Positions 1-64,000 of a stretch of 64,000 bases of DNA are shown here, in pieces. The stretch lies in the IMG/VR virus record IMGVR_UViG_3300030055_000003; one strand, 5' to 3'. How positions within the stretch are numbered: the stretch's first letter is position 1; each line of letters starts with the position of its first letter. The DNA comes from a virus (lineage: Duplodnaviria; Caudoviricetes). Under the pieces are notes generated by a model, which was given only the letters and a program-made list of their open reading frames with translations, had not been told where the DNA came from and did no database searches. Made by a program: the position numbers and the translations under genes.

Positions 1-555
1 GTTGTATTTAAACCAATTAGAAGTGGTAGAATAATTACTTTATTGCAATTTAATATTACTAAAAAAACAAATATTGAATTTTTAGCAGACGATGATTTTA
101 AAAATAAAATTCCATCAGCATTTAAAGAAGTTTCAGATGCTTTATTAAAATATAATGTAAAATTATCTTCCAAAGATACTCAAAATTTATTTGATACAGC
201 TATGGAAATAACTAAAGAAAAATATAGAGATACTGATCCGGTAGCTTATTTGATTGAAAAAATAAAAGTATTAGATAATTATATAAAGAATAATGATGTA
301 ATATCTCCAATTGGATTCTTATTGGATGCAATGACAAGAGAATTTTCAAACAGTAATTCTATATCAAAACAACTAAATAAAAAAGGATTCAATAATTTTG
401 AAGGTAGACCTGAAGCAAAAGATGAAAAACATATGCGATCTGTAGAACATAGGTTGCTAGGTTGGGATGATAATGAATCAGAAGAAGAAATAGTAGTTGA
501 TGTTGAAGATAATAATAGTGTTGCATCAAATTTACTTAAAGAAATGCAAAAATAA
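1..555 (+). CDS. Rep_3-family (plasmid-type) replication initiator, 5'-truncated by the window edge
   Basis: Frame is open from base 1 (VVFKPIRSGRIITLLQFNI), matching the K/RxGRxI..F.I strand of the second winged helix of Rep_3/RepB initiators; C-terminal FNNFEGR...LLGW tail is typical of clostridial initiators. Confidence 0.6.
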   Translation, partial: VVFKPIRSGRIITLLQFNITKKTNIEFLADDDFKNKIPSAFKEVSDALLKYNVKLSSKDTQNLFDTAMEITKEKYRDTDPVAYLIEKIKVLDNYIKNNDVISPIGFLLDAMTREFSNSNSISKQLNKKGFNNFEGRPEAKDEKHMRSVEHRLLGWDDNESEEEIVVDVEDNNSVASNLLKEMQK

Positions 556-558
556 GCC

Positions 559-596
559 ACTATTTGACCTTATATAACATTAAAGGTCAAAGTAGT
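559..596. repeat. Inverted repeat (terminator-like or origin element) directly after the initiator gene
   Basis: actatttgacctt (559-571) / aaggtcaaagtagt (583-596). Confidence 0.6.
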
Positions 597-805
597 CACC
601 TAAAAATAGAACGTCTGTGTGGAGCTTATAATGGCATTGTACCCTATATATAATTATATGTGAGAAGTTATAGTAATATGACTTCTTTTTTCATGTCTAA
701 TATTATAAATTTAAAATACAGTAAGTTTATAGTAATTAATAATAAAAATGTTTTTGACAGAAGTGGTGTTACACAAAAATATATTCGTAAACATTATATA
801 TTAAT

Positions 806-852
806 AAATTAATAGAAACACTATTGCAACAATTAGAATATTATGGTAGGAT
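806..852 (+). promoter_or_regulatory. sigmaA-type promoter with upstream AAATTAATAGAA box
   Basis: Box 806-817, TTGCAA 824-829, 17 bp, TAGGAT 847-852. Confidence 0.65.
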
Positions 853-1808
853 ATAAATTAAGGAAGGAGGGGAGAGTTTTGGATGAAAGTTTTTATAGTA
901 AAATAACAAATGAGTTATTCTATCTAAAAGAAGGTAAGTCAACAACAGAAAAAGGTAGTATATTAAACTTATTAAAAGATGATAAAGTAATAATTATATT
1001 ACATGAGTTATATTCAAATACATCATTCAAAAGAACTTATCAAGTAAATTTAGATTATTTAATAGAACAATGTCGTTACCAAGTAAATCAAAAATCTAGA
1101 AAGAGCTTTGAAATAACATTAAATCAATTAAGAAAAATAAAAATAATTAATTTTGATGGAAATTTTAAAGATAAAGTAGTAGTTATAGATACTGAACAAT
1201 TAATATTGATGTCTTCAAATGAATATTTTCAAATACATAACTTAGAATTAAAAATATTAAATACAATTAATGATATAAGATTAAGAAATACATTGATTAA
1301 ATTATATTTTTATTTAAAAGCTAGAACAAAGAAAAGAAGTAGAAATAGTAAAACAGGAAAAATATTTAATATTCAAGCTGACCCAACACCACAAGTAACA
1401 TGGCAAAGCTATGAATATATTGAAAGATACACAAATATAGGGCAGTCACATATAAAAGAATACATAAATAAATTAAAGGAATTAGGATTAATAGATTATA
1501 CTAATTGTGGGAAGAAATATCACTCTAATGATAAAAATAAGAAATTAAGCGAATGTCCTAATATATATACTATGAGTAATTTAAATCTAGAAGGAAATAA
1601 ACAAGAATTAGAATTAGGATTAAAACAATGCAAAGATAGTTTAGAAAAAGATGGATGGATAGTTATAAAAGCAAGTTATAAAAATAACGATAGACAATTG
1701 AATGGTAAAAAAGGAGGATTGACCAAAAAATTAAACAATGGAACTATAACAGAAGAACAATTAAAAGAACTTGAAACCTTAACAAAAGAAAAAGAACAAG
1801 AAGAATAA
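843..1808 (+). CDS. Winged-HTH-like DNA-binding phage protein (true start probably TTG near 880)
   Basis: 321-aa ORF; LYFYLK...QSYEYIERYTNIGQSHIKEYINKLKELGLI resembles a wHTH; GGAGGG RBS precedes TTG GAT GAA. Confidence 0.4.
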   Translation: MVGYKLRKEGRVLDESFYSKITNELFYLKEGKSTTEKGSILNLLKDDKVIIILHELYSNTSFKRTYQVNLDYLIEQCRYQVNQKSRKSFEITLNQLRKIKIINFDGNFKDKVVVIDTEQLILMSSNEYFQIHNLELKILNTINDIRLRNTLIKLYFYLKARTKKRSRNSKTGKIFNIQADPTPQVTWQSYEYIERYTNIGQSHIKEYINKLKELGLIDYTNCGKKYHSNDKNKKLSECPNIYTMSNLNLEGNKQELELGLKQCKDSLEKDGWIVIKASYKNNDRQLNGKKGGLTKKLNNGTITEEQLKELETLTKEKEQEE

Positions 1809-2024
1809 ATTCTGTGAAGTTTTAAAACGAACAGAGAGTCTTATTCTTCTTTTATTTAAAACTTATTATATATTATTGCACCTACACAAGGTATAGGATA
1901 TTGATACTCTACGTGTAGCCAAATACTACATTTAAGGTATAGAATTTTGAACCCTAAATATTTTACTACAAAATATTTAAAAGTTTGAAAAGTAAATTTT
2001 GTATATTAGAAAATACATTTAAAC

Positions 2025-2071
2025 AAATTAATAGAATAATAGTTGACAACATATTAATATTATGGTAAGAT
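2025..2071 (+). promoter_or_regulatory. sigmaA-type promoter with upstream AAATTAATAGAA box
   Basis: Box 2025-2036, TTGACA 2043-2048, 17 bp, TAAGAT 2066-2071. Confidence 0.75.
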
Positions 2072-2161
2072 AAGTCTTGTAAGGAGGAAATAGAAAATTT
2101 AGTAATTTAACACATTTAAATAAATTAATAGAACTAAACGATATAAGGAGGATATAAAAAA

Positions 2162-2338
2162 GTGGTATTAGAATTTAAAACAAAGAAAGAAGGGATTTTA
2201 CAAAAGAAAATAAAGCGATTTGAAGAACTAAAGGTAAAGAATTTTAGTGATACAATGGATAAGAAAGAAGAAATTGAATTTGATAAATTAGAAGAATGGC
2301 TAAAAATACATAATAATACTTATAAAGTAGCGAATTAA
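2162..2338 (+). CDS. Small hypothetical protein (58 aa, GTG start; not in ORF track)
   Basis: AAGGAGG RBS upstream; open frame to TAA at 2336-2338. Confidence 0.6.
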   Translation: MVLEFKTKKEGILQKKIKRFEELKVKNFSDTMDKKEEIEFDKLEEWLKIHNNTYKVAN

Positions 2339-2362
2339 TAAAAATAAAAAAGGAGATTAAAA

Positions 2363-2989
2363 ATGAAAAATACTTATATTATAGATTTGGATTCAACAAT
2401 AATAGATACTTGTAAATCAATAATAAATTTACATAATAAACTGAATGATAAAAAGATTAAATATCAAGAAAACTATTCATGGAACTTCTACCCTATGATA
2501 AAAACTAAAGAAGAATTGAGTGAATTATTTAAGTTATTTGACCATGAAGAGTTTTATGATGATACATTAGTTGTATTTGATAAAGCTATTGAAGTAATAA
2601 ATGAATTATCTAAAGATAATATTGTAAAAATAGCAACAAAACATGACATGTTAAGAAGACCAATAACTCAAAAATGGATAGAAGAAACTTTTCCGAATGT
2701 AGAGTTAATATTTTTAGATAGTTTCGACAAATCAAGTGTAGGTAAATGCAATATATTCATAGATGATAAACTAGAAGCAATTGAAAGTATGGATAGTTTA
2801 GCTGATTATAGAATTTGTTATGGAGAATATGACTGGAATAAAGACTACAATGATTTAAGAGTAAATGATTGGAGTGAATTATATAAAATGGTTAAAAATA
2901 TAGAAAATACAAAAGACAGTAATAATAAATTAATAGAATTAAAAAATAATAATGAAGAAAAGGATGGTATAAAGAGATGGGAATTTTAG
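2363..2989 (+). CDS. 5'(3')-deoxyribonucleotidase, HAD superfamily (NT5C-like)
   Basis: N-terminal IIDLDST (DxD) motif, IFIDDK motif IV, PYN-like DYN and W near C-terminus. Confidence 0.8.
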   Translation: MKNTYIIDLDSTIIDTCKSIINLHNKLNDKKIKYQENYSWNFYPMIKTKEELSELFKLFDHEEFYDDTLVVFDKAIEVINELSKDNIVKIATKHDMLRRPITQKWIEETFPNVELIFLDSFDKSSVGKCNIFIDDKLEAIESMDSLADYRICYGEYDWNKDYNDLRVNDWSELYKMVKNIENTKDSNNKLIELKNNNEEKDGIKRWEF

Positions 2990-3177
2990 AAGGGTTTTTA
3001 AACAAAAGAGAAAGAGAAACGATAGAAAGAGATAAAATGAATAGAATGTATTATAGTGCAGACTATCGTGATGAATGGTGTAAAGGAAATGATTTTTTAA
3101 ATGAAATACAAACGGAAACACAATTATTTAATGATTCTTACCATCTAGAATGGGGCAGAGATAGTTATAATGACTAA
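2977..3177 (+). CDS. Hypothetical protein (66 aa)
   Basis: ORF overlapping previous stop, in operon orientation. Confidence 0.45.
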   Translation: MGILEGFLNKRERETIERDKMNRMYYSADYRDEWCKGNDFLNEIQTETQLFNDSYHLEWGRDSYND

Positions 3178-3423
3178 ATACATATTAAACAGTGGACAAG
3201 TAATACATATAGGTTAGAATTGATTTTAGAGTATATATTAGGCTTGTAGTGAGGTTTTAGAATAATAGTAATACAAGTTGTTGTCTTGAAATTGGACAAG
3301 ATAGTGAAGCTGATAAATGGATTTAAATGAAATGTTAATAAATTAATAGAAGAACGAAAGTTTAAAATGCGTGTTTTATTGGGTTTTAGAGTGAGATGAA
3401 GATTAAAATTAAGGAGTGAGAGA

Positions 3424-5001
3424 ATGGATAATATAAATATTTGGTTTGCTAGAAATAAAGATGGAAATATAGTAACCATAGACAAAATTAATGAAGATAA
3501 TAGATATGAGGAATATAGTTGCCCTATATGTGAAAGTAAACTTATTCCAAAGTTAGGTGATATAAACGCCCATCATCTAGCACACAAAGATGTCAGTAAA
3601 TGTAGTAGGGAAACTCAGATACATTTCTTTGTTAAAAATGAATTATTAAAACAAGGAGATAAATTTACTGTAAAATTAGATAATGAAAGTAGAGAATTTG
3701 TTTGTAAGGAAATACTAATAGAACAAGAATATAAAACTGAATTTGGAGTGTATAAGCCTGATATAACAATAATAACTGAGAATAATAAAACTATTTATTT
3801 TGAAGTTGCTCATACCAATAAAAAGAAAATAGAAGATTATTTAGATATTTGGGTAGAGTTAAATAATATAGTTGTAGAGATTGAAACAAAAGAAATGATT
3901 GAAGGTAAAATTATAAAAGAGTTCGAAGCAAAATTTTATGAAGGAAAATGTTTCAATATTAGACAAGAAGATAAAGACTACTATGAATTAGTAGGTAAAG
4001 TAAAGTTAAACAATACTAAATATCCTAAAGAACAAATTGAAAAATTAAACTGGCTTTGGAAGGATATTAATAGATATTTACTAGGAGAAGTTGAAATTTC
4101 AGAAATTAGTGATTTAATTCAAGTCATTGAAGATAAAGAACTTCAAGAAATAGTAGTTAATATACTAAGAAAAAATAAATGTACAAGAATTATGAATGAG
4201 TATATTAGGTTTAATGTTGACTATATAAAAAATGAATTAAATATAGAGATAAATGAAATAATAATAGAAATTCCAAGATTAATTTATGATAGAATTTATG
4301 GTAAATATAGTATATGTGGAAATAAAATAGAAGAATATGTTAATTTAACTGAAAAAAATTATGATATAAAAAGAATTAAAAGGAATATAAAAAATCAAAT
4401 CCTTTATATTAAATGCAATGCCTGTATAAATTATATAGAAACAGAGATTAGGAATTACTTTAAAAACACAAATAATTTTTATTCAATAAACTTATATAAT
4501 TCAAATAATATAATAAAAGGAAGTATAAATTATAATTGTAATCATGTACTCAATTTAGATAATTATTATTATAATGAAAACAATGATTATATAAAAAACA
4601 ATATAATGGATAAAATAGACAATTATAGAAAATCATTGGACGTATTAAAAACAGATAATGTATTAAAGCTTGATTATATGTGTGATAAAATCAGTATAAT
4701 ATTAAAGAAAGTATATGCTATAAAATATACTTATTATACTAAGGTATCTAGTTGGCATCCGAAAAAACATAATGAAGATCATTATTATAGATTGATAAAT
4801 AATAAGTGTATTAATGAGGAAAATTACAATGTAAAAATATCAATGTTAAATACTGATATAATTATAAACATAACTAATCAAATTATAGATATAAATAATG
4901 ATGAAAAAATATTAGTTAATAATAAGGATTATGAATATATTCAAAAAGAAATTATGAATTTTATTTCAGATAAGATAAGAAATGAAAGATATGGGAGGTG
5001 A
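3424..5001 (+). CDS. CoiA-like zinc-finger / PD-(D/E)xK nuclease-domain protein
   Basis: YSCPICESKLIPKLGDINAHHLAH (CoiA N-terminal Zn motif) and YKPDITI...IYFEVAHTNKK (PD...ExK-like); AAGGAG RBS. Confidence 0.6.
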   Translation: MDNINIWFARNKDGNIVTIDKINEDNRYEEYSCPICESKLIPKLGDINAHHLAHKDVSKCSRETQIHFFVKNELLKQGDKFTVKLDNESREFVCKEILIEQEYKTEFGVYKPDITIITENNKTIYFEVAHTNKKKIEDYLDIWVELNNIVVEIETKEMIEGKIIKEFEAKFYEGKCFNIRQEDKDYYELVGKVKLNNTKYPKEQIEKLNWLWKDINRYLLGEVEISEISDLIQVIEDKELQEIVVNILRKNKCTRIMNEYIRFNVDYIKNELNIEINEIIIEIPRLIYDRIYGKYSICGNKIEEYVNLTEKNYDIKRIKRNIKNQILYIKCNACINYIETEIRNYFKNTNNFYSINLYNSNNIIKGSINYNCNHVLNLDNYYYNENNDYIKNNIMDKIDNYRKSLDVLKTDNVLKLDYMCDKISIILKKVYAIKYTYYTKVSSWHPKKHNEDHYYRLINNKCINEENYNVKISMLNTDIIINITNQIIDINNDEKILVNNKDYEYIQKEIMNFISDKIRNERYGR

Positions 5002-5180
5002 TAATAATGAAGATATTTAAAGTATTTAAAAAATCTATAGCTTTAAAACTCATCTCCCAAGGATACATATTAGAAGATATACAACCACTAAGTTATAAAC
5101 CTTGGTTTAGTGTATTTCTATTTAAAGATAGCAACGAAATAAGAAATGATTTTGAAAGAATACAAAAAGAAGAAAAATAA
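4998..5180 (+). CDS. Small phage protein, DUF5659-like
   Basis: VFKKSIALKLISQGY...VFLFKDS pattern; GGAGGTG RBS. Confidence 0.45.
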   Translation: MIIMKIFKVFKKSIALKLISQGYILEDIQPLSYKPWFSVFLFKDSNEIRNDFERIQKEEK

Positions 5181-5219
5181 ATTAATGCAATCTAATACAA
5201 ATATCGAAAGGAGAATTTT

Positions 5220-8200
5220 ATGAAAATCATAAAAGAACTAAAAGTTGGAGAAGGTATAAATATAATTCAAAGAGAAGGTAAGGACTTTGTATTATCAAAG
5301 AAAAGTGGTTATAGAACAATGTTTACAGATAAAAAAGAAAAAGAGCATAGAAAAAACATATGGAATGCAACTATGGATTGGTGTTTTGATTCAGTAAAAA
5401 TGAATGAAATAAAAATTAACAAAGATATGTCCAAGCCTTTTTATATGATTGATGGTAAACAATATTCAGACGCTATAATAAGCGTAAAATTTAAATGTGC
5501 AATAAAAGAATCAGAAGAAATAAATGGATTTAATGAACAATTACTAGGATTAAGTAAAACGAATAAAGAAATAGAATTAAAGTTAGTAGAACTTAGAAAA
5601 CAAGGAGTATCATTAAGACAATGTAAACATAAAGGAGAATATAAAACTAATCTTACACAGGAGCAACAATTATATATTGAATTATATAAAAGACAACAAA
5701 ATATTATTGAAGAAAAGAGAGATAAGGTAAAAAAACTAAAAGAGCAGAAAAAAAATGATATACAAAATACAGAACAAATCAGAAAAGAATTATACAAAAA
5801 TGGATTTGATATTATAGATAGTCAAGGTAAAAAATCTCATATGGTTAGATATAAACGTTCTAGTGGTTCTAGTAGAGTTGGAAAATGTTTATTTATTAGA
5901 GAAGATTTATATAAACCTATGATGGATTGGACTATGATGGACTTATGTATAAAAGATGGAGATGAAATTGATTTAGCTAGTTATGAAGCATATATAAGTT
6001 TAACATTAAGTTCTATGATAGATACTATTAATATAAAACCAGAAAATATATTAATACTTAAAGATGAAGAATCAAAAATAAGAGAAGAATGTATGGTTAC
6101 TGAACAAGTAATAGATAAGGATGGAAAAGCAGTATTATGCACAACAAAAAAATATACTGATGTAATTAATAAAATTTGGGATGGAGAAAGCTTGGCAGAT
6201 AGTAGTTTGTTTGGTGATAAATATAAGAATAAGGGAATGTTATTGTTAAGAAATCAAATGATAAAAACTTGTGCCTTTAACACAGAAATCCAAAAAAATT
6301 ATAAAGATTACAATATAACAATGGAAGATATAAAAAATAGTGAATATTATCTTTATACAAAAGCTAAAAAAGTTGAAGATATATTATTAATAACAACTCC
6401 GTCTAGTCTAAAATATTATAAATTCGGTTTAATTGAAAATTATTTAAATAATATGGATGAAAAATGGGGGATAGTTAAGTATGATAAACCAACACATTAT
6501 TTTGATGGAGAACTAGTTCAAACACATTATCAGTTGTTAAACTCTCTTAATTGCAATAAAAAAGATATCTCGGAAATATTAAAAGAAACAAAAGAATATG
6601 TTAGTTTATTAAAAAATGATATGGCTGTATTAAGAAAACATTTAAAAATGCAAATAGAACAAAATGAAGAATGCAAATTGTCAGATGAAGAGATTATGAA
6701 TAGAGAAATAGAAGGATTTTATAATGAAGATCATTTAAATATAAATAAAGATAATCATACAAAAGATATGATGTATACTCTATTAACATTAAATGATAAA
6801 ATTAAATTTACTACTGAATTTATTAATTTTCAGAAAGATGTTATAAGGGCATATAAAGATAATGCTAGACTAGGACATATTTTAATTCATGGTAATTATA
6901 GTGTATTATGTGGAAATGGAATAGAAATGTTAAAAGGTTCTTGTGGAAAATGGAACATTAAAGATGGTTCAATTATCAAAAAAGGAACAATATACTGCAA
7001 TAACTTTGAAGAAGTGAAACTTATAGGATCAAGGAGTCCTCACCCTTCTCCTAGTTGTATATTCGTTTCTAAAAACACTATATATAATGAAATAGATAAA
7101 TATTTTAATAGTAGTAAACAAATAGTACATATAAATGCAATAGAAGAGAATAACTTAGAAAAATTATCATCAGCAGATTATGATAGTGACCAAATGCTTC
7201 TTAGTGATAATGAAAAACTTATTGAAATTGCAGAAAGACATTCCAAAGATTATCCTGTATCAGTAAATTGTGTGATTGGAAAGAAGACTCCTAGATATTA
7301 TACTAATGAAGATAAATGTGATTTAGATGTGAAAACTAGCAAGAATTTTATAGGACAAATAATAAATCAAGCACAAATATTAGAAAGTCATTTAAATGAC
7401 ATTAGATTTAAAATAAAAAAAACAAAGGATAAAAGTATAAAACAAAAATTACAAGAACAGATAGATGATGTATTCATTGATATATCAACGTTAAATATAA
7501 TGTCTTGTATAGAAATAGATAAAGCAAAAAAAGAATTTGATATAGATAATGAATCTGAATTAAATAAAATAAAAGAAAAATATAATAATATTAAATTACC
7601 TAATTTCTTTAAATATACAGCAAAAAAAACATATCAAGATAAAAAAAACAAGATAAAAGAAAAGATATTAAAAAACACTCCATATGAAAAAATAGATAAA
7701 ATTAGTGATACGGATGATATTATTATCAAGAAGAAAGAAAACAATAAAGTAATTAAAGAGATAATAGATAAAGCAATTTCTTCTATGGAGAAGGAAAAAT
7801 ATCATCATTACGAAACAACAATGGATTATTTGGAAACGGAAATAGATAAATTTACATATAGAAAAATTGATAGACGAGTTGACAATAAAGATAATATTAC
7901 TAATATACTAGATTTATTAACTAATAAATATAAAGAAATATTAAAGCATATAAGTGATGCAGACAGAAAGCAGATAGATAGAATCATGGGTTTAATAATA
8001 GATAGCGATAAAAAAACTAGAGCATTATGGTGTAATACCAATTTAACAGGTGAAGATAAATATTTTAAAACTATCCAGTATAGAGTCGAATTAATAAATA
8101 AACTATCTACTTTTAAAATAAAGTTTGTAACTTTGATATCAATTTTAAAACAAATTAAGGAAGGAAAATATAGTAACATAGGAAGAGTTGCATTAAGTGT

Positions 8201-8339
8201 GCTATATTCTAGTCATAGAGAAATGTTCCTTGAAATGTTTAGGATTCAACAAGAAGAAATAGAAATACTATGTGATGGAGAAGATATAGAGTTATATGGA
8301 ATGTGCTTTGGGAAAAAGAAAACAACTAGGGATATTTAA
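5220..8339 (+). CDS. yonO: YonO-like single-subunit phage DNA-dependent RNA polymerase (RdRP/two-barrel fold)
   Basis: 1039 aa; RYKRSSGSSRVGKCLF, KIWDG, GSRSPH and catalytic-loop-like SSADYDSDQ (DxDxD) motifs; position ahead of HU and head genes matches SPbeta yonO-yonN synteny. Confidence 0.85.
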   Translation: MKIIKELKVGEGINIIQREGKDFVLSKKSGYRTMFTDKKEKEHRKNIWNATMDWCFDSVKMNEIKINKDMSKPFYMIDGKQYSDAIISVKFKCAIKESEEINGFNEQLLGLSKTNKEIELKLVELRKQGVSLRQCKHKGEYKTNLTQEQQLYIELYKRQQNIIEEKRDKVKKLKEQKKNDIQNTEQIRKELYKNGFDIIDSQGKKSHMVRYKRSSGSSRVGKCLFIREDLYKPMMDWTMMDLCIKDGDEIDLASYEAYISLTLSSMIDTINIKPENILILKDEESKIREECMVTEQVIDKDGKAVLCTTKKYTDVINKIWDGESLADSSLFGDKYKNKGMLLLRNQMIKTCAFNTEIQKNYKDYNITMEDIKNSEYYLYTKAKKVEDILLITTPSSLKYYKFGLIENYLNNMDEKWGIVKYDKPTHYFDGELVQTHYQLLNSLNCNKKDISEILKETKEYVSLLKNDMAVLRKHLKMQIEQNEECKLSDEEIMNREIEGFYNEDHLNINKDNHTKDMMYTLLTLNDKIKFTTEFINFQKDVIRAYKDNARLGHILIHGNYSVLCGNGIEMLKGSCGKWNIKDGSIIKKGTIYCNNFEEVKLIGSRSPHPSPSCIFVSKNTIYNEIDKYFNSSKQIVHINAIEENNLEKLSSADYDSDQMLLSDNEKLIEIAERHSKDYPVSVNCVIGKKTPRYYTNEDKCDLDVKTSKNFIGQIINQAQILESHLNDIRFKIKKTKDKSIKQKLQEQIDDVFIDISTLNIMSCIEIDKAKKEFDIDNESELNKIKEKYNNIKLPNFFKYTAKKTYQDKKNKIKEKILKNTPYEKIDKISDTDDIIIKKKENNKVIKEIIDKAISSMEKEKYHHYETTMDYLETEIDKFTYRKIDRRVDNKDNITNILDLLTNKYKEILKHISDADRKQIDRIMGLIIDSDKKTRALWCNTNLTGEDKYFKTIQYRVELINKLSTFKIKFVTLISILKQIKEGKYSNIGRVALSVLYSSHREMFLEMFRIQQEEIEILCDGEDIELYGMCFGKKKTTRDI

Positions 8340-8850
8340 TCAAAAAATATCACAAATTTCCACACTTTAAATAAATTAATAGAAGAATAAATGATGTCAG
8401 ACGTTGGTATTACTAGGGTTAACAGATATACATATAATACGAAACTTCGGGATTATAGGGAGAAAGAAAAACATTTTAATAGTTGAAAAATCTAAGACCG
8501 TATAAGTGTATTCTCCCAACACTTATAAAAACAAAAAGATATTATAGCTTTAATTAGCTTTATTATACCAACGCCTTGAAACATAGGCGAAACACTATAT
8601 ATTTTTTAATTTTTCATAAACATTTCATTTTACCCCTTTATTTATTTAACTTTTCTCTCTCCTAAATGGACGTTTAGTTATAACACAGATAACTGGCGTT
8701 CATTAGAGAGAAAGAGTAAAAGAAATGTAATTGAAAATAAATTAATAGAAGTATAAAAACTAATAAACTTACAGTTTTAACAATTAGTAAATATCCCTAT
8801 TAAGGGTTATAAATAAAAAAAATTAGAGAGAAGAAAGAGGAGATTTTAAA

Positions 8851-9162
8851 ATGAAGAAAGAACAAGTAATTGAAGTAATTAAGGAAACATTAGGACTAGA
8901 AAGCAAAAAGGAAACAGAAGGTAAATTTACTGAATTTGATAAAATTATTAAAGCAGTAGTAGAAAAATTAGAAGTAGGAGATAAAGCTAAAATTGGTTCA
9001 TATTTAGAAGTAGAAAAGAAGCATATGGAAGCTAAGCATACAGATGCTAGAGTAGGAAGAAATCCTAGAACCAAGGAAGCTATCAATATTGATGCCAAGG
9101 ATTATCCGGCATTTGATAAAGTAACAATTAAAGCAACTAAGGCTTTGGGTAAAGCAGAATAA
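8851..9162 (+). CDS. hup: HU-family histone-like DNA-binding protein (YonN-like)
   Basis: ARVGRNPRTKEAINIDAK beta-arm signature; follows YonO as in SPbeta. Confidence 0.85.
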   Translation: MKKEQVIEVIKETLGLESKKETEGKFTEFDKIIKAVVEKLEVGDKAKIGSYLEVEKKHMEAKHTDARVGRNPRTKEAINIDAKDYPAFDKVTIKATKALGKAE

Positions 9163-9175
9163 TAAAGACATTTGA

Positions 9176-9213
9176 GAAGGACTAGATTAGAAATAATTCA
9201 GTCCTTCTATTTT
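9176..9213 (+). terminator. Rho-independent terminator after HU
   Basis: gaaggact ... agtccttc stem followed by T-rich tail. Confidence 0.6.
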
Positions 9214-9309
9214 GTATTAATCATAGAACTTATATTAATGTATAGGTTGTTAGTTAATATAAACAAAAATATATACCGTATATATCGGTGGAGGGTTTGA
9301 GGGAGAATT

Positions 9310-10791
9310 ATGGGAGGAAAAAAGAATAAAGAAAATGAAATTGTAATAAGTCTAAATGGAAATCAAGCCGAAGAAGTAGTAGGCAGTAATTTAAGCATTT
9401 CATATTTATCAGATATAGGTAGAAAATGTGTTTTGGTCGAATTAGGAATGATACAAAATAACGATATGGCTGACGAATATATACTAAATAAGGAAATGTT
9501 AAATAATATTCCTATTAAAGAGTCAGATTATTGTTTTATGCTTCATTTACATTGTGATCATATTGGATTGTTTCCAGCATTATCTTCAATGGGATTTAAA
9601 GGTAGGATAATAACTACAAAGACTAATTCAATATTATCTAAACCAATGTTAAAAGATTGCATTAAAATTCATGTGAAAAATTGCGAGTATTTAAGAGAAA
9701 ATAAAGATAAATTTAAAAAGAAAATCAAAGGGAAAGTAAAAGAATTATTTGAAGAAAAAGATTTAGATAATGTAATGAGTATGATGGACGTTTATGAATT
9801 GGATAATATATATCATTTAGATGACTATTTGTCTTTTAGATTTACAAATAACTCACATATTATTGGTTCGACACAATTAGAAATTTTTATAAAGAAATTT
9901 GGAACAAATATTGTAAAAAAGATTTGTATTACAAGTGATTTAGGAAATACAGATAATTACTCATATACATATTTTACAGAACCAACAATTCCAGTATCTA
10001 ATTCAAATATTCTATTTATAGAAAGTACATATGGATTAGGAGATAGAAATTTCAACAAGAGAACTTGTATAGAAGAAAGAAAACAATTAGAAAAAGATAT
10101 ACTAGGATTTGTAAATTATAATCATTCGTGTATGATACCATGTTTTGCCTTATCTAGACTTAGTAATATGATGAGTTGGCTATATGATACGTTTAAAGAT
10201 AGATGGGATATGTCTAAACCAATTATAATAGCAACTAATCTAGGTAAAAAAATAAATGACAAAATGTATGAGGTTTTAGATAATGAAGATTTGGCTTATT
10301 GGGATGAAGTTATGACTTGGAAAGCTTTTAAATTTATAAATGATAATAAGAGTTGTGAAGCTTTTGTTAATTCTAAACCAAAAAGTTACCTAGTACTAAG
10401 TTCAAGTGGGATGATATCAGGAGGTTTTAGTAATCTATTTGTTAATCAAATGTTACAAGATTCTCATAATGGAATATTATTTTGTGGATATTGTTCTCCT
10501 AATACAATAGGTGGTCAATTATTAGATAATAGTACAGATACAGTTATTGTTGATGGTAGAACATTAAAAAAGAGATGTATTGTGAAAAGATACTATTCAT
10601 TCAGTAGCCACGCATCACAAAAAGATATTGTAAACTATATTAAGCAGTGTGATTGTCAAAAAGTAGTATTGCAACATGGAAGTAGTGACGCAAAAGAAGA
10701 ATTAAAGAAATTATCTGAAATAGAATTGAGCAAAATGAACAGGACAACAAAAGTTATTTCATCATATAAGGATATGCAAATAACTTTGTAA
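9310..10791 (+). CDS. Metallo-beta-lactamase-fold hydrolase, beta-CASP (RNA-processing) family
   Basis: HLHCDHIG (HxHxDH), SHIIGS, TSDLG, ESTYG, IPCFALSR, SSGMISGG, FSSHA, LQHG motifs in canonical order. Confidence 0.85.
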   Translation: MGGKKNKENEIVISLNGNQAEEVVGSNLSISYLSDIGRKCVLVELGMIQNNDMADEYILNKEMLNNIPIKESDYCFMLHLHCDHIGLFPALSSMGFKGRIITTKTNSILSKPMLKDCIKIHVKNCEYLRENKDKFKKKIKGKVKELFEEKDLDNVMSMMDVYELDNIYHLDDYLSFRFTNNSHIIGSTQLEIFIKKFGTNIVKKICITSDLGNTDNYSYTYFTEPTIPVSNSNILFIESTYGLGDRNFNKRTCIEERKQLEKDILGFVNYNHSCMIPCFALSRLSNMMSWLYDTFKDRWDMSKPIIIATNLGKKINDKMYEVLDNEDLAYWDEVMTWKAFKFINDNKSCEAFVNSKPKSYLVLSSSGMISGGFSNLFVNQMLQDSHNGILFCGYCSPNTIGGQLLDNSTDTVIVDGRTLKKRCIVKRYYSFSSHASQKDIVNYIKQCDCQKVVLQHGSSDAKEELKKLSEIELSKMNRTTKVISSYKDMQITL

Positions 10792-10823
10792 ATAAATTAA
10801 TAAAATAAAAGGAGATAGAAATA

Positions 10824-11159
10824 ATGGCTAAAGCATTAAAAGTAGATTATAAAGGCATTAAAGTAGAATATAAAGATGGTGAATTAAAGGGAACTATAAA
10901 AGTTGAGAATGAGGAAAATGAATTAGTAGAAACAGAAATTAATGTAACTGCTGAGGTAAAAGAATTATTAGCTACATTAGAGGAAGAAGATACAATCTCA
11001 ATTAATATTAAGAAATTTAAAGAGCCTAAAGAAAAAGAAAAACAACCTATATTTAAATATGTATGTGGTTGTGGAAAAGAAATTAAATCTAAGTTTGAAG
11101 GACTTGATATAACATGCAATGAGTGTGAGAATACATTCTGCATGGAAGAAGGCAAATAA
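10824..11159 (+). CDS. Hypothetical protein with C-terminal zinc ribbon
   Basis: CGCG...CNEC; AAGGAG RBS. Confidence 0.55.
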   Translation: MAKALKVDYKGIKVEYKDGELKGTIKVENEENELVETEINVTAEVKELLATLEEEDTISINIKKFKEPKEKEKQPIFKYVCGCGKEIKSKFEGLDITCNECENTFCMEEGK

Positions 11160-11160
11160 T

Positions 11161-11286
11161 ATGAAATGTGATAACTGTCAACATGAAAGAGTTTGTATAA
11201 TGTATAAAGAGTACATATTAAAACTTGAAAGAAGTGGTGTAGAAATTACAATTGATAAATGTAAAGAATTTGATGAAGTCGAATAG
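11161..11286 (+). CDS. Small Cys-containing hypothetical protein (41 aa; not in ORF track)
   Basis: MKCDNCQHERVC...KCKEF; starts 1 nt after previous stop. Confidence 0.55.
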   Translation: MKCDNCQHERVCIMYKEYILKLERSGVEITIDKCKEFDEVE

Positions 11287-11338
11287 CAGATACTTGAGAA
11301 AGATTTGACTATAAAATAAATTAAAACAACTAATTGAT

Positions 11339-12135
11339 ATTAACGAGAACCTTATAGATGTTACAGAGAAGTCGTGAGAAATATCTATAACCTTGTAATA
11401 TTTTATATTTATCTATGGGTTTAAATAATATATGAGGACTAACACTCATTCCCCAGAGTAATTTTCAGTTACTCGGTACTCCTTGAGGGGACGTTAAAAT
11501 AATATTCAAGGCAAGGTTAGAAAACAGGCTCACTAGCTGAGGAAATTATAATGATTAATTCGGTCACACCCCTGTATAAAAAATAATAGTGAACGCTTAC
11601 CATTAGTCCGATAGGGACGTTAAATCTATTTTTATTTAGATGTTATCGTAGCATGCCAAAAACGGAATAGATAACAAGTGTATCTATTAAGCAATAAAGT
11701 AAATGTCGTTTCAAGATTAGGTATTTAACTTTGCTTTATAATGGTTTTATGTTTACCAAAACTTGAATAGGATTGATAATCTGAAAGAAAACATATGATA
11801 CAAAACGCTGGTCAATATGCGTTTAATAAATGGTTGATTGGATTGAATAGATGGAGACGTTTTAGTTGTACCATCGAGACTAATTAGTCACTCTAGATTA
11901 ATTAGATGTTGAAGATAGGCTTTACGCCAGTGATTAGGGAGTTGACATAGGTAATTCTTCCGTAGATATATGTAATAGTCTATATTAAAAACCTACTATC
12001 AGAAAATTTCTAAGACAGGATTAAGGAAATGCGATAGCTATTCGTTAACTGGAAAAGCTTCCGATTATATGATACTCGAAGTACAAGAGTATTACCCTAT
12101 AGAATTAGTGGACATAACCATACGGATAGGGATTT
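11339..12135 (+). ncRNA. Candidate large structured non-coding RNA (ROOL/GOLLD-scale; family not assigned)
   Basis: No long ORF in either strand over 1.17 kb, visibly more G/C than flanking intergenic DNA, and a dense series of helices (11352-59/11383-90, 11456-61/11469-74, 11666-73/11681-88, 11803-08/11819-24, 11850-54/11871-75, 12071-77/12087-93, 12095-100/12126-31). Confidence 0.6.
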
Positions 12136-12458
12136 TAAAAATAAATTAATAAAATAAAGTAGCAATAAAATCACATATATAAATATAACAACCTCCTACA
12201 GTTTTTATAAAAATGTGTGATTTTATTGGTGTTTTATTACACTATGTTCCAAGTGATGATACTTGGTAAAAACTAAATATAAATAACTAGAATTATTTCC
12301 AGTAGCACTCTTAGGATAGTTAGTGCTTTACAATTAGACTTCCTCATTTAATTGAATATTTATTATTAGCAATACAGCTAAGATGTGATTTTAGGATATT
12401 TTCACATTTATCAACAAAATACCTCATTTAATAATAAATTAAAAAGTGAGGTAATAAA

Positions 12459-13322
12459 ATGAAGAAATTTACAAAGCAAGAATTAAAAGAACAATTAGGT
12501 ATGACAGAAAAAAACTCTAAGTTAGTTATGGATGCACAAAGAAAATTTCCAGCAGTATTAACAAATACTGATGATGGATTTTGTATTGATGGTAGAAAAT
12601 TACATAGTAATCTAGTTGAGAATGTAAAAACAGGAAAAAACGGAAATAAAATAAAATCAACTAAATTTAGTGATTGGATAAAAGGAAGAATAGAAAAATA
12701 TACCTTTGTTGAAAATGAAGATTATATTAAACATTATAAAATACCATCAAATCCAGTAATAGCCTACGTTCAAAAATTTGGGAACGCACTGTTATCACAG
12801 GAACAAATATTAGAACTTAATTCTCAACAACGTTCATACTATGGAATAACAGAAGAATATTCTTTAAATTTAGAAATGTCAAAACAATTATGTATGATTG
12901 AAAACAATGAAATGGGTTTGTTATGTAGAAAATATTTTATTAAAATAGAACAAGCAATAAAAGATAAAATTGAATGGCTAGAAATTAGAGAACCCGAGGC
13001 TAAAGGGTATACTGACATGAAAGTGTATATTAATAAATGGTGTGAATTAAATGGATTTGATAATTCAGATGACTCATTAACAAAACGAGAAGCTAACTTA
13101 TTGAATATAGCTTTAACTGGAAAATCGGCTATGGAATTAAGAGACTATATTGGATATAAAGATATTACTACAAGAAATCACTTACAAGGTTCAGTTAATA
13201 AAGCTTTATCAGAACTACAATTAGTTAATAGTAGTTTATTGATGGCTAATTTAGATTTTAAAACTAGAAAACCAATTATAGAAGATACTTGTAAGGCTAA
13301 ATATTCAGACTTGAAATTCTAA
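12459..13322 (+). CDS. AntA/AntB-family phage antirepressor
   Basis: IDGRKLH...FSDWIKGRIEKYTFVENEDY...EYSLNLEMSKQLCMIENNEMG..CRKYFIKIE. Confidence 0.8.
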   Translation: MKKFTKQELKEQLGMTEKNSKLVMDAQRKFPAVLTNTDDGFCIDGRKLHSNLVENVKTGKNGNKIKSTKFSDWIKGRIEKYTFVENEDYIKHYKIPSNPVIAYVQKFGNALLSQEQILELNSQQRSYYGITEEYSLNLEMSKQLCMIENNEMGLLCRKYFIKIEQAIKDKIEWLEIREPEAKGYTDMKVYINKWCELNGFDNSDDSLTKREANLLNIALTGKSAMELRDYIGYKDITTRNHLQGSVNKALSELQLVNSSLLMANLDFKTRKPIIEDTCKAKYSDLKF

Positions 13323-13414
13323 TAAATTAATAATACATATATGTAAATTATAAATCGGATTGACATTGAAGTAAATCCGATTTTGATAAATAAAAACGAA
13401 AAGGAAGATATAAA

Positions 13415-13627
13415 ATGGGAGAAAAAGAATATCAACAAGGTAGTAATAAAGATAAGAAGAAAAAACACAAAAAGTACAGAGATATTAAATGTAGTGGTTG
13501 TAAAGATATTATAGATATTGATTTATGCATCAGTAATGATGATATGGATTATGTAGATACTACTAAATCTAAAATATATGTTTATTGTGGCTCATGCGGA
13601 TTACAACATGAAGTAAAACTAAAGTAA
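13415..13627 (+). CDS. Small zinc-ribbon protein
   Basis: CSGC...CGSC. Confidence 0.5.
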   Translation: MGEKEYQQGSNKDKKKKHKKYRDIKCSGCKDIIDIDLCISNDDMDYVDTTKSKIYVYCGSCGLQHEVKLK

Positions 13628-13654
13628 CAAATAATAATAAGGGGAGAAATTATT

Positions 13655-15262
13655 ATGAATGAAATATTGAAGAAGAAAATTGAAGAGTATGACAATGAGT
13701 ATATAGGTCGTATTTACAGAAATAAGTGTGAATACGAATTAACTAATACTATGTGTAAGAATGCTATAAATGAAGAGCTAGGAACGAGTTATGCCGAAAG
13801 TACATTAAGAGGAATTGCTAAAATTTTCAATGAAACCTATGAATTAATTCTTGAAAGAGTATTAAATAAAGATAATAATGAATGTTTAAAAGGATTGGAA
13901 ATAAAAAAGAAGTCATTAGAAGTTGAAAGCAATAAACAAATTAAAGAACAAGAAAAAGAGTTAGATAAAATAAAGAAAGAAAAAGAAAAATATGAGAAGG
14001 AACTTGATAAATTAGATGCTAAAGAAGAAAAAAGATTAAGAGTTATTGAGAATGGTGAATACTATACAATATCATCTAATAAGAGAGAGATAAAAGTATC
14101 TAAAGAAAAAGTAAAAGAAATTAAGAAAATATATTGTGATGAAAATGGAATAGGAGTTTCTCAATTGTGTAGAAAACTGGATATTCCAAGAAGAGATTTT
14201 ATGTTAATCAAGTATGCTTTCAATATAGTTCATGATGATGTTCCTTATTTAGATGAAGAATTAGAATGTGAAGATAATATAGACTCATTAGTTGAAGAAA
14301 CTATTGAAAGAAGAAAAGAAAAATATTTCTTAAAACTTCAAGAAGAAGAAATAAATAAAATGAAACAAGAATTAAAGTCTTATAGAAATAAAGACTATCT
14401 TTATGATAAGATATTTGATAAATTAAGCGAAATAGAAATTAATCCTGTTAAATATAATGTTGAATTAAGACCTAGCATTAAAACAAGATGTGGATTATTG
14501 GATTTAGAAGATATGCATGTGGGAATTAAATCAAACAATTTATTCAATAAATATGATGTAGAAACTGCATATTTAAGGGGAACAGAATTAACAAAAGAGA
14601 TTATTAAAACATCTTCTGAACTAGGCATTACTGAATTATATGTAAACAATCTTGGTGATAATATTACAGGCATAATCCACGATAGTCTTATAGCAGAAAG
14701 TGAAATACCAGTAGAAGAACAAGTTAAAGTTGCAACAGAAATAATATTAAATATGTTGATATCATTTGCTGATTGTGGTTTATTCAGTAAGGTTCATTAT
14801 AGTGCTGTTAATGGTAATCATGGACGCATATCAATTAAAGAAAAAACTCCAAATGATATGCATAATTTTGAAACTTTTATCACATGGGGAATTGAATTAT
14901 CATTAGCAAGTAGTGAATATGCAGATAAAATATTAATAGAGAAAAACTATTTAGATGAAGGAGTTATTTCAACAGAAATAAATGGATGCAGAATCCTTTC
15001 TACACACGGACATAATGATAAATTTGGAAAAATAGTTCAAGATTTAATACTAATGTTTGGTGATGCAGTTGAAGTTCACACAGCACATTTACATCATAAT
15101 AAATCAGATGAAATTCATTGTAGAGAATTGTTTATGGGTAGAAGTTTTGCTGGTACTGATACATATGCTAAAGATGGAAGACATACGTCAAAAGCTGGAC
15201 AAAGACTATATGTTTATTCAGAAGGTGAAAGAGAGTTTATAAGAGATATAATATTTAAATAA
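13655..15262 (+). CDS. Coiled-coil plus calcineurin-like metallophosphoesterase (YonJ-like)
   Basis: DMHVG, LGDNITG, NGNHG, THGH, AHLHH motifs; position matches SPbeta yonJ. Confidence 0.75.
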   Translation: MNEILKKKIEEYDNEYIGRIYRNKCEYELTNTMCKNAINEELGTSYAESTLRGIAKIFNETYELILERVLNKDNNECLKGLEIKKKSLEVESNKQIKEQEKELDKIKKEKEKYEKELDKLDAKEEKRLRVIENGEYYTISSNKREIKVSKEKVKEIKKIYCDENGIGVSQLCRKLDIPRRDFMLIKYAFNIVHDDVPYLDEELECEDNIDSLVEETIERRKEKYFLKLQEEEINKMKQELKSYRNKDYLYDKIFDKLSEIEINPVKYNVELRPSIKTRCGLLDLEDMHVGIKSNNLFNKYDVETAYLRGTELTKEIIKTSSELGITELYVNNLGDNITGIIHDSLIAESEIPVEEQVKVATEIILNMLISFADCGLFSKVHYSAVNGNHGRISIKEKTPNDMHNFETFITWGIELSLASSEYADKILIEKNYLDEGVISTEINGCRILSTHGHNDKFGKIVQDLILMFGDAVEVHTAHLHHNKSDEIHCRELFMGRSFAGTDTYAKDGRHTSKAGQRLYVYSEGEREFIRDIIFK

Positions 15263-15280
15263 AATATAAAGGATTAAAAG

Positions 15281-15883
15281 GTGATTATTATGGGAGAGAT
15301 GTTTCAACCAATAGATAATATTTACAATGAAATGATTGTTCAAGATGCGCTTAAACGTAGAAAATTACATTTGAATGATGATGTAGATGAAATATCAATG
15401 TTTAAATTAATGTATTATATGGACAAAATTAAGCAAAAAGATGATAATGAAGGAATTAAATTAGGAGAAAGACAACCTATAAGAATAATAATTAATTCAT
15501 ATGGTGGGGTAATTTATGATTGTATGGCTTTATTAAGTAAAATAGAAAGATTTCAACAAGAATATAAGTATAAAATAATAACTGAATTAACTGGTAAAGG
15601 TATGAGTTGTGGAGCTTTTATTTTTGTATTCGGAGATGAACGTTTAATAAATAGTTATGGAACTTTATTATTTCATCAGTTGTCTGGAGGAAATTATGGG
15701 AATTTTACTCAATTAAAAATAAGACATGAGGAACAAGTTAGGTTACAAACATTAATTGATGATTTAATTGTTAAAAAGACAAGTATACCAAGAGAATTAT
15801 TTGAACAAAAGACAGATGGTAAAGATTGGTATTTAAGTCCAGAAGATTGTATTAAATATGATATTGCTACAAAAATAATTTAA
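15281..15883 (+). CDS. clpP: ClpP-like serine protease
   Basis: IINSYGG, GMSCG (Ser), LLFHQ (His), DWYLSPEDCIKYDIATKII C-terminal signature. Confidence 0.8.
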   Translation: MIIMGEMFQPIDNIYNEMIVQDALKRRKLHLNDDVDEISMFKLMYYMDKIKQKDDNEGIKLGERQPIRIIINSYGGVIYDCMALLSKIERFQQEYKYKIITELTGKGMSCGAFIFVFGDERLINSYGTLLFHQLSGGNYGNFTQLKIRHEEQVRLQTLIDDLIVKKTSIPRELFEQKTDGKDWYLSPEDCIKYDIATKII

Positions 15884-15888
15884 GGAAT

Positions 15889-16233
15889 ATGGTGATAGAT
15901 ATGAATGAAGAATTAAATCAAGTAGAAGAAATGGAAGAAGAATATATAGGTTCTGAAGAACAAATGGGATTAATTGCAGTTGATGAGGAATTAAAAAGAA
16001 TACAAATACAAGATAATCCTAAATCAGAAATAAGTGAAGATGTTAAAAATAGTGATTTCTATAAAGACAGTATGTCTTATATTGATATTATTGGTGCTGG
16101 ATTTCAGAAATTAATAGGATATGGGATTGATTATAATAATGCAGTTAGTATTTCTAATAATGTATATCAAAATACTATTAATGAAAGATTAGCTAAGATA
16201 CAACAAGTTCAAGCAGAACAAAATCAAGTTTAA
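15889..16233 (+). CDS. Hypothetical protein
   Basis: 114-aa ORF in operon. Confidence 0.55.
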   Translation: MVIDMNEELNQVEEMEEEYIGSEEQMGLIAVDEELKRIQIQDNPKSEISEDVKNSDFYKDSMSYIDIIGAGFQKLIGYGIDYNNAVSISNNVYQNTINERLAKIQQVQAEQNQV

Positions 16234-16235
16234 GA

Positions 16236-16826
16236 TTGGAGAATAGAATAATGAATAATGAAAAGATAAATGTAGAAAAAGTATATGAGGATTATTTAGA
16301 TGCATTAATGAAAGTGTTAAAGGATTTTGATAATATTAGTTTTATACTTTCAAATGAAAAAGCTTTAGAATTGATAGAAAGAATGGAAACTTTAGGTTAT
16401 AAATTTAATGAATATGATACATTCAGTTTTAAGGAATTTGAAGAGTTGTACAATACTGATATATTACTAATTTCTAAATCATATTGGGACAATAAAGAAC
16501 ATTATAGTTTAGAAAGTGCTTATGGTTATGATAATTTAAAAATCATTGAAGGTCAAGATGTAGTATTTATTGAAGAAGATTTAATTGATTCTGATGAATT
16601 AAAAGAATACATTGATTGCCCAATAGTAACTTTAACTGAAAAGGAATATTCCGATGAAGAAGATGAGTTAGATGATTTGTATGAGGAATTAACACAAGAT
16701 TTAATTGAAAGTTTAAATGAGAATATGGAGGATGAAGATTTTTGTCCACATTGTGAAATTAAAGATATTGTAAGAGAAGCTTATGAGATTGGATTTCAAG
16801 ACGGATTTTATTGTGAAGAAGAATAA
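16236..16826 (+). CDS. Acidic hypothetical protein
   Basis: 196-aa D/E-rich ORF with CPHC near C-terminus. Confidence 0.55.
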   Translation: MENRIMNNEKINVEKVYEDYLDALMKVLKDFDNISFILSNEKALELIERMETLGYKFNEYDTFSFKEFEELYNTDILLISKSYWDNKEHYSLESAYGYDNLKIIEGQDVVFIEEDLIDSDELKEYIDCPIVTLTEKEYSDEEDELDDLYEELTQDLIESLNENMEDEDFCPHCEIKDIVREAYEIGFQDGFYCEEE

Positions 16827-16948
16827 ATTAATAGAATAATAATCGAATAAAAGAGTAGTTTTAAAGCAACTTAAGGAGGTATTTTAAAACAAAAAGTGAA
16901 TCTATAGAATTTTAAATAAATTAAAAATATCAAGGAGGAAAATATAAT

Positions 16949-17245
16949 ATGAAATTAGCAAATGGAATACAATTAACCGATGGTTCTATTTTAGATGAAG
17001 CCTTTTCAGAATTAAAAGAAAAGGTGAAATCTTTATCTGGAGTTTCTAGTACAGGAGTAACAGATAATACTTATATAGATAGTAAAATAGAAGAAGTAAA
17101 AGCTTTAATACCTGTGGTTGATTTAAGTGGATATGCTAAAACTACTGATATTGCTGAGGTTGTTAATAGTTTGAATTCTTTAATTGAAGAGTTAAAGGCT
17201 GGTAAATATAATGTTAGTGTGGCTAATACAACTACCACAGTATAG
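16949..17245 (+). CDS. Hypothetical protein
   Basis: 98 aa, AAGGAGG RBS. Confidence 0.6.
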   Translation: MKLANGIQLTDGSILDEAFSELKEKVKSLSGVSSTGVTDNTYIDSKIEEVKALIPVVDLSGYAKTTDIAEVVNSLNSLIEELKAGKYNVSVANTTTTV

Positions 17246-17375
17246 GTAAATTGGATTATTTGACTAAGTAGATTTAGGTTTACTTAGTTGTTTTTTGATA
17301 TTTATATGTTATTTATTTTAATGGAACTTATTTTTTTGGTAAGTTGCTAAAGATAAATAAATTAAAATTAAAATA

Positions 17376-17527
17376 TTGACAGTGAATACTCTATGGAGTA
17401 TAATTGTGATATAGGATAGATAAGAAAGTCATGAGTCTTATTAATAAGTGAGTGTTCCGAAACTCATTTCCTATATTCTAAATAATAAATCGGAATAAAT
17501 TAAATGCAATCGGAGGTAATAAATATT
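17376..17527 (+). promoter_or_regulatory. sigmaA promoter plus hairpin/pseudoknot leader of HNH gene
   Basis: TTGACA 17376-81, 17 bp, TATAAT 17399-404; stem aagtgagt/actcattt with loop gttccgaa; loop complements tcggaa 17490-95 and tcggag 17510-15 (RBS). Confidence 0.65.
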
Positions 17528-18489
17528 ATGGGGAAAGGTCAATTTTGGACAATAGAAGATGAAGAATTTTTAAAAGAAAATTACATATATTTATCGAAAG
17601 AAGAATTAATGAATAAATTTAATAATAGGACTTGGAAGGGAATAAGACATAAGGCTAATGATATGGGAGTTAAAAAACAAAACGACTATGAAAATATTTC
17701 AAACGATGAATTATATAAAATAGAAGGTGGAATAAAATATAAATTATGTAAGTGTTGTAGAAGATATTTACCTTTGGAATTAAAATATTTTCCAAAAGAC
17801 AATACGTGTACAGATGGGTTTAGAAATATTTGCAAGGAATGTAAAGGTGAGAACTTTGAGATTTCAAATGCGATTGATTGGACAGATAAAGATGTGGAGT
17901 TATTAAAAAAGTTTATTCCAATATGATAAATGAAGATATTATTAAAGAATATTTTCCAAATAGAAAAATAAAACATCTAACAGATAAATCTTCGAAATTA
18001 GGATTAAAGAAAAATAAAGAGACTTTTAATAGATGTAGAATTATGAGTTGTGAGGGCAGAATTAAGATATCTAATATTAGAAAAATAGATGGAATTTTTA
18101 AAGGAAGAAATAATCCAATGTATGAATCTAAAAGATATGGTAATCTTAATCCTAATTGGCAAGGTGGGATTACTTCAGAAAAAAGCAGAATAATGAATAC
18201 TGAGGAATATAAAAATTGGAGAAAACAAGTTTTTGAAAGAGATAATTATACTTGTCAATGTTGTGGTGAGAAAACACATAATAATGAAGCTCATCACATA
18301 GATAATTTTGCAGACTATGAAGATAAAAGATTTGATGTTGAAAATGGAATGACTTTATGTAAGCAATGTCATAATCCAAATCAAGAAGGAAGTTTTCATA
18401 ATACTTACGGAACGTTGCACAATAATAAAGAACAGTTAGAAGAATATATTGAAAGTAAAACAGATAAAGATTTAAAAGTCGCTAATTAA
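17528..18489 (+). CDS. HNH homing-endonuclease-like gene split by a -1 frameshift at A_AAA_AAG (17905-17911)
   Basis: Two ORFs (17504-17926, 17923-18489) join in the -1 frame to complete a second WTxxDxExLKxxY Myb-like repeat; C-terminal RDNYTCQCCG...EAHHI...NGMTLCKQCH HNH domain. Confidence 0.75.
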
Positions 18490-18504
18490 TTTAGTGGCTT
18501 TTTT
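18475..18504 (+). terminator. Rho-independent terminator after HNH gene
   Basis: aaagtcgctaa/ttagtggcttt stem plus T run. Confidence 0.65.
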
Positions 18505-18540
18505 ATTATGTAAAAAATCAATCAAAGGAGAAATGAGAAA

Positions 18541-19431
18541 ATGGCAAATGCAGTAAAAAATAAATTAACATGTACTTGTTGTGGACAAGAATCTAGTGAG
18601 AGAAACTTTTATATAAGTAAATCATTTATATATAAAGCCAATTCTCATTTACCTATTTGTAAAACATGTTTAGGAGATTTATACGATAAGTATTATAGCA
18701 AGTATCAAGATTATAAATTAGCTTTATATTACATGTGTAGAGCAGTAAGTATATGCTTTAATCTAGGTAGTTATAATGCTGTTTTACAAGAAATTCAGAA
18801 CGGGAAAACAACAAATGTATGGCAAATATATATGACCAAGTTAAATAGTCTTGGTGGGAAAAATGGTGCTGGGGACGATTTCGATTCTAGTGATGATGTA
18901 AATGTTGTGGCACAGATAGAAGACTCAAATGAAGAACGAGGACTTAGTAAAGATATACTCATTAAGTGGGGCAATGGATATAATGATGATGATTATATAT
19001 GGCTAGAAAACACATATAATGAATGGGTTGGAAAATATAAGAGTGACACATTATCAGAACAAAAAACTTTTAAACTTCTTGCTATCAAAGAATTTCAAAT
19101 AATGAAAGCAGTTGAGAAGAATAGTAATACTGATAAATTAGAAGAAACTTATCTTAAATTAATGTCAGCAGGTAATGTTACTCCTAGAGATGCTAATGCT
19201 TCAATGGACGATGAAAATACAAAAGGACTTGGAGTTTGGACTAAAGACATTGAAAAGTATAGACCAGCAGAATATTTTGCAGACAAAAAATTATATAAAG
19301 ACTATGATAGTTTAATTGATTACTTAAATAGGTTTGTATTCAGACCTATTAAAAATTTATTAATGAAAACTAAAGAATATGATGGAGAGTTCTCAATAGA
19401 AGATGACTTCAAAGTTGGTGGTGAAGATTAA
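18541..19431 (+). CDS. Zn-finger protein upstream of TerL; putative terminase small subunit (YonG-like)
   Basis: CTCCG...FY.S.S....HLPICKTC; immediately precedes terminase large subunit. Confidence 0.5.
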   Translation: MANAVKNKLTCTCCGQESSERNFYISKSFIYKANSHLPICKTCLGDLYDKYYSKYQDYKLALYYMCRAVSICFNLGSYNAVLQEIQNGKTTNVWQIYMTKLNSLGGKNGAGDDFDSSDDVNVVAQIEDSNEERGLSKDILIKWGNGYNDDDYIWLENTYNEWVGKYKSDTLSEQKTFKLLAIKEFQIMKAVEKNSNTDKLEETYLKLMSAGNVTPRDANASMDDENTKGLGVWTKDIEKYRPAEYFADKKLYKDYDSLIDYLNRFVFRPIKNLLMKTKEYDGEFSIEDDFKVGGED

Positions 19432-19433
19432 TA

Positions 19434-21224
19434 ATGGCTAACAACTTTAAAACAGCAAGACAAAATAATGCAAAAAAAACCAATATACATGAAAAACCTA
19501 GACAACAAGAAAAGAAACAAGAAAAAACTTTTGATTATACAGAAAGGCTAATAGATTGGATTACATTCTATAGACGTAATTTACATAGAGCTGTTCAACA
19601 TTATTTACAACTAGATTTACATTTATATCAAGCTATAGCATTATACCTAATGAATATATGCCCATTAGTAGTAATAGTTGCATGTAGAGCTTCTGCAAAA
19701 TCATATATTATAGCTATTTTTGCATGTATAAAAGCGATACTTTATCCAAATTCATTAATTGTTATAGCATCAGCCACAAAAAAACAAGCATCTTTAATTG
19801 TAACTGAAAAAATAGTTAAAGAATTAATGCCAAAGTCTCCTAATTTAAGGAGGGAAATTAAACAAATTAAAACAAGTGGTAATGAAACTGAGGTAATGTT
19901 TGTTAATGGAAGTTCAATAGTTGTTGTTCCTGCAACAGATAATGCGAGAGGATACAGGGCTACTTGCTTGGTATATGAAGAATTTCGGATGATTAAAAAA
20001 GATATTATAGATTTTGTATTATCACCATTTTTAATTATACGTCAAGTACCATATTTGAATAATCCAGAATATGAACATTTAAAAGAAGAACCTACTGAAA
20101 TATATATAAGTTCAGCATATTTTGCACAACATTGGATGTCTAAAATGATAAAATTATCAGTAACTGATATGTATAAAAAATCAGAAGCTCTCTTTTTAGC
20201 ATTTGATTATTCTATTACATTAAAACATAATATACGTACAAGAAAACAATTAATTAAAGAAAAGAAAAAATTAGGAACGGTTGCGTATGCAATGGAGTAT
20301 GAAAACACAATGGTTGGTCAAGGAGAAGATGCTTTCTATTCGTTTGATTTAATGAATAATGCACAAAGTATGAAAAAAGCCTTTTATCCAAGAACTACTC
20401 AAGACGTATTAGAAAAGAAGAAAAATCCACATGACATACCTAAACAAAATGGTGAAAAAAGATTAATTTCGGTTGATATAGCTATGGTTAATAATGATAA
20501 AAATGATAATACAGTTATAACCTGTATTAGAGCTTTGCCGAGCGGAGATATCTATGAAAGACAAATACCATATATTGAAGCTTTCAAAGGAGATAATACA
20601 ACAGTACAAGCAACAAGAATCAAAGAAATATTTTATGATTTTGATGCAGATATATTAGTATTAGATACTCAGAATGCAGGATTATCAATAGCAGATGAAT
20701 TAGGTAAAATAACTTATTCAGAAGAAAGAGATAAAGAATACCCTCCATTTAAATGCTTTAATGATGAAGATGTTGCTAAAAGAATTAAAAATAAAGATGC
20801 TTTGCCTGTATTATTTAGTTATAAAGGTCAATCAAAAATTAATGAACAAATGCATTATGCTATGAAAGATGCATTAGATAGGAAGAAATTAAAACTATTA
20901 ATTAATGCTGTTCAAGCGAGAGACTATTTAGATACTAAACCATTTTATAATAAAAAAGATATTGGACTTGAACAACAAGTATTATATGAACTTGTTTATG
21001 TACAAACAGATTTATTGATAAATGAAATGGTAGGTTTAAATCAAACTATAAGTAAAGGTTGTTTAGCACTTGAAGAACCTACAGCCTCAGCAACAAAAGA
21101 TAGATATATTTCATTAGCAATGGGAAATTATTTAATCAAACAATGGGAATTGGATTTACAAGAAAAAGATAGTGAAGAATCTTGGTCAGACGCCCCATCA
21201 TTTGTAACCTCATACACGTTCTAA
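19434..21224 (+). CDS. terL: Terminase large subunit (YonF-like)
   Basis: ACRASAKS (Walker A-like), VYEEFRMI (Walker B), ISVDIA and KDRYISL nuclease motifs. Confidence 0.85.
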   Translation: MANNFKTARQNNAKKTNIHEKPRQQEKKQEKTFDYTERLIDWITFYRRNLHRAVQHYLQLDLHLYQAIALYLMNICPLVVIVACRASAKSYIIAIFACIKAILYPNSLIVIASATKKQASLIVTEKIVKELMPKSPNLRREIKQIKTSGNETEVMFVNGSSIVVVPATDNARGYRATCLVYEEFRMIKKDIIDFVLSPFLIIRQVPYLNNPEYEHLKEEPTEIYISSAYFAQHWMSKMIKLSVTDMYKKSEALFLAFDYSITLKHNIRTRKQLIKEKKKLGTVAYAMEYENTMVGQGEDAFYSFDLMNNAQSMKKAFYPRTTQDVLEKKKNPHDIPKQNGEKRLISVDIAMVNNDKNDNTVITCIRALPSGDIYERQIPYIEAFKGDNTTVQATRIKEIFYDFDADILVLDTQNAGLSIADELGKITYSEERDKEYPPFKCFNDEDVAKRIKNKDALPVLFSYKGQSKINEQMHYAMKDALDRKKLKLLINAVQARDYLDTKPFYNKKDIGLEQQVLYELVYVQTDLLINEMVGLNQTISKGCLALEEPTASATKDRYISLAMGNYLIKQWELDLQEKDSEESWSDAPSFVTSYTF

Positions 21225-21294
21225 AACTAATTAATAAAACGACACTAACATCTAAACAAATTAAAATAAAAAATAAAAAGGAGGTGAAAGCGAT

Positions 21295-22998
21295 TTGCCT
21301 ACAAAGAAAGAAAAGACAATAATTTCAGTAGAAGTAGCGAATGAAATATTAGATGCTTCACAACCAATAACTCTAGTTCCAAATGAAAATAAAGAATATA
21401 CTGCGTTTGCATCAACTCATGTAAAAACTGGTGATGAATTAGATTTTGAACAAGCATCTTATAATTTTAGTACAAATCAACATCTAATAAATAAGATAGT
21501 TCAAAATGAAAATCATTGCTATAGTACATCAATAGAAGATTTAAATATGTTAGCACGAGGGACACAAAATAATATTGACAAAGTATTGAAAATAAATAGT
21601 TTGATTAAGTATTATGCTAATAAAAATGATTTAGTTGGTATTGTTATTGGAACTATAGAAAATAATGTAAATACAAATTATAAGATATCGTATCCTAAAT
21701 TACCTGATAATGTAAAAAAGAAAAATAAATTAAAAGATAAAGTTGATACTATATTGAGTAATTTCATTGACAATGTAGATTTAAAACTTCAAATAAGAAA
21801 AGAAGGAATGTCAACATTTACGCAAGGAACATATTTTACTTATTTGAGAAGTAATAATGATGGTACATACGGAATATCTACATATCCATTAGGATTAGTT
21901 GATTTTACTGATTATACCATTGATGGAGAACCTGTTATATATATGGATATGATAAAATTAAGAAGTTCGTTAGCAACTACTCAATCGAAATATAAGACAA
22001 TAAAATCTAGCTTTATTAATTTTTCAGATAAAATAGAAGATGAAATACAAAAAAATTATCCACCAGAAGTATATGACGCATATATCAATAATTATAAATG
22101 GGCAATATTAAATCCTCAAAGAACTGGCATACATAGAATAAATGAGTTAGATGGTATATATGGAGTGTCACCTATATTTAAGGCTTTAAATGCGTTACTT
22201 ATGCTTGAAACTATAGATAATATAGATAGGGAAAATATACTAGCTAGGTCAAAGAAGATATTCTATCAAAAGACTAGAAAAGAAATATTAGGAACTAATG
22301 GTGATAAAACAAAAAACTTTGCAGAATTGAAATTTGCTCAAGATGAATTAGTTAAAGCTATGAGTCAAAAGATTGTAATATACACATCTCCTGCTTATAT
22401 TGAGGATTTACAAATAATAGAACCTAAAGCTGAATTAGTTAGTCAAGAAGTTATAGCAAGATATAAAAATCAAGTATTAAATAGTTTAGGAATATCATTT
22501 TTAAGTAATGAAGCTAAGTCATCTTTTAATACTGTGCAAGTTTCAGTTGATGAATTATTAAAAACAGTTAATAAAGTAGTTTATCAGTTTGAGAATACAT
22601 TAAATAAATATATTAAAGTTATTTGTCAAGAGAATGGAATCGATTCTAACTATATCCCAGTAATTAATATTGAAAAATCTGAACTATTATCAGATGATGC
22701 AAAACTGAAGTTAGTTGAAATTTTATTTTCAAAAATGGGTATGTCTTATTCTACTATCTTTGAGATGTTAGGTATGGATTATAATACTGAGGTCGAAAGA
22801 CGAAAAGCTGAAAACGCTGATGATATAGAAAATGTCTTTAGCCCACATATTACTTCATATACTTCAAGCGATAGTGAAAAGGGTGATATAACTGGTACTA
22901 ATACTATAGACACAACAACTAATACAAATGGTTCAATTAAAAATACCAACCTAGATAAAAATGCAAATGATAAAGCATTAAAAGATGGTCAATTATAA
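21295..22998 (+). CDS. Portal protein (YonE-like)
   Basis: 567 aa directly after TerL; YGVSPIFKAL, LNSLGISFL, GMSYSTIFEMLGMDY patterns. Confidence 0.65.
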   Translation: MPTKKEKTIISVEVANEILDASQPITLVPNENKEYTAFASTHVKTGDELDFEQASYNFSTNQHLINKIVQNENHCYSTSIEDLNMLARGTQNNIDKVLKINSLIKYYANKNDLVGIVIGTIENNVNTNYKISYPKLPDNVKKKNKLKDKVDTILSNFIDNVDLKLQIRKEGMSTFTQGTYFTYLRSNNDGTYGISTYPLGLVDFTDYTIDGEPVIYMDMIKLRSSLATTQSKYKTIKSSFINFSDKIEDEIQKNYPPEVYDAYINNYKWAILNPQRTGIHRINELDGIYGVSPIFKALNALLMLETIDNIDRENILARSKKIFYQKTRKEILGTNGDKTKNFAELKFAQDELVKAMSQKIVIYTSPAYIEDLQIIEPKAELVSQEVIARYKNQVLNSLGISFLSNEAKSSFNTVQVSVDELLKTVNKVVYQFENTLNKYIKVICQENGIDSNYIPVINIEKSELLSDDAKLKLVEILFSKMGMSYSTIFEMLGMDYNTEVERRKAENADDIENVFSPHITSYTSSDSEKGDITGTNTIDTTTNTNGSIKNTNLDKNANDKALKDGQL

Positions 22999-23034
22999 TA
23001 AATAAATATATTTGAAGGGAGGTGAGGAGAATAA

Positions 23035-24666
23035 ATGGAAGATAATAAATTGATTTTAAATGGAGAATTATTAGCACTTTCCTCAAATGACAACGGGGAT
23101 TTAATAGGTAAATTTTTAATATGTCCACTTGATGAATCAAATTTAAACGGAGTAGGACTTCGTGAATCTGACTTATCACAAGATGAATTATTAGGACTAG
23201 CTACAAGACCAGTTCAATGCAAAGTAATTGATAGAAATGGAACATTGGATTTTGGCAGTCATGAGGCAAAACTAACATATGTAAAAGACGAAAATGGAAA
23301 TTTAGTTAAAAAATATGTTTTTGATACTCAATCGGTTGGTTATCATACAGAAGTTTCAGTAGAAAATATTGAAATTGATGGAATAACTAAAAGGTGTATT
23401 GTTGCTATAGCTACAATTTGGGCTAGATATGAAAATGTTATTTCAGTAATTAATAGATTAGGAGAATCCTTACATACAAGTTGGGAAATTGCATACTCAG
23501 AATATTATATGGATGAAGGTATTAAATGGATAAAGGGTTTAAATTGGCTTTCAAATTGTTTATTGGGAAGTAATATTTGTCCTGCTTATGGCGATGCTGG
23601 ATTGCTTGAAGTAGCAGAAGAAGACCAAGAAATCCAATTATCTAATGCAATCATTGAAGATAATAACAAAATAGAAGTGGCTAATAAAATTAACGAACCT
23701 AATATAGAACAATTTACTAATACAATTATAAGTAATCAAACTGACGAAAATTCAGTTGATAATAAATTAAACAATGAAAATTCGCAATGTAATGAAGGAG
23801 GAAATAAAAAAATGGCAAATAAAAAGAAAAGTAAACAAATAGAAAATTCATCTTTAACTATTGGGGATGTTTATCAAGCTATTTATAATGCATTATGGGA
23901 TAGTGAATATGACCCAGATACAGTAATAATTCATCCAGTAGAACAAGAGATATTAATTCATCAATATGGTGATTTGGAAGAAAATTATATTCAAATTTCA
24001 TATACAATTAATGAAGATGGAACAGTTACTTTAGGTGATGGCACATGTGTTGCTATGGTATTTATGCCACAATCAACATATAATATGCAATGTTGTGAAT
24101 CAACACTAGCTAAAGAGAAAGCAACTAAGGAATTAGATGAAGCTAACTCAACATGTAAGAAAAAGGATGAAGAAATGTCAGAGTTAAAAAAAACAATAGA
24201 AACACAAAAAACTGAATTATCTTCAAAGATTAGTTCTATAGTAGATCTAGGTAAAAATATTTCCGAAAAGGAAACTGTAATTGCTGAAAAAGATGAATTA
24301 CTTCAAACTAAAGAATTGGAACTTTCTGAATTAAAACCTTTTAAAGAAGAATTAGATAAAATAAATGCAGAAAAAGAAGCTTTAGAAATAGCTGAAAAGA
24401 AAGAAGCATTTAAAAATGAATATTTAGGAACTAAATTAATTTCTGAAAAAGATTTGGAAATTGCAGAAGTAAAAGAAGCTATTGATACTATGGATAATTC
24501 TAAAATAGAAATATTTATAGCTCAAAAGGTAATTGCAAAAGCAAAAGCTGGAAAACCACAAGTTGAAGTTTCAGAAATAGTAAAAGAACAAAAAGTTGAG
24601 GTTGTTTTAAGTTCAGTAAATGATGATAGTAATGAACTTAACTTTTCAGAAATGAATTGGAAATAA
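23035..24666 (+). CDS. Prohead protease/scaffold fusion (YonD-like)
   Basis: N-terminal GYHTEV...IWARY...TSWEI...CLLG protease-like domain and K/E coiled-coil C-terminus; between portal and capsid. Confidence 0.55.
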   Translation: MEDNKLILNGELLALSSNDNGDLIGKFLICPLDESNLNGVGLRESDLSQDELLGLATRPVQCKVIDRNGTLDFGSHEAKLTYVKDENGNLVKKYVFDTQSVGYHTEVSVENIEIDGITKRCIVAIATIWARYENVISVINRLGESLHTSWEIAYSEYYMDEGIKWIKGLNWLSNCLLGSNICPAYGDAGLLEVAEEDQEIQLSNAIIEDNNKIEVANKINEPNIEQFTNTIISNQTDENSVDNKLNNENSQCNEGGNKKMANKKKSKQIENSSLTIGDVYQAIYNALWDSEYDPDTVIIHPVEQEILIHQYGDLEENYIQISYTINEDGTVTLGDGTCVAMVFMPQSTYNMQCCESTLAKEKATKELDEANSTCKKKDEEMSELKKTIETQKTELSSKISSIVDLGKNISEKETVIAEKDELLQTKELELSELKPFKEELDKINAEKEALEIAEKKEAFKNEYLGTKLISEKDLEIAEVKEAIDTMDNSKIEIFIAQKVIAKAKAGKPQVEVSEIVKEQKVEVVLSSVNDDSNELNFSEMNWK

Positions 24667-24756
24667 GTTAAAACTAAGAGGTTTGAGATATAGCTTCTTT
24701 TTTATTGTAAAAAATAATATTAAAAAATTAAAATTATGAAAGCGAGGAAATAAATT

Positions 24757-25218
24757 ATGTTAAGAAATTTACAAACAAACGGAAATGGTGCAAGTAATGG
24801 TCAAAATAAAGCTTCAGTTGATATGGTAAGGGGGTCTTTTGTTACTGCTGATGAAGCAACAAAAACATTAGCACTTGCAACAGGTATCGCAGGCGTTAAA
24901 ATCGTAGATAGAGGAACTAAATTAACAGTATCAGTTGCACAAAATTTTGCAATATCACCTTATGACGCCGATCAAGATACAATTTTAGCTGGTGAAAGAG
25001 GATATTTAAATGATTTAGAAGGTAGATGGGCAACATCAATGTACGATTCAACAGTAAATTCAGTATTGGCAATTGGTAGTTATTTAACTATAACTGCTGG
25101 TAAATTAGTAGCTTCACCTTTAAATGCAGTTACAATAATTAAATTTCTAGGATTAATTCCAGATAACGGACATACATTAGCTGGATTTGAAATAGATGCT
25201 ACAGTAAAATTAGCTTAA
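24757..25218 (+). CDS. Putative head decoration protein (YonC-like)
   Basis: 153 aa, G/A/V/T-rich, directly before capsid gene. Confidence 0.5.
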   Translation: MLRNLQTNGNGASNGQNKASVDMVRGSFVTADEATKTLALATGIAGVKIVDRGTKLTVSVAQNFAISPYDADQDTILAGERGYLNDLEGRWATSMYDSTVNSVLAIGSYLTITAGKLVASPLNAVTIIKFLGLIPDNGHTLAGFEIDATVKLA

Positions 25219-25273
25219 TAAATTAAAAACAATATTAACAAAAATAAATTAAAATTATGAAAGCGAGGAAATA

Positions 25274-26269
25274 ATGATGAATATAGAATTAAGTAATCAC
25301 GTAAAAGAAAGAGGTACTATGTATGAATGGGCAGAAAAAGTAGTAGGGAAAAAGGAACTTTCACCAGACCAAATTATAATTTCCGAATCAATGAATAAGT
25401 GGGCATTAGAAATTGCAAATAGTGGAACAACTAATGTAGCATTATCTGATTATCTACAAAGAGTTGTTCAAGAACAAATTTATGATGAACCATCACAATT
25501 ATTAGATACAATGTTTAATCAAGGTTCAATTGGAGAATTTGATGATTATAATTCAATCGGAACTTATAAAAATAATCTATTAGCACATGAAGTTTCTGAA
25601 AGAGGCGGTTCTGTTGATAAGTCTTATGTAGATTTCAGTAGATATTCAATGGTACATACAAACTTACAAATAGAAACTGAATTAAGATATGATGAACTAA
25701 GAAGAAATGGTGCTATGACAATTGCACAATTAACTCTTTATGCAATTGAATCATTACAAAATAAAAAGTTCCAATCAATATTTACTAACCTTAATACATT
25801 GTTAGTATCAGGTTCAAATGTATTTGATGCAACTGGTGGATTAACAGTTCAATTAATGGATGATTTTGCAGGTTATGTAACAGACCATTCATTTACAGGT
25901 CAACAATTAATTACTGGTTTGTCAACTGATTTAAGAGATATCAAGAATATGCCAGGATATACAGACTTCTTATCTTATACTATGAAGGATGCTTTAAACA
26001 TGGGTTCTGGTGTACTTAGTGTATATAACAGTGTTCCATTAGCTTCTATTTCTGCTGGTAAATTACTTGCAGATGGAAGCACTTTAATTCCAGCAAAAAC
26101 AATCTATGGTTTCTCAGACAAAATTGGTCAATGTGATATGAGAGGATCTTTAAGAGTCCTACAAACTCCAGACAATGCTAAAGAAGTAATCAGATTGAAA
26201 TTTACTGGATATGAATTCATTTATGCAATAGATAAATTAGAAAAAGTTTCAAAAATTAAAGTAAAATAA
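25274..26269 (+). CDS. Major capsid protein (YonB-like)
   Basis: 331 aa, position after scaffold/decoration, followed by terminator; HK97-like size and composition. Confidence 0.75.
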   Translation: MMNIELSNHVKERGTMYEWAEKVVGKKELSPDQIIISESMNKWALEIANSGTTNVALSDYLQRVVQEQIYDEPSQLLDTMFNQGSIGEFDDYNSIGTYKNNLLAHEVSERGGSVDKSYVDFSRYSMVHTNLQIETELRYDELRRNGAMTIAQLTLYAIESLQNKKFQSIFTNLNTLLVSGSNVFDATGGLTVQLMDDFAGYVTDHSFTGQQLITGLSTDLRDIKNMPGYTDFLSYTMKDALNMGSGVLSVYNSVPLASISAGKLLADGSTLIPAKTIYGFSDKIGQCDMRGSLRVLQTPDNAKEVIRLKFTGYEFIYAIDKLEKVSKIKVK

Positions 26270-26330
26270 TAAATTAAAATAAAAAAAGGGAGGAATTATT
26301 CTTCCCTTTAAATTTAAGGAGAGATATACA

Positions 26331-26945
26331 ATGATTAATAAAAAAGAAGAATTTGAAGTATTGAATTATTATGATTATCCTAAATATTTACCTAGTATGG
26401 ATGGATTAGGATATAAGATTAGTGGTCAAACAGAGAATGAAGCAGGGTTTGACTTTGTAACATTTAATGATATAAGATCAATAAATCAAAAATCAGAAGC
26501 ATTCAGAAATGGTACTTTAGAATTTGCTGAGGATGTAAAAGAAGGGTTATTTAAAGAATTAAGAATAGATATAAATAACGATAACTATTTCACTAGAAAA
26601 ATGATTGAAGATATAATACTAGACCCTAACGATGAAAAAATGATAAAAATAGTACATATAACAAGTAAAGATACTATAGATAATTTTAGAAGAATGTTAG
26701 TTAAACTTACTAATGATAATGAATATGATATAAGTAATAGAGTAAGAGAATATATAGACGGTAGAGAATATGAATTAAATCATAAGATTACAAAAAGTAC
26801 TTTACCAATCCCAAAAAGTAAAATATATATACCAATAAAAGAAGAAAATATTGAAATAGCAGTAGTTCCAGAAAATAAGGAAATTATTAGCGAAGAAATA
26901 ATAGAACCAAAAGCGAAAGTTCAAAAACCAAAATTAACAAAGTAA
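26331..26945 (+). CDS. Virion-associated hypothetical protein (YonA-like)
   Basis: Position after capsid gene, AAGGAG RBS. Confidence 0.45.
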   Translation: MINKKEEFEVLNYYDYPKYLPSMDGLGYKISGQTENEAGFDFVTFNDIRSINQKSEAFRNGTLEFAEDVKEGLFKELRIDINNDNYFTRKMIEDIILDPNDEKMIKIVHITSKDTIDNFRRMLVKLTNDNEYDISNRVREYIDGREYELNHKITKSTLPIPKSKIYIPIKEENIEIAVVPENKEIISEEIIEPKAKVQKPKLTK

Positions 26946-26975
26946 AGATAGGGTAAAAAATCTCTATCTTTTTTT
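26945..26975 (+). terminator. Rho-independent terminator
   Basis: aagataggg/tctctatctt stem plus T run. Confidence 0.6.
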
Positions 26976-26979
26976 ATAT

Positions 26980-27468
26980 TTGAAAGGAGAAGAGAGTATG
27001 GTAAAAACACCCTATCAATATGTAATAGCAAAATTCATAAAAAAGATAAAGCAAGATGTAAAATTCTTTTTATATAACGGTTTAACCGAATCAGAAGTAG
27101 AAATTATAGTGAACGAACGTTCTTTAGAATTATTAGATTCTGCTTGTGATGAGATTGAACCACAATTAGACCAATTAGTTCTATCTAGCAGAGATGATAC
27201 CTTAGAATGTTTTGATGATGAATTAACAAGAATAGAGACTGATACTATCTCAGATATGATGAAAGTTATATATATGAGAGAACCAATATTAAGATTAGCA
27301 GAATTTCAAAAATATCTTGGAACTGATATTAAAGCATGGAGTCCAGCGGATGAAAGACGAACCTATTTAGAAATATTAACTGACACAGAAGACAAAATGC
27401 AATTAAAAATTGATAAATGTAATTCAGTTAATAGAACTACAGGGAAGCCAAGGTCGTTATATGAGTGA
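26980..27468 (+). CDS. Putative head-tail adaptor
   Basis: 162 aa helical protein in neck position. Confidence 0.4.
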   Translation: MKGEESMVKTPYQYVIAKFIKKIKQDVKFFLYNGLTESEVEIIVNERSLELLDSACDEIEPQLDQLVLSSRDDTLECFDDELTRIETDTISDMMKVIYMREPILRLAEFQKYLGTDIKAWSPADERRTYLEILTDTEDKMQLKIDKCNSVNRTTGKPRSLYE

Positions 27469-28777
27469 TATAGGTAACATAATAAATTATTGCAGAACTA
27501 TAAATGGTTCTAAAGGCTTTGATGATAGAAAATCCCAATTACAATCTGAAATGACAACTGATTATAATATTGCTAGACCTAATGTAGTTACTAGATTCTC
27601 TATAATGGTCAATACAATTGATGGTAAAGATGTATATATCAATAATTCAGATACTTTAATAAGAGGCGTAATTGATGTGAAAAGACATCAAACTGCTGAT
27701 ACTGAAATGGAAGAAACTGTACAGGTATATCCTAATCAGATTAAATGTGGAGACTATTTAAAATTTAAAGTAAATGATACTGATGAGTTACGTGATTATA
27801 TAATAACTTCAAAGATAGAAAAGAAACATGGATATGATGAAGGTGTATTTAAGGAATGCAATCATTTATTGAAGTGGGTGTATAAAGGAAATTTATATGA
27901 TACACAAGTTATTATAAGTAATCAAACTAAATACACATTAGGAATTTCAACGATTGTAGCAGGCATTACCGAAGGGGATAGTAGATATGTAATTACTTTA
28001 CCATATAATTCTAAAACTCAAAATATTAAAGTTGGACAAAGATTTATATTTAATGCAAATGCTTGGAAAGTAACTCAAACTGACTTTGTAAGCGATGTGG
28101 GTTTATTGTCTATATTACTTGGTCAAGATAGTATCAATACTGAAATTGATGATGTGGATAATGAAATAGCCAACAAATGGGAAATCAAACATAACTATGA
28201 TACTACCTGTACAAATTCGTTAAGTGTTACTAAGGGTAGTGATTGTGGTTTAGTTTATTCATTTTTAGATAATGGTAATCCTATTGATAATAATTTAATA
28301 AATATAGAAAATACAAGTAACTTGATTTCAATTATTAAATCTAATGATGGTAAAATAACTATTACTGGAGTTGATATTGGAACTGGAAGTTTTAAAATTA
28401 AATTAAATCTCACTGATGAAGTTAGAGAATTTATTGTGAATTTTGAAGTAGTATCTAGTATTGTTAGTCAAGTAAATTATGAAATCAAAACAAGTAATGG
28501 ATACGTATATAGAACAAAAGAAGGTAGTACAATTTCAGCTATAAAATATGAAAATGGCGTAATTCAAAATAATTTAATAATTGAATATCAATTAGATTCA
28601 TTTGGTCAAGATTTGTTAAATAAACAAAACATATCAATTGTTAAAAAAACAGACTCTAGTTTTACAATTAGAAATCTCAATATAAATGTATTAAAAACAT
28701 TTACTATAACTATAATTGATAAAAACACAGGAGAAAAAATATTAAATAGTCAAACAATAACACTAAAAGGGATGTAA
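27461..28777 (+). CDS. Putative head-closure/neck protein with Ig-like C-terminus
   Basis: ATG at 27461 overlaps previous stop; IKCGDYLKF...GVFKECNHLLKW...GQRFIFNANAWKV pattern of SPbeta-like neck proteins. Confidence 0.45.
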   Translation: MSDIGNIINYCRTINGSKGFDDRKSQLQSEMTTDYNIARPNVVTRFSIMVNTIDGKDVYINNSDTLIRGVIDVKRHQTADTEMEETVQVYPNQIKCGDYLKFKVNDTDELRDYIITSKIEKKHGYDEGVFKECNHLLKWVYKGNLYDTQVIISNQTKYTLGISTIVAGITEGDSRYVITLPYNSKTQNIKVGQRFIFNANAWKVTQTDFVSDVGLLSILLGQDSINTEIDDVDNEIANKWEIKHNYDTTCTNSLSVTKGSDCGLVYSFLDNGNPIDNNLINIENTSNLISIIKSNDGKITITGVDIGTGSFKIKLNLTDEVREFIVNFEVVSSIVSQVNYEIKTSNGYVYRTKEGSTISAIKYENGVIQNNLIIEYQLDSFGQDLLNKQNISIVKKTDSSFTIRNLNINVLKTFTITIIDKNTGEKILNSQTITLKGM

Positions 28778-28865
28778 AATTGTATGTTAATTATAAAGAC
28801 ATTAGGATTATTTCTAGTGTCTTTACATTAGTATATAAATAAATTAATGTAAATTAAAAAAGATA

Positions 28866-29019
28866 TTGACAATCTTTGTTAAAGATGTTAATATAAATTT
28901 AGGAAGATTACTTAGTATAAGGTTCGAAACTTATACTAAGGACAGGGTTTTTCATGTGCCTTTCTTTCTTTTATAAAATACACATGAAAATAAATTATAA
29001 CATGAAGGAGATAATACAT
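28866..29019 (+). promoter_or_regulatory. sigmaA promoter plus hairpin/pseudoknot leader of endonuclease gene
   Basis: TTGACA 28866-71, 17 bp, TAATAT 28889-94; ttttcatgtg 28949-58 complements cacatgaaaa 28981-90 and acatgaa 29000-06 abutting GGAG RBS. Confidence 0.6.
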
Positions 29020-30651
29020 ATGAATGAAAAGGAATATTTAGAATTTATTAAACAGTGGAAAGAAGAGAATAAGGAATTAATTAAAAGTGGTAAGTGTAGA
29101 AAAACTTTTTTAGAATGTTTACCTAGGAAGTATGGAGTCGGTGGAAATAAAAATAAATTAGTTATTGATTGGATAAATTCAATTGGATATAATGTGTATT
29201 TTATATACGAAAATATTATAGGGTGGATTGAAATTATTAGTTATAAAAAAGATAAAAGAATATTAAAAGTAAAATACAACAAATTTGAATCAGAGATAAA
29301 TACTAATCAAATGTCAAACTGTAATATAGGAAGAATTATAGGAAAAATCACATCAGAATTCAAAATAGAAATTGGACAAACTTTTAAAGATAACAAAAGA
29401 GATATAACTGTAACTGATAAAGAAATTAGAATTAGATATAAAAAAGATGGTTCTTTGTGCAATGATAAATGGTACAAATACACTTGTAACGTTTGTAGTT
29501 GGAATGAAGGGTGGATGACAGAAGGAGATTTATTAAGAAAAGAAAAACGAGGATGTTCATGTTGTTCTGGGAAAACACTTATAGAAGGTATTAATGATGT
29601 AGCTACAATATCACCTTGTATAGTTAAATATTTTCAAGATGGTTATGATGAGGCTAAGAAGTATACAAAATGGGGAAGTGGAAACCCTGATAATCCAAAA
29701 GGTTATATCTATCCTATCTGTCCTGATTGTGGAAGAGTTAAAAAAAAGAAAACTAATATTGGTTATATTTACAAATCACATTCAATAGGGTGTTCTTGTA
29801 GTGATAATATTTCAAAAGGGGAAAAATATGTTTTTAGTTTATTAGAACAAATAGGTATAAAATTTATAACTCAATTATCAAAAAGAGAACAATCGTGGTG
29901 TAATAATTATAGATATGATTTTTATTTTCAGTTAGGTAATAAAGAAAATTATATAATAGAAGTAAATGGACAACAACATTACGAAGAAAATACTAATTTT
30001 GAAATGAATTTGGATGAACAGGTAGAGAATGATAAAAACAAAAAAGAACTAGCATTAAAAAATGACACAAAAGAAGAAAACTATATTATTATTGATTACA
30101 GAAAAGCTGATTTAAATTTGCTAAGAAAAAATATATTGAATGATAAAATATTAAATGAATTATTTGATTTAAGTAAAATTAATTGGATAAAATGCTATGA
30201 ATTTGCTTTGTCTAACTTAGTAAAAAAAGCTTGTGAACTTAAAAAACAAAATCCTAAGATGACTACTACTGAAATAGGTAAATTAATGGGAGGATATTGT
30301 AGGCTTTCAATTCAAAAATGGTTAGAATCTGGTAATGAATTGGGCTGGTGTCACTATAATAAAAATGAAGAAATAAATCAAAATTATAAAAACAGTGTAA
30401 TAAGAAATAAGAAAAATTATTCAAAACCAGTAGAAATATTTAAAGATGGAATTAGTCTAGGTTTATTCCCCTCAGCTAGTGAATTAGAAAGACAAAGCAT
30501 AGAACTTTTTAAAGTAAAATTAATTAGAAGTAATATTACTTTAGTCTGCCAAGAAAAACAAAAGCATCATAAAGGTTATGAATTTAATTATTTAACACAA
30601 GAAGAATATGATAGAAGGAAAAATGAAGAAAATTTAAAACAAGCAATATAA
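29020..30651 (+). CDS. Free-standing zinc-ribbon + PD-(D/E)xK (EDxHD/Vsr-like) putative homing endonuclease, copy 1
   Basis: CNVC, CSCC, CPDC motifs; RYDFYF...IIEVNGQQHY catalytic-like motif; C-terminal NUMOD1-like segment; paralog of 37877 and 51422 genes. Confidence 0.7.
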   Translation: MNEKEYLEFIKQWKEENKELIKSGKCRKTFLECLPRKYGVGGNKNKLVIDWINSIGYNVYFIYENIIGWIEIISYKKDKRILKVKYNKFESEINTNQMSNCNIGRIIGKITSEFKIEIGQTFKDNKRDITVTDKEIRIRYKKDGSLCNDKWYKYTCNVCSWNEGWMTEGDLLRKEKRGCSCCSGKTLIEGINDVATISPCIVKYFQDGYDEAKKYTKWGSGNPDNPKGYIYPICPDCGRVKKKKTNIGYIYKSHSIGCSCSDNISKGEKYVFSLLEQIGIKFITQLSKREQSWCNNYRYDFYFQLGNKENYIIEVNGQQHYEENTNFEMNLDEQVENDKNKKELALKNDTKEENYIIIDYRKADLNLLRKNILNDKILNELFDLSKINWIKCYEFALSNLVKKACELKKQNPKMTTTEIGKLMGGYCRLSIQKWLESGNELGWCHYNKNEEINQNYKNSVIRNKKNYSKPVEIFKDGISLGLFPSASELERQSIELFKVKLIRSNITLVCQEKQKHHKGYEFNYLTQEEYDRRKNEENLKQAI

Positions 30652-30657
30652 TAAGTG

Positions 30658-30684
30658 AGACATCTTTATATAAGGTGTCTTTTT
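30658..30684 (+). terminator. Rho-independent terminator
   Basis: agacatctt/aaggtgtct stem plus T run. Confidence 0.65.
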
Positions 30685-30720
30685 GTTATGTAAAAATAAA
30701 ATATAGAAAGAAGTGATGAT

Positions 30721-30882
30721 ATGAAATTAGGTGTATTAACGTCTTCTTATAAAATAAGGGGATATAACAATAATAAATTAATAGAAAAAACAGTTAATAA
30801 AAGTACAATTTTATGGGGTTTTATAGGCGTGAAAATTGAAGTATTCGATAGTATGAGAGAGTATTTGGGAGGTGATGGTTAG
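30721..30882 (+). CDS. Small hypothetical protein (53 aa; not in ORF track)
   Basis: ATG 30721 to TAG 30880-82, purine-rich RBS. Confidence 0.4.
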   Translation: MKLGVLTSSYKIRGYNNNKLIEKTVNKSTILWGFIGVKIEVFDSMREYLGGDG

Positions 30883-31466
30883 TGAATATTGATGATTTGA
30901 AAGAATTAGATGATTTTGATTTATTTAAAAAGTATATAAAAAATTTCATTATAGATAATGATGATTTGTTTCGTTTAATATGGTTTTCTAATAGTAACCC
31001 TTTAGATGAAGATATTTGCCAATATCCAGATAATCCTTGGGATATATTTAAACCATCATCAAATTCAGAACATGGTTGTTTATTATTTAGACGTAAGAAT
31101 GATATCGTTCAAAGTGGAGAACAAGTTTGCATTTTAATAACTTTTCATTCAGCGCCAAAAGGCAATTCTTTAACTTTTAGAGATATATTTGTAATTGTAA
31201 GAATTATAACAAAAGGTACTAATATACAAGAGTTAGAGAATGGTTTAAATCGTATAAATTGTATAGCCAAAATTTTTGATGATGAATTTAATCAAGCTAA
31301 TATAACTGGACTAGGTAAAACAAATAAAGAAAAATATCGTGATTTAAGTCTTAACGAGGAAAATGACGGTATGATGTTAATGTATACAGCTAATGATTTT
31401 AGTTATGATTATTTAAATAATAAAAATATTCAAAAACAAATAAGAGGTGATGATACTAATGAATAG
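30882..31466 (+). CDS. Putative tail completion/terminator protein
   Basis: 194 aa in neck-tail position; GGAGGTG RBS. Confidence 0.4.
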   Translation: MNIDDLKELDDFDLFKKYIKNFIIDNDDLFRLIWFSNSNPLDEDICQYPDNPWDIFKPSSNSEHGCLLFRRKNDIVQSGEQVCILITFHSAPKGNSLTFRDIFVIVRIITKGTNIQELENGLNRINCIAKIFDDEFNQANITGLGKTNKEKYRDLSLNEENDGMMLMYTANDFSYDYLNNKNIQKQIRGDDTNE

Positions 31467-32337
31467 TGATTCACTTAAGTATCAACTAATTAGAGGTTTA
31501 TCAATTATATTTCAAGATAATAATAATCAACGAATTAAAGTTAAACAACCTAAAATAGAAGATATAGACGATATTGGATTATTACCATATCTTAGTATGA
31601 CTTATATATTTAGAATACAAAAAGAACATTTACAAATATATGATGAAATAAAAGATAAAATAAATAATAAGTCATTATTTGAATCAATGATAATTCAAGA
31701 AGAAATATTAAACAGTAAATCAGATTTTAATATTTCAGAGTCAATAATTATGTTATTAATTCAATCATTAGCTTTTTTTTTAGATATTAAAGATTTTAAT
31801 AGAATTGGAGTATCTGATAACATTGATGCTATTATAGTTTATGATTTTAAAGATGTTAATGGGGAAATATGTAAGATTCCTATATTTCAGCTAGATAATA
31901 ATAACTTTGGTGAATTTAGTGAACTTATTAGAATTATTACTTGTAATAGCATCATTGAGATTGATAAAGATAATAATGTTAAAAAATTGTATTATGCAGA
32001 CCCAGAAGTTCAAAGAATGTATGAGGAACAAATTAAGTTATATTTAGAAGAAGAAAAGAAAGAAGAAAAAGAAAATCAATTGACTATATCTGATGTTATT
32101 GGTTCTATTTGTATTAATGAAAATACAAAATATAATTATAAAAACATACAAGATTTAACTATTTGGCAATTATTTTATCAATTTAATTCAATGTTTGCTA
32201 AAGAAAATATTGAAATAGTTAAATCTCAATATACATCTGGTAATTATAATTTTGAAAAAGTACCTGATTTAGATTGGTTGCGAAAAGTTAAAGTTAAATT
32301 ACCTAATGATATGGAAAACAATAAAATGAATGATTAA
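31447..32337 (+). CDS. Tail-module hypothetical protein (SPbeta Yom-like)
   Basis: 296 aa; LTISDVIGSI...IQDLTIWQLFYQF pattern before tail tube gene. Confidence 0.4.
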   Translation: MMILMNSDSLKYQLIRGLSIIFQDNNNQRIKVKQPKIEDIDDIGLLPYLSMTYIFRIQKEHLQIYDEIKDKINNKSLFESMIIQEEILNSKSDFNISESIIMLLIQSLAFFLDIKDFNRIGVSDNIDAIIVYDFKDVNGEICKIPIFQLDNNNFGEFSELIRIITCNSIIEIDKDNNVKKLYYADPEVQRMYEEQIKLYLEEEKKEEKENQLTISDVIGSICINENTKYNYKNIQDLTIWQLFYQFNSMFAKENIEIVKSQYTSGNYNFEKVPDLDWLRKVKVKLPNDMENNKMND

Positions 32338-32403
32338 GTCTTTATAATATAAAGACTTTTTTATTATATAAAAATTACACAAATTAAAAGGAGGAATTTA
32401 TAA

Positions 32404-33516
32404 ATGTCAAATATAATGGAAAGATTTGGTATACTAAATGCAAGTGAAGTAAAACTTTTTGATAAAAGTTCAGGTAAATTAATATTAAAAATACCACAAG
32501 CTAATACTTGTAGTTTGGAATACAAATCAACTCAAAAAACAGCAAAAGAACAAGGTTTAGATGTAATGGCGTGGTCAGTTGACCCACAAGGAACTTATAA
32601 AATGTCAACAGAGACAATATCATTTGCACAATTAGCAGAAGCTTTAGGTAGCAATGGTATGAAATTAAATACTGAAAATGGGACTTATGATAAATCAGAA
32701 ACATTTACAGTAACAACAGATGGTTCTATGGTAATTACATTAGTTTCTGAACCATTATTAAATTCAGTAACTAATTTCCATTTATTAACTAGAGACGGAG
32801 AATTACAAAAAGAACTTGTAGCAGTACAAGATGGAACAGATAAAAAGAAATTTACAATAACTGATACAGATTTAGTTGCAAATACTAGTATAGTTGAAGC
32901 TAACTATATTGAGTCAATGCCAATAGGTACTGTATATTCATTTAATGTAAGTGGAAAAGGAAGTTTAAATGGAGCAAGAAAGTTAGTCGCTAATGTATTA
33001 TGTAAAAATAGAGTAGATGGAACTATGAGTTTTAAACAGCTTGTTATTCCTAATGTATTGGCAGAAAATTCTATAACAATTACATTTGATGCTTCGAATC
33101 CATCTAAATTTGATATTTCAATGAAAGTTATGGCTGATTCTATATTAAAAGATGAGAATGGAGATCCACTTTTCTTCACTTTAAAGGAAAAAGCACCGAT
33201 TGTTGCAGTAGTAACACCAATTACAGATTTAGCTGGAAGTAGTTTAATAGCAGGACAAGCTAGTTTAACATTTACCGCACCAACATCAGCTACAAATATT
33301 GATTTGATGTACAAGTTAAGTACAGATAGTACATATTCTACAGTAGCTACTAGTGGAACTACTGGTGTGTATTTAAATGGAGGTGCAATAACTGCAACTT
33401 CAACTAGTGCATTAGTTAAAGGATTGACTTCAAGTAGCTCTTACAACTTTAAATTAGTTGTTACTGGAGGAACTCATGAAGGTACTTCAAATGTGTCAAC
33501 TACTACTATAGCATAA
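32404..33516 (+). CDS. Major tail (tube) protein with C-terminal fibronectin type III domain
   Basis: Strong AAAGGAGG RBS; SITITFDASNPSKFDISMKVMAD tube motif; LTFTAPTS...YKLS...VKGLTSSSSYNFKLVV FN3. Confidence 0.7.
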   Translation: MSNIMERFGILNASEVKLFDKSSGKLILKIPQANTCSLEYKSTQKTAKEQGLDVMAWSVDPQGTYKMSTETISFAQLAEALGSNGMKLNTENGTYDKSETFTVTTDGSMVITLVSEPLLNSVTNFHLLTRDGELQKELVAVQDGTDKKKFTITDTDLVANTSIVEANYIESMPIGTVYSFNVSGKGSLNGARKLVANVLCKNRVDGTMSFKQLVIPNVLAENSITITFDASNPSKFDISMKVMADSILKDENGDPLFFTLKEKAPIVAVVTPITDLAGSSLIAGQASLTFTAPTSATNIDLMYKLSTDSTYSTVATSGTTGVYLNGGAITATSTSALVKGLTSSSSYNFKLVVTGGTHEGTSNVSTTTIA

Positions 33517-33603
33517 TAAGTTATAGAAATTAAAATTAAATATTGATAGTAGGCACTTTCGGGTGTCTATTCTTGAGTATTTAAATAAATTAATATAAAA
33601 GGA

Positions 33604-34056
33604 GTGCAGATAATGGATTATGGAAGTATTGAAGAATTTTATGCACAGTTACAAAGAGATACTCTTCGAGAATTAGAAGAAATAGCAGTTAAAGTACAAC
33701 AAGATATTAGATTATATTTCTTAGAGAATATCTATAATTATGAACCAAAAGTTTATGAAAGAACTGACATGTTACTAAATTCATGCAAAGTATCGCCAGT
33801 ACAAAATAAAAATAGTGAGTTTTATATTGAAATATACATAGACCATGATACAGTACATGCAAATCCAGCTTGGTATGATGAATCTGAAATGGGAATATCT
33901 GTTGGAGACTACATGACACTTGATGAAGTCTCTGAGCATTTCGCACTTGAAATGGGTAAAGATGCAGTAGGAACGGTCAATGAAGAATGGGAAAGTACAG
34001 GAAAGTTTATAAATGAAATGATGTCATTTTTACGTTCAAAATACGATATGGTATAA
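33604..34056 (+). CDS. Tail-module hypothetical protein
   Basis: YEPKVYERTDMLLNS motif common in clostridial phage tail-region proteins. Confidence 0.45.
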   Translation: MQIMDYGSIEEFYAQLQRDTLRELEEIAVKVQQDIRLYFLENIYNYEPKVYERTDMLLNSCKVSPVQNKNSEFYIEIYIDHDTVHANPAWYDESEMGISVGDYMTLDEVSEHFALEMGKDAVGTVNEEWESTGKFINEMMSFLRSKYDMV

Positions 34057-34171
34057 TAAATTAATAGAACGAACATAATTCAAAACACAGATTTTAACAA
34101 GACTTTTATCTATATATTGTGGTTATATTTATTTATAAACACAATATATAGTGTATAAAAATTACTTAAAC

Positions 34172-34219
34172 AAATTAATAGAAATAAGTATTGACTTTAA
34201 TCTTTCCTAGGTGTAATAT
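34172..34219 (+). promoter_or_regulatory. sigmaA-type promoter with upstream AAATTAATAGAA box
   Basis: Box 34172-83, TTGACT 34191-96, 17 bp, TAATAT 34214-19. Confidence 0.7.
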
Positions 34220-34283
34220 TAATCTTGTAAAGGGAATTAATAACTTTTACAAAATAAATTAATATATTAAAGGAGAGAAAGAA

Positions 34284-35042
34284 ATGGACAAGAGGATTAT
34301 GATTTTTGAAAACAAAGAAGTTGAAGTATTTGAATACGAAGGGAGAGTTTTATTTAATCCAAAAGATGTTGCTAAGTGTTTAGACATTACTGATGTTAAT
34401 AGTAGTATGAGAAATTTTAATGAAAAGCAAGTAATAAAGCTAACTAATTCAGATATGCATGATGTGCAAATCCGAAAATTAAACAATGCTGGAGAGAAAT
34501 TCTTAACTGAGAGTGGAGTGTATAAGCTAATATTTAAATCTAAAAAAGAAGAAGCTGAAAAATTTCAAGATTGGGTAACTGATGAGGTTTTACCTTCATT
34601 AAGAAAGAATGGTACATATTCAATTACTACACCAAATGTAAATAACAATCTAGTAGATTTAGTACAAGCTACAATTACTAATATAATTCCATTAATAACT
34701 AACGAGATGGGTAAGTTAGTATTGCAATCACAAGATAAAATAGATCAAAGTATTGAAATGCTACATAATCAATCAGTAATATACGATTCAGACAGAGAAA
34801 ATTTAAAAGATTTAATTGGATTCCATTCAGTAAATACAACTAGAATAGTAAAGACTATCAAGGAAATACTAAGTGAAAAATTAGGATATCATATAATGGC
34901 TAATAATCCTATATTTCAAAAGGTTAAGAAATCAGTATTTAAAGAATTTAAAGTTATTAAATGGGAAGATGTTCCTGTAGAAAAATATTCAAGAGTATTT
35001 GCTTTTGTTGATGAGTATATTAGTGAAATGGAGTGTAAATAA
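34284..35042 (+). CDS. BRO-N family antirepressor-like protein
   Basis: FENKEVEVF...FNPKDVAKCL...FLTESGVYKLIFKSKKEEAEKFQDWVTDEVLPSLRKNGTY. Confidence 0.85.
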   Translation: MDKRIMIFENKEVEVFEYEGRVLFNPKDVAKCLDITDVNSSMRNFNEKQVIKLTNSDMHDVQIRKLNNAGEKFLTESGVYKLIFKSKKEEAEKFQDWVTDEVLPSLRKNGTYSITTPNVNNNLVDLVQATITNIIPLITNEMGKLVLQSQDKIDQSIEMLHNQSVIYDSDRENLKDLIGFHSVNTTRIVKTIKEILSEKLGYHIMANNPIFQKVKKSVFKEFKVIKWEDVPVEKYSRVFAFVDEYISEMECK

Positions 35043-35043
35043 T

Positions 35044-35550
35044 ATGAGTATAGATTGGAAAGAACAAATTAAAATAAATGAGAAATATAGTATAAAATTA
35101 TGCGAATTATTAAATAAAAGTGTTAAAAATAATAATGTAGAATATTTTCCATATGTATCTAGCGATACTGTTGGAGTTAAACAAATATTAGATAAACGAG
35201 GACTTCAATATAATGAAATATGTTTTGATTATAAAATAATAGAAGCAAGTAAATTAGAAGAAGTAAAAACCTTGATATATTATAATTTAGGGCGTGGAAT
35301 GTTCAAGTCGGTTTATCCAAGAGATAGAGATATTGAATTATATGATGATTTGGAATCAAATGGTTGGAATATTTATATAGATGAAGGAACATTATATATT
35401 AACAATAAAGGAGTTATGATAGAAGATATTATTTCTAAAGAAATTAATAAAGATAATATCAAATTGGAAGTAGATAGATATAATTATGATTGCTCGTATA
35501 TAGTTGTAACTAAAAATAATGATGAATTTACTATTGAATACATAGATTAA
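35044..35550 (+). CDS. Hypothetical protein
   Basis: ATG 1 nt after BRO stop. Confidence 0.55.
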   Translation: MSIDWKEQIKINEKYSIKLCELLNKSVKNNNVEYFPYVSSDTVGVKQILDKRGLQYNEICFDYKIIEASKLEEVKTLIYYNLGRGMFKSVYPRDRDIELYDDLESNGWNIYIDEGTLYINNKGVMIEDIISKEINKDNIKLEVDRYNYDCSYIVVTKNNDEFTIEYID

Positions 35551-35631
35551 CAAATTAATAGAATAATGAAAACATAAGACAATCCAAATGAAACAATATA
35601 GATTGGACTGAATTAGATGATAAAAGTATGT

Positions 35632-35660
35632 AAGACTAGAATTTATTTTCTAGTCTTTTT
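35632..35660. terminator. Bidirectional terminator between convergent genes
   Basis: aagactaga/tctagtctt stem with flanking A and T runs. Confidence 0.7.
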
Positions 35661-36477
35661 GCTTAGTAGTGGATTTATTTTTAGAAATTTCATTGAAAAA
35701 ATAAACAGAAGCATTTGATATAACTTGCAAGTCATTATCACTTAAATCTAATAATCCACCATGCGCATATATATTTCTTAATCTTGTTAAAAATCCAAGA
35801 AGTTCAGAAGAATTAGATTGCGAAGAAAGAATATTATAAATTAAGCGATACGATGGTATTAATTTAAATGTTATATTAAATTCTTCCATACTATAAATAT
35901 AATATTTATCAATTTCATTTTTATATTTTTCATAGATTGATGGTTCACAATTTAAAACTATGTTATTTAATATTGAATTAAGATTAGATTCAATATTAAA
36001 TTCCAAATCTAATTTAGATTGCATTTCTTCCATTTCAAGAATTTCTTTATCTGATTGAATTGGATTATAACCATTTTGTTCTTCAAATATTTCATTTTCT
36101 TTTATTTCTTTACGACCTAAAAGAAAGCCTGATTTATGTTCTTCTTTAAGTATATTAACCATTTTTAAAGTATATTGATTTAATAATGGTTTTTTATTAT
36201 ATTCGTGTCCAACCGCATCAGTATTACTAATATCCATCCAGTTTCCAATTTCAGAAGGTGGAAACATCTTTTGTTGAACTGGTTCTAATTCTAATAAATC
36301 ATTAGGAGTACACCTAAAGAGGTCACATAGCAAATCAATATGTCCTTTATCAATTTTTTCAAAGGTATTATTTACATATTTGCTAATAGTATTTTTATTG
36401 ATTCCAGTATAATCAGATACATCTTTTTGATTATATCGGCTATCTTTTAATAGTTTATCTAACTTCATTTTAGCCAT
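35650..36477 (-). CDS. Cro/C1-type HTH regulator with long C-terminal domain
   Basis: QKDVSDYTGINKNTISKYVNN...LCDLFRCTPNDLL; AGAGGTGAG RBS. Confidence 0.8.
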   Translation of the reverse strand: MAKMKLDKLLKDSRYNQKDVSDYTGINKNTISKYVNNTFEKIDKGHIDLLCDLFRCTPNDLLELEPVQQKMFPPSEIGNWMDISNTDAVGHEYNKKPLLNQYTLKMVNILKEEHKSGFLLGRKEIKENEIFEEQNGYNPIQSDKEILEMEEMQSKLDLEFNIESNLNSILNNIVLNCEPSIYEKYKNEIDKYYIYSMEEFNITFKLIPSYRLIYNILSSQSNSSELLGFLTRLRNIYAHGGLLDLSDNDLQVISNASVYFFNEISKNKSTTKQKD

Positions 36478-36563
36478 ATTCTCACCTCTTTTATAGTATA
36501 TAACATTTTTTGACTATATGCAATAAAGGGATTTAATATTTACTATAATACTTAAAAAACATA

Positions 36564-36592
36564 TTGACATTATACAAAAAGAGGATTACTAT
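36564..36592 (+). promoter_or_regulatory. sigmaA promoter divergent from HTH gene
   Basis: TTGACA-17-TACTAT. Confidence 0.7.
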
Positions 36593-36723
36593 AGTTACAT
36601 AAGGTAAGTTAATCCAACTTATCCAAATAAAAATAAGGCAACAACAAAAATAGTTATCACCTAATCCCTCAACAAGATTAATGATAACACATTGTTTAGC
36701 CTAAATCAAGGAGATGTGTTAAT

Positions 36724-37212
36724 ATGGAAAGTATTATGCAAACAGGAATGAAAAGAGAAAATTACTATGAAGGAACAATTATTGATATCCGTAAAATTTT
36801 TGTAGGCTTTGGTCATTATCTTGAAAGGTTAGGTATTGAGGAAGAAGGAGAAATTTCAGATTACGAACAGTATCTTATAGAAGTGGACAAGCGAAGGGAA
36901 TTGAAAAGGCAGGATGAGCATTTGCATTTGCTTAAATGGATTGATGAAAATACAGATGATGACTTTCCATTTAAAATTTCTACTAGGAAAGAATTTGATA
37001 GGTTTTATAATTCAGATGATGAAGATGATATAATGGACATGCTGATTATAGAATGTGATGAATTTTATGCTAGGTTTAAAGAAATAACAGGTGTAAATTT
37101 GTTGAGCAATAATGACTTTATAGAAATGTCATACATAGATGAATCACAAAATGATATAGAACTTGTAGTTAGGATAAATGATAGACAGGAAAGATTTATT
37201 ATAGGAGTTTAA
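36724..37212 (+). CDS. Acidic hypothetical protein, paralog of 50895-51257
   Basis: Shared EFDRFY, FxEIT, YIDE, RFII motifs. Confidence 0.65.
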   Translation: MESIMQTGMKRENYYEGTIIDIRKIFVGFGHYLERLGIEEEGEISDYEQYLIEVDKRRELKRQDEHLHLLKWIDENTDDDFPFKISTRKEFDRFYNSDDEDDIMDMLIIECDEFYARFKEITGVNLLSNNDFIEMSYIDESQNDIELVVRINDRQERFIIGV

Positions 37213-37265
37213 AAATTAAATATTGTTTAAATGAATAGATATGATATAATTAGAGTATAATAAAA

Positions 37266-37293
37266 GAAAAAGGAACGAATTGTAGTTCGTCCC
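37266..37293 (-). terminator. Terminator of the small hydrophobic peptide gene
   Basis: Minus strand gggacgaac-tacaa-ttcgttcc followed by TTTTT. Confidence 0.7.
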
Positions 37294-37326
37294 TCAGCCC
37301 CAGCTCTAATTCAAGTGTTCGGCTCT

Positions 37327-37461
37327 CTACTTCAGAATACTTAAAATTAGGGCTATTATTATGTCTTGACTTACGCCATTATTAATAGCGTATATAACTA
37401 ACTCAATAGCCAAAGAGAATAACAATAGTGTGCTAAAGCTTTTTATGTACCATTCTTTCAT
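37327..37461 (-). CDS. 44-aa hydrophobic peptide, type I toxin-like (not in ORF track)
   Basis: MKEWYIKSFSTLLLFSLAIELVIYAINNGVSQDIIIALILSILK; AAGGAGGTG RBS sequestered in a long 5' hairpin. Confidence 0.65.
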   Translation of the reverse strand: MKEWYIKSFSTLLLFSLAIELVIYAINNGVSQDIIIALILSILK

Positions 37462-37744
37462 AAAAACACCTCCTTTATAAAGTATTTTATTTTGGAAACA
37501 ATAATATTTCTAATGTAAAATACTTTAAAGAAGATGGCAAAGAGTTATGAATGGATACAATATTCTATATTAATTTAGATATAATGTTTTATTTTAAATA
37601 GGTTTAGTTTCATTTTCATAACATTTCATTTTTTCCCTTTATCTATTTTAATATAGTATGTTTATTATACCATAAAATTGGAAAACTGTAAAATTAGATA
37701 TAAAATTTTAGGATTGATTATAAATTACTTGAAAAAGTGTTATA

Positions 37745-37876
37745 ATATAGATATGGAAGGATAGATATATGAAGGGTTGCAAACTGGATTATATTGATAA
37801 GTGAATTTCGACCTCACTTCCTTTCTATTTTTATAAAATGGTCGAATAAATTAAATTATGAAAGGTCGAGATTGTA
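37745..37876 (+). promoter_or_regulatory. Hairpin/pseudoknot leader of endonuclease gene
   Basis: Extended -10 TGTTATAAT just upstream; stem aagtga/tcactt, loop atttcgacc; complements ggtcgaa 37840-46 and ggtcgag 37864-70. Confidence 0.65.
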
Positions 37877-39427
37877 ATGGAGGATAATAAACAACTAAAT
37901 CAAGAAGAATATATGGAGATTATTGAAAAATTTAAAAAAGAAAATAAAGAAGATTATGAAAAGGGTAAGATTAGAAAGGTATTTGATGAAAATCTTATAT
38001 ATAGTAAAAGTGGAAGAACTATTCATTGGAATGCTAGTATAGGTTATCAAGTATATTTTATACATGAAAATATAGAAGGATGGCTTAAAATAATTAATTA
38101 TGATGTAAAAACAAGAAAATTAACAATAGATTATAATAATGAATTGTTTTATATATTTTATGGAGATTTTTGCAAAGGTGGATTGTGTGCTATTTTGGGA
38201 ATTGTTACAGTAGATTTCAAAATAGAAATAGGACAAACATTTAAAGATGATAAAAGAGATTTAACTATTATTAATAGAGAATATAGAAAAGAAGAACATA
38301 TTGATAAAAAAGGTAGAAAAAGTATAGTGAATTTAAAATACTACACATATAAGTGTAATAAATGTGGGCACAAAGGATTGTCATTAGAAGGGTCATTATT
38401 ACGACAAAAGACAGGCTGTGCATGTTGTAATTCATCTAATAGAACTGTTGTATTGGGGATTAATACAATATATGATACTGATAAATGGATGATTCCATAT
38501 ATAGGTGAAGAATGTGCCAAAACTCATACTCATGGTAGCAATAAAAAAGTTGAAGTAACTTGTCCCGATTGTGGAAGAATTAAAAACAAACCTATGACAA
38601 TAGGTAATATTTATAAACGACATTCAATAGGATGTCATTATTGTTCTGATTCTGTAAGTTATCCAAATAAATTTGCATATGAACTATTAAATCAATTAAA
38701 TAAAATATATAAATTTATTTATTTTCAACATGAATATTCACCATCTTGGCTAGGTCAAAGAAGATTTGATAATTATTTTATATATAATGATAAAGAATAC
38801 ATAATAGAGATGGACGGAGGATTAGGTCATGGTAAAGGAAATTATAAAAATAACATGACATCTGAAGAATCTAAAGCTATTGATGATGAAAAAGATAGAT
38901 TAGCTAAAGAACACAATATTGAAGTAATCAGAATAGATTGTGAAATAAGTAGTTTGGATTATATTAAAAAACATATATTAGAAAGTAATTTAAATAAATT
39001 ATTTGATTTAAGCAAAATAAATTGGCTAAAAGTCGAAGAATTTGCATTATCTAATTTAGTTAAAGAAGCTTGTAATTTATGGGATAGTGGTATTCATGAT
39101 ACTTTGAAAATTGCTGAGATAATGAAATTATCGAGACCTACAATTACAACATATCTCAAAAAAGGTTCAAAGGAAGTATCTTGGTGTGAATATAACCCTA
39201 ATGAAGAAAGTAAAAAAGGTACTATTCAATGCAAACAAGTTAATAAAAAACCTTTAGAAGTATTTAAAGATAATATTTCTAAAGGAATATTTGAATCTGC
39301 TAGTGAATTAATAATAATAAGTGAAAAGTTATTCGGAGTTAAATTTGATTTTAGAAAAATATCATTAGTTTGTCTAGGAAAACAAAAGAAACATAAAGGA
39401 TATACATTTAAATATATAATGAATTGA
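37877..39427 (+). CDS. Free-standing zinc-ribbon + PD-(D/E)xK putative homing endonuclease, copy 2
   Basis: CNKC, CACC, CPDC; RRFDNYF...IIEMDGGLGH; C-terminal NUMOD1-like segment. Confidence 0.7.
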   Translation: MEDNKQLNQEEYMEIIEKFKKENKEDYEKGKIRKVFDENLIYSKSGRTIHWNASIGYQVYFIHENIEGWLKIINYDVKTRKLTIDYNNELFYIFYGDFCKGGLCAILGIVTVDFKIEIGQTFKDDKRDLTIINREYRKEEHIDKKGRKSIVNLKYYTYKCNKCGHKGLSLEGSLLRQKTGCACCNSSNRTVVLGINTIYDTDKWMIPYIGEECAKTHTHGSNKKVEVTCPDCGRIKNKPMTIGNIYKRHSIGCHYCSDSVSYPNKFAYELLNQLNKIYKFIYFQHEYSPSWLGQRRFDNYFIYNDKEYIIEMDGGLGHGKGNYKNNMTSEESKAIDDEKDRLAKEHNIEVIRIDCEISSLDYIKKHILESNLNKLFDLSKINWLKVEEFALSNLVKEACNLWDSGIHDTLKIAEIMKLSRPTITTYLKKGSKEVSWCEYNPNEESKKGTIQCKQVNKKPLEVFKDNISKGIFESASELIIISEKLFGVKFDFRKISLVCLGKQKKHKGYTFKYIMN

Positions 39428-39978
39428 AAAGGAGAGATATTATGAATAACATATTGGAAAAACATCAAAAGGGAAAATATCGATATAAGAACAAGGACAT
39501 AATTCTTTATCACCCGACCTCAGAACAAGATGAAGAAATAAAACAACTAGTACAAGGTAGTATACAAATAGATAAAGAAATGCAAGTTAGTGGAGAATTG
39601 TCATTTAAAAGTGTAAGATATATAATCAGAGAAATTACTTCAATAGGTCATGAAATAGATAATATAGAAGATAAAGAAATACAAGAAAAATTAGAGAATG
39701 GAGATAGGTGTTTAGTTTTATTAAAAAGAGAAATAGATTTATTGATTCAAGAAGTTGTTGATGATATATTTTATGATTATACGCAACAAATTAAAGAAAT
39801 GAGTAGTTTATTAAATATATTCAATAGCAATGATGATTTAAATAAATTACAAACTAAATTTAATAAAGTAATGAAGAAATTTAAAATAGATGTAAAATTT
39901 GAGGAATTTATGGGTATGCAAAATAACCCACAAGCAATTGAAGATTTAACTAAAAAATTAAATATAAAAACTAAGTAA
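39424..39978 (+). CDS. Putative tail assembly chaperone
   Basis: Helical protein immediately before tape measure gene; likely start ATG ~39442. Confidence 0.35.
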   Translation: MKRRDIMNNILEKHQKGKYRYKNKDIILYHPTSEQDEEIKQLVQGSIQIDKEMQVSGELSFKSVRYIIREITSIGHEIDNIEDKEIQEKLENGDRCLVLLKREIDLLIQEVVDDIFYDYTQQIKEMSSLLNIFNSNDDLNKLQTKFNKVMKKFKIDVKFEEFMGMQNNPQAIEDLTKKLNIKTK

Positions 39979-40042
39979 AGAAGTACTGTTTATAATTTGT
40001 ACTTCTTTTATTTTTGTGTAAATGAAAGGAGAACGATTATAA

Positions 40043-41600
40043 ATGGCTGATTCATATAAAAATTCAATAAAATTAGGCATTGCTCTTAAACCAACAAGCG
40101 AGGTACAAAATGAGTTAAATAGTGCTATACAACAATTAGAGAAAAATTCTAGTATAGATTTAAAAATAGATACAAAACAAATTAATCAATCTTTAAAAGA
40201 TTTTAGTGAAACTTTAAATAGTATTAGTAATCAAATGAAAAACGGGTTTAATTTGGGGAGTGTTTTTAATGCTCAAGCAAGTAGCGTTGAAGGTGTTACT
40301 AATAAATTAAAAGAAGAACAACAAGCAATTGAACAAACTGCAAATACTATGAAAATTTTATCTAGTACTAAAATAGGTAATTCTGATTCTAATGGAAATA
40401 TAACAGAAACATTAAAAACAGTTGAACAATTACAAGAAGGTATTGGTAAAACAACTAGATTAACAACTGATTTAAAAACTGGATTAAATACTGCAACTAA
40501 TACAGAAAATTTTCAGAAGTTAGAGAATATAGTTGATAATTTACAAAACAAATTAAATAAATCAAGTAATAATAAATTTGTAAATGAATCTGTAATTACT
40601 GAATTGCAAAATAAATTAAATGGAATTAATACTAACACAGCCGAAAAAGAAATCAAAGAATTACAAACTACTATTAATAACTTAGGAAGTTCAGACAATC
40701 AAATAGTGAGACTACAATCAACAATTAGTAAAATGGAATCCAGTCTTACATTAATGAAAAGTAAATATGGAAGTTTAGTAGGTGATAATAGTTCAAAGTC
40801 TTCTTTAGATGCTTATGTATCTGAAATAGAAAAATTAAAAACATTAATGGCTAGTTTACAAAACGGTGGAACAATTAGTGGTCAAAAACTAGCTTCTGAA
40901 TTAAATTTAGGAACAGAAGCTAGTAGGAATTTATCTAATTCAGTTAAAAATTCTAGTTCAGCACTTAAACTAGCTCAACAAGATGCAAATTCTTTTGGAG
41001 GAACATTATCTAAAGTTTTGAGCAACGCTGGAATATATATGGGTGCTTATCAAGGTATTCAAATGTTAACTAATGCCGTAAAAGATGGTGCAAAATATGT
41101 AGAGTATTTAAATGCATCTTTTACAGATATGAAAATGACAATGGATATTTCAGAAAGTGGTTTTACTAAATTATCTTCAGAAATAGATGAAATGGGTAAA
41201 AAAATCGGTGCAGTTTCTACAGATATGCATGATATCGCTAGAGTTTATGCTAACGCTAATACGTCTGCCGATGAAATAATGCAGAAGGTTAAGTCTGCTT
41301 CTGAATTGTCAAATATATCTGGCATGAGTGGAGTAGATACTACAAAATCCATGCAATCAGTAATAAATCAGTTTAAGCTAATGTCGCAAGAAGGTGCTAC
41401 TGCTAGTTCAGTCACTCAACATGTTGGAGATGTATTAACTACTGTTTCTAGAAATATGCAATATGATTTTGCAGATGGAATAAAGCAAGTTAATGAAGCA
41501 ATAAAGACTTCAGGTTCAGTGGCAGAGACTGCTGGAGTAAGTTTAGAGTCATATGCTTCTATGGCAGGTGCTTTTATACAACAAACAGGCAAAACTGGGT
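40043..41600 (+). CDS. Tape measure protein, exon 1 (519 codons + 1 nt)
   Basis: TP901-like TMP core (LNASFTDMKMTM...ARVYANA...ELSNISG...DFADGIKQVNEAIKTSGSVA...GKTG). Confidence 0.85.
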
Positions 41601-41706
41601 TAAATTTAGGCTCAGTATAAACTTATTCTAATATACGGCGAACACCCAGAGATGGACAACGCCTTGGAAGATTAATTTTAATACATAATAAAATAAATTA
41701 AAAGTG

Positions 41707-41853
41707 TTTACAATGATATAATAAAAAGGTATTATTATATTAGAAACTAGATAAGGAGTAATTAACCATATTGAAAAGGAGTATCCGAACTCCCTGTTTC
41801 TATTTTTATAAATTCGGAAATAAATTAAAATACATATCGGAGGTATTATAGTA
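41707..41853 (+). promoter_or_regulatory. Intron-internal promoter and hairpin/pseudoknot leader of GIY-YIG gene
   Basis: TTTACA-17-TATTAT (41707-35); stem ggagt/actcc, loop atccga; complements tcggaa 41814-19 and tcggag 41837-42 (RBS). Confidence 0.6.
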
Positions 41854-42891
41854 ATGAAAGTAGGAAACTTAGAAGTATATGGTATTATATATAAAATAAT
41901 AAATAAGTTAAACAATAAGATATATATTGGACAAACAGCTAGAGATTTTAATAAAAGATATTTTTATACAGGAGAAACAAAATTAGAAAGAGTTTATAAT
42001 CTGCATAAAAATATAAAAGAAAAGAATAATGGATATTATAATAGACACTTATTAGAGTCTATGGAAAAATACAGTTTAAATAATTTTGAATTGGTTGAAG
42101 TCTTTGATATAGCTTTTTCAAAAGAAGAACTAAATATTAAAGAACAATGTTGGATTAACGTTTACGATAGTTATCATAATGGATATAATCAAAATTTAGG
42201 CGGAGATGGGAATTATGGAGTTGAACGGAAAAAAGGAAAAGATAATCCAAGTTCTAAAGCTGTGGTTCAATTAAATAAAAAAGGAAAATATATAAAAACG
42301 TGGGATTGTATGGCTGATGCTGAAAGAGAATTACAGATTGCCATAGGATGTATAAGTGGAGTATGCATTGGTTTATGTGATAAAAATGGATACATAAGAA
42401 AATCAATAGGTGGTTTTATGTGGAAATTTTTAGACGATTATAATAAAGAAGAATCAATTATATATGATAATAAGGTAGGAGAGTATAATAAAAAACCTAT
42501 AGTTCAACTAGGTTTAAATGGGGATTTTATAAAAGAATATAATTCCATATCTGACGCTTGCAAAGAAACAGAAGGTTCTATAACATCTAAAATATCTAAT
42601 TGTTGTCAAAATAAAAGAAAATCTCATAATGGTTATATATGGATATATAAAAGAGATTATAATAAAGATAATAATTATAATTATAATGTAAAAAATAGTG
42701 GGAAAAATAAACCAGTAATTCAACTATCAAAAGATAATATTTTTATTAAAGAATATAATAGTATGTCTGATGCAAGTAAAGAATTAAATTTAAATATATC
42801 AAAAATATCTAATTGTTGTAATAATAAAAGAAAAACACATGGAAATTATATATGGTTATTTAAAGAAAACTATCAAGCTATAATAAAATAA
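41854..42891 (+). CDS. Intron-encoded GIY-YIG homing endonuclease with three NUMOD1 repeats
   Basis: GIIYKI...KIYIGQT...R; GYNQNLGG; three KPVxQL..xG.FIKEYxSxxDAxxEL...ISxCCxxKRKxHxGYxW repeats. Confidence 0.9.
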   Translation: MKVGNLEVYGIIYKIINKLNNKIYIGQTARDFNKRYFYTGETKLERVYNLHKNIKEKNNGYYNRHLLESMEKYSLNNFELVEVFDIAFSKEELNIKEQCWINVYDSYHNGYNQNLGGDGNYGVERKKGKDNPSSKAVVQLNKKGKYIKTWDCMADAERELQIAIGCISGVCIGLCDKNGYIRKSIGGFMWKFLDDYNKEESIIYDNKVGEYNKKPIVQLGLNGDFIKEYNSISDACKETEGSITSKISNCCQNKRKSHNGYIWIYKRDYNKDNNYNYNVKNSGKNKPVIQLSKDNIFIKEYNSMSDASKELNLNISKISNCCNNKRKTHGNYIWLFKENYQAIIK

Positions 42892-43153
42892 GAATCAAAA
42901 ATAAGCTAAAGTTTAACACTCTTTAGTTTATTTTATTATGTATTAAATTAATCACCAACAACGACTTAACGAATAAGGCTTGTATTTCTTATACAAGTAT
43001 GTAAAAGTCTGAACTACACGCTATAATCTAAAAAAGAAACGTGTGAGAAAAGGTCAAGTGTAAAGACACTTTAAGAAGAACCTTTTCCGCTATATAATAT
43101 TATTAATTATATAGTCAGTAGCCTTTAAATGAAGGGTGAAAGTAACAGAATCG

Positions 43154-46100
43154 CAGAATTTGCAGATTCATTTAAAATGGTATCAGCTAGAGTATTACAA
43201 CAAAAAGAATTAGGTGCAGATTTAGGTATTTCAGAAGCAGATATGGCAGGAGCAGAAAAGGCATTAACTAAATATAATATATCTATCAGAGAGTCTAATG
43301 GGGGGTTAAGAAATTTAGATGATATATTAAAAGATACATCGGTTGCTTTTTCAACCATGAGTGACAGTGATAAACAATATGTTGCAAATAAACTAGCAGG
43401 TGTCAGACAAACATCAAGTTTTATAGCCATGATGGATTCTATGAAAGTTCAACAAGATCTATATGGAAAAGCATTGGCATCAACTGGTGCTTTAGAAGAT
43501 GCAAATTCAATTAAAGCAGAAAGTTATCAAGGAAAATTAAACACTCTTAAAACAACTTTTAATCAATTATCAGCAACAATGATAAATGGAAAAATGTTAA
43601 CTGGTGGTTTAGATATAGCTAGTGGTTCATTAAATGGAATTAACACAGTTGCTAGTAAATTAGGTACATTCCCAACATTAATAATGGCTATAACTGGTGC
43701 ATTAACAATATTTAATACTAAATTTAGAGAAAATGTTAATATAATTGGTGGAGTAATTCCTGGATATTCAAAACTTACAAATTCTTTAAATGGATTAAAA
43801 GAAAGTTTATCAGCACAGGCAATAAAACAAGCAGAAAATATAAGTACATTAAAAACATTTGAAATGGCATATCAAAGTGGTGGAGTTTCAGTTAAAGGAA
43901 TGTCTACTCAATTAGCAGGAATGGAAGCTAAATTAGTAGCAACAAGATTAGCGATGGTTGCTACTACAATTGCCACAGTTGCTATGGAAACAGCAGTAAG
44001 TATGGGTTTATCATTAGCAGTATCTTTCGCAATAACAAAAATAATGGATTTAGTAAATGCACAAGAAAATTTAAAAAAGTCTAATGAAGAAGTTATATCT
44101 AGTTATAAAAGTGAAAAAGAAAGTATAACCAACGCTACTAATTTATTGAAGCAAAAAACAGATTTAGAAAATAAAATATCTCAAACCAATGAAGGAACTA
44201 AAGAAAACAAAGATTTAAAAGAAAAGTTATTAGATATTGAACGTCAACTAGCAACAGCATTACCTAATAGTGTAACAGGATTTGATTCAGAAGGAAAAGC
44301 TATATCCTCAAATAATAAACAAATTGAAGAACAAATTAGACTAAAAAAAGAATCTATGTTAGCAGATACTATGAAACAATTAGGTAAAAATAATTCTGCA
44401 ATAGATTTAACGTTAGGATACAATAATGGAGATCTTAGTAATATTCAGAATACTTTAGAAACGTTAAAAAAAACTAAAGCAGAATTTGAAAGTCAACTTG
44501 AAAGTGCTACAACAAATTTTGAAAAGTGGCAAGCAAAAACAGGAATAGAAAGTTATTCAAAAATGATAACAGATGCAGAATCCAGAATAGCTTCAAATAG
44601 AAGTCTAGTATTGCAAGCAGTAGACGCTGGCAAATCGTATCAACAAATAGCTGATGAAATGGGAGTATCTGAAGATGTTGTAAAAAGTTATGGAAAGGCA
44701 GTTCAAGATAATACTGAAAAACAAAAACAAAATTCCAATCAAATTAAAGAAGCATCAAATCAAACAAAAATTTTAGCACAAGCAAATAAAGAATTAAGTA
44801 GTGGTTCTAATCTTAGTACAGATACTATTAGTAAAATAGCTGAAATTTATCCTGAAGTTGGAGATAATGCAGAAAAAGCAACAGCAAAAGTTGATGAGTT
44901 TAATAATTCTGTAAAAGAAGCCCAAGCAAAGGAAGTTGAAGATGCAACAACCGCATATACAAAATCAGCAGAAGAAATAGCTAAAGCACAAGGGTTTTTA
45001 GATAAACTTAATAAATCTCAAGCTGTAACCCCAGCTTTAGTTGGTGAAGTTTTAAAAGTATATCCAGAATTAGCAACTAGTTTAGGTAGTGTTACTAGTC
45101 TTCAAGAAGGATTAAATAGTAAGATAAAAGAACAACAAGTTAGTCAAAATGAAGCCTATTTAACTATGATGTCAGATGATGAAACATTTTATCAAAATAA
45201 AATTGCCAATAACGATGAATATAAGAATGCATATAATAATCTATTAAATGCATTCGTAGCAGATGGGGAACAAGCATATACTATAGATTTTTCAAAATAT
45301 AAAACTCTTAACGAACTAAAGCAAGGAACAATGAATAGTTTCGGTACGTCTGTTAATAAATGGTTGTCTCAGTATGTAGATGTTAATGCAGATGGCTATG
45401 CAGTAGATTTGTCTAATTTTACAGATATAGCAAAAGCAAAAGTCGCAGTTCTTGCAAAGCTAAATGAAGAAATAAAAAAGATTAATGCAAATTTAGCTGG
45501 TACAGAAGCGATGAAATCAGTATTTGACAATACTAATCAAAGATTAGAATGGCAAGGAGACACTGATTTACCACAGTCTGATGCTGATAAATTTTTACAA
45601 AAATCGAATGATGATGTTATTTCTAAATATAAAACAAAAATTGATCAATTGAACGGTGCGGTTAAAGAAGTTGATACTAAGTTTGATGGATTTGGTACAA
45701 GCATGAAAGGTTTCTCAGGCGGGGATTTAGGTGGGGCTTCTGATTTTAGTGGAACTGGAGAAGATTCTGGCAAAAAAGGTAAATCAGCAGAAACTTTAGC
45801 AAAAGAAGCAGAAGCTGAATTAGTTAAATCAGAAAAACAAATGCTTACTGATATTACTGATGCATATAATCAAGCAAAAGATAAAATAGATGATGATATT
45901 AATGCAATAGATACATCACTTCAATTACTTGGAGATGCAGATGATTCCAATTTTACTCAACGTGTAGATTTAGCTACTCAAAAAATAGCTAAACAAAAGG
46001 ATGAAGTAACTAATGCAAGTGACCAATTACAAAAATTAAAAGATACAACGGTTACTACAGCAGAAGCACAGAAAGAACTAGAATCAGCTACATTAAAAGC

Positions 46101-47877
46101 TTCTAAAGAATTACGTACTCAAACTCTTGAAGCGAGTAAACTTCAAAAAGAATTAGAAAAGACTACACAAGAAGAAATTAAAGCAACTTTAGAAAAACAA
46201 AAGGAAATTGATACTGAGACACTTGATGCACAACAAAAAGCACAAACTGATAGATTAGATGCTATTAAAACTAAACAAGAAACTTTACATCAAGAAAAGT
46301 TAGATGCTTTAGATTCTGAAACCAAAGCTTTAGAGGCGCAATCAACAGCCTTAGACGAACAAAATACTGCAACAGAAAGAGCTACTGAATTAGAAAAAGA
46401 GAAGACTGACCTTTTAGAAAAACAACAAGAATTAACAAATTTAGAAAGTCAAAAAACTAATCAAGTATATCAAAAGCAAGCAGACGGCTCTTGGAACTTC
46501 ATGTATGTTTCTGATAAAGAAGCTGTATCTTCCAAACAAAAGGAAGTTGATACCGCTCAAGCTACTTTAGATGAAACAAATAGAAAAAATGCTTTAGATG
46601 ATGCTAAAAAAGAAATAGAAGACCAAAAAAGTGTTATTGAAGCAGAAAAAACATCTGAAGATACTGCATACGATAAGAAAAAATCATATTTAGATAAATA
46701 TTCAGATGATTTAAAAGAATCACAAGAAAGAGATAAACAACGTCTTGAAACTCATTATGCTGATATTGATACTTTATCAAAAGAGACATTAAAACAGTTA
46801 GAAACAGAATATAATAATAATTGGGATGCGATAGCTGAACATATAACTACAACTTTGACTGCAACTAAAAAGCAATTAGAAGATTTAACTACATTGAAAG
46901 CCAATTTTACAACCACTGAAGCAGATGAGGCTATTAATAGTGGTGATGTATCGGGTTATATAAATAAAAATAAAAGTAAAATGACTGATGAAGCTAAAGT
47001 AGACGAAAACGAGATAAATACTAATCTAAAGAATATTGACACAAGTGCAAAAGTTGCTAATACTTCTATTGATGACTTAACTCAAAGTTATAAAGATTTA
47101 TTATCTGTAAAAAATAATAATGAAATAACAAATGAAGATATCACAACTAGAAAGTCACAAGTTAAAACAATAACTAATATAGATTCAGAAGGATTAAATA
47201 CGTCCTTAAAGAATTTACAAGATACTGATAAGAAACTTGAAATTGAGCAAGATACCCATTGTAAAACTGAATTAACAAGACAAAGTAAAGCACAAGATGA
47301 TGAGTTGGCTAGTTTAAAGAAGTTCTCAGAATCATATTTATTAGTTACTAACAAATTCTTAGAATTATTACAAGTAGTATATGACTTCAGATTTAATAAT
47401 ATTACTACAATTGTTAGTGGTGCTGTGAGTAATATATTAGAAGCATTGATACAAACTGAAGCAGATTATGAAAAATTTGCTGAAATGTGGAATAAAATGC
47501 ATAAAGAAGATGACCAAATACCTTCAAGTGTGGATATTTCAAGTAATGTATCTGGGACTGCTAGTTATAAACAATCTACTACAGATTATCAAACTGGTAA
47601 ATTGTCCTTATATTCTGCTGATGCTTTTGAAAAATATGCAAGTCAAATTGGAAACGGAATAAGTGAAAGTTTATTAAGTAAGCTTAGTAACTATTCAGCT
47701 TCTGTTGGAGTATCAACTAGTACAAGTAATTCATCAACGGTAAATAATAAGAGTAATTCATCTTCTAGTAGTACTACTAATGTTAATATTAGTCAACTTG
47801 ATGTAAATACAAAAGATGCACAAACATTATTAAATCAATTATTAATAATAGTTCAAAACAAAACAAACTTGAGTTAG
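43154..47877 (+). CDS. Tape measure protein, exon 2 (spliced product ~2093 aa)
   Basis: Continues TMP core (FKMVSARVL...LRNLDDILKD...KLAGVRQTSSFIAMM), hydrophobic segment, long coiled coil. Confidence 0.85.
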
Positions 47878-47899
47878 GAAAATCATCCTAACTCTTTTT
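47871..47899 (+). terminator. Terminator-like hairpin at end of TMP
   Basis: gagttagga/tcctaactc stem plus T run. Confidence 0.65.
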
Positions 47900-47911
47900 A
47901 TAAATAGTGAG

Positions 47912-48211
47912 GTGAATAGAGTAATGGATTTAAATTTAAATAAAGGTGCGGATATTCTTATAAATGCAATGCAAATCCATTCAAAAAATGAAGTAGATAG
48001 AAATGCAATAAAAAGTATGCATAGACAAGGATATATAAAAACAGTTTTAGGAAATAATTTATATACTGTAGTTATAGATGAAGAAGATTATACAATAGAA
48101 GCAAGAGATGGATTAAATTTATCTGTAAATGATATAGTTATAATAATGTTGTATAACGGAGATATAAGTAGATCTTGGATAATAGATAAAAAACCAAAAA
48201 GATGGAAATAA
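47912..48211 (+). CDS. Small tail/baseplate-region protein (OB-fold-like)
   Basis: QGYIKTVLGNNLYTVVID...LSVNDIVIIML. Confidence 0.4.
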   Translation: MNRVMDLNLNKGADILINAMQIHSKNEVDRNAIKSMHRQGYIKTVLGNNLYTVVIDEEDYTIEARDGLNLSVNDIVIIMLYNGDISRSWIIDKKPKRWK

Positions 48212-48246
48212 TTATAAAAACAATATAAGAAAGGAGATATTTTATT

Positions 48247-49467
48247 ATGGAAACCAATAATCAACAAATATGTGGATTATCTAGAAATAGAACATTGTCT
48301 TGTAGAATAGAATTATTAGATTCAATAAATTATAATGTAGTGGATACTTTACAAGGAGAAATAACTACAGGAAGTATAACTTTAACTAATAATAATTCAA
48401 CAAGCAGTGCAAGTGGTTCTAGTGGAGATGATAGTGACAATAGTAATTTTGCAAGAATATCAGGTAGTATTGAATTTATTTTATCTTCTGATTTAGTAAT
48501 AGATTATTTTAAATTAGATTTAAAACATTTAATACGATTGATTGTAATAATTAAAGATAATGTTAGTTCTATATCTGCTTCATATACTTTAGGAATCTGC
48601 ATTATAAACACTCCTAATATTATTAGAGGAATTGATGGAAGTAATAAAATATCTATAAATTTAAATGATTTAATGTCAAATTTTAATGGAGATTTTAGTG
48701 GGGAACTCGATCATAAAGTTACAATAGAAGCAAGTGATACTACTAGTGCTAATTTATCACAGACTATTCAAGGAATTGCAACTAATGCAGATTTAATGGG
48801 GTTAGATATTAGTAAAGTTATATTTGAATCTAATACATATCAAATATTATCTGAAATTACTTGTGAAGTAGGTGGCAAGGTAACGGATTTATTGAAATCA
48901 TTAATGGATTTATATAAGGGGTATGAATTATTTTTTAATGCAGATGGTATATTAGTTTATCAAAAAATTAAAAAATATAGTACAGATTATCCTATTCAAG
49001 AATATAATAATAGCCCTAATATTATTAGTTATAGTATAAAAAAAGATTTTACTAATGTGAGAAATGATATAGTTGTCTTAGGTTGTACTGAAAGTGATAC
49101 ATCTAATAATAATGTTGGTAAACAGTATAAGGGAGAATCAACTGAAGAAAATGATAATCACCCTTTTAGTATAAATAATATTGGTAAAAGAAAAAAAGTT
49201 ATTTCTGATGAAAAGCAATTAACTGATGATTCTTGTAAAAGTGAAGCAGACTATTGGTTAGATAAATATACAAATTATGCTGAAACTTTAGAGCTGAATA
49301 TACTACAAGACTTTAGACTAATACCTAATAGAGTTATAAAAGTGACATATACAGATGATAATATTTCTATAAATAATAAAAGATATTTAATAAATAGTGT
49401 TACTTTTGGATTAAAACCGTCTGATTTATCTACAGTAAGTTGTTCATTGTTATATGATAATATTTAA
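48247..49467 (+). CDS. Tail/baseplate hub-like protein
   Basis: YELFFNADGILVYQK, DFTNVRNDIVVLG, final S-type hub motifs; position after TMP. Confidence 0.55.
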   Translation: METNNQQICGLSRNRTLSCRIELLDSINYNVVDTLQGEITTGSITLTNNNSTSSASGSSGDDSDNSNFARISGSIEFILSSDLVIDYFKLDLKHLIRLIVIIKDNVSSISASYTLGICIINTPNIIRGIDGSNKISINLNDLMSNFNGDFSGELDHKVTIEASDTTSANLSQTIQGIATNADLMGLDISKVIFESNTYQILSEITCEVGGKVTDLLKSLMDLYKGYELFFNADGILVYQKIKKYSTDYPIQEYNNSPNIISYSIKKDFTNVRNDIVVLGCTESDTSNNNVGKQYKGESTEENDNHPFSINNIGKRKKVISDEKQLTDDSCKSEADYWLDKYTNYAETLELNILQDFRLIPNRVIKVTYTDDNISINNKRYLINSVTFGLKPSDLSTVSCSLLYDNI

Positions 49468-49627
49468 TAAAAACATAATACTAATAAATAAATTATAAAA
49501 CAAACGTTGTAATTTTCTTTTATTAGTATTATTATATAAGCATACCGAATAAATACAAATTGTGGTATAATATTCTAAGAAAACAATATGGTGTATTTAT
49601 ATAATGATACTAAGGAGAGTGGACAAT

Positions 49628-50431
49628 ATGAAAAAATCTATAAGAAAATTAATAGTTATAGGCTTGATATCAAGTTCAATAAGTATTTTACCATTAGTTG
49701 GAGCAAGTGCAGAATGGAAACAAAATTTAGATAACACATGGTCAAATACAGATGTTTCAGATGGTTGGTTTAAAGATGATTCAAATTGGTATTTCTTTAA
49801 GAATGGAGTTATGCAAACTGGTTGGTTAAAAGATTCTAATGGAAAATACTATTATCTATCGAGTAATGGAAATATGTTATCAAATACAACTACACCAGAT
49901 GGATTTAAAGTAGATAATAATGGAGTCTGGATTCAAAATACAACAATAAATTCAAATAATACTACTAACATAAGTACAAATGTAGCAAATACCGCTAATA
50001 GCAATAATAGTTCTAATACTAATGTAACTAGCAATACGGATAACAGTACAAAAACCACAGCTAATACGACATTAAATAATACTGGAGTAATTAATGCTAA
50101 TACAACTAACAATGTTGATGTTACAGTTGATAATACCAGTAAAGCTGAGAATGAATATTATAAAGAGTTAAAGAAGAGTGAGCAAAAAAGTGATGATAGT
50201 TTAAAAGCATATTATCAAAAACAATTAGATGAAGCGAGATCAGATTTAGCATCAGCACAACAAGAACTAAGTAATGTTAAAGGTCAATTAACTAACAAGA
50301 CATTAACAAAACAGTCAGATGGTACATGGCAATATGTATATGTTGCAGATTCACAAAAAGTAGCACAATGTGAAAAGAAGGTAAAAAGTTGTCAAAGTAA
50401 TGTTGATTATTATGAGAAACTGGTTAAATAA
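49628..50431 (+). CDS. Secreted cell-wall-binding-repeat moron protein with C-terminal TMP-homologous domain
   Basis: Signal peptide ending GASA-EW; CW_binding repeats (WYFFKNGVMQTGW, YYYLSSNGNM); N/T-rich linker; own promoter (TTGTAA-17-TATTAT 49507-35) and terminator. Confidence 0.8.
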   Translation: MKKSIRKLIVIGLISSSISILPLVGASAEWKQNLDNTWSNTDVSDGWFKDDSNWYFFKNGVMQTGWLKDSNGKYYYLSSNGNMLSNTTTPDGFKVDNNGVWIQNTTINSNNTTNISTNVANTANSNNSSNTNVTSNTDNSTKTTANTTLNNTGVINANTTNNVDVTVDNTSKAENEYYKELKKSEQKSDDSLKAYYQKQLDEARSDLASAQQELSNVKGQLTNKTLTKQSDGTWQYVYVADSQKVAQCEKKVKSCQSNVDYYEKLVK

Positions 50432-50458
50432 TTAAGATTAGTATATATAGTTTAATTT

Positions 50459-50487
50459 AAGACTTAGATTTATTTCTAGGTCTTTTT
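50459..50487. terminator. Bidirectional terminator
   Basis: aagacttaga/tctaggtctt stem plus T run. Confidence 0.65.
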
Positions 50488-50510
50488 ATTATGTAAGATT
50501 AGAATAAAAT

Positions 50511-50741
50511 CTAATCTTCAAGTTTAATTCTATGAATTTTAACTTTCTTTCGTTCAACTAAATCATTAATTTCACAATCAAAGAATTCGCATAAAATTTC
50601 TAAATGTTCTTTATTGATCATTTTAAAAGTATTATTTACATAATCACTAATAGTTCCTTGACGTATACCAGTTTGACGGCTTAATTCTCTTTGACCTATA
50701 TTATGTTGTTCCATTATTTCTTTTAGTTTTAAATGTATCAT
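50511..50741 (-). CDS. Cro/C1-type HTH regulator (76 aa)
   Basis: QRELSRQTGIRQGTISDYVNN...LCEFFDCEINDLVE; GAGGTG RBS. Confidence 0.85.
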   Translation of the reverse strand: MIHLKLKEIMEQHNIGQRELSRQTGIRQGTISDYVNNTFKMINKEHLEILCEFFDCEINDLVERKKVKIHRIKLED

Positions 50742-50780
50742 ATCATCACCTCAATTATATTATACCATAAAATTTAAAAA

Positions 50781-50869
50781 TGATACGAAAAAAGTTTCAA
50801 AAAAGTATTGACACGAAAATTGTATCAATGTATAGTATAAATATACCAAGTGATACGAAATATGTATCA
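50781..50869. promoter_or_regulatory. Three TGATAC-N7-GTATCA operators overlapping a sigmaA promoter
   Basis: 50781-99 (TGATAC/GTTTCA), 50809-27 (TGACAC/GTATCA), 50851-69 (TGATAC/GTATCA); TTGACA 50808-13, TATAGT 50831-36. Confidence 0.75.
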
Positions 50870-50894
50870 AATAAAACTTGAGGAGAGTGTTATT

Positions 50895-51257
50895 ATGGAA
50901 ACAATTATTAATAATGATTATGAAAGCAACCTACCACAAAGAACCATAGAATATTTAGGGTTCTTAAATTTCTTACAAGAACAAAGAGATTGGGATAATG
51001 ATTTAGTAATTATAAGTGGTGAAGAGTGGGATAAGTTTTATGATCCTACTACAGATGATGAATATGAAATGAAACTAGATATAGTTAATGTCAAAGACTT
51101 CTTTAATAAATTTGCAGAGATAACTAAAACAGACCAATGGAAATTTGAGAATTATTTTGTTAGTAGTAAATACATAGATGAATGGACGTATAATACAATG
51201 AATTTAATAGTTAAAGTTGATGGATTGAATCAAAGATTTATTATTGATTGCGTTTAA
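50895..51257 (+). CDS. Acidic hypothetical protein, paralog of 36724-37212
   Basis: GAGGAG RBS before ATG 50895; EWDKFY, FAEIT, YIDE, RFII. Confidence 0.65.
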   Translation: METIINNDYESNLPQRTIEYLGFLNFLQEQRDWDNDLVIISGEEWDKFYDPTTDDEYEMKLDIVNVKDFFNKFAEITKTDQWKFENYFVSSKYIDEWTYNTMNLIVKVDGLNQRFIIDCV

Positions 51258-51292
51258 TTAATGGTTATATCGTAGAAATACTTTATAATATA

Positions 51293-51421
51293 TAGGAGTA
51301 GAGAATAGATATTAGTAGATAGTCGACGATTTGTTAATATTGATAAGTAACAACTTCTAAGTTACTTTTTCTACTTTATTTAATTATTAGGAGAAATATA
51401 ATTAAAATGGAGGAATTAGTT
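51293..51421 (+). promoter_or_regulatory. Hairpin/pseudoknot leader of endonuclease gene
   Basis: Stem aagtaac/gttactt, loop aacttctaa; ttaggag 51387-93 pairs with loop (one G-U); GGAGG RBS 51409-13. Confidence 0.5.
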
Positions 51422-53050
51422 ATGGAACAATTAAATGAGAAAGAATATTTAGAGTATATTGAGAAGTGGAAGCTAGAACATGAAAATAAGATTAAAAGTG
51501 GTAAATGCAGACATATATTTTTAGAGTGTTTACCTAAATTAAAAAATAATAACAGTAAAATAATAAATTGGCAAAAAAGTCCTAAATATGTTATATTTTT
51601 TATATATGATAATATCGAAGGCAATATTGAAATTATAGAATATAATAAAAATACGAGAAATTTGTTATTACAGTATAATAGTAAAAAAAATAAATTATAC
51701 ACTCATGATTTATTAAATTGTTATATCGAAGGAATAATAGGAAGAAGAATATCAAATTTTAAATTAGAAATAGGGGCTCATATTCGGGATATAAAAAGAA
51801 ATTTAACTATTACAGATAAAGAATATAGACCTACTTATAATGATAATGGTAACTTAAGACAAAACGTAAAATGGTATAAATATACTTGTAATAAGTGTGG
51901 ATGGACTGAAGGTTGGGTGAGAGAAGGTTCATTATTAGGAGAAAAAACAGGTTGTGGATGTTGTTGCAAAAATAATAAGACTTTAGTTGAAGGAATAAAT
52001 GATATTCCTTCAACTGCACCTTGGATGATACCATATTTTCAAGGTGGATATGAAGAAGCTAAATTGTATACTCATAGTAGTAATGAAAAGATTTTCCCCA
52101 TATGTCCTGATTGTGGGAGGATTAAAGATAAAAAGATGACGATTTCTAAAATTTATAATAGACATTCTATTGGATGCTCTTGCTGTGACAAAATTCCTTA
52201 TCCAGAAAAATTTGTATTTTCAATTTTAGAACAGTTAGATTTGGATTTTCAAATACAACTATCCAAATCGACTTTTATATGGTGTAATAAATATAAATAT
52301 GATTTTTATTTTAAGTTAAATAATGAACTATATGTAATAGAAACGCATGGAATTCAACACTATGAAGATTCAAGTGGAGTTTTTACAAAGTCAATTAAAG
52401 AAGAGCAAGAAAATGATAGATTAAAGAAAGAATTAGCTTTATCTAATGGAATTAAAGAAGAAAACTATATAGTGATTGATTGTAGATATAGCACATTGGA
52501 GTGGATTAGAGATAACGACAATGGAATGTTAAATAGTAGATTAAATGAATTGTTCGATTTAAGTAAAGTTGATTGGCTAAAATGTGCCGAATTTTCTTGC
52601 TCAAATTTAGTAAAAATAGCATGTAAATTAAAAAGAGATACTCCTAATTTAACAACAACCGAAATAGGTGAAATAATGAAGTTAGAAGGACAAACTATAA
52701 GAAAATACCTAAAACAAGGTTCTGAGATATGGAATTGGATTAATTATAATGCAAAAGAAGAAATAATGAGAAATGGAAAACGATGTAGTTTAAATTCAGC
52801 TTTAAATCCAATAATAATGTTCAAAAATCAAAAATATATATATTTGTTCAAATCAGGACGTTCATTAGAAAGACAGTCGGAAAAATTATTTGAAACTAAA
52901 TTATGGCAAGCTAATATATCAGCAGTATGTCGTGGTAAAAAGCCACAATACAAAGGATATACTTTTAAATATGTTCAAGACCTAACTTCAGAAGAAAGAA
53001 TTAAATATGATATAGAAAATAAACTTAAAGAATTAGAAAAATCAGCTTGA
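51422..53050 (+). CDS. Free-standing zinc-ribbon + PD-(D/E)xK putative homing endonuclease, copy 3
   Basis: CNKC, CGCC, CPDC; KYDFYF...VIETHGIQHY; C-terminal NUMOD1-like segment. Confidence 0.7.
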   Translation: MEQLNEKEYLEYIEKWKLEHENKIKSGKCRHIFLECLPKLKNNNSKIINWQKSPKYVIFFIYDNIEGNIEIIEYNKNTRNLLLQYNSKKNKLYTHDLLNCYIEGIIGRRISNFKLEIGAHIRDIKRNLTITDKEYRPTYNDNGNLRQNVKWYKYTCNKCGWTEGWVREGSLLGEKTGCGCCCKNNKTLVEGINDIPSTAPWMIPYFQGGYEEAKLYTHSSNEKIFPICPDCGRIKDKKMTISKIYNRHSIGCSCCDKIPYPEKFVFSILEQLDLDFQIQLSKSTFIWCNKYKYDFYFKLNNELYVIETHGIQHYEDSSGVFTKSIKEEQENDRLKKELALSNGIKEENYIVIDCRYSTLEWIRDNDNGMLNSRLNELFDLSKVDWLKCAEFSCSNLVKIACKLKRDTPNLTTTEIGEIMKLEGQTIRKYLKQGSEIWNWINYNAKEEIMRNGKRCSLNSALNPIIMFKNQKYIYLFKSGRSLERQSEKLFETKLWQANISAVCRGKKPQYKGYTFKYVQDLTSEERIKYDIENKLKELEKSA

Positions 53051-53396
53051 AAACTATTTAATATAATCCTATTAAAAGCTTTAAATTATATAATCAATCA
53101 TTTTTATAAAATATAATAAGAATATTATCGTATAATTTGTAGAAATATGTTAAAATATAGATATAAACAGATTGATAATTATAAATTGATTTATTATTGT
53201 CAAAACTTTACTAATATTTATATTTTAACATATATAAGATTGTGGTAAAATTAAAAGGTAATAATTTACAATATAACTATTAAGTTGGTTTAATTGGAAT
53301 AAAATTCTTGTAATATTATGTTAAGGGGTGTATTATATGGTTATAAAGAGATATATAAAAAACGTAAGTATATTAAATAAAGATGGGGGTGTTAGT

Positions 53397-53570
53397 ATGG
53401 AAAATGTCATTTCTATGGATAAATATATTGAAGATACACAATCGAATGAATGTGAATGGGATATAATTAGAAATATATGTCAAAAGGCTATACAAAGAAA
53501 AGGATATACATCACAACAGGTTCATGAAATTTCAAAGAAGATATTAAGAGAGGTACGTGAAGACAAATGA
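53397..53570 (+). CDS. Small protein, putative antitoxin of PIN toxin
   Basis: 57 aa, GGGGGTG RBS, stop overlaps PIN start (ATGA). Confidence 0.45.
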   Translation: MENVISMDKYIEDTQSNECEWDIIRNICQKAIQRKGYTSQQVHEISKKILREVREDK

Positions 53571-54043
53571 ATGTAATTTTAGATACTAATATATTTATAG
53601 GAGCATTTTTTGAAAATAATAAAGATTGTAGTTTAATATTAAAAGAGGAAAAGAATGGTGAATTTGAGTTAATAATGAGCCACGAAATGCAAGAAGAACT
53701 TAATAGAATTTTACATAGTTCATTTAAAAAATACGAATTCACTGCGAGTCAAATAGAGATAATATTTAAAATGTTATCAAAAGCCTTATTAAGAACAACT
53801 AATATTAAACCATCTCATAATTTTAGTAAATGCAGTGATAAAGATGATAATATGTTTTTCTCTTGTGCTATAGATGGAAATGCTAACTATATAATTAGTA
53901 AAGATGCTCATATCCATGCATTAAAAGATGATAAAAATCCTATAAAGAATAAAAATAAAGAAGAAATAAAGATATTATATCCAGATGAATTTATTATGGA
54001 ACTAAAAAAAATAAAATTAGTTGCAAATTTTAGTAATCATTAA
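53567..54043 (+). CDS. PIN-domain (VapC-like, PIN_3) nuclease
   Basis: VILDTNIFI...E...CSDKDDNMFFSCAIDGNANYIISKD. Confidence 0.85.
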   Translation: MNVILDTNIFIGAFFENNKDCSLILKEEKNGEFELIMSHEMQEELNRILHSSFKKYEFTASQIEIIFKMLSKALLRTTNIKPSHNFSKCSDKDDNMFFSCAIDGNANYIISKDAHIHALKDDKNPIKNKNKEEIKILYPDEFIMELKKIKLVANFSNH

Positions 54044-54070
54044 AGAGTTTAGTACAAGCTAGGCTCTTTT
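54042..54070 (+). terminator. Terminator after PIN gene
   Basis: aaagagtttag/ctaggctcttt. Confidence 0.65.
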
Positions 54071-54088
54071 ATTATGAAAAAATAATAG

Positions 54089-54202
54089 TTGACAATCTAA
54101 TCCAAGGGGATTAAAATAAAGAAGTAAAAGAAGTTTACAAATAAAATTTAAATATACAGTTCATGTAAATAAGATACTTAGTTTCAGTAGGTATCTTATT
54201 TT
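54089..54202 (+). ncRNA. Candidate ~80-nt small RNA with own promoter and terminator
   Basis: TTGACA-17-TAAAAT (54089-117), no ORF, terminator aataagatac/gtatcttatt (54168-202). Confidence 0.45.
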
Positions 54203-54326
54203 TATATCTATAATTAAAAAAGACTTTCTAATTATATCACTTACCATCCCACATGAGTTTCAGTCACGCTTTTAAAATGATATAATTATACTAGTCCTTT
54301 AATTAACTCAATCTATCTTTAGTATA

Positions 54327-54455
54327 TTAAAAATGGGATATGTTAATGTATATTAAAATTACTGTTGTAGCAAAATTAAGAAGCCCAGTTGAAATTGCAA
54401 GTATTGCTAAAACAGTATCTTTATCAAATAGTTTTTTAGATTTATTACAGTTCAT
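54327..54455 (-). CDS. 42-aa hydrophobic peptide, type I toxin-like (not in ORF track)
   Basis: MNCNKSKKLFDKDTVLAILAISTGLLNFATTVILIYINISHF; GGGAGG RBS; minus-strand TTGTAA-17-TATAAT promoter (54538-54510). Confidence 0.65.
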   Translation of the reverse strand: MNCNKSKKLFDKDTVLAILAISTGLLNFATTVILIYINISHF

Positions 54456-54669
54456 GATATAATCGCCTCCCATCCCCATAGGAATATTCGAATATGAGAT
54501 GGCATAATAATTATATCACTTATTACTAATAATTACAATTTAATACAAAAACATTAAGAATCTAGTATAAAAAATATTAGGTTCTTTTTTTGTTATAAAA
54601 AACAAATTAAAACAAAATTAAACATCAATTTTAAAAACAAATTAAAGATAGAAAGAAGGTGAATTAATA

Positions 54670-55587
54670 ATGGGTTTTATTACAAGGTTCGGATTTAACG
54701 GAAAACCTTTTTTAGAAAATTGTCATACAAATAGTAAAGTATCCAGTTTATTTGCTTCAAATGGTGTGATAGATGAAATAAAAATAGATGAAACATTAGA
54801 TAGTGAAAATTCTATAGAACAAACTCCTTGGACTATGGATACAGGGTTTTTATGTCACTTCTTAAATTCACTTGAAGCAGGGAATCTGACAAATAATGGT
54901 ATAAAAATTCAAAAAATAAGATTTAAAAGAAGAAAAGTTGGAGATTTAACTTGGCAGACTATGATAGATTATCCTTTTAGTGATGATATAGAGAATTATG
55001 ATACAGAAGATTTTTATATCTGTGCAGGATATAACTACGATTATACATTAATTCCTGTGGTTCAAAATTTTGAAGGAGTTGGGGTTACAAGTAATATAAC
55101 ACCAATGTATAAAAGCTTATTTTTAACTGGTAGAAATAGTAGCGGAGATTTAGTAAATTATCCTTTAAGATTCGATTTAAATTTATCGGATATTAGTCTC
55201 AATGAGGATAAAACTGTTATGAAGACATTATCTTCTCAATATCCAGCAATATTATGTGGAGGTTCTAAATATATGTCGGGTAGTTTAGCATTTGATATAA
55301 TTAGTCCAAATTGTGAATCTAATAGTGGAAAAATTGATATGCAAGCTGAAAATGCCTATAGAGAAAGTTTTGAAGAATTTATACATACTGGTAAACCTAT
55401 GTTGGTCAGAACTCACAGCTTTTATACATTAGGAGTTTTAAGTGATATTAAAAAGAATCCTTTGTTTGGTGACGACGCAGGATGGGGACTCTACAAATAT
55501 ACCTGCACATTTACTGAGATAGGAAATGGCAAAGATATGGATACATTACAAAAAAACAATCTAACCTATGAAATCACAACAAGTTAA
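54670..55587 (+). CDS. Tail/baseplate protein
   Basis: 305 aa resuming the tail operon after the moron island. Confidence 0.45.
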   Translation: MGFITRFGFNGKPFLENCHTNSKVSSLFASNGVIDEIKIDETLDSENSIEQTPWTMDTGFLCHFLNSLEAGNLTNNGIKIQKIRFKRRKVGDLTWQTMIDYPFSDDIENYDTEDFYICAGYNYDYTLIPVVQNFEGVGVTSNITPMYKSLFLTGRNSSGDLVNYPLRFDLNLSDISLNEDKTVMKTLSSQYPAILCGGSKYMSGSLAFDIISPNCESNSGKIDMQAENAYRESFEEFIHTGKPMLVRTHSFYTLGVLSDIKKNPLFGDDAGWGLYKYTCTFTEIGNGKDMDTLQKNNLTYEITTS

Positions 55588-55624
55588 AAATAAATTAAAT
55601 TATTAAGAAGGGAGTGAATATATT

Positions 55625-58270
55625 TTGTCAGTTCAAAAAGTAGTACAGGGTAGTTTATATCAGAATGGTATACAAGCGCAATTTTCATCTGTACCAATTT
55701 CATATATAAATAATGCAGTTTTAGAGTTAAAATCTAGTGGAACTGATATTGAATGGTTAGTAATCGATAGTGGAGCACATCATTATCTATTATCCACTAA
55801 AAATTTATTAAGTGGAATTAGTTATAATCAATTAAATATACAAGGGTTTGTAAGTGGAAATTCTTTGATAAATATTGGTGATTCACAATATAAAATCAGA
55901 TTAATAACAAATAAAGAATGGAATGATTTTGTATTAAATCAAATAAATCTTAATACATTATTAATACCAAATGCAGATGATTTAAGTGGGAACTATAATG
56001 TAACGACTATTTCTACTTCTAATACAAACACTTTGCTTCATTGGTGGAATACTCCTTCTTTAACTAAAGATGTTAATGGTAACAATATCATTATCAGAGG
56101 TGGAAATGCTATTAATACTTCTTCTAATATATTAACAACAGATAATTCTAATTGGAGAATAATGTTAGAAAAGCTTGACCTACCACCAGCAATATCAGAT
56201 AATGATAGATTTTTAGGAAATTTTACATCTAGTATTGTACAAGAATACACTATAACAGACCCAGAAAATGATTTATTTAAAGTTGAAGAAATACTTGATG
56301 GGTCTGTTACAAGAACATTAGAAAATCAACCAAGTAAAACTAAATTTACATATGGTTTATCAGGTACATATTGGAGTAATATAACATCAGGAAGTCATAC
56401 AATTGTTATCAGAGTTACAGATATTTGCGATAATATTTCAATTAGAACATGGACTTTTAATAAAATAGTAGACTATTCAACAGGAACATCTACAAATTTG
56501 ACACGACCAATTATAACTACACCTACAAGTTCACTTTCATTAGTACCAATGAATGCATTAGTTGACAATATTGTTAATTTTAATGTAGTTGGTGGTGAAT
56601 TGGTATATGCAAATGAAATAAATATTGTAGATAATTCCAATTCATCTATTGTGATATATAATAAAAAAGTTGAAAGTTTTGATTTTTATAATACAATTCC
56701 ACTTAATACATTAATTAATGGACATACGTATCAAATAAAAATGCGGACATATAATTCAAATAATCAATATTCTGCATGGAGTGATACTGTTTTAGTAAAA
56801 TGTTTAACTCCACCAAATTTAAATATAACTACAATTATTGATGGTAAAATACAAAGTCCAAATCCATTAATAATGGCTACATATAATCAAAATGAGGGAG
56901 ACGAATTATACAGTTATATATATAATTTATATAAAGATGGTGCATTAATTGCATCCAGTGAAGTTTTATTAGATAAATTATTGGAATATCAATTTTCAAA
57001 TTTAGAAAATAAAACAAATTATCTAATGGAATTAAAAGTAAGAACTTCTAGTGGAATGGAAAATAGTGTAACTCAAGATTTTTATTGTGTATACTTACAA
57101 ACAAAACTTCCAGCAGTACTAAAAACTGAAAATAGTTCGACTACAGGTAGTGTAAAAATAACAAGTTATGTTAGACAAATTAGAGGACGGATTTTTAGTG
57201 GAGATGATATTAATTATATTGATGATACGTGGGCAGACTTACATAACACAGTAGTAATATGGGACAAAGATGGAGCTTTTCGTCTAGACGGAGATTGGAC
57301 TGCTAAAATATGGGCAAGAGATTTAGAAAATAATGATGTAATGTTAGTGAAATTTGTATTGGATGATAATAATTATATACAATTATCTCGTTATAATAAT
57401 ATGTTTTCGCTATCCAAAATAGTAAATGGAATTAAATTATATGAACTTCATTCATTTGTTTTAGGAGACATATTATCAACAGACCAATTATATTTCTTTA
57501 TTCAAAATGATGTTGATTTAGGATTAATGAATTTTGATGTAAAAAGAGTAACAGATGGTAGAAACACTTGGTATAGTAAATCCTATGATAATGATATAAT
57601 GCCTAGTTATGCAAGTGAAAATGGATTTTTAACATTTTTAGAAGACGATTTTAAAAATATATTACTTGATAATAATATAGATGGAGATAATATGAAAGTT
57701 TATATTCCTACAATTGATGATTTATTAAATGCAAATACAAGTAGTATATTAGGAAAAGCAATTGTTGGAGATATGATATTAGGCAATGATAAGGGGATAA
57801 TTGATTTAACTTCAACTCAGCCTTATTTTACAAGAACTATAGATAATTTAGATGTAAATAAAATAAAAATATTTAATACAGATGGAACAATAAGCACAAG
57901 CTATCCAAATTCTCAACTTGGAATAAGATTTGTTATAAAAATACCAAATAACATTAAAGTTTCCAGTTATATAGATTCTAGTGATGGTTGTCATTTATTA
58001 GCATTGAAAATATTAAATTTATTTACAATACAAAATATAGGAAATTTGCAAGTAGGAGATAGAATAAAAGCATACGCAATAAAATATAAAAATGAATTAG
58101 TTAAGTTTACAATATTATCGAAAACGGATAGTACTATTTCTTTATTATCTGATGTAATCAATACTTCTAAAGAATTTGATAAAGAAGAAACAGTATTTAT
58201 AAATGGTAATCCAAATTGGAATTTGAGTAATTTAAAACAATGGCTAAACAGTAACTCAAAAATAGGCTAG
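55625..58270 (+). CDS. Large tail/baseplate protein with Ig/FN3-like modules and DUF6273-like segments
   Basis: TYQIKMRTYNSNNQYSAWSD FN3-like; KVYIPT, GIRFVI and WNLSNLKQWLNS DUF6273-like motifs. Confidence 0.55.
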   Translation: MSVQKVVQGSLYQNGIQAQFSSVPISYINNAVLELKSSGTDIEWLVIDSGAHHYLLSTKNLLSGISYNQLNIQGFVSGNSLINIGDSQYKIRLITNKEWNDFVLNQINLNTLLIPNADDLSGNYNVTTISTSNTNTLLHWWNTPSLTKDVNGNNIIIRGGNAINTSSNILTTDNSNWRIMLEKLDLPPAISDNDRFLGNFTSSIVQEYTITDPENDLFKVEEILDGSVTRTLENQPSKTKFTYGLSGTYWSNITSGSHTIVIRVTDICDNISIRTWTFNKIVDYSTGTSTNLTRPIITTPTSSLSLVPMNALVDNIVNFNVVGGELVYANEINIVDNSNSSIVIYNKKVESFDFYNTIPLNTLINGHTYQIKMRTYNSNNQYSAWSDTVLVKCLTPPNLNITTIIDGKIQSPNPLIMATYNQNEGDELYSYIYNLYKDGALIASSEVLLDKLLEYQFSNLENKTNYLMELKVRTSSGMENSVTQDFYCVYLQTKLPAVLKTENSSTTGSVKITSYVRQIRGRIFSGDDINYIDDTWADLHNTVVIWDKDGAFRLDGDWTAKIWARDLENNDVMLVKFVLDDNNYIQLSRYNNMFSLSKIVNGIKLYELHSFVLGDILSTDQLYFFIQNDVDLGLMNFDVKRVTDGRNTWYSKSYDNDIMPSYASENGFLTFLEDDFKNILLDNNIDGDNMKVYIPTIDDLLNANTSSILGKAIVGDMILGNDKGIIDLTSTQPYFTRTIDNLDVNKIKIFNTDGTISTSYPNSQLGIRFVIKIPNNIKVSSYIDSSDGCHLLALKILNLFTIQNIGNLQVGDRIKAYAIKYKNELVKFTILSKTDSTISLLSDVINTSKEFDKEETVFINGNPNWNLSNLKQWLNSNSKIG

Positions 58271-58324
58271 AGATTTATTTTTCTTTAGTCTATTTTATTA
58301 TGCAAAAATTAAGGAGGAACAACA

Positions 58325-59872
58325 ATGGCAACTAATATGACTAGTGATATAGTACCAAGATATTCAACATTCACAACTGATGATAATTTAACATTAGATA
58401 GTTTTATTGTATTTCAAGATATGGATAAAGCCCATTCAGATATGGTTGATAGATACTACGTATTGAAAAACAAACAATATACAACAGATGCAGAAAAGAC
58501 AGAAATGACTGGATTAGAAGTTAATTTACAAGAATATCTACCAACAAGTGATACATGGAATAAATTATGTGCATGTATTTTAGGTATGCAAATGTATATG
58601 AGAGATGGAATAGTAGTATTTACAGAACAAAAGAAAGCAGAATTTGAAAAAATAATATCTAATTATTCATATCAAGGAGAATGGACTAATACAATAATAT
58701 ATTCAGAAGGGAATTTAGTTTTACATAATGGACAAGGTTTTACAAGTAAAGTTGATAATAATTTAAATTATGAACCGAATAGCGAAGTTTCAACTGATGA
58801 TTATTGGATTCGTTATACTATCAAAGGAGACAAAGGCGACCCATCTTTAAATGTATCTATTAAGAAAGGCACAGATGGTACAGCTAATTATGACCTGCTG
58901 ACTACATATAACGTTGGAGATGCGTGCGTTTACAATCATAGATTATATTATTGTTTAGTAGATGGGACTATAGGAATAGCAGTAACAGATAATACTAAAT
59001 GGGCATGTGCTGATAAAATATGGATTGGAACAGATGAACCATTAGACCATTTTGTAATATGGTGGGATATAAATAATGGACAAAATGTATTAAAAAGATA
59101 TTCAGATAATAATGTATGGGTAGAGCAAACTGTAAAAGCTGGAGATATGATTATACTTGATAGTGCTAATTATTTTACTAGCAGTAATGTTGAAGGAGCT
59201 TTAATTGAATTAAAAATAGCTATTAATAATATTGATTTAACTGCAAGCAAAGTAACTGTGGTTGATAGTGCTAATTTATACAATGGAGTTAATGCTGAGA
59301 CGTGCCTAGCAGAAGTTATGAATAAAACTAATACAGCACAAAATACAGCTAATAATGCAACTAATTTAGCAAATACTGCACAAGCTAGAGCAGATTCGGC
59401 TTTTACATATGCCAATAATGGAAAGACTAGTGTTACTGGTGTTGTTGGTAATGTTTCAAGTAGTAACACATTTGGAGATATAATTAATGAAATACAATAT
59501 GATAAAAATATATTAGCTAGTAATTTAAATAATAAAGGAGTTTCAGCTAATAATGGTGATACATTAAGAAATTTAGCTAGTTTAGTTGGGAATATATCAT
59601 TAGGAAGAAAACATACTACTGGTACAGGAACGACAGTCAGATATAATAATCAAAATTGTATAGCGATAAATTTTATATTTACTCCATCTGTAGGTATATT
59701 TAAATTCTCTCAAAGTACAAGCAATCCTACCCAAAATTATTATATTAATGGAGAAAATATAATAACTGGATATGGTTATGCTACACGCACAGACTCTGTA
59801 TACTCCTCTGGTACATCAATATATATAGTGGCTGTAGGATCTGGAACATATACATATGAGATTTGGGAGTAA
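58325..59872 (+). CDS. Tail fibre protein with CBM5/12-like (chitin-binding) repeats
   Basis: YQGEWTNTIIYSEGNLV, TYNVGDACVYNHRLYYC, collagen-like KGDKGD, ASKVTVVDSANLY repeats. Confidence 0.6.
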   Translation: MATNMTSDIVPRYSTFTTDDNLTLDSFIVFQDMDKAHSDMVDRYYVLKNKQYTTDAEKTEMTGLEVNLQEYLPTSDTWNKLCACILGMQMYMRDGIVVFTEQKKAEFEKIISNYSYQGEWTNTIIYSEGNLVLHNGQGFTSKVDNNLNYEPNSEVSTDDYWIRYTIKGDKGDPSLNVSIKKGTDGTANYDLLTTYNVGDACVYNHRLYYCLVDGTIGIAVTDNTKWACADKIWIGTDEPLDHFVIWWDINNGQNVLKRYSDNNVWVEQTVKAGDMIILDSANYFTSSNVEGALIELKIAINNIDLTASKVTVVDSANLYNGVNAETCLAEVMNKTNTAQNTANNATNLANTAQARADSAFTYANNGKTSVTGVVGNVSSSNTFGDIINEIQYDKNILASNLNNKGVSANNGDTLRNLASLVGNISLGRKHTTGTGTTVRYNNQNCIAINFIFTPSVGIFKFSQSTSNPTQNYYINGENIITGYGYATRTDSVYSSGTSIYIVAVGSGTYTYEIWE

Positions 59873-59936
59873 AATTCTCATATTAACCAAACACATTTTG
59901 TGATAGGATAAAATGAAAGTTTTATAAGAAGTTAAT

Positions 59937-59983
59937 AAATTAATAGAAATACTATTGACATACATCACTCCTTAATATATAAT
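59937..59983 (+). promoter_or_regulatory. sigmaA-type promoter with upstream AAATTAATAGAA box
   Basis: Box 59937-48, TTGACA 59955-60, 17 bp, TATAAT 59978-83. Confidence 0.8.
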
Positions 59984-60033
59984 TAAATTATAGAAATACA
60001 GGAAATAATATGATATAATTTGAAATATAAGGA

Positions 60034-60825
60034 GTGAATAACATGAATATGAAGTCAATAAAGAACTTGATAAAAATAGTTGCAATTAGTGGAATCGTAG
60101 TGATGTTTAATATAACACCAAGTTTTGCAAGTGATAAAGTTGAAACCATTAATGATTTTTGTAATAAGTATGGAATTGTTAATAATGGTAAGATTGATAA
60201 TGAAAGACTTTATGGTATTAATACCGAGACTAAAGAAAATGGAGACTCTATTATTAAATATTCTAATGGAAGTTGGTCTTTATATAATATTAAAGCAAAT
60301 AAGTATATATTTAAACCCCTAGAGTCAAATGAGAATTTGGTTTGCAATAATATAGATGATTTAAGTAAATGTAGTCTAGCTTATACAGAAATAAAAAATG
60401 ACCATTTAAATATAGAATTAGGAGCACATAGTAATATTATTTATGCAGATAATTTAAATACTAATCAAGATTTAGAAAATTATGCTAAACAATGGCTAAA
60501 AGATACTTATAATATAACATTAGATATTCCCATTTATTATAATAATATAACTGATAAAGATGGAGTTACAATAAATGGATTATATAACTATAAAACATAT
60601 AAAGACAAGTATACTCCAATATCTATAGAAATAAATCAAGGAAATATAGATATTCAAAAAGAAAAATATATTATTCATGAAATGACACATTATGCTTTAG
60701 ATAAATTAGATAAACCTTCAAAAGATAGTGATACAATATTCGAAAAAGAATGCATAAAAAATGGAGGAGACACTAATTATGGAGGAATAGGATTATTGCA
60801 CAGTCATTTAAAAAGTACATTGTAA
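60034..60825 (+). CDS. Secreted SprT-like zinc metallopeptidase-domain moron protein
   Basis: Signal-peptide-like N-terminus (MKSIKNLIKIVAISGIVV...SFA), IIHEMTHYAL (HExxH). Confidence 0.6.
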   Translation: MNNMNMKSIKNLIKIVAISGIVVMFNITPSFASDKVETINDFCNKYGIVNNGKIDNERLYGINTETKENGDSIIKYSNGSWSLYNIKANKYIFKPLESNENLVCNNIDDLSKCSLAYTEIKNDHLNIELGAHSNIIYADNLNTNQDLENYAKQWLKDTYNITLDIPIYYNNITDKDGVTINGLYNYKTYKDKYTPISIEINQGNIDIQKEKYIIHEMTHYALDKLDKPSKDSDTIFEKECIKNGGDTNYGGIGLLHSHLKSTL

Positions 60826-60855
60826 TAATAGAAAATTAAAACACATAAAGTGATT

Positions 60856-60883
60856 AAGAATAGTATTTTTGCTATTCTTTTTT
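60856..60883 (+). terminator. Terminator after metallopeptidase moron
   Basis: aagaatag/ctattctt plus T run. Confidence 0.65.
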
Positions 60884-60915
60884 GTTGTGTAAAAATAAAT
60901 TAAAGGAGGGACTTT

Positions 60916-61299
60916 ATGACAACATTAGAGAAAATAAATAAAACAGACAATGAAAAATTAACAGGCAGTGATATAAAAAAAATTGATGATAATGCTACTA
61001 AGATAGAAAATACTTTAAATAATCTCCCAACTGGTTCTGGAAGTACTGTTACAACAAGTACTACTAATGGAAATATAAAAATAGATGGAGTAGAGAGCAA
61101 AGTATATACTGCACCTACCTATACTAAATCAGATGTTGGGTTAGGAAATGTAGATAATACAAGTGATTTAAACAAACCAATATCAACAGCAATGCAAACG
61201 GCTTTAAATTTAAAAGCAACAGTGGTAGCATTAACTGCAACTGAATATTCTGCTATAACGACTCCTGTTGCCACTACTTTGTATTTAATAAAAGCGTAG
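60916..61299 (+). CDS. Small tail-fibre-associated protein
   Basis: KSDVGLGNVDNTSDLNKPISTA repeat and LTATEYSA...TTLYLI C-terminal motif. Confidence 0.6.
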   Translation: MTTLEKINKTDNEKLTGSDIKKIDDNATKIENTLNNLPTGSGSTVTTSTTNGNIKIDGVESKVYTAPTYTKSDVGLGNVDNTSDLNKPISTAMQTALNLKATVVALTATEYSAITTPVATTLYLIKA

Positions 61300-61309
61300 G
61301 TGAAGGAAT

Positions 61310-61996
61310 ATGAGAGTAGAAATTAAAGATGTTCATTATGGGAATAATATAATAAATAAAATATATTATGGAAGTAATCTAGTATTTGATAGATTTACAG
61401 ATAAATCTTACAATGTATATGTGTTTAATTTAACTAAAGTTACTAGCAATTATACTTTGACGTTACAAAATATAAACGAGGGAACACAAACAAATTGGGG
61501 AGATGGTATGATAGATACAAGTTTAACTCATACATATGCAAGTCAAGGTATTTATACTGTAAAAACTAGACAAAGGGTGAATACAACAAATGGTAATGGG
61601 AATACAAATACTAAAAAAAGTTTAATTGAATGCACTAATATCGATAACACTTTAACCGTTTGTAGTTTTATGTTTATTGATTGTACTGGTTTAACTAATG
61701 CACCTATAATACCTAATAGTGTTACTAATTGTGATACTATGTTTGATGGTTGTACTGGTTTAACTAATGCACCTATAATACCTAATAGTGTTACTAATTG
61801 TAGTTTTATGTTTAATAATTGTACTAGTTTGACTAGCATTCCACAAACTAATATAGATTTAATGCAAGCAGTTAAAAATGGAACTAATACTATTTGTGCA
61901 GATTATATGTATTGTTATGGTGGTTGTACACATATTACTAGTCCTCAAACATATGCTACTTTGTTAAGTTTATACTCTAACTGGTTCACTATGTAA
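61310..61996 (+). CDS. Tail-associated protein with BspA/LRR-like repeats
   Basis: IKDVHYG...KIYYGSNLVF N-terminus; 23-aa repeats MFxxCTGLTNAPIIPNSVTNC. Confidence 0.6.
   Translation: MRVEIKDVHYGNNIINKIYYGSNLVFDRFTDKSYNVYVFNLTKVTSNYTLTLQNINEGTQTNWGDGMIDTSLTHTYASQGIYTVKTRQRVNTTNGNGNTNTKKSLIECTNIDNTLTVCSFMFIDCTGLTNAPIIPNSVTNCDTMFDGCTGLTNAPIIPNSVTNCSFMFNNCTSLTSIPQTNIDLMQAVKNGTNTICADYMYCYGGCTHITSPQTYATLLSLYSNWFTM
61681..61801 (+). repeat. 52-bp exact direct repeat (period 69 bp) within LRR gene
   Basis: 61681-61732 identical to 61750-61801. Confidence 0.85.
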
Positions 61997-62120
61997 ACTT
62001 TAAATTAAAAGAATCAATTTATAAGGACTTTTAGGAGACATAATTTTATTATGTAAACTAAACTGTATTAATTTTGGCGATAACTCCAAATGTTGTCGTC
62101 TATTTTAATGAAATCAAAAA

Positions 62121-63047
62121 ATGAAAGGAAGTAATAAAATGAAAATATCAATAGATTTAGGACATGAATGCTCCCCTTATGATATTGGGGCAGACGGTAA
62201 TATCTCTGAACAAGAAATAATTGATGCTGTAGGTAGTTTAGTAATATTTAAATTAAAAAATTTAGGTAACACAGTAATTGAGACAAGACCTAACTCTTGT
62301 ATAAGTGTAGGTAACTCATTATGGCAAAGATATAATAAATCAGATGATAATAAAAGTGATTGGTGTATAAGTATTCATGCAAATGCCTCAGATAATTTAA
62401 CCGCAAATGGAGTAGAAATATTTACATATGGTGGAAAAGAAATATATGAAGCAAGACAAATATTAAATAATATTGCATCAATTGGTTTTTGTAATAGAGG
62501 AATTAAAGATGGCTCAAACCTTGCGATGGTACATCGTCCTCAAGCTAAGTCGATGTTAATAGAAATATGCTTCTGTACAAATGAAAATGATTGTAATTTG
62601 TATAGAAACAATATTGAAAATATAGCAAATGCAATTGTAAATGGATTAGTTGGTTCTAGTTTGCAAAATACCAAATATTCAGTTGGTTGGAATAATGATG
62701 ATTATGGTTGGTTTTATTCTTCTGATGGTACTGATTTTTATTCAAATTGTTGGAATCAAATAGTTGATAGTACAGATAGTTCTATTTCATATTATTATTA
62801 TTTTGATAACAATGGGTATATTTTAACAAATAAATGGAAGAAAGATGAAAATGATAAATGGTATTATTTAGACCAAAATGGTAATATGGTACAAGCTAGA
62901 ACACCTGAAATAGTTAAATGGAAGAACATTGGTGGAAAATATTATTGTTTTGCTACAGATGGTTCTTTATATCAAGATTGTACTACCAATGATGGTTATA
63001 CTGTAAATAAAAATGGAGAATGGGAAACTTCTATACCTCAAAAATAA
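62121..63047 (+). CDS. Endolysin: N-acetylmuramoyl-L-alanine amidase (Amidase_3) + cell-wall-binding repeats
   Basis: IDLGH...E, SIHANA, GVEIF, MLIEICF; C-terminal WYYLDQNGNM repeats. Confidence 0.9.
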   Translation: MKGSNKMKISIDLGHECSPYDIGADGNISEQEIIDAVGSLVIFKLKNLGNTVIETRPNSCISVGNSLWQRYNKSDDNKSDWCISIHANASDNLTANGVEIFTYGGKEIYEARQILNNIASIGFCNRGIKDGSNLAMVHRPQAKSMLIEICFCTNENDCNLYRNNIENIANAIVNGLVGSSLQNTKYSVGWNNDDYGWFYSSDGTDFYSNCWNQIVDSTDSSISYYYYFDNNGYILTNKWKKDENDKWYYLDQNGNMVQARTPEIVKWKNIGGKYYCFATDGSLYQDCTTNDGYTVNKNGEWETSIPQK

Positions 63048-63102
63048 ATTTAAAAAATATAATATGTTATGCTACGTAAAAGGCAAAAGGAGTATGATAA
63101 TT

Positions 63103-63834
63103 ATGGAACAATTACAAAATCAATTATTATTAATTGAACAAGTTATTATAGGAGGTGCAATAGCTTTTGGTTTAGCTTATTTATTAAAAGAAGTTGGTGT
63201 ATTATTTACTTATTTAAAAACAAAAACATCGTTAATAAAGGATGAGAAAGTTAGAAAAATAGTAGATTCCACATTAGATGCAGTAGATAAATTAGTTATT
63301 AAGAATATTACTAATGTTGATGTAACTTTAAAGCCTGTTATTTTGCAAAGTATTGCAGATGGAAAAGTAACTCCTGATGAAATTAATAAATTATTAGAAA
63401 TTGTAAAAAACAATACTATAAAACAACTTTCTGATGATTCTCTTAAAGTATTAAATGATAGTCTTGGAGATGTAGATTTATATTTAGAAAGTACTATTGA
63501 GGACAAATTAGCTACATTAAAAATTGACCCTACTAGTGCAGTATCAAAGACCATTTTACCAGAAAAGTCTGTAGTAGTTGTGGATACAAGTATATTGACT
63601 AATCAAATAAATCAATTACAGTCTGATAAAGATGTTTTGATTCAACAAATATCACAAGTAACTTCAGATAAGACTAATGTTGAACAAGCTAATGCACAGT
63701 TATCTAACCAAGTAGATAGTTTAAATGCTCAAGTTTCACAAGTTGAGGCAGATAAAAAAATATTACAGGACAAGCTAAGTTCTATCACCAATACTTTGAC
63801 TCAAGTTGTTAATCCTACTACAAATATACAATAA
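63103..63834 (+). CDS. Holin-like protein (LL-H type) with coiled-coil tail
   Basis: N-terminal TM helix IIGGAIAFGLAYLL, follows endolysin; AAAGGAG RBS. Confidence 0.55.
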   Translation: MEQLQNQLLLIEQVIIGGAIAFGLAYLLKEVGVLFTYLKTKTSLIKDEKVRKIVDSTLDAVDKLVIKNITNVDVTLKPVILQSIADGKVTPDEINKLLEIVKNNTIKQLSDDSLKVLNDSLGDVDLYLESTIEDKLATLKIDPTSAVSKTILPEKSVVVVDTSILTNQINQLQSDKDVLIQQISQVTSDKTNVEQANAQLSNQVDSLNAQVSQVEADKKILQDKLSSITNTLTQVVNPTTNIQ

Positions 63835-63874
63835 ATAATTAATATAAATAACTATAATAAAAAGACCTAAATTT

Positions 63875-64000
63875 AAAATGTACCCTTTGTCAAGGACGAT
63901 TTAAAAAAGCCTAGGCTACATTGAGAAGATGATTTCTGTATTGGACAGGAGTCATCTTTTCTAAATCCCATTGATATCTATATTCGTTGTAATAAATCAT
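63875..64000 (-). mobile_element. Right end of an IS3-family insertion sequence (truncated by window edge)
   Basis: tgtaccctttgtcaagg terminal-repeat-like sequence at 63879; left boundary approximate. Confidence 0.7.
63911..64000 (-). CDS. IS3-family transposase C-terminus (partial)
   Basis: MIYYNEYRYQWDLEKMTPVQYRNHLLNVA*. Confidence 0.8.
   Translation of the reverse strand: MIYYNEYRYQWDLEKMTPVQYRNHLLNVA

Follow-up and report, generated by a model that had tools for sequence, protein, structure and literature searches.

A conserved family of folded leader RNAs ahead of homing-endonuclease genes in phages of Bacillota

The window, which is the entire 64,000 nt stretch of Caudoviricetes DNA analysed here (IMG/VR record IMGVR_UViG_3300030055_000003), occurs in peat metagenome DNA sequencing runs. 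Five leaders were found in it, all on the + strand and each ending at the start codon of an ORF of endonuclease type. Leader 4 precedes a gene (41854-42891, +) that is GIY-YIG by both Pfam and PHROGs, and leaders 2, 3 and 5 precede genes (29020-30651, 37877-39427 and 51422-53050, all +) assigned to phrog_4538/9084, 'homing endonuclease'. The initial annotation had labelled the latter three PD-(D/E)xK; a Pfam search with the 500-aa nuclease returned no match, and a PDB profile search matched only its C-terminal I-HmuI-like DNA-binding segment. The gene at 17528, behind leader 1, had been described as HNH in the initial annotation. An HNH gene is indeed located behind this leader, but the ORF that begins at 17528 is a 132-aa HTH/Zn-finger ORF, and the clear HNH endonuclease (188 aa) is encoded by the next ORF (17923-18489), which overlaps it by ATGA. 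This two-gene unit (17528-18489) is directly upstream of the terminase genes (18541 and 19434), and a terminator is found near its end, at 18474-18502.

Leader 1 (17407-17530, +; extent from model matches) is preceded by a sigmaA-type promoter, TTGACA-17-TATAAT (17376-17404, +), that matches the consensus at 12 of 12 positions and is the sole perfect match in 13.8 kb. The first helix, P1 (17411-17416/17469-17474), begins 7 nt past the -10 hexamer and is followed by P2 (17419-17442) and P3 (17448-17467). The apical loop of P2 contains the palindrome UCAUGA (17429-17434, +). The P3 loop (17454-17461, +), a putative anti-RBS, is complementary to box 1 (17490-17496, +), a putative decoy, and to box 2 (17510-17516, +), which overlaps the Shine-Dalgarno (SD) sequence GGAGG; the predicted energies of the two duplexes are -8.5 and -7.6 kcal/mol, respectively.

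The remaining leaders, all in + orientation, are built in the same way. Leader 2 (28899-29022) follows a TTGACA-17-TAATAT sigmaA-type promoter with a TG (28866-28894) and includes P1 (28901-28907/28963-28969), P2 (28911-28940; palindrome UUCGAA, 28923-28928) and a P3 loop (28948-28958) that is predicted to pair with box 1 over 10 bp (28981-28990; -10.3 kcal/mol) and with box 2, which includes the SD (29000-29010; -9.6 kcal/mol). Leader 3 (37752-37879) has an extended -10 promoter, TGnTATAAT (37738-37746, read from the sequence), P1 (37755-37761/37819-37825), P2 (37764-37795; palindrome UUGCAA, 37777-37782) and a P3 loop (37805-37813) with predicted pairing to box 1 (37840-37846; -9.8 kcal/mol) and to a box 2 that extends to 3 nt before the AUG (37863-37873; -11.4 kcal/mol). 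In leader 4 (41738-41856), a sigmaA-type promoter matching 10 of 12 consensus positions (41707-41735) precedes P1 (41741-41747/41796-41802), P2 (41750-41772; palindrome UAAUUA, 41759-41764), the P3 loop (41783-41788), box 1 (41813-41819) and box 2 (41836-41843). Upstream of leader 5 (51296-51424) a -10 hexamer can be read from the sequence (51284-51289), and the leader comprises P1 (51298-51305/51367-51374), P2 (51308-51341; palindrome GUCGAC, 51322-51327), the P3 loop (51352-51360), box 1 (51387-51393) and a weak box 2 (51407-51413). The initial annotation had placed leaders at these five positions and named the fifth as having the poorest second copy; all five are present, the latter judgement agrees with ours, and coordinates of loops and boxes re-derived by script confirm the box positions (17490/17510, 28981/29000, 37840/37863, 41813/41836 and 51387/51407).

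A covariance model, R1, was built from leader 3 alone (37752-37879), whose minimum-free-energy fold supplied the three helices, and was run against both strands of the entire window plus two loci. The top five matches other than leader 3 itself were the four other window leaders (at 41738, 28899, 17407 and 51296) and one IMG/VR leader, with E-values, which are rough for such models, of 2e-5 to 4e-3. The next match had an E-value of 0.27. As R1 retrieves only these as best matches, we conclude that the window contains exactly five copies. A hand-written descriptor composed of the hairpin, the loop complement, ATAAATTA, the second complement and P1 gave scores of 55-72 for four of the window leaders, and the maximum in 60 Markov shuffles (3.8 Mb in total) was 59.

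Rfam 15 holds no family that explains the leader. At gathering thresholds, the only match in the window was a drum RNA (RF02958; 55.9 bits vs a gathering threshold of 43) at 11689-11799 (+), in a long non-coding stretch before late genes. A permissive scan of 17300-17560 produced only a chance-level match to tsr33 upstream (E 0.76; 22.6 bits vs a gathering threshold of 109). Self-cleaving ribozyme classes were rejected, with no Rfam match even at E 10, as was a conserved upstream ORF, because in-frame or overlapping AUGs are present in some leaders only.

The leader was traced outside the window via homologues of the 500-aa nuclease, which led to IMG/VR contigs, one of them with the same leader. 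Model searches of whole records found four leaders in contig G001, one each in G002 and G006, and three in G007, and nineteen additional matches in ten more contigs were reached via a fixed 23-nt word of the P2 arm. With identical copies removed, the leaders of metagenomic phages number 26, a set in which the UCAUGA class is inflated as the harvest was partly seeded with the UCAUGA arm. When one leader was used as a blastn query, matches to Bacillus phage vB_BanS-Thrax2, Bacillus phage KoopaTroopa and Sporosarcina phage Lietuvens were returned, all in the gap immediately before an annotated nuclease gene. The final model, R3, found one leader in each of these (E 2e-7, 3e-6 and 1e-3 across the three). 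In the two Bacillus phages, which are related (L301, ON548418.1, 18478-18597; L304, PP965177.1, 18718-18821), the same promoter and leader follow a PhoH2/YlaK gene. At least 28 distinct leaders are now available, five from the window and 23 more from soil, Bacillus and Sporosarcina phages, the latter spread over 14 IMG/VR phage contigs and the three cultured phages.

Other searches added little. Queries of cultured phages with two other leader types (blastn) returned only chance-level matches, and 5 kb of the window (megablast) returned none. MT835469.1 contains only a marginal match to the leader model. Protein-pattern scans of genome contigs found no relative, and an alignment-based scan of viral contigs found only one contig, which had been found previously. 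Two gapped DNA patterns were used on viral contigs: the first gave no true leader, as judged by the descriptor, among the matches listed, and the second gave one, as judged by the model, among the 116 loci listed. As a negative control, 1.0 Mb of AT-rich viral DNA preselected for three leader-like words yielded one model match, and that was a true leader. Judged from sequence, the folded leader RNA of approximately 110 nt is a previously undescribed family that has no match in Rfam 15.

The ORFs downstream of the leaders are of endonuclease type in all cases scanned except L295, where function is unassigned, and they fall into at least five PHROG groupings: phrog_4538/9084/559, GIY-YIG phrog_314/7168, phrog_12131/5104, phrog_18411 and HNH/endonuclease VII-like. 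In Thrax2 and KoopaTroopa the promoter and leader are virtually identical and occupy the same genomic site, and the gene that follows is HNH in the former and GIY-YIG in the latter, which bears out the portability between nuclease families that had been proposed from the window alone. Clostridium phage BG3P lacks the leader though it encodes a 42%-identical homologue of the nuclease. As the same leader accompanies different nucleases and a related nuclease occurs without it, the leader is an independent module.

Comparison with contig G006 revealed that 28778-30881 (+), comprising promoter, leader 2, nuclease gene and a terminator (30657-30681), is an insertion; in G006, the flanking genes are neighbours with 76 nt between them. 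G006 also lacks the block 50432-54669. This pattern indicates that the leaders belong to self-contained mobile transcription units. Minus-strand genes for HTH regulators (35650-36477, phrog_2967, and 50511-50741) are located upstream of two of the nuclease cassettes. We conclude that the leader RNA belongs to free-standing homing-endonuclease cassettes of Bacillota phages.

The predicted fold is a three-way junction of P1, P2 and P3 in the first approximately 70 nt. A sigmaA-type promoter is found ahead of most leaders, with a TGn-extended -10 also in several relatives, and P1 starts 5-9 nt after the -10 hexamer. As P1 lies just past the -10, the predicted transcript start is at the foot of the fold, and P1 begins within a few nt of this start in at least 20 of 26 leaders. 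In model-fitted alignments of 24 distinct leaders, which lean towards structure, 96.9% of helix cells are paired and 18 of 18 modelled pairs change on both sides; when partners are slid by 1-3 columns, 42-52% of cells pair, so the gap to the controls is large. None of 500 shuffles reached any of five helix measures. The analysis was also run on 13 sequences, and MAFFT alignments, which were structurally inconsistent, were dropped and replaced by the model-based ones. P1 invariably combines a purine-rich 5' strand with a pyrimidine-rich 3' strand, and G-U pairs occur in P1 and in pairings of the loop with box 2. Together, the G-U pairs and the fixed strand polarity of P1 argue for pairing at the RNA rather than the DNA level. 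The junction nucleotides UAGAUA and GA(N)AAG are conserved.

Two direct repeats further downstream both complement the P3 loop, which has 6-14 nt. Box 1 is 10-20 nt past P1. Between the end of box 2 and the AUG there are 0-11 nt, and in most leaders this box contains the GGAG or GGA of the SD, so that the second complement does overlap the ribosome-binding site, as had been claimed. The best and second-best complementarity scores of loops with their own boxes are 18.0 and 15.1, vs 11.4 and 8.8 in unrelated leaders, and none of 10000 permutations (the test was also run on a 14-leader set) reached the observed best or second-best sums. Thus, the loop and both of its complements co-vary. Counted conservatively, the loop/box words fall into at least 11 unrelated classes, among them UCGGA, AUUGGAG, GGUCGA, CAUGAA, CUAGGA, GUAAGGA, GGUUAAC, GAUUGA, GAGUUGG and GAAAGGG. 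The predicted energies of the loop with box 1 and with box 2 differ by no more than 1.6 kcal/mol in 11 of 14 leaders, and such near-equal pairing is what a two-state switch would need. Box 2 pairs over just 5 bp in the leaders GIY, L133 and L263 and poorly at 51407-51413; in L299 it does not cover the SD but is located after it, ahead of the AUG. Minimum-free-energy folds contain no common local hairpin that includes the SD. As the SD partner is the P3 loop, 45-70 nt upstream, the interaction would be a pseudoknot.

Model matches, helix covariation and loop/box complementarity thus uphold the view that the leader is a conserved structured RNA with a loop able to form a pseudoknot; covariation and the spread over at least 17 phage records rule out chance or mere duplication as its origin. 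The hairpin and loop complements described in the initial annotation are there. It overlooked the palindromic loop of the P2 hairpin, and that its inner hairpin is part of a three-way junction at the extreme 5' end of the predicted sigmaA transcript.

An 'A(A)TAAATTA-like sequence' between the two complements had also been taken for an element of the leader. This is not supported, as the sequence is a strand-biased motif found genome-wide at gene starts, including those of ordinary genes. The + strand of the window has 62 copies of ATAAATTA and the - strand 8, with approximately 40 expected in total, and 27 of the 62 plus-strand copies fall in the non-coding 14% of the window. Copies are located upstream of ordinary genes, at 11-27 nt from the start codon (e.g. 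for the genes at 10824, 12459, 16949, 25274, 33604, 34284, 55625 and 60916), and an extended 16-mer form, AAATAAATTAATAGAA, is present in ten copies. The motif AAATAAATTAA(T/A)A is approximately 5-fold enriched in non-coding DNA (e.g. at 804, 2120, 8371, 10792, 16916, 25244, 33585, 55590 and 60895), and two adjacent late genes (24730-24757 and 25244-25276) have a repeated 5' UTR, aaattatgaaagcgaggaa, beside copies of ATAAATTA. The same motif is placed in the same way at gene starts in contig G006. We conclude that ATAAATTA is a signal that marks gene starts throughout the lineage and that it probably serves as a phage promoter or else as a site of processing.

In most peat-phage leaders, ATAAATTA sits between box 1 and box 2. 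It is missing from the leaders of Thrax2, KoopaTroopa and Lietuvens and from L285, L288 and L264. In these leaders the distance between the boxes is 5 nt (Thrax2 and KoopaTroopa), 7 nt (Lietuvens, L285 and L288) or, with other sequence in between, 31 nt (L264). As the two-box design persists without the motif, an internal promoter cannot be the reason for having two boxes, and a T4-like late promoter inside the inhibitory structure could do no more than add a layer in a single lineage. Two genes of the window may bear on how the motif is used. The 1039-aa protein encoded at 5220-8339 (+; phrog_8308, no Pfam match) has a DYDSD motif at residue 653 and is possibly a YonO-like single-chain RNA polymerase; it has relatives with 77-90% identity in IMG/VR and metagenome contigs and a 34%-identical one in MT835469.1. 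A beta-CASP/RMMBL protein (RNase J/CPSF-like), a possible RNA-processing enzyme, is encoded at 9310-10791 (+).

A perfect 6-nt palindrome is present in the apical loop of P2 (7-10 nt) in 26 of the 28 leaders; among comparable hairpin loops in the window, 6.8% hold such a palindrome. Seven different palindromes were found (UCAUGA, UAAUUA, UUGCAA, GUCGAC, UUCGAA, UCGCGA and UGAUCA), mostly bordered by unpaired purines, and GTCGAC occurs just once in the 64 kb window, in leader 5. As positions 2 and 5, and 3 and 4, of a hexamer cannot pair within one molecule, their covariation implies that two molecules pair with each other or that a symmetric site is recognised. All palindromes differ within the window (5/5), G001 (4/4) and G007 (3/3). 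Strict orthogonality within one genome is ruled out, because UCAUGA occurs twice in G013. Predicted homodimers of extended P2 gain -9.8 kcal/mol, vs -6.0 kcal/mol for loop-shuffled controls, and the UAAUUA class is very weak as a predicted dimer (-0.4 kcal/mol). The two leaders that lack the palindrome are L299 and L288. In L288 (1501-1615, IMG/VR contig G012) the P2 loop, GUUGUGA, repeats box 2 and complements the P3 loop, and a kiss between the P2 and P3 loops of one molecule is therefore possible. The palindrome otherwise suggests, on the modelled fold, that the RNA may form homodimers.

We lean towards the reading that the leader is a cis-acting translational switch in which, on the modelled structure, the P3 loop would alternate between the decoy (on) and the RBS (off). 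Transcription would start at the foot of P1 from the cassette's own host-type (sigmaA) promoter, and the P3 loop would act as an anti-RBS that forms a pseudoknot with one box at a time. With the loop on box 2, the ribosome-binding site would be masked and translation off; with the loop on box 1, the site would be free and translation on. That control would be translational, and its direction, we infer from the fold, the covariation and the position of box 2. With so little predicted difference in energy between the pairings, a small input could be enough to tip the leader from one to the other, and in this way the leader would determine how much nuclease is made or when. Candidate triggers are dimerisation through P2, a protein or small ligand bound at the conserved junction and, in one lineage, loss of the 5' domain where the gene-start motif is located. 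In the lineage with ATAAATTA, transcription or processing at the motif may also give shorter RNAs without the anti-RBS loop, which would be a late escape of the T4 kind. Phage homing endonucleases are known to be translationally silenced through the RBS, and the switch fits the biological need documented for those of T4 (PMC2988022). Against a switch, near-equal energies give no predicted default state, and mRNA stabilisation alone would likewise require P1-P3.

Stabilisation as the sole function would mean that the 5'-terminal junction, compact and locked by the pseudoknot of loop and tail, blocks 5'-dependent decay by RNase J or RNase Y and that complementarity to the RBS is secondary. Bacillus mRNAs can be stabilised by 5'-terminal stem-loops, and P1 is close to the predicted transcription start in most of the leaders, as above. 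The connectivity is also, by analogy, that of flavivirus xrRNAs, which have a three-way junction with the P3 loop paired to sequence 3' of P1. However, stabilisation accounts neither for the covariation of the loop with the RBS copy, box 2, which is as tight as that with box 1, nor for the restriction of the leader to endonuclease genes, and we consider it unlikely. Temporal control of the T4 type and nothing more, in which long transcripts, early or read-through, would have their RBS silenced by the leader and ATAAATTA would yield late, short, translatable ones, strikes us as no less improbable. It would draw on a T4 precedent (PMC2988022), on the lineage-wide and strand-biased placement of the motif before ordinary genes in the window and G006, on its position exactly between the boxes in most peat-phage leaders, and on the candidate phage RNA polymerase and beta-CASP RNase encoded nearby. 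It leaves box 1 without a role, and the two boxes persist in the five leaders (Thrax2, KoopaTroopa, Lietuvens, L285 and L288) that have them 5-7 nt apart and no motif.

A DNA operator is very unlikely. Here, the loop and boxes would be three copies of a site (one inverted, two direct) bound by a protein, for instance the nuclease in autorepression; T4 intron endonucleases such as I-TevI do autorepress at operators that overlap their own promoters (PMC2988022), and in some leaders the boxes flank a promoter-like motif. The sites are, however, downstream of the sigmaA promoter, and the stems that flank them, P3 and P1, show covariation, G-U pairs and a strand polarity that does not change. The same word also precedes different nuclease families, and the same family follows different words.

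It is possible, though doubtful, that the switch is coupled to dose, with the leader a concentration-sensing mRNA whose copies kiss through the P2 palindrome, so that translation of the nuclease is capped or timed. In a monomer the P3 loop would sit on the nearby decoy, and in a dimer each P3 loop would reach the RBS box of its partner or its own; nuclease output would then be capped or timed by the number of transcripts and phage genome copies. Dimerisation would account for palindromes that vary yet stay palindromic and differ within a genome, and for the retention of both boxes.

RBS-sequestering hairpins have been described for I-TevI, I-TevII, I-TevIII, segB and Aeh1 mobE (PMC2988022). 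As in those cases, a cis-acting RNA structure would occlude the SD of a selfish endonuclease gene and restrict a potentially harmful nuclease, and part of the leader family has a promoter-like signal inside the regulatory region. However, the T4 elements are simple local hairpins that are mutually non-homologous, whereas the leaders form one conserved family and do not enclose the SD in a stable local hairpin. The three-way junction, long-range pseudoknot, decoy copy and palindromic loop, the cassette's own host-type promoter and the Gram-positive hosts also set the leader apart. Translational riboswitch platforms such as SAM-II and preQ1 share the mutually exclusive pairing of SD, anti-SD and SD mimic and a pseudoknot at the RBS. 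Unlike them, the leader has no evident conserved ligand pocket and no Rfam match, its pairing words vary freely, and its partners are mobile nucleases rather than metabolic genes.

The P2 loop resembles the HIV-1 DIS and other kissing-loop homodimers in having a self-complementary 6-nt sequence, usually flanked by purines, in an apical loop of 7-10 nt, and in the predicted loops the palindrome varies between members and stays palindromic. The putative homodimer differs from that of the DIS in its context, a phage mRNA leader, and in that most palindromes are AU-rich. Natural RNA homodimers have been stressed as rare (PMC7357161, PMC12990946). With the flavivirus xrRNA, the leader shares, by analogy, the three-way junction and the pseudoknot of P3 loop and 3' tail, but its tail offers the loop a choice of two partners, with the RBS as one of them.

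Among the selfish genes of phages, those for homing endonucleases are the most common. To our knowledge, the means by which they are kept harmless have been known only from a few unrelated hairpins of T4-like phages. The leader described here is one conserved RNA family with a defined fold that accompanies nucleases of at least five families in widely differing phages of Gram-positive bacteria, and cultured Bacillus phages carry it, which allows direct testing. It can serve as a marker for free-standing endonuclease cassettes in metagenomes and could be a compact, tunable part for synthetic biology in Bacillota. No RNA described in Rfam combines a self-complementary loop and an anti-RBS loop with a covarying decoy and the RBS. 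The leader could add a new type of translational switch, possibly a rare natural RNA homodimer. If dimerisation is real, it would be a natural mRNA of a bacterial virus that is regulated by homodimerisation, which would be considerably more unusual.
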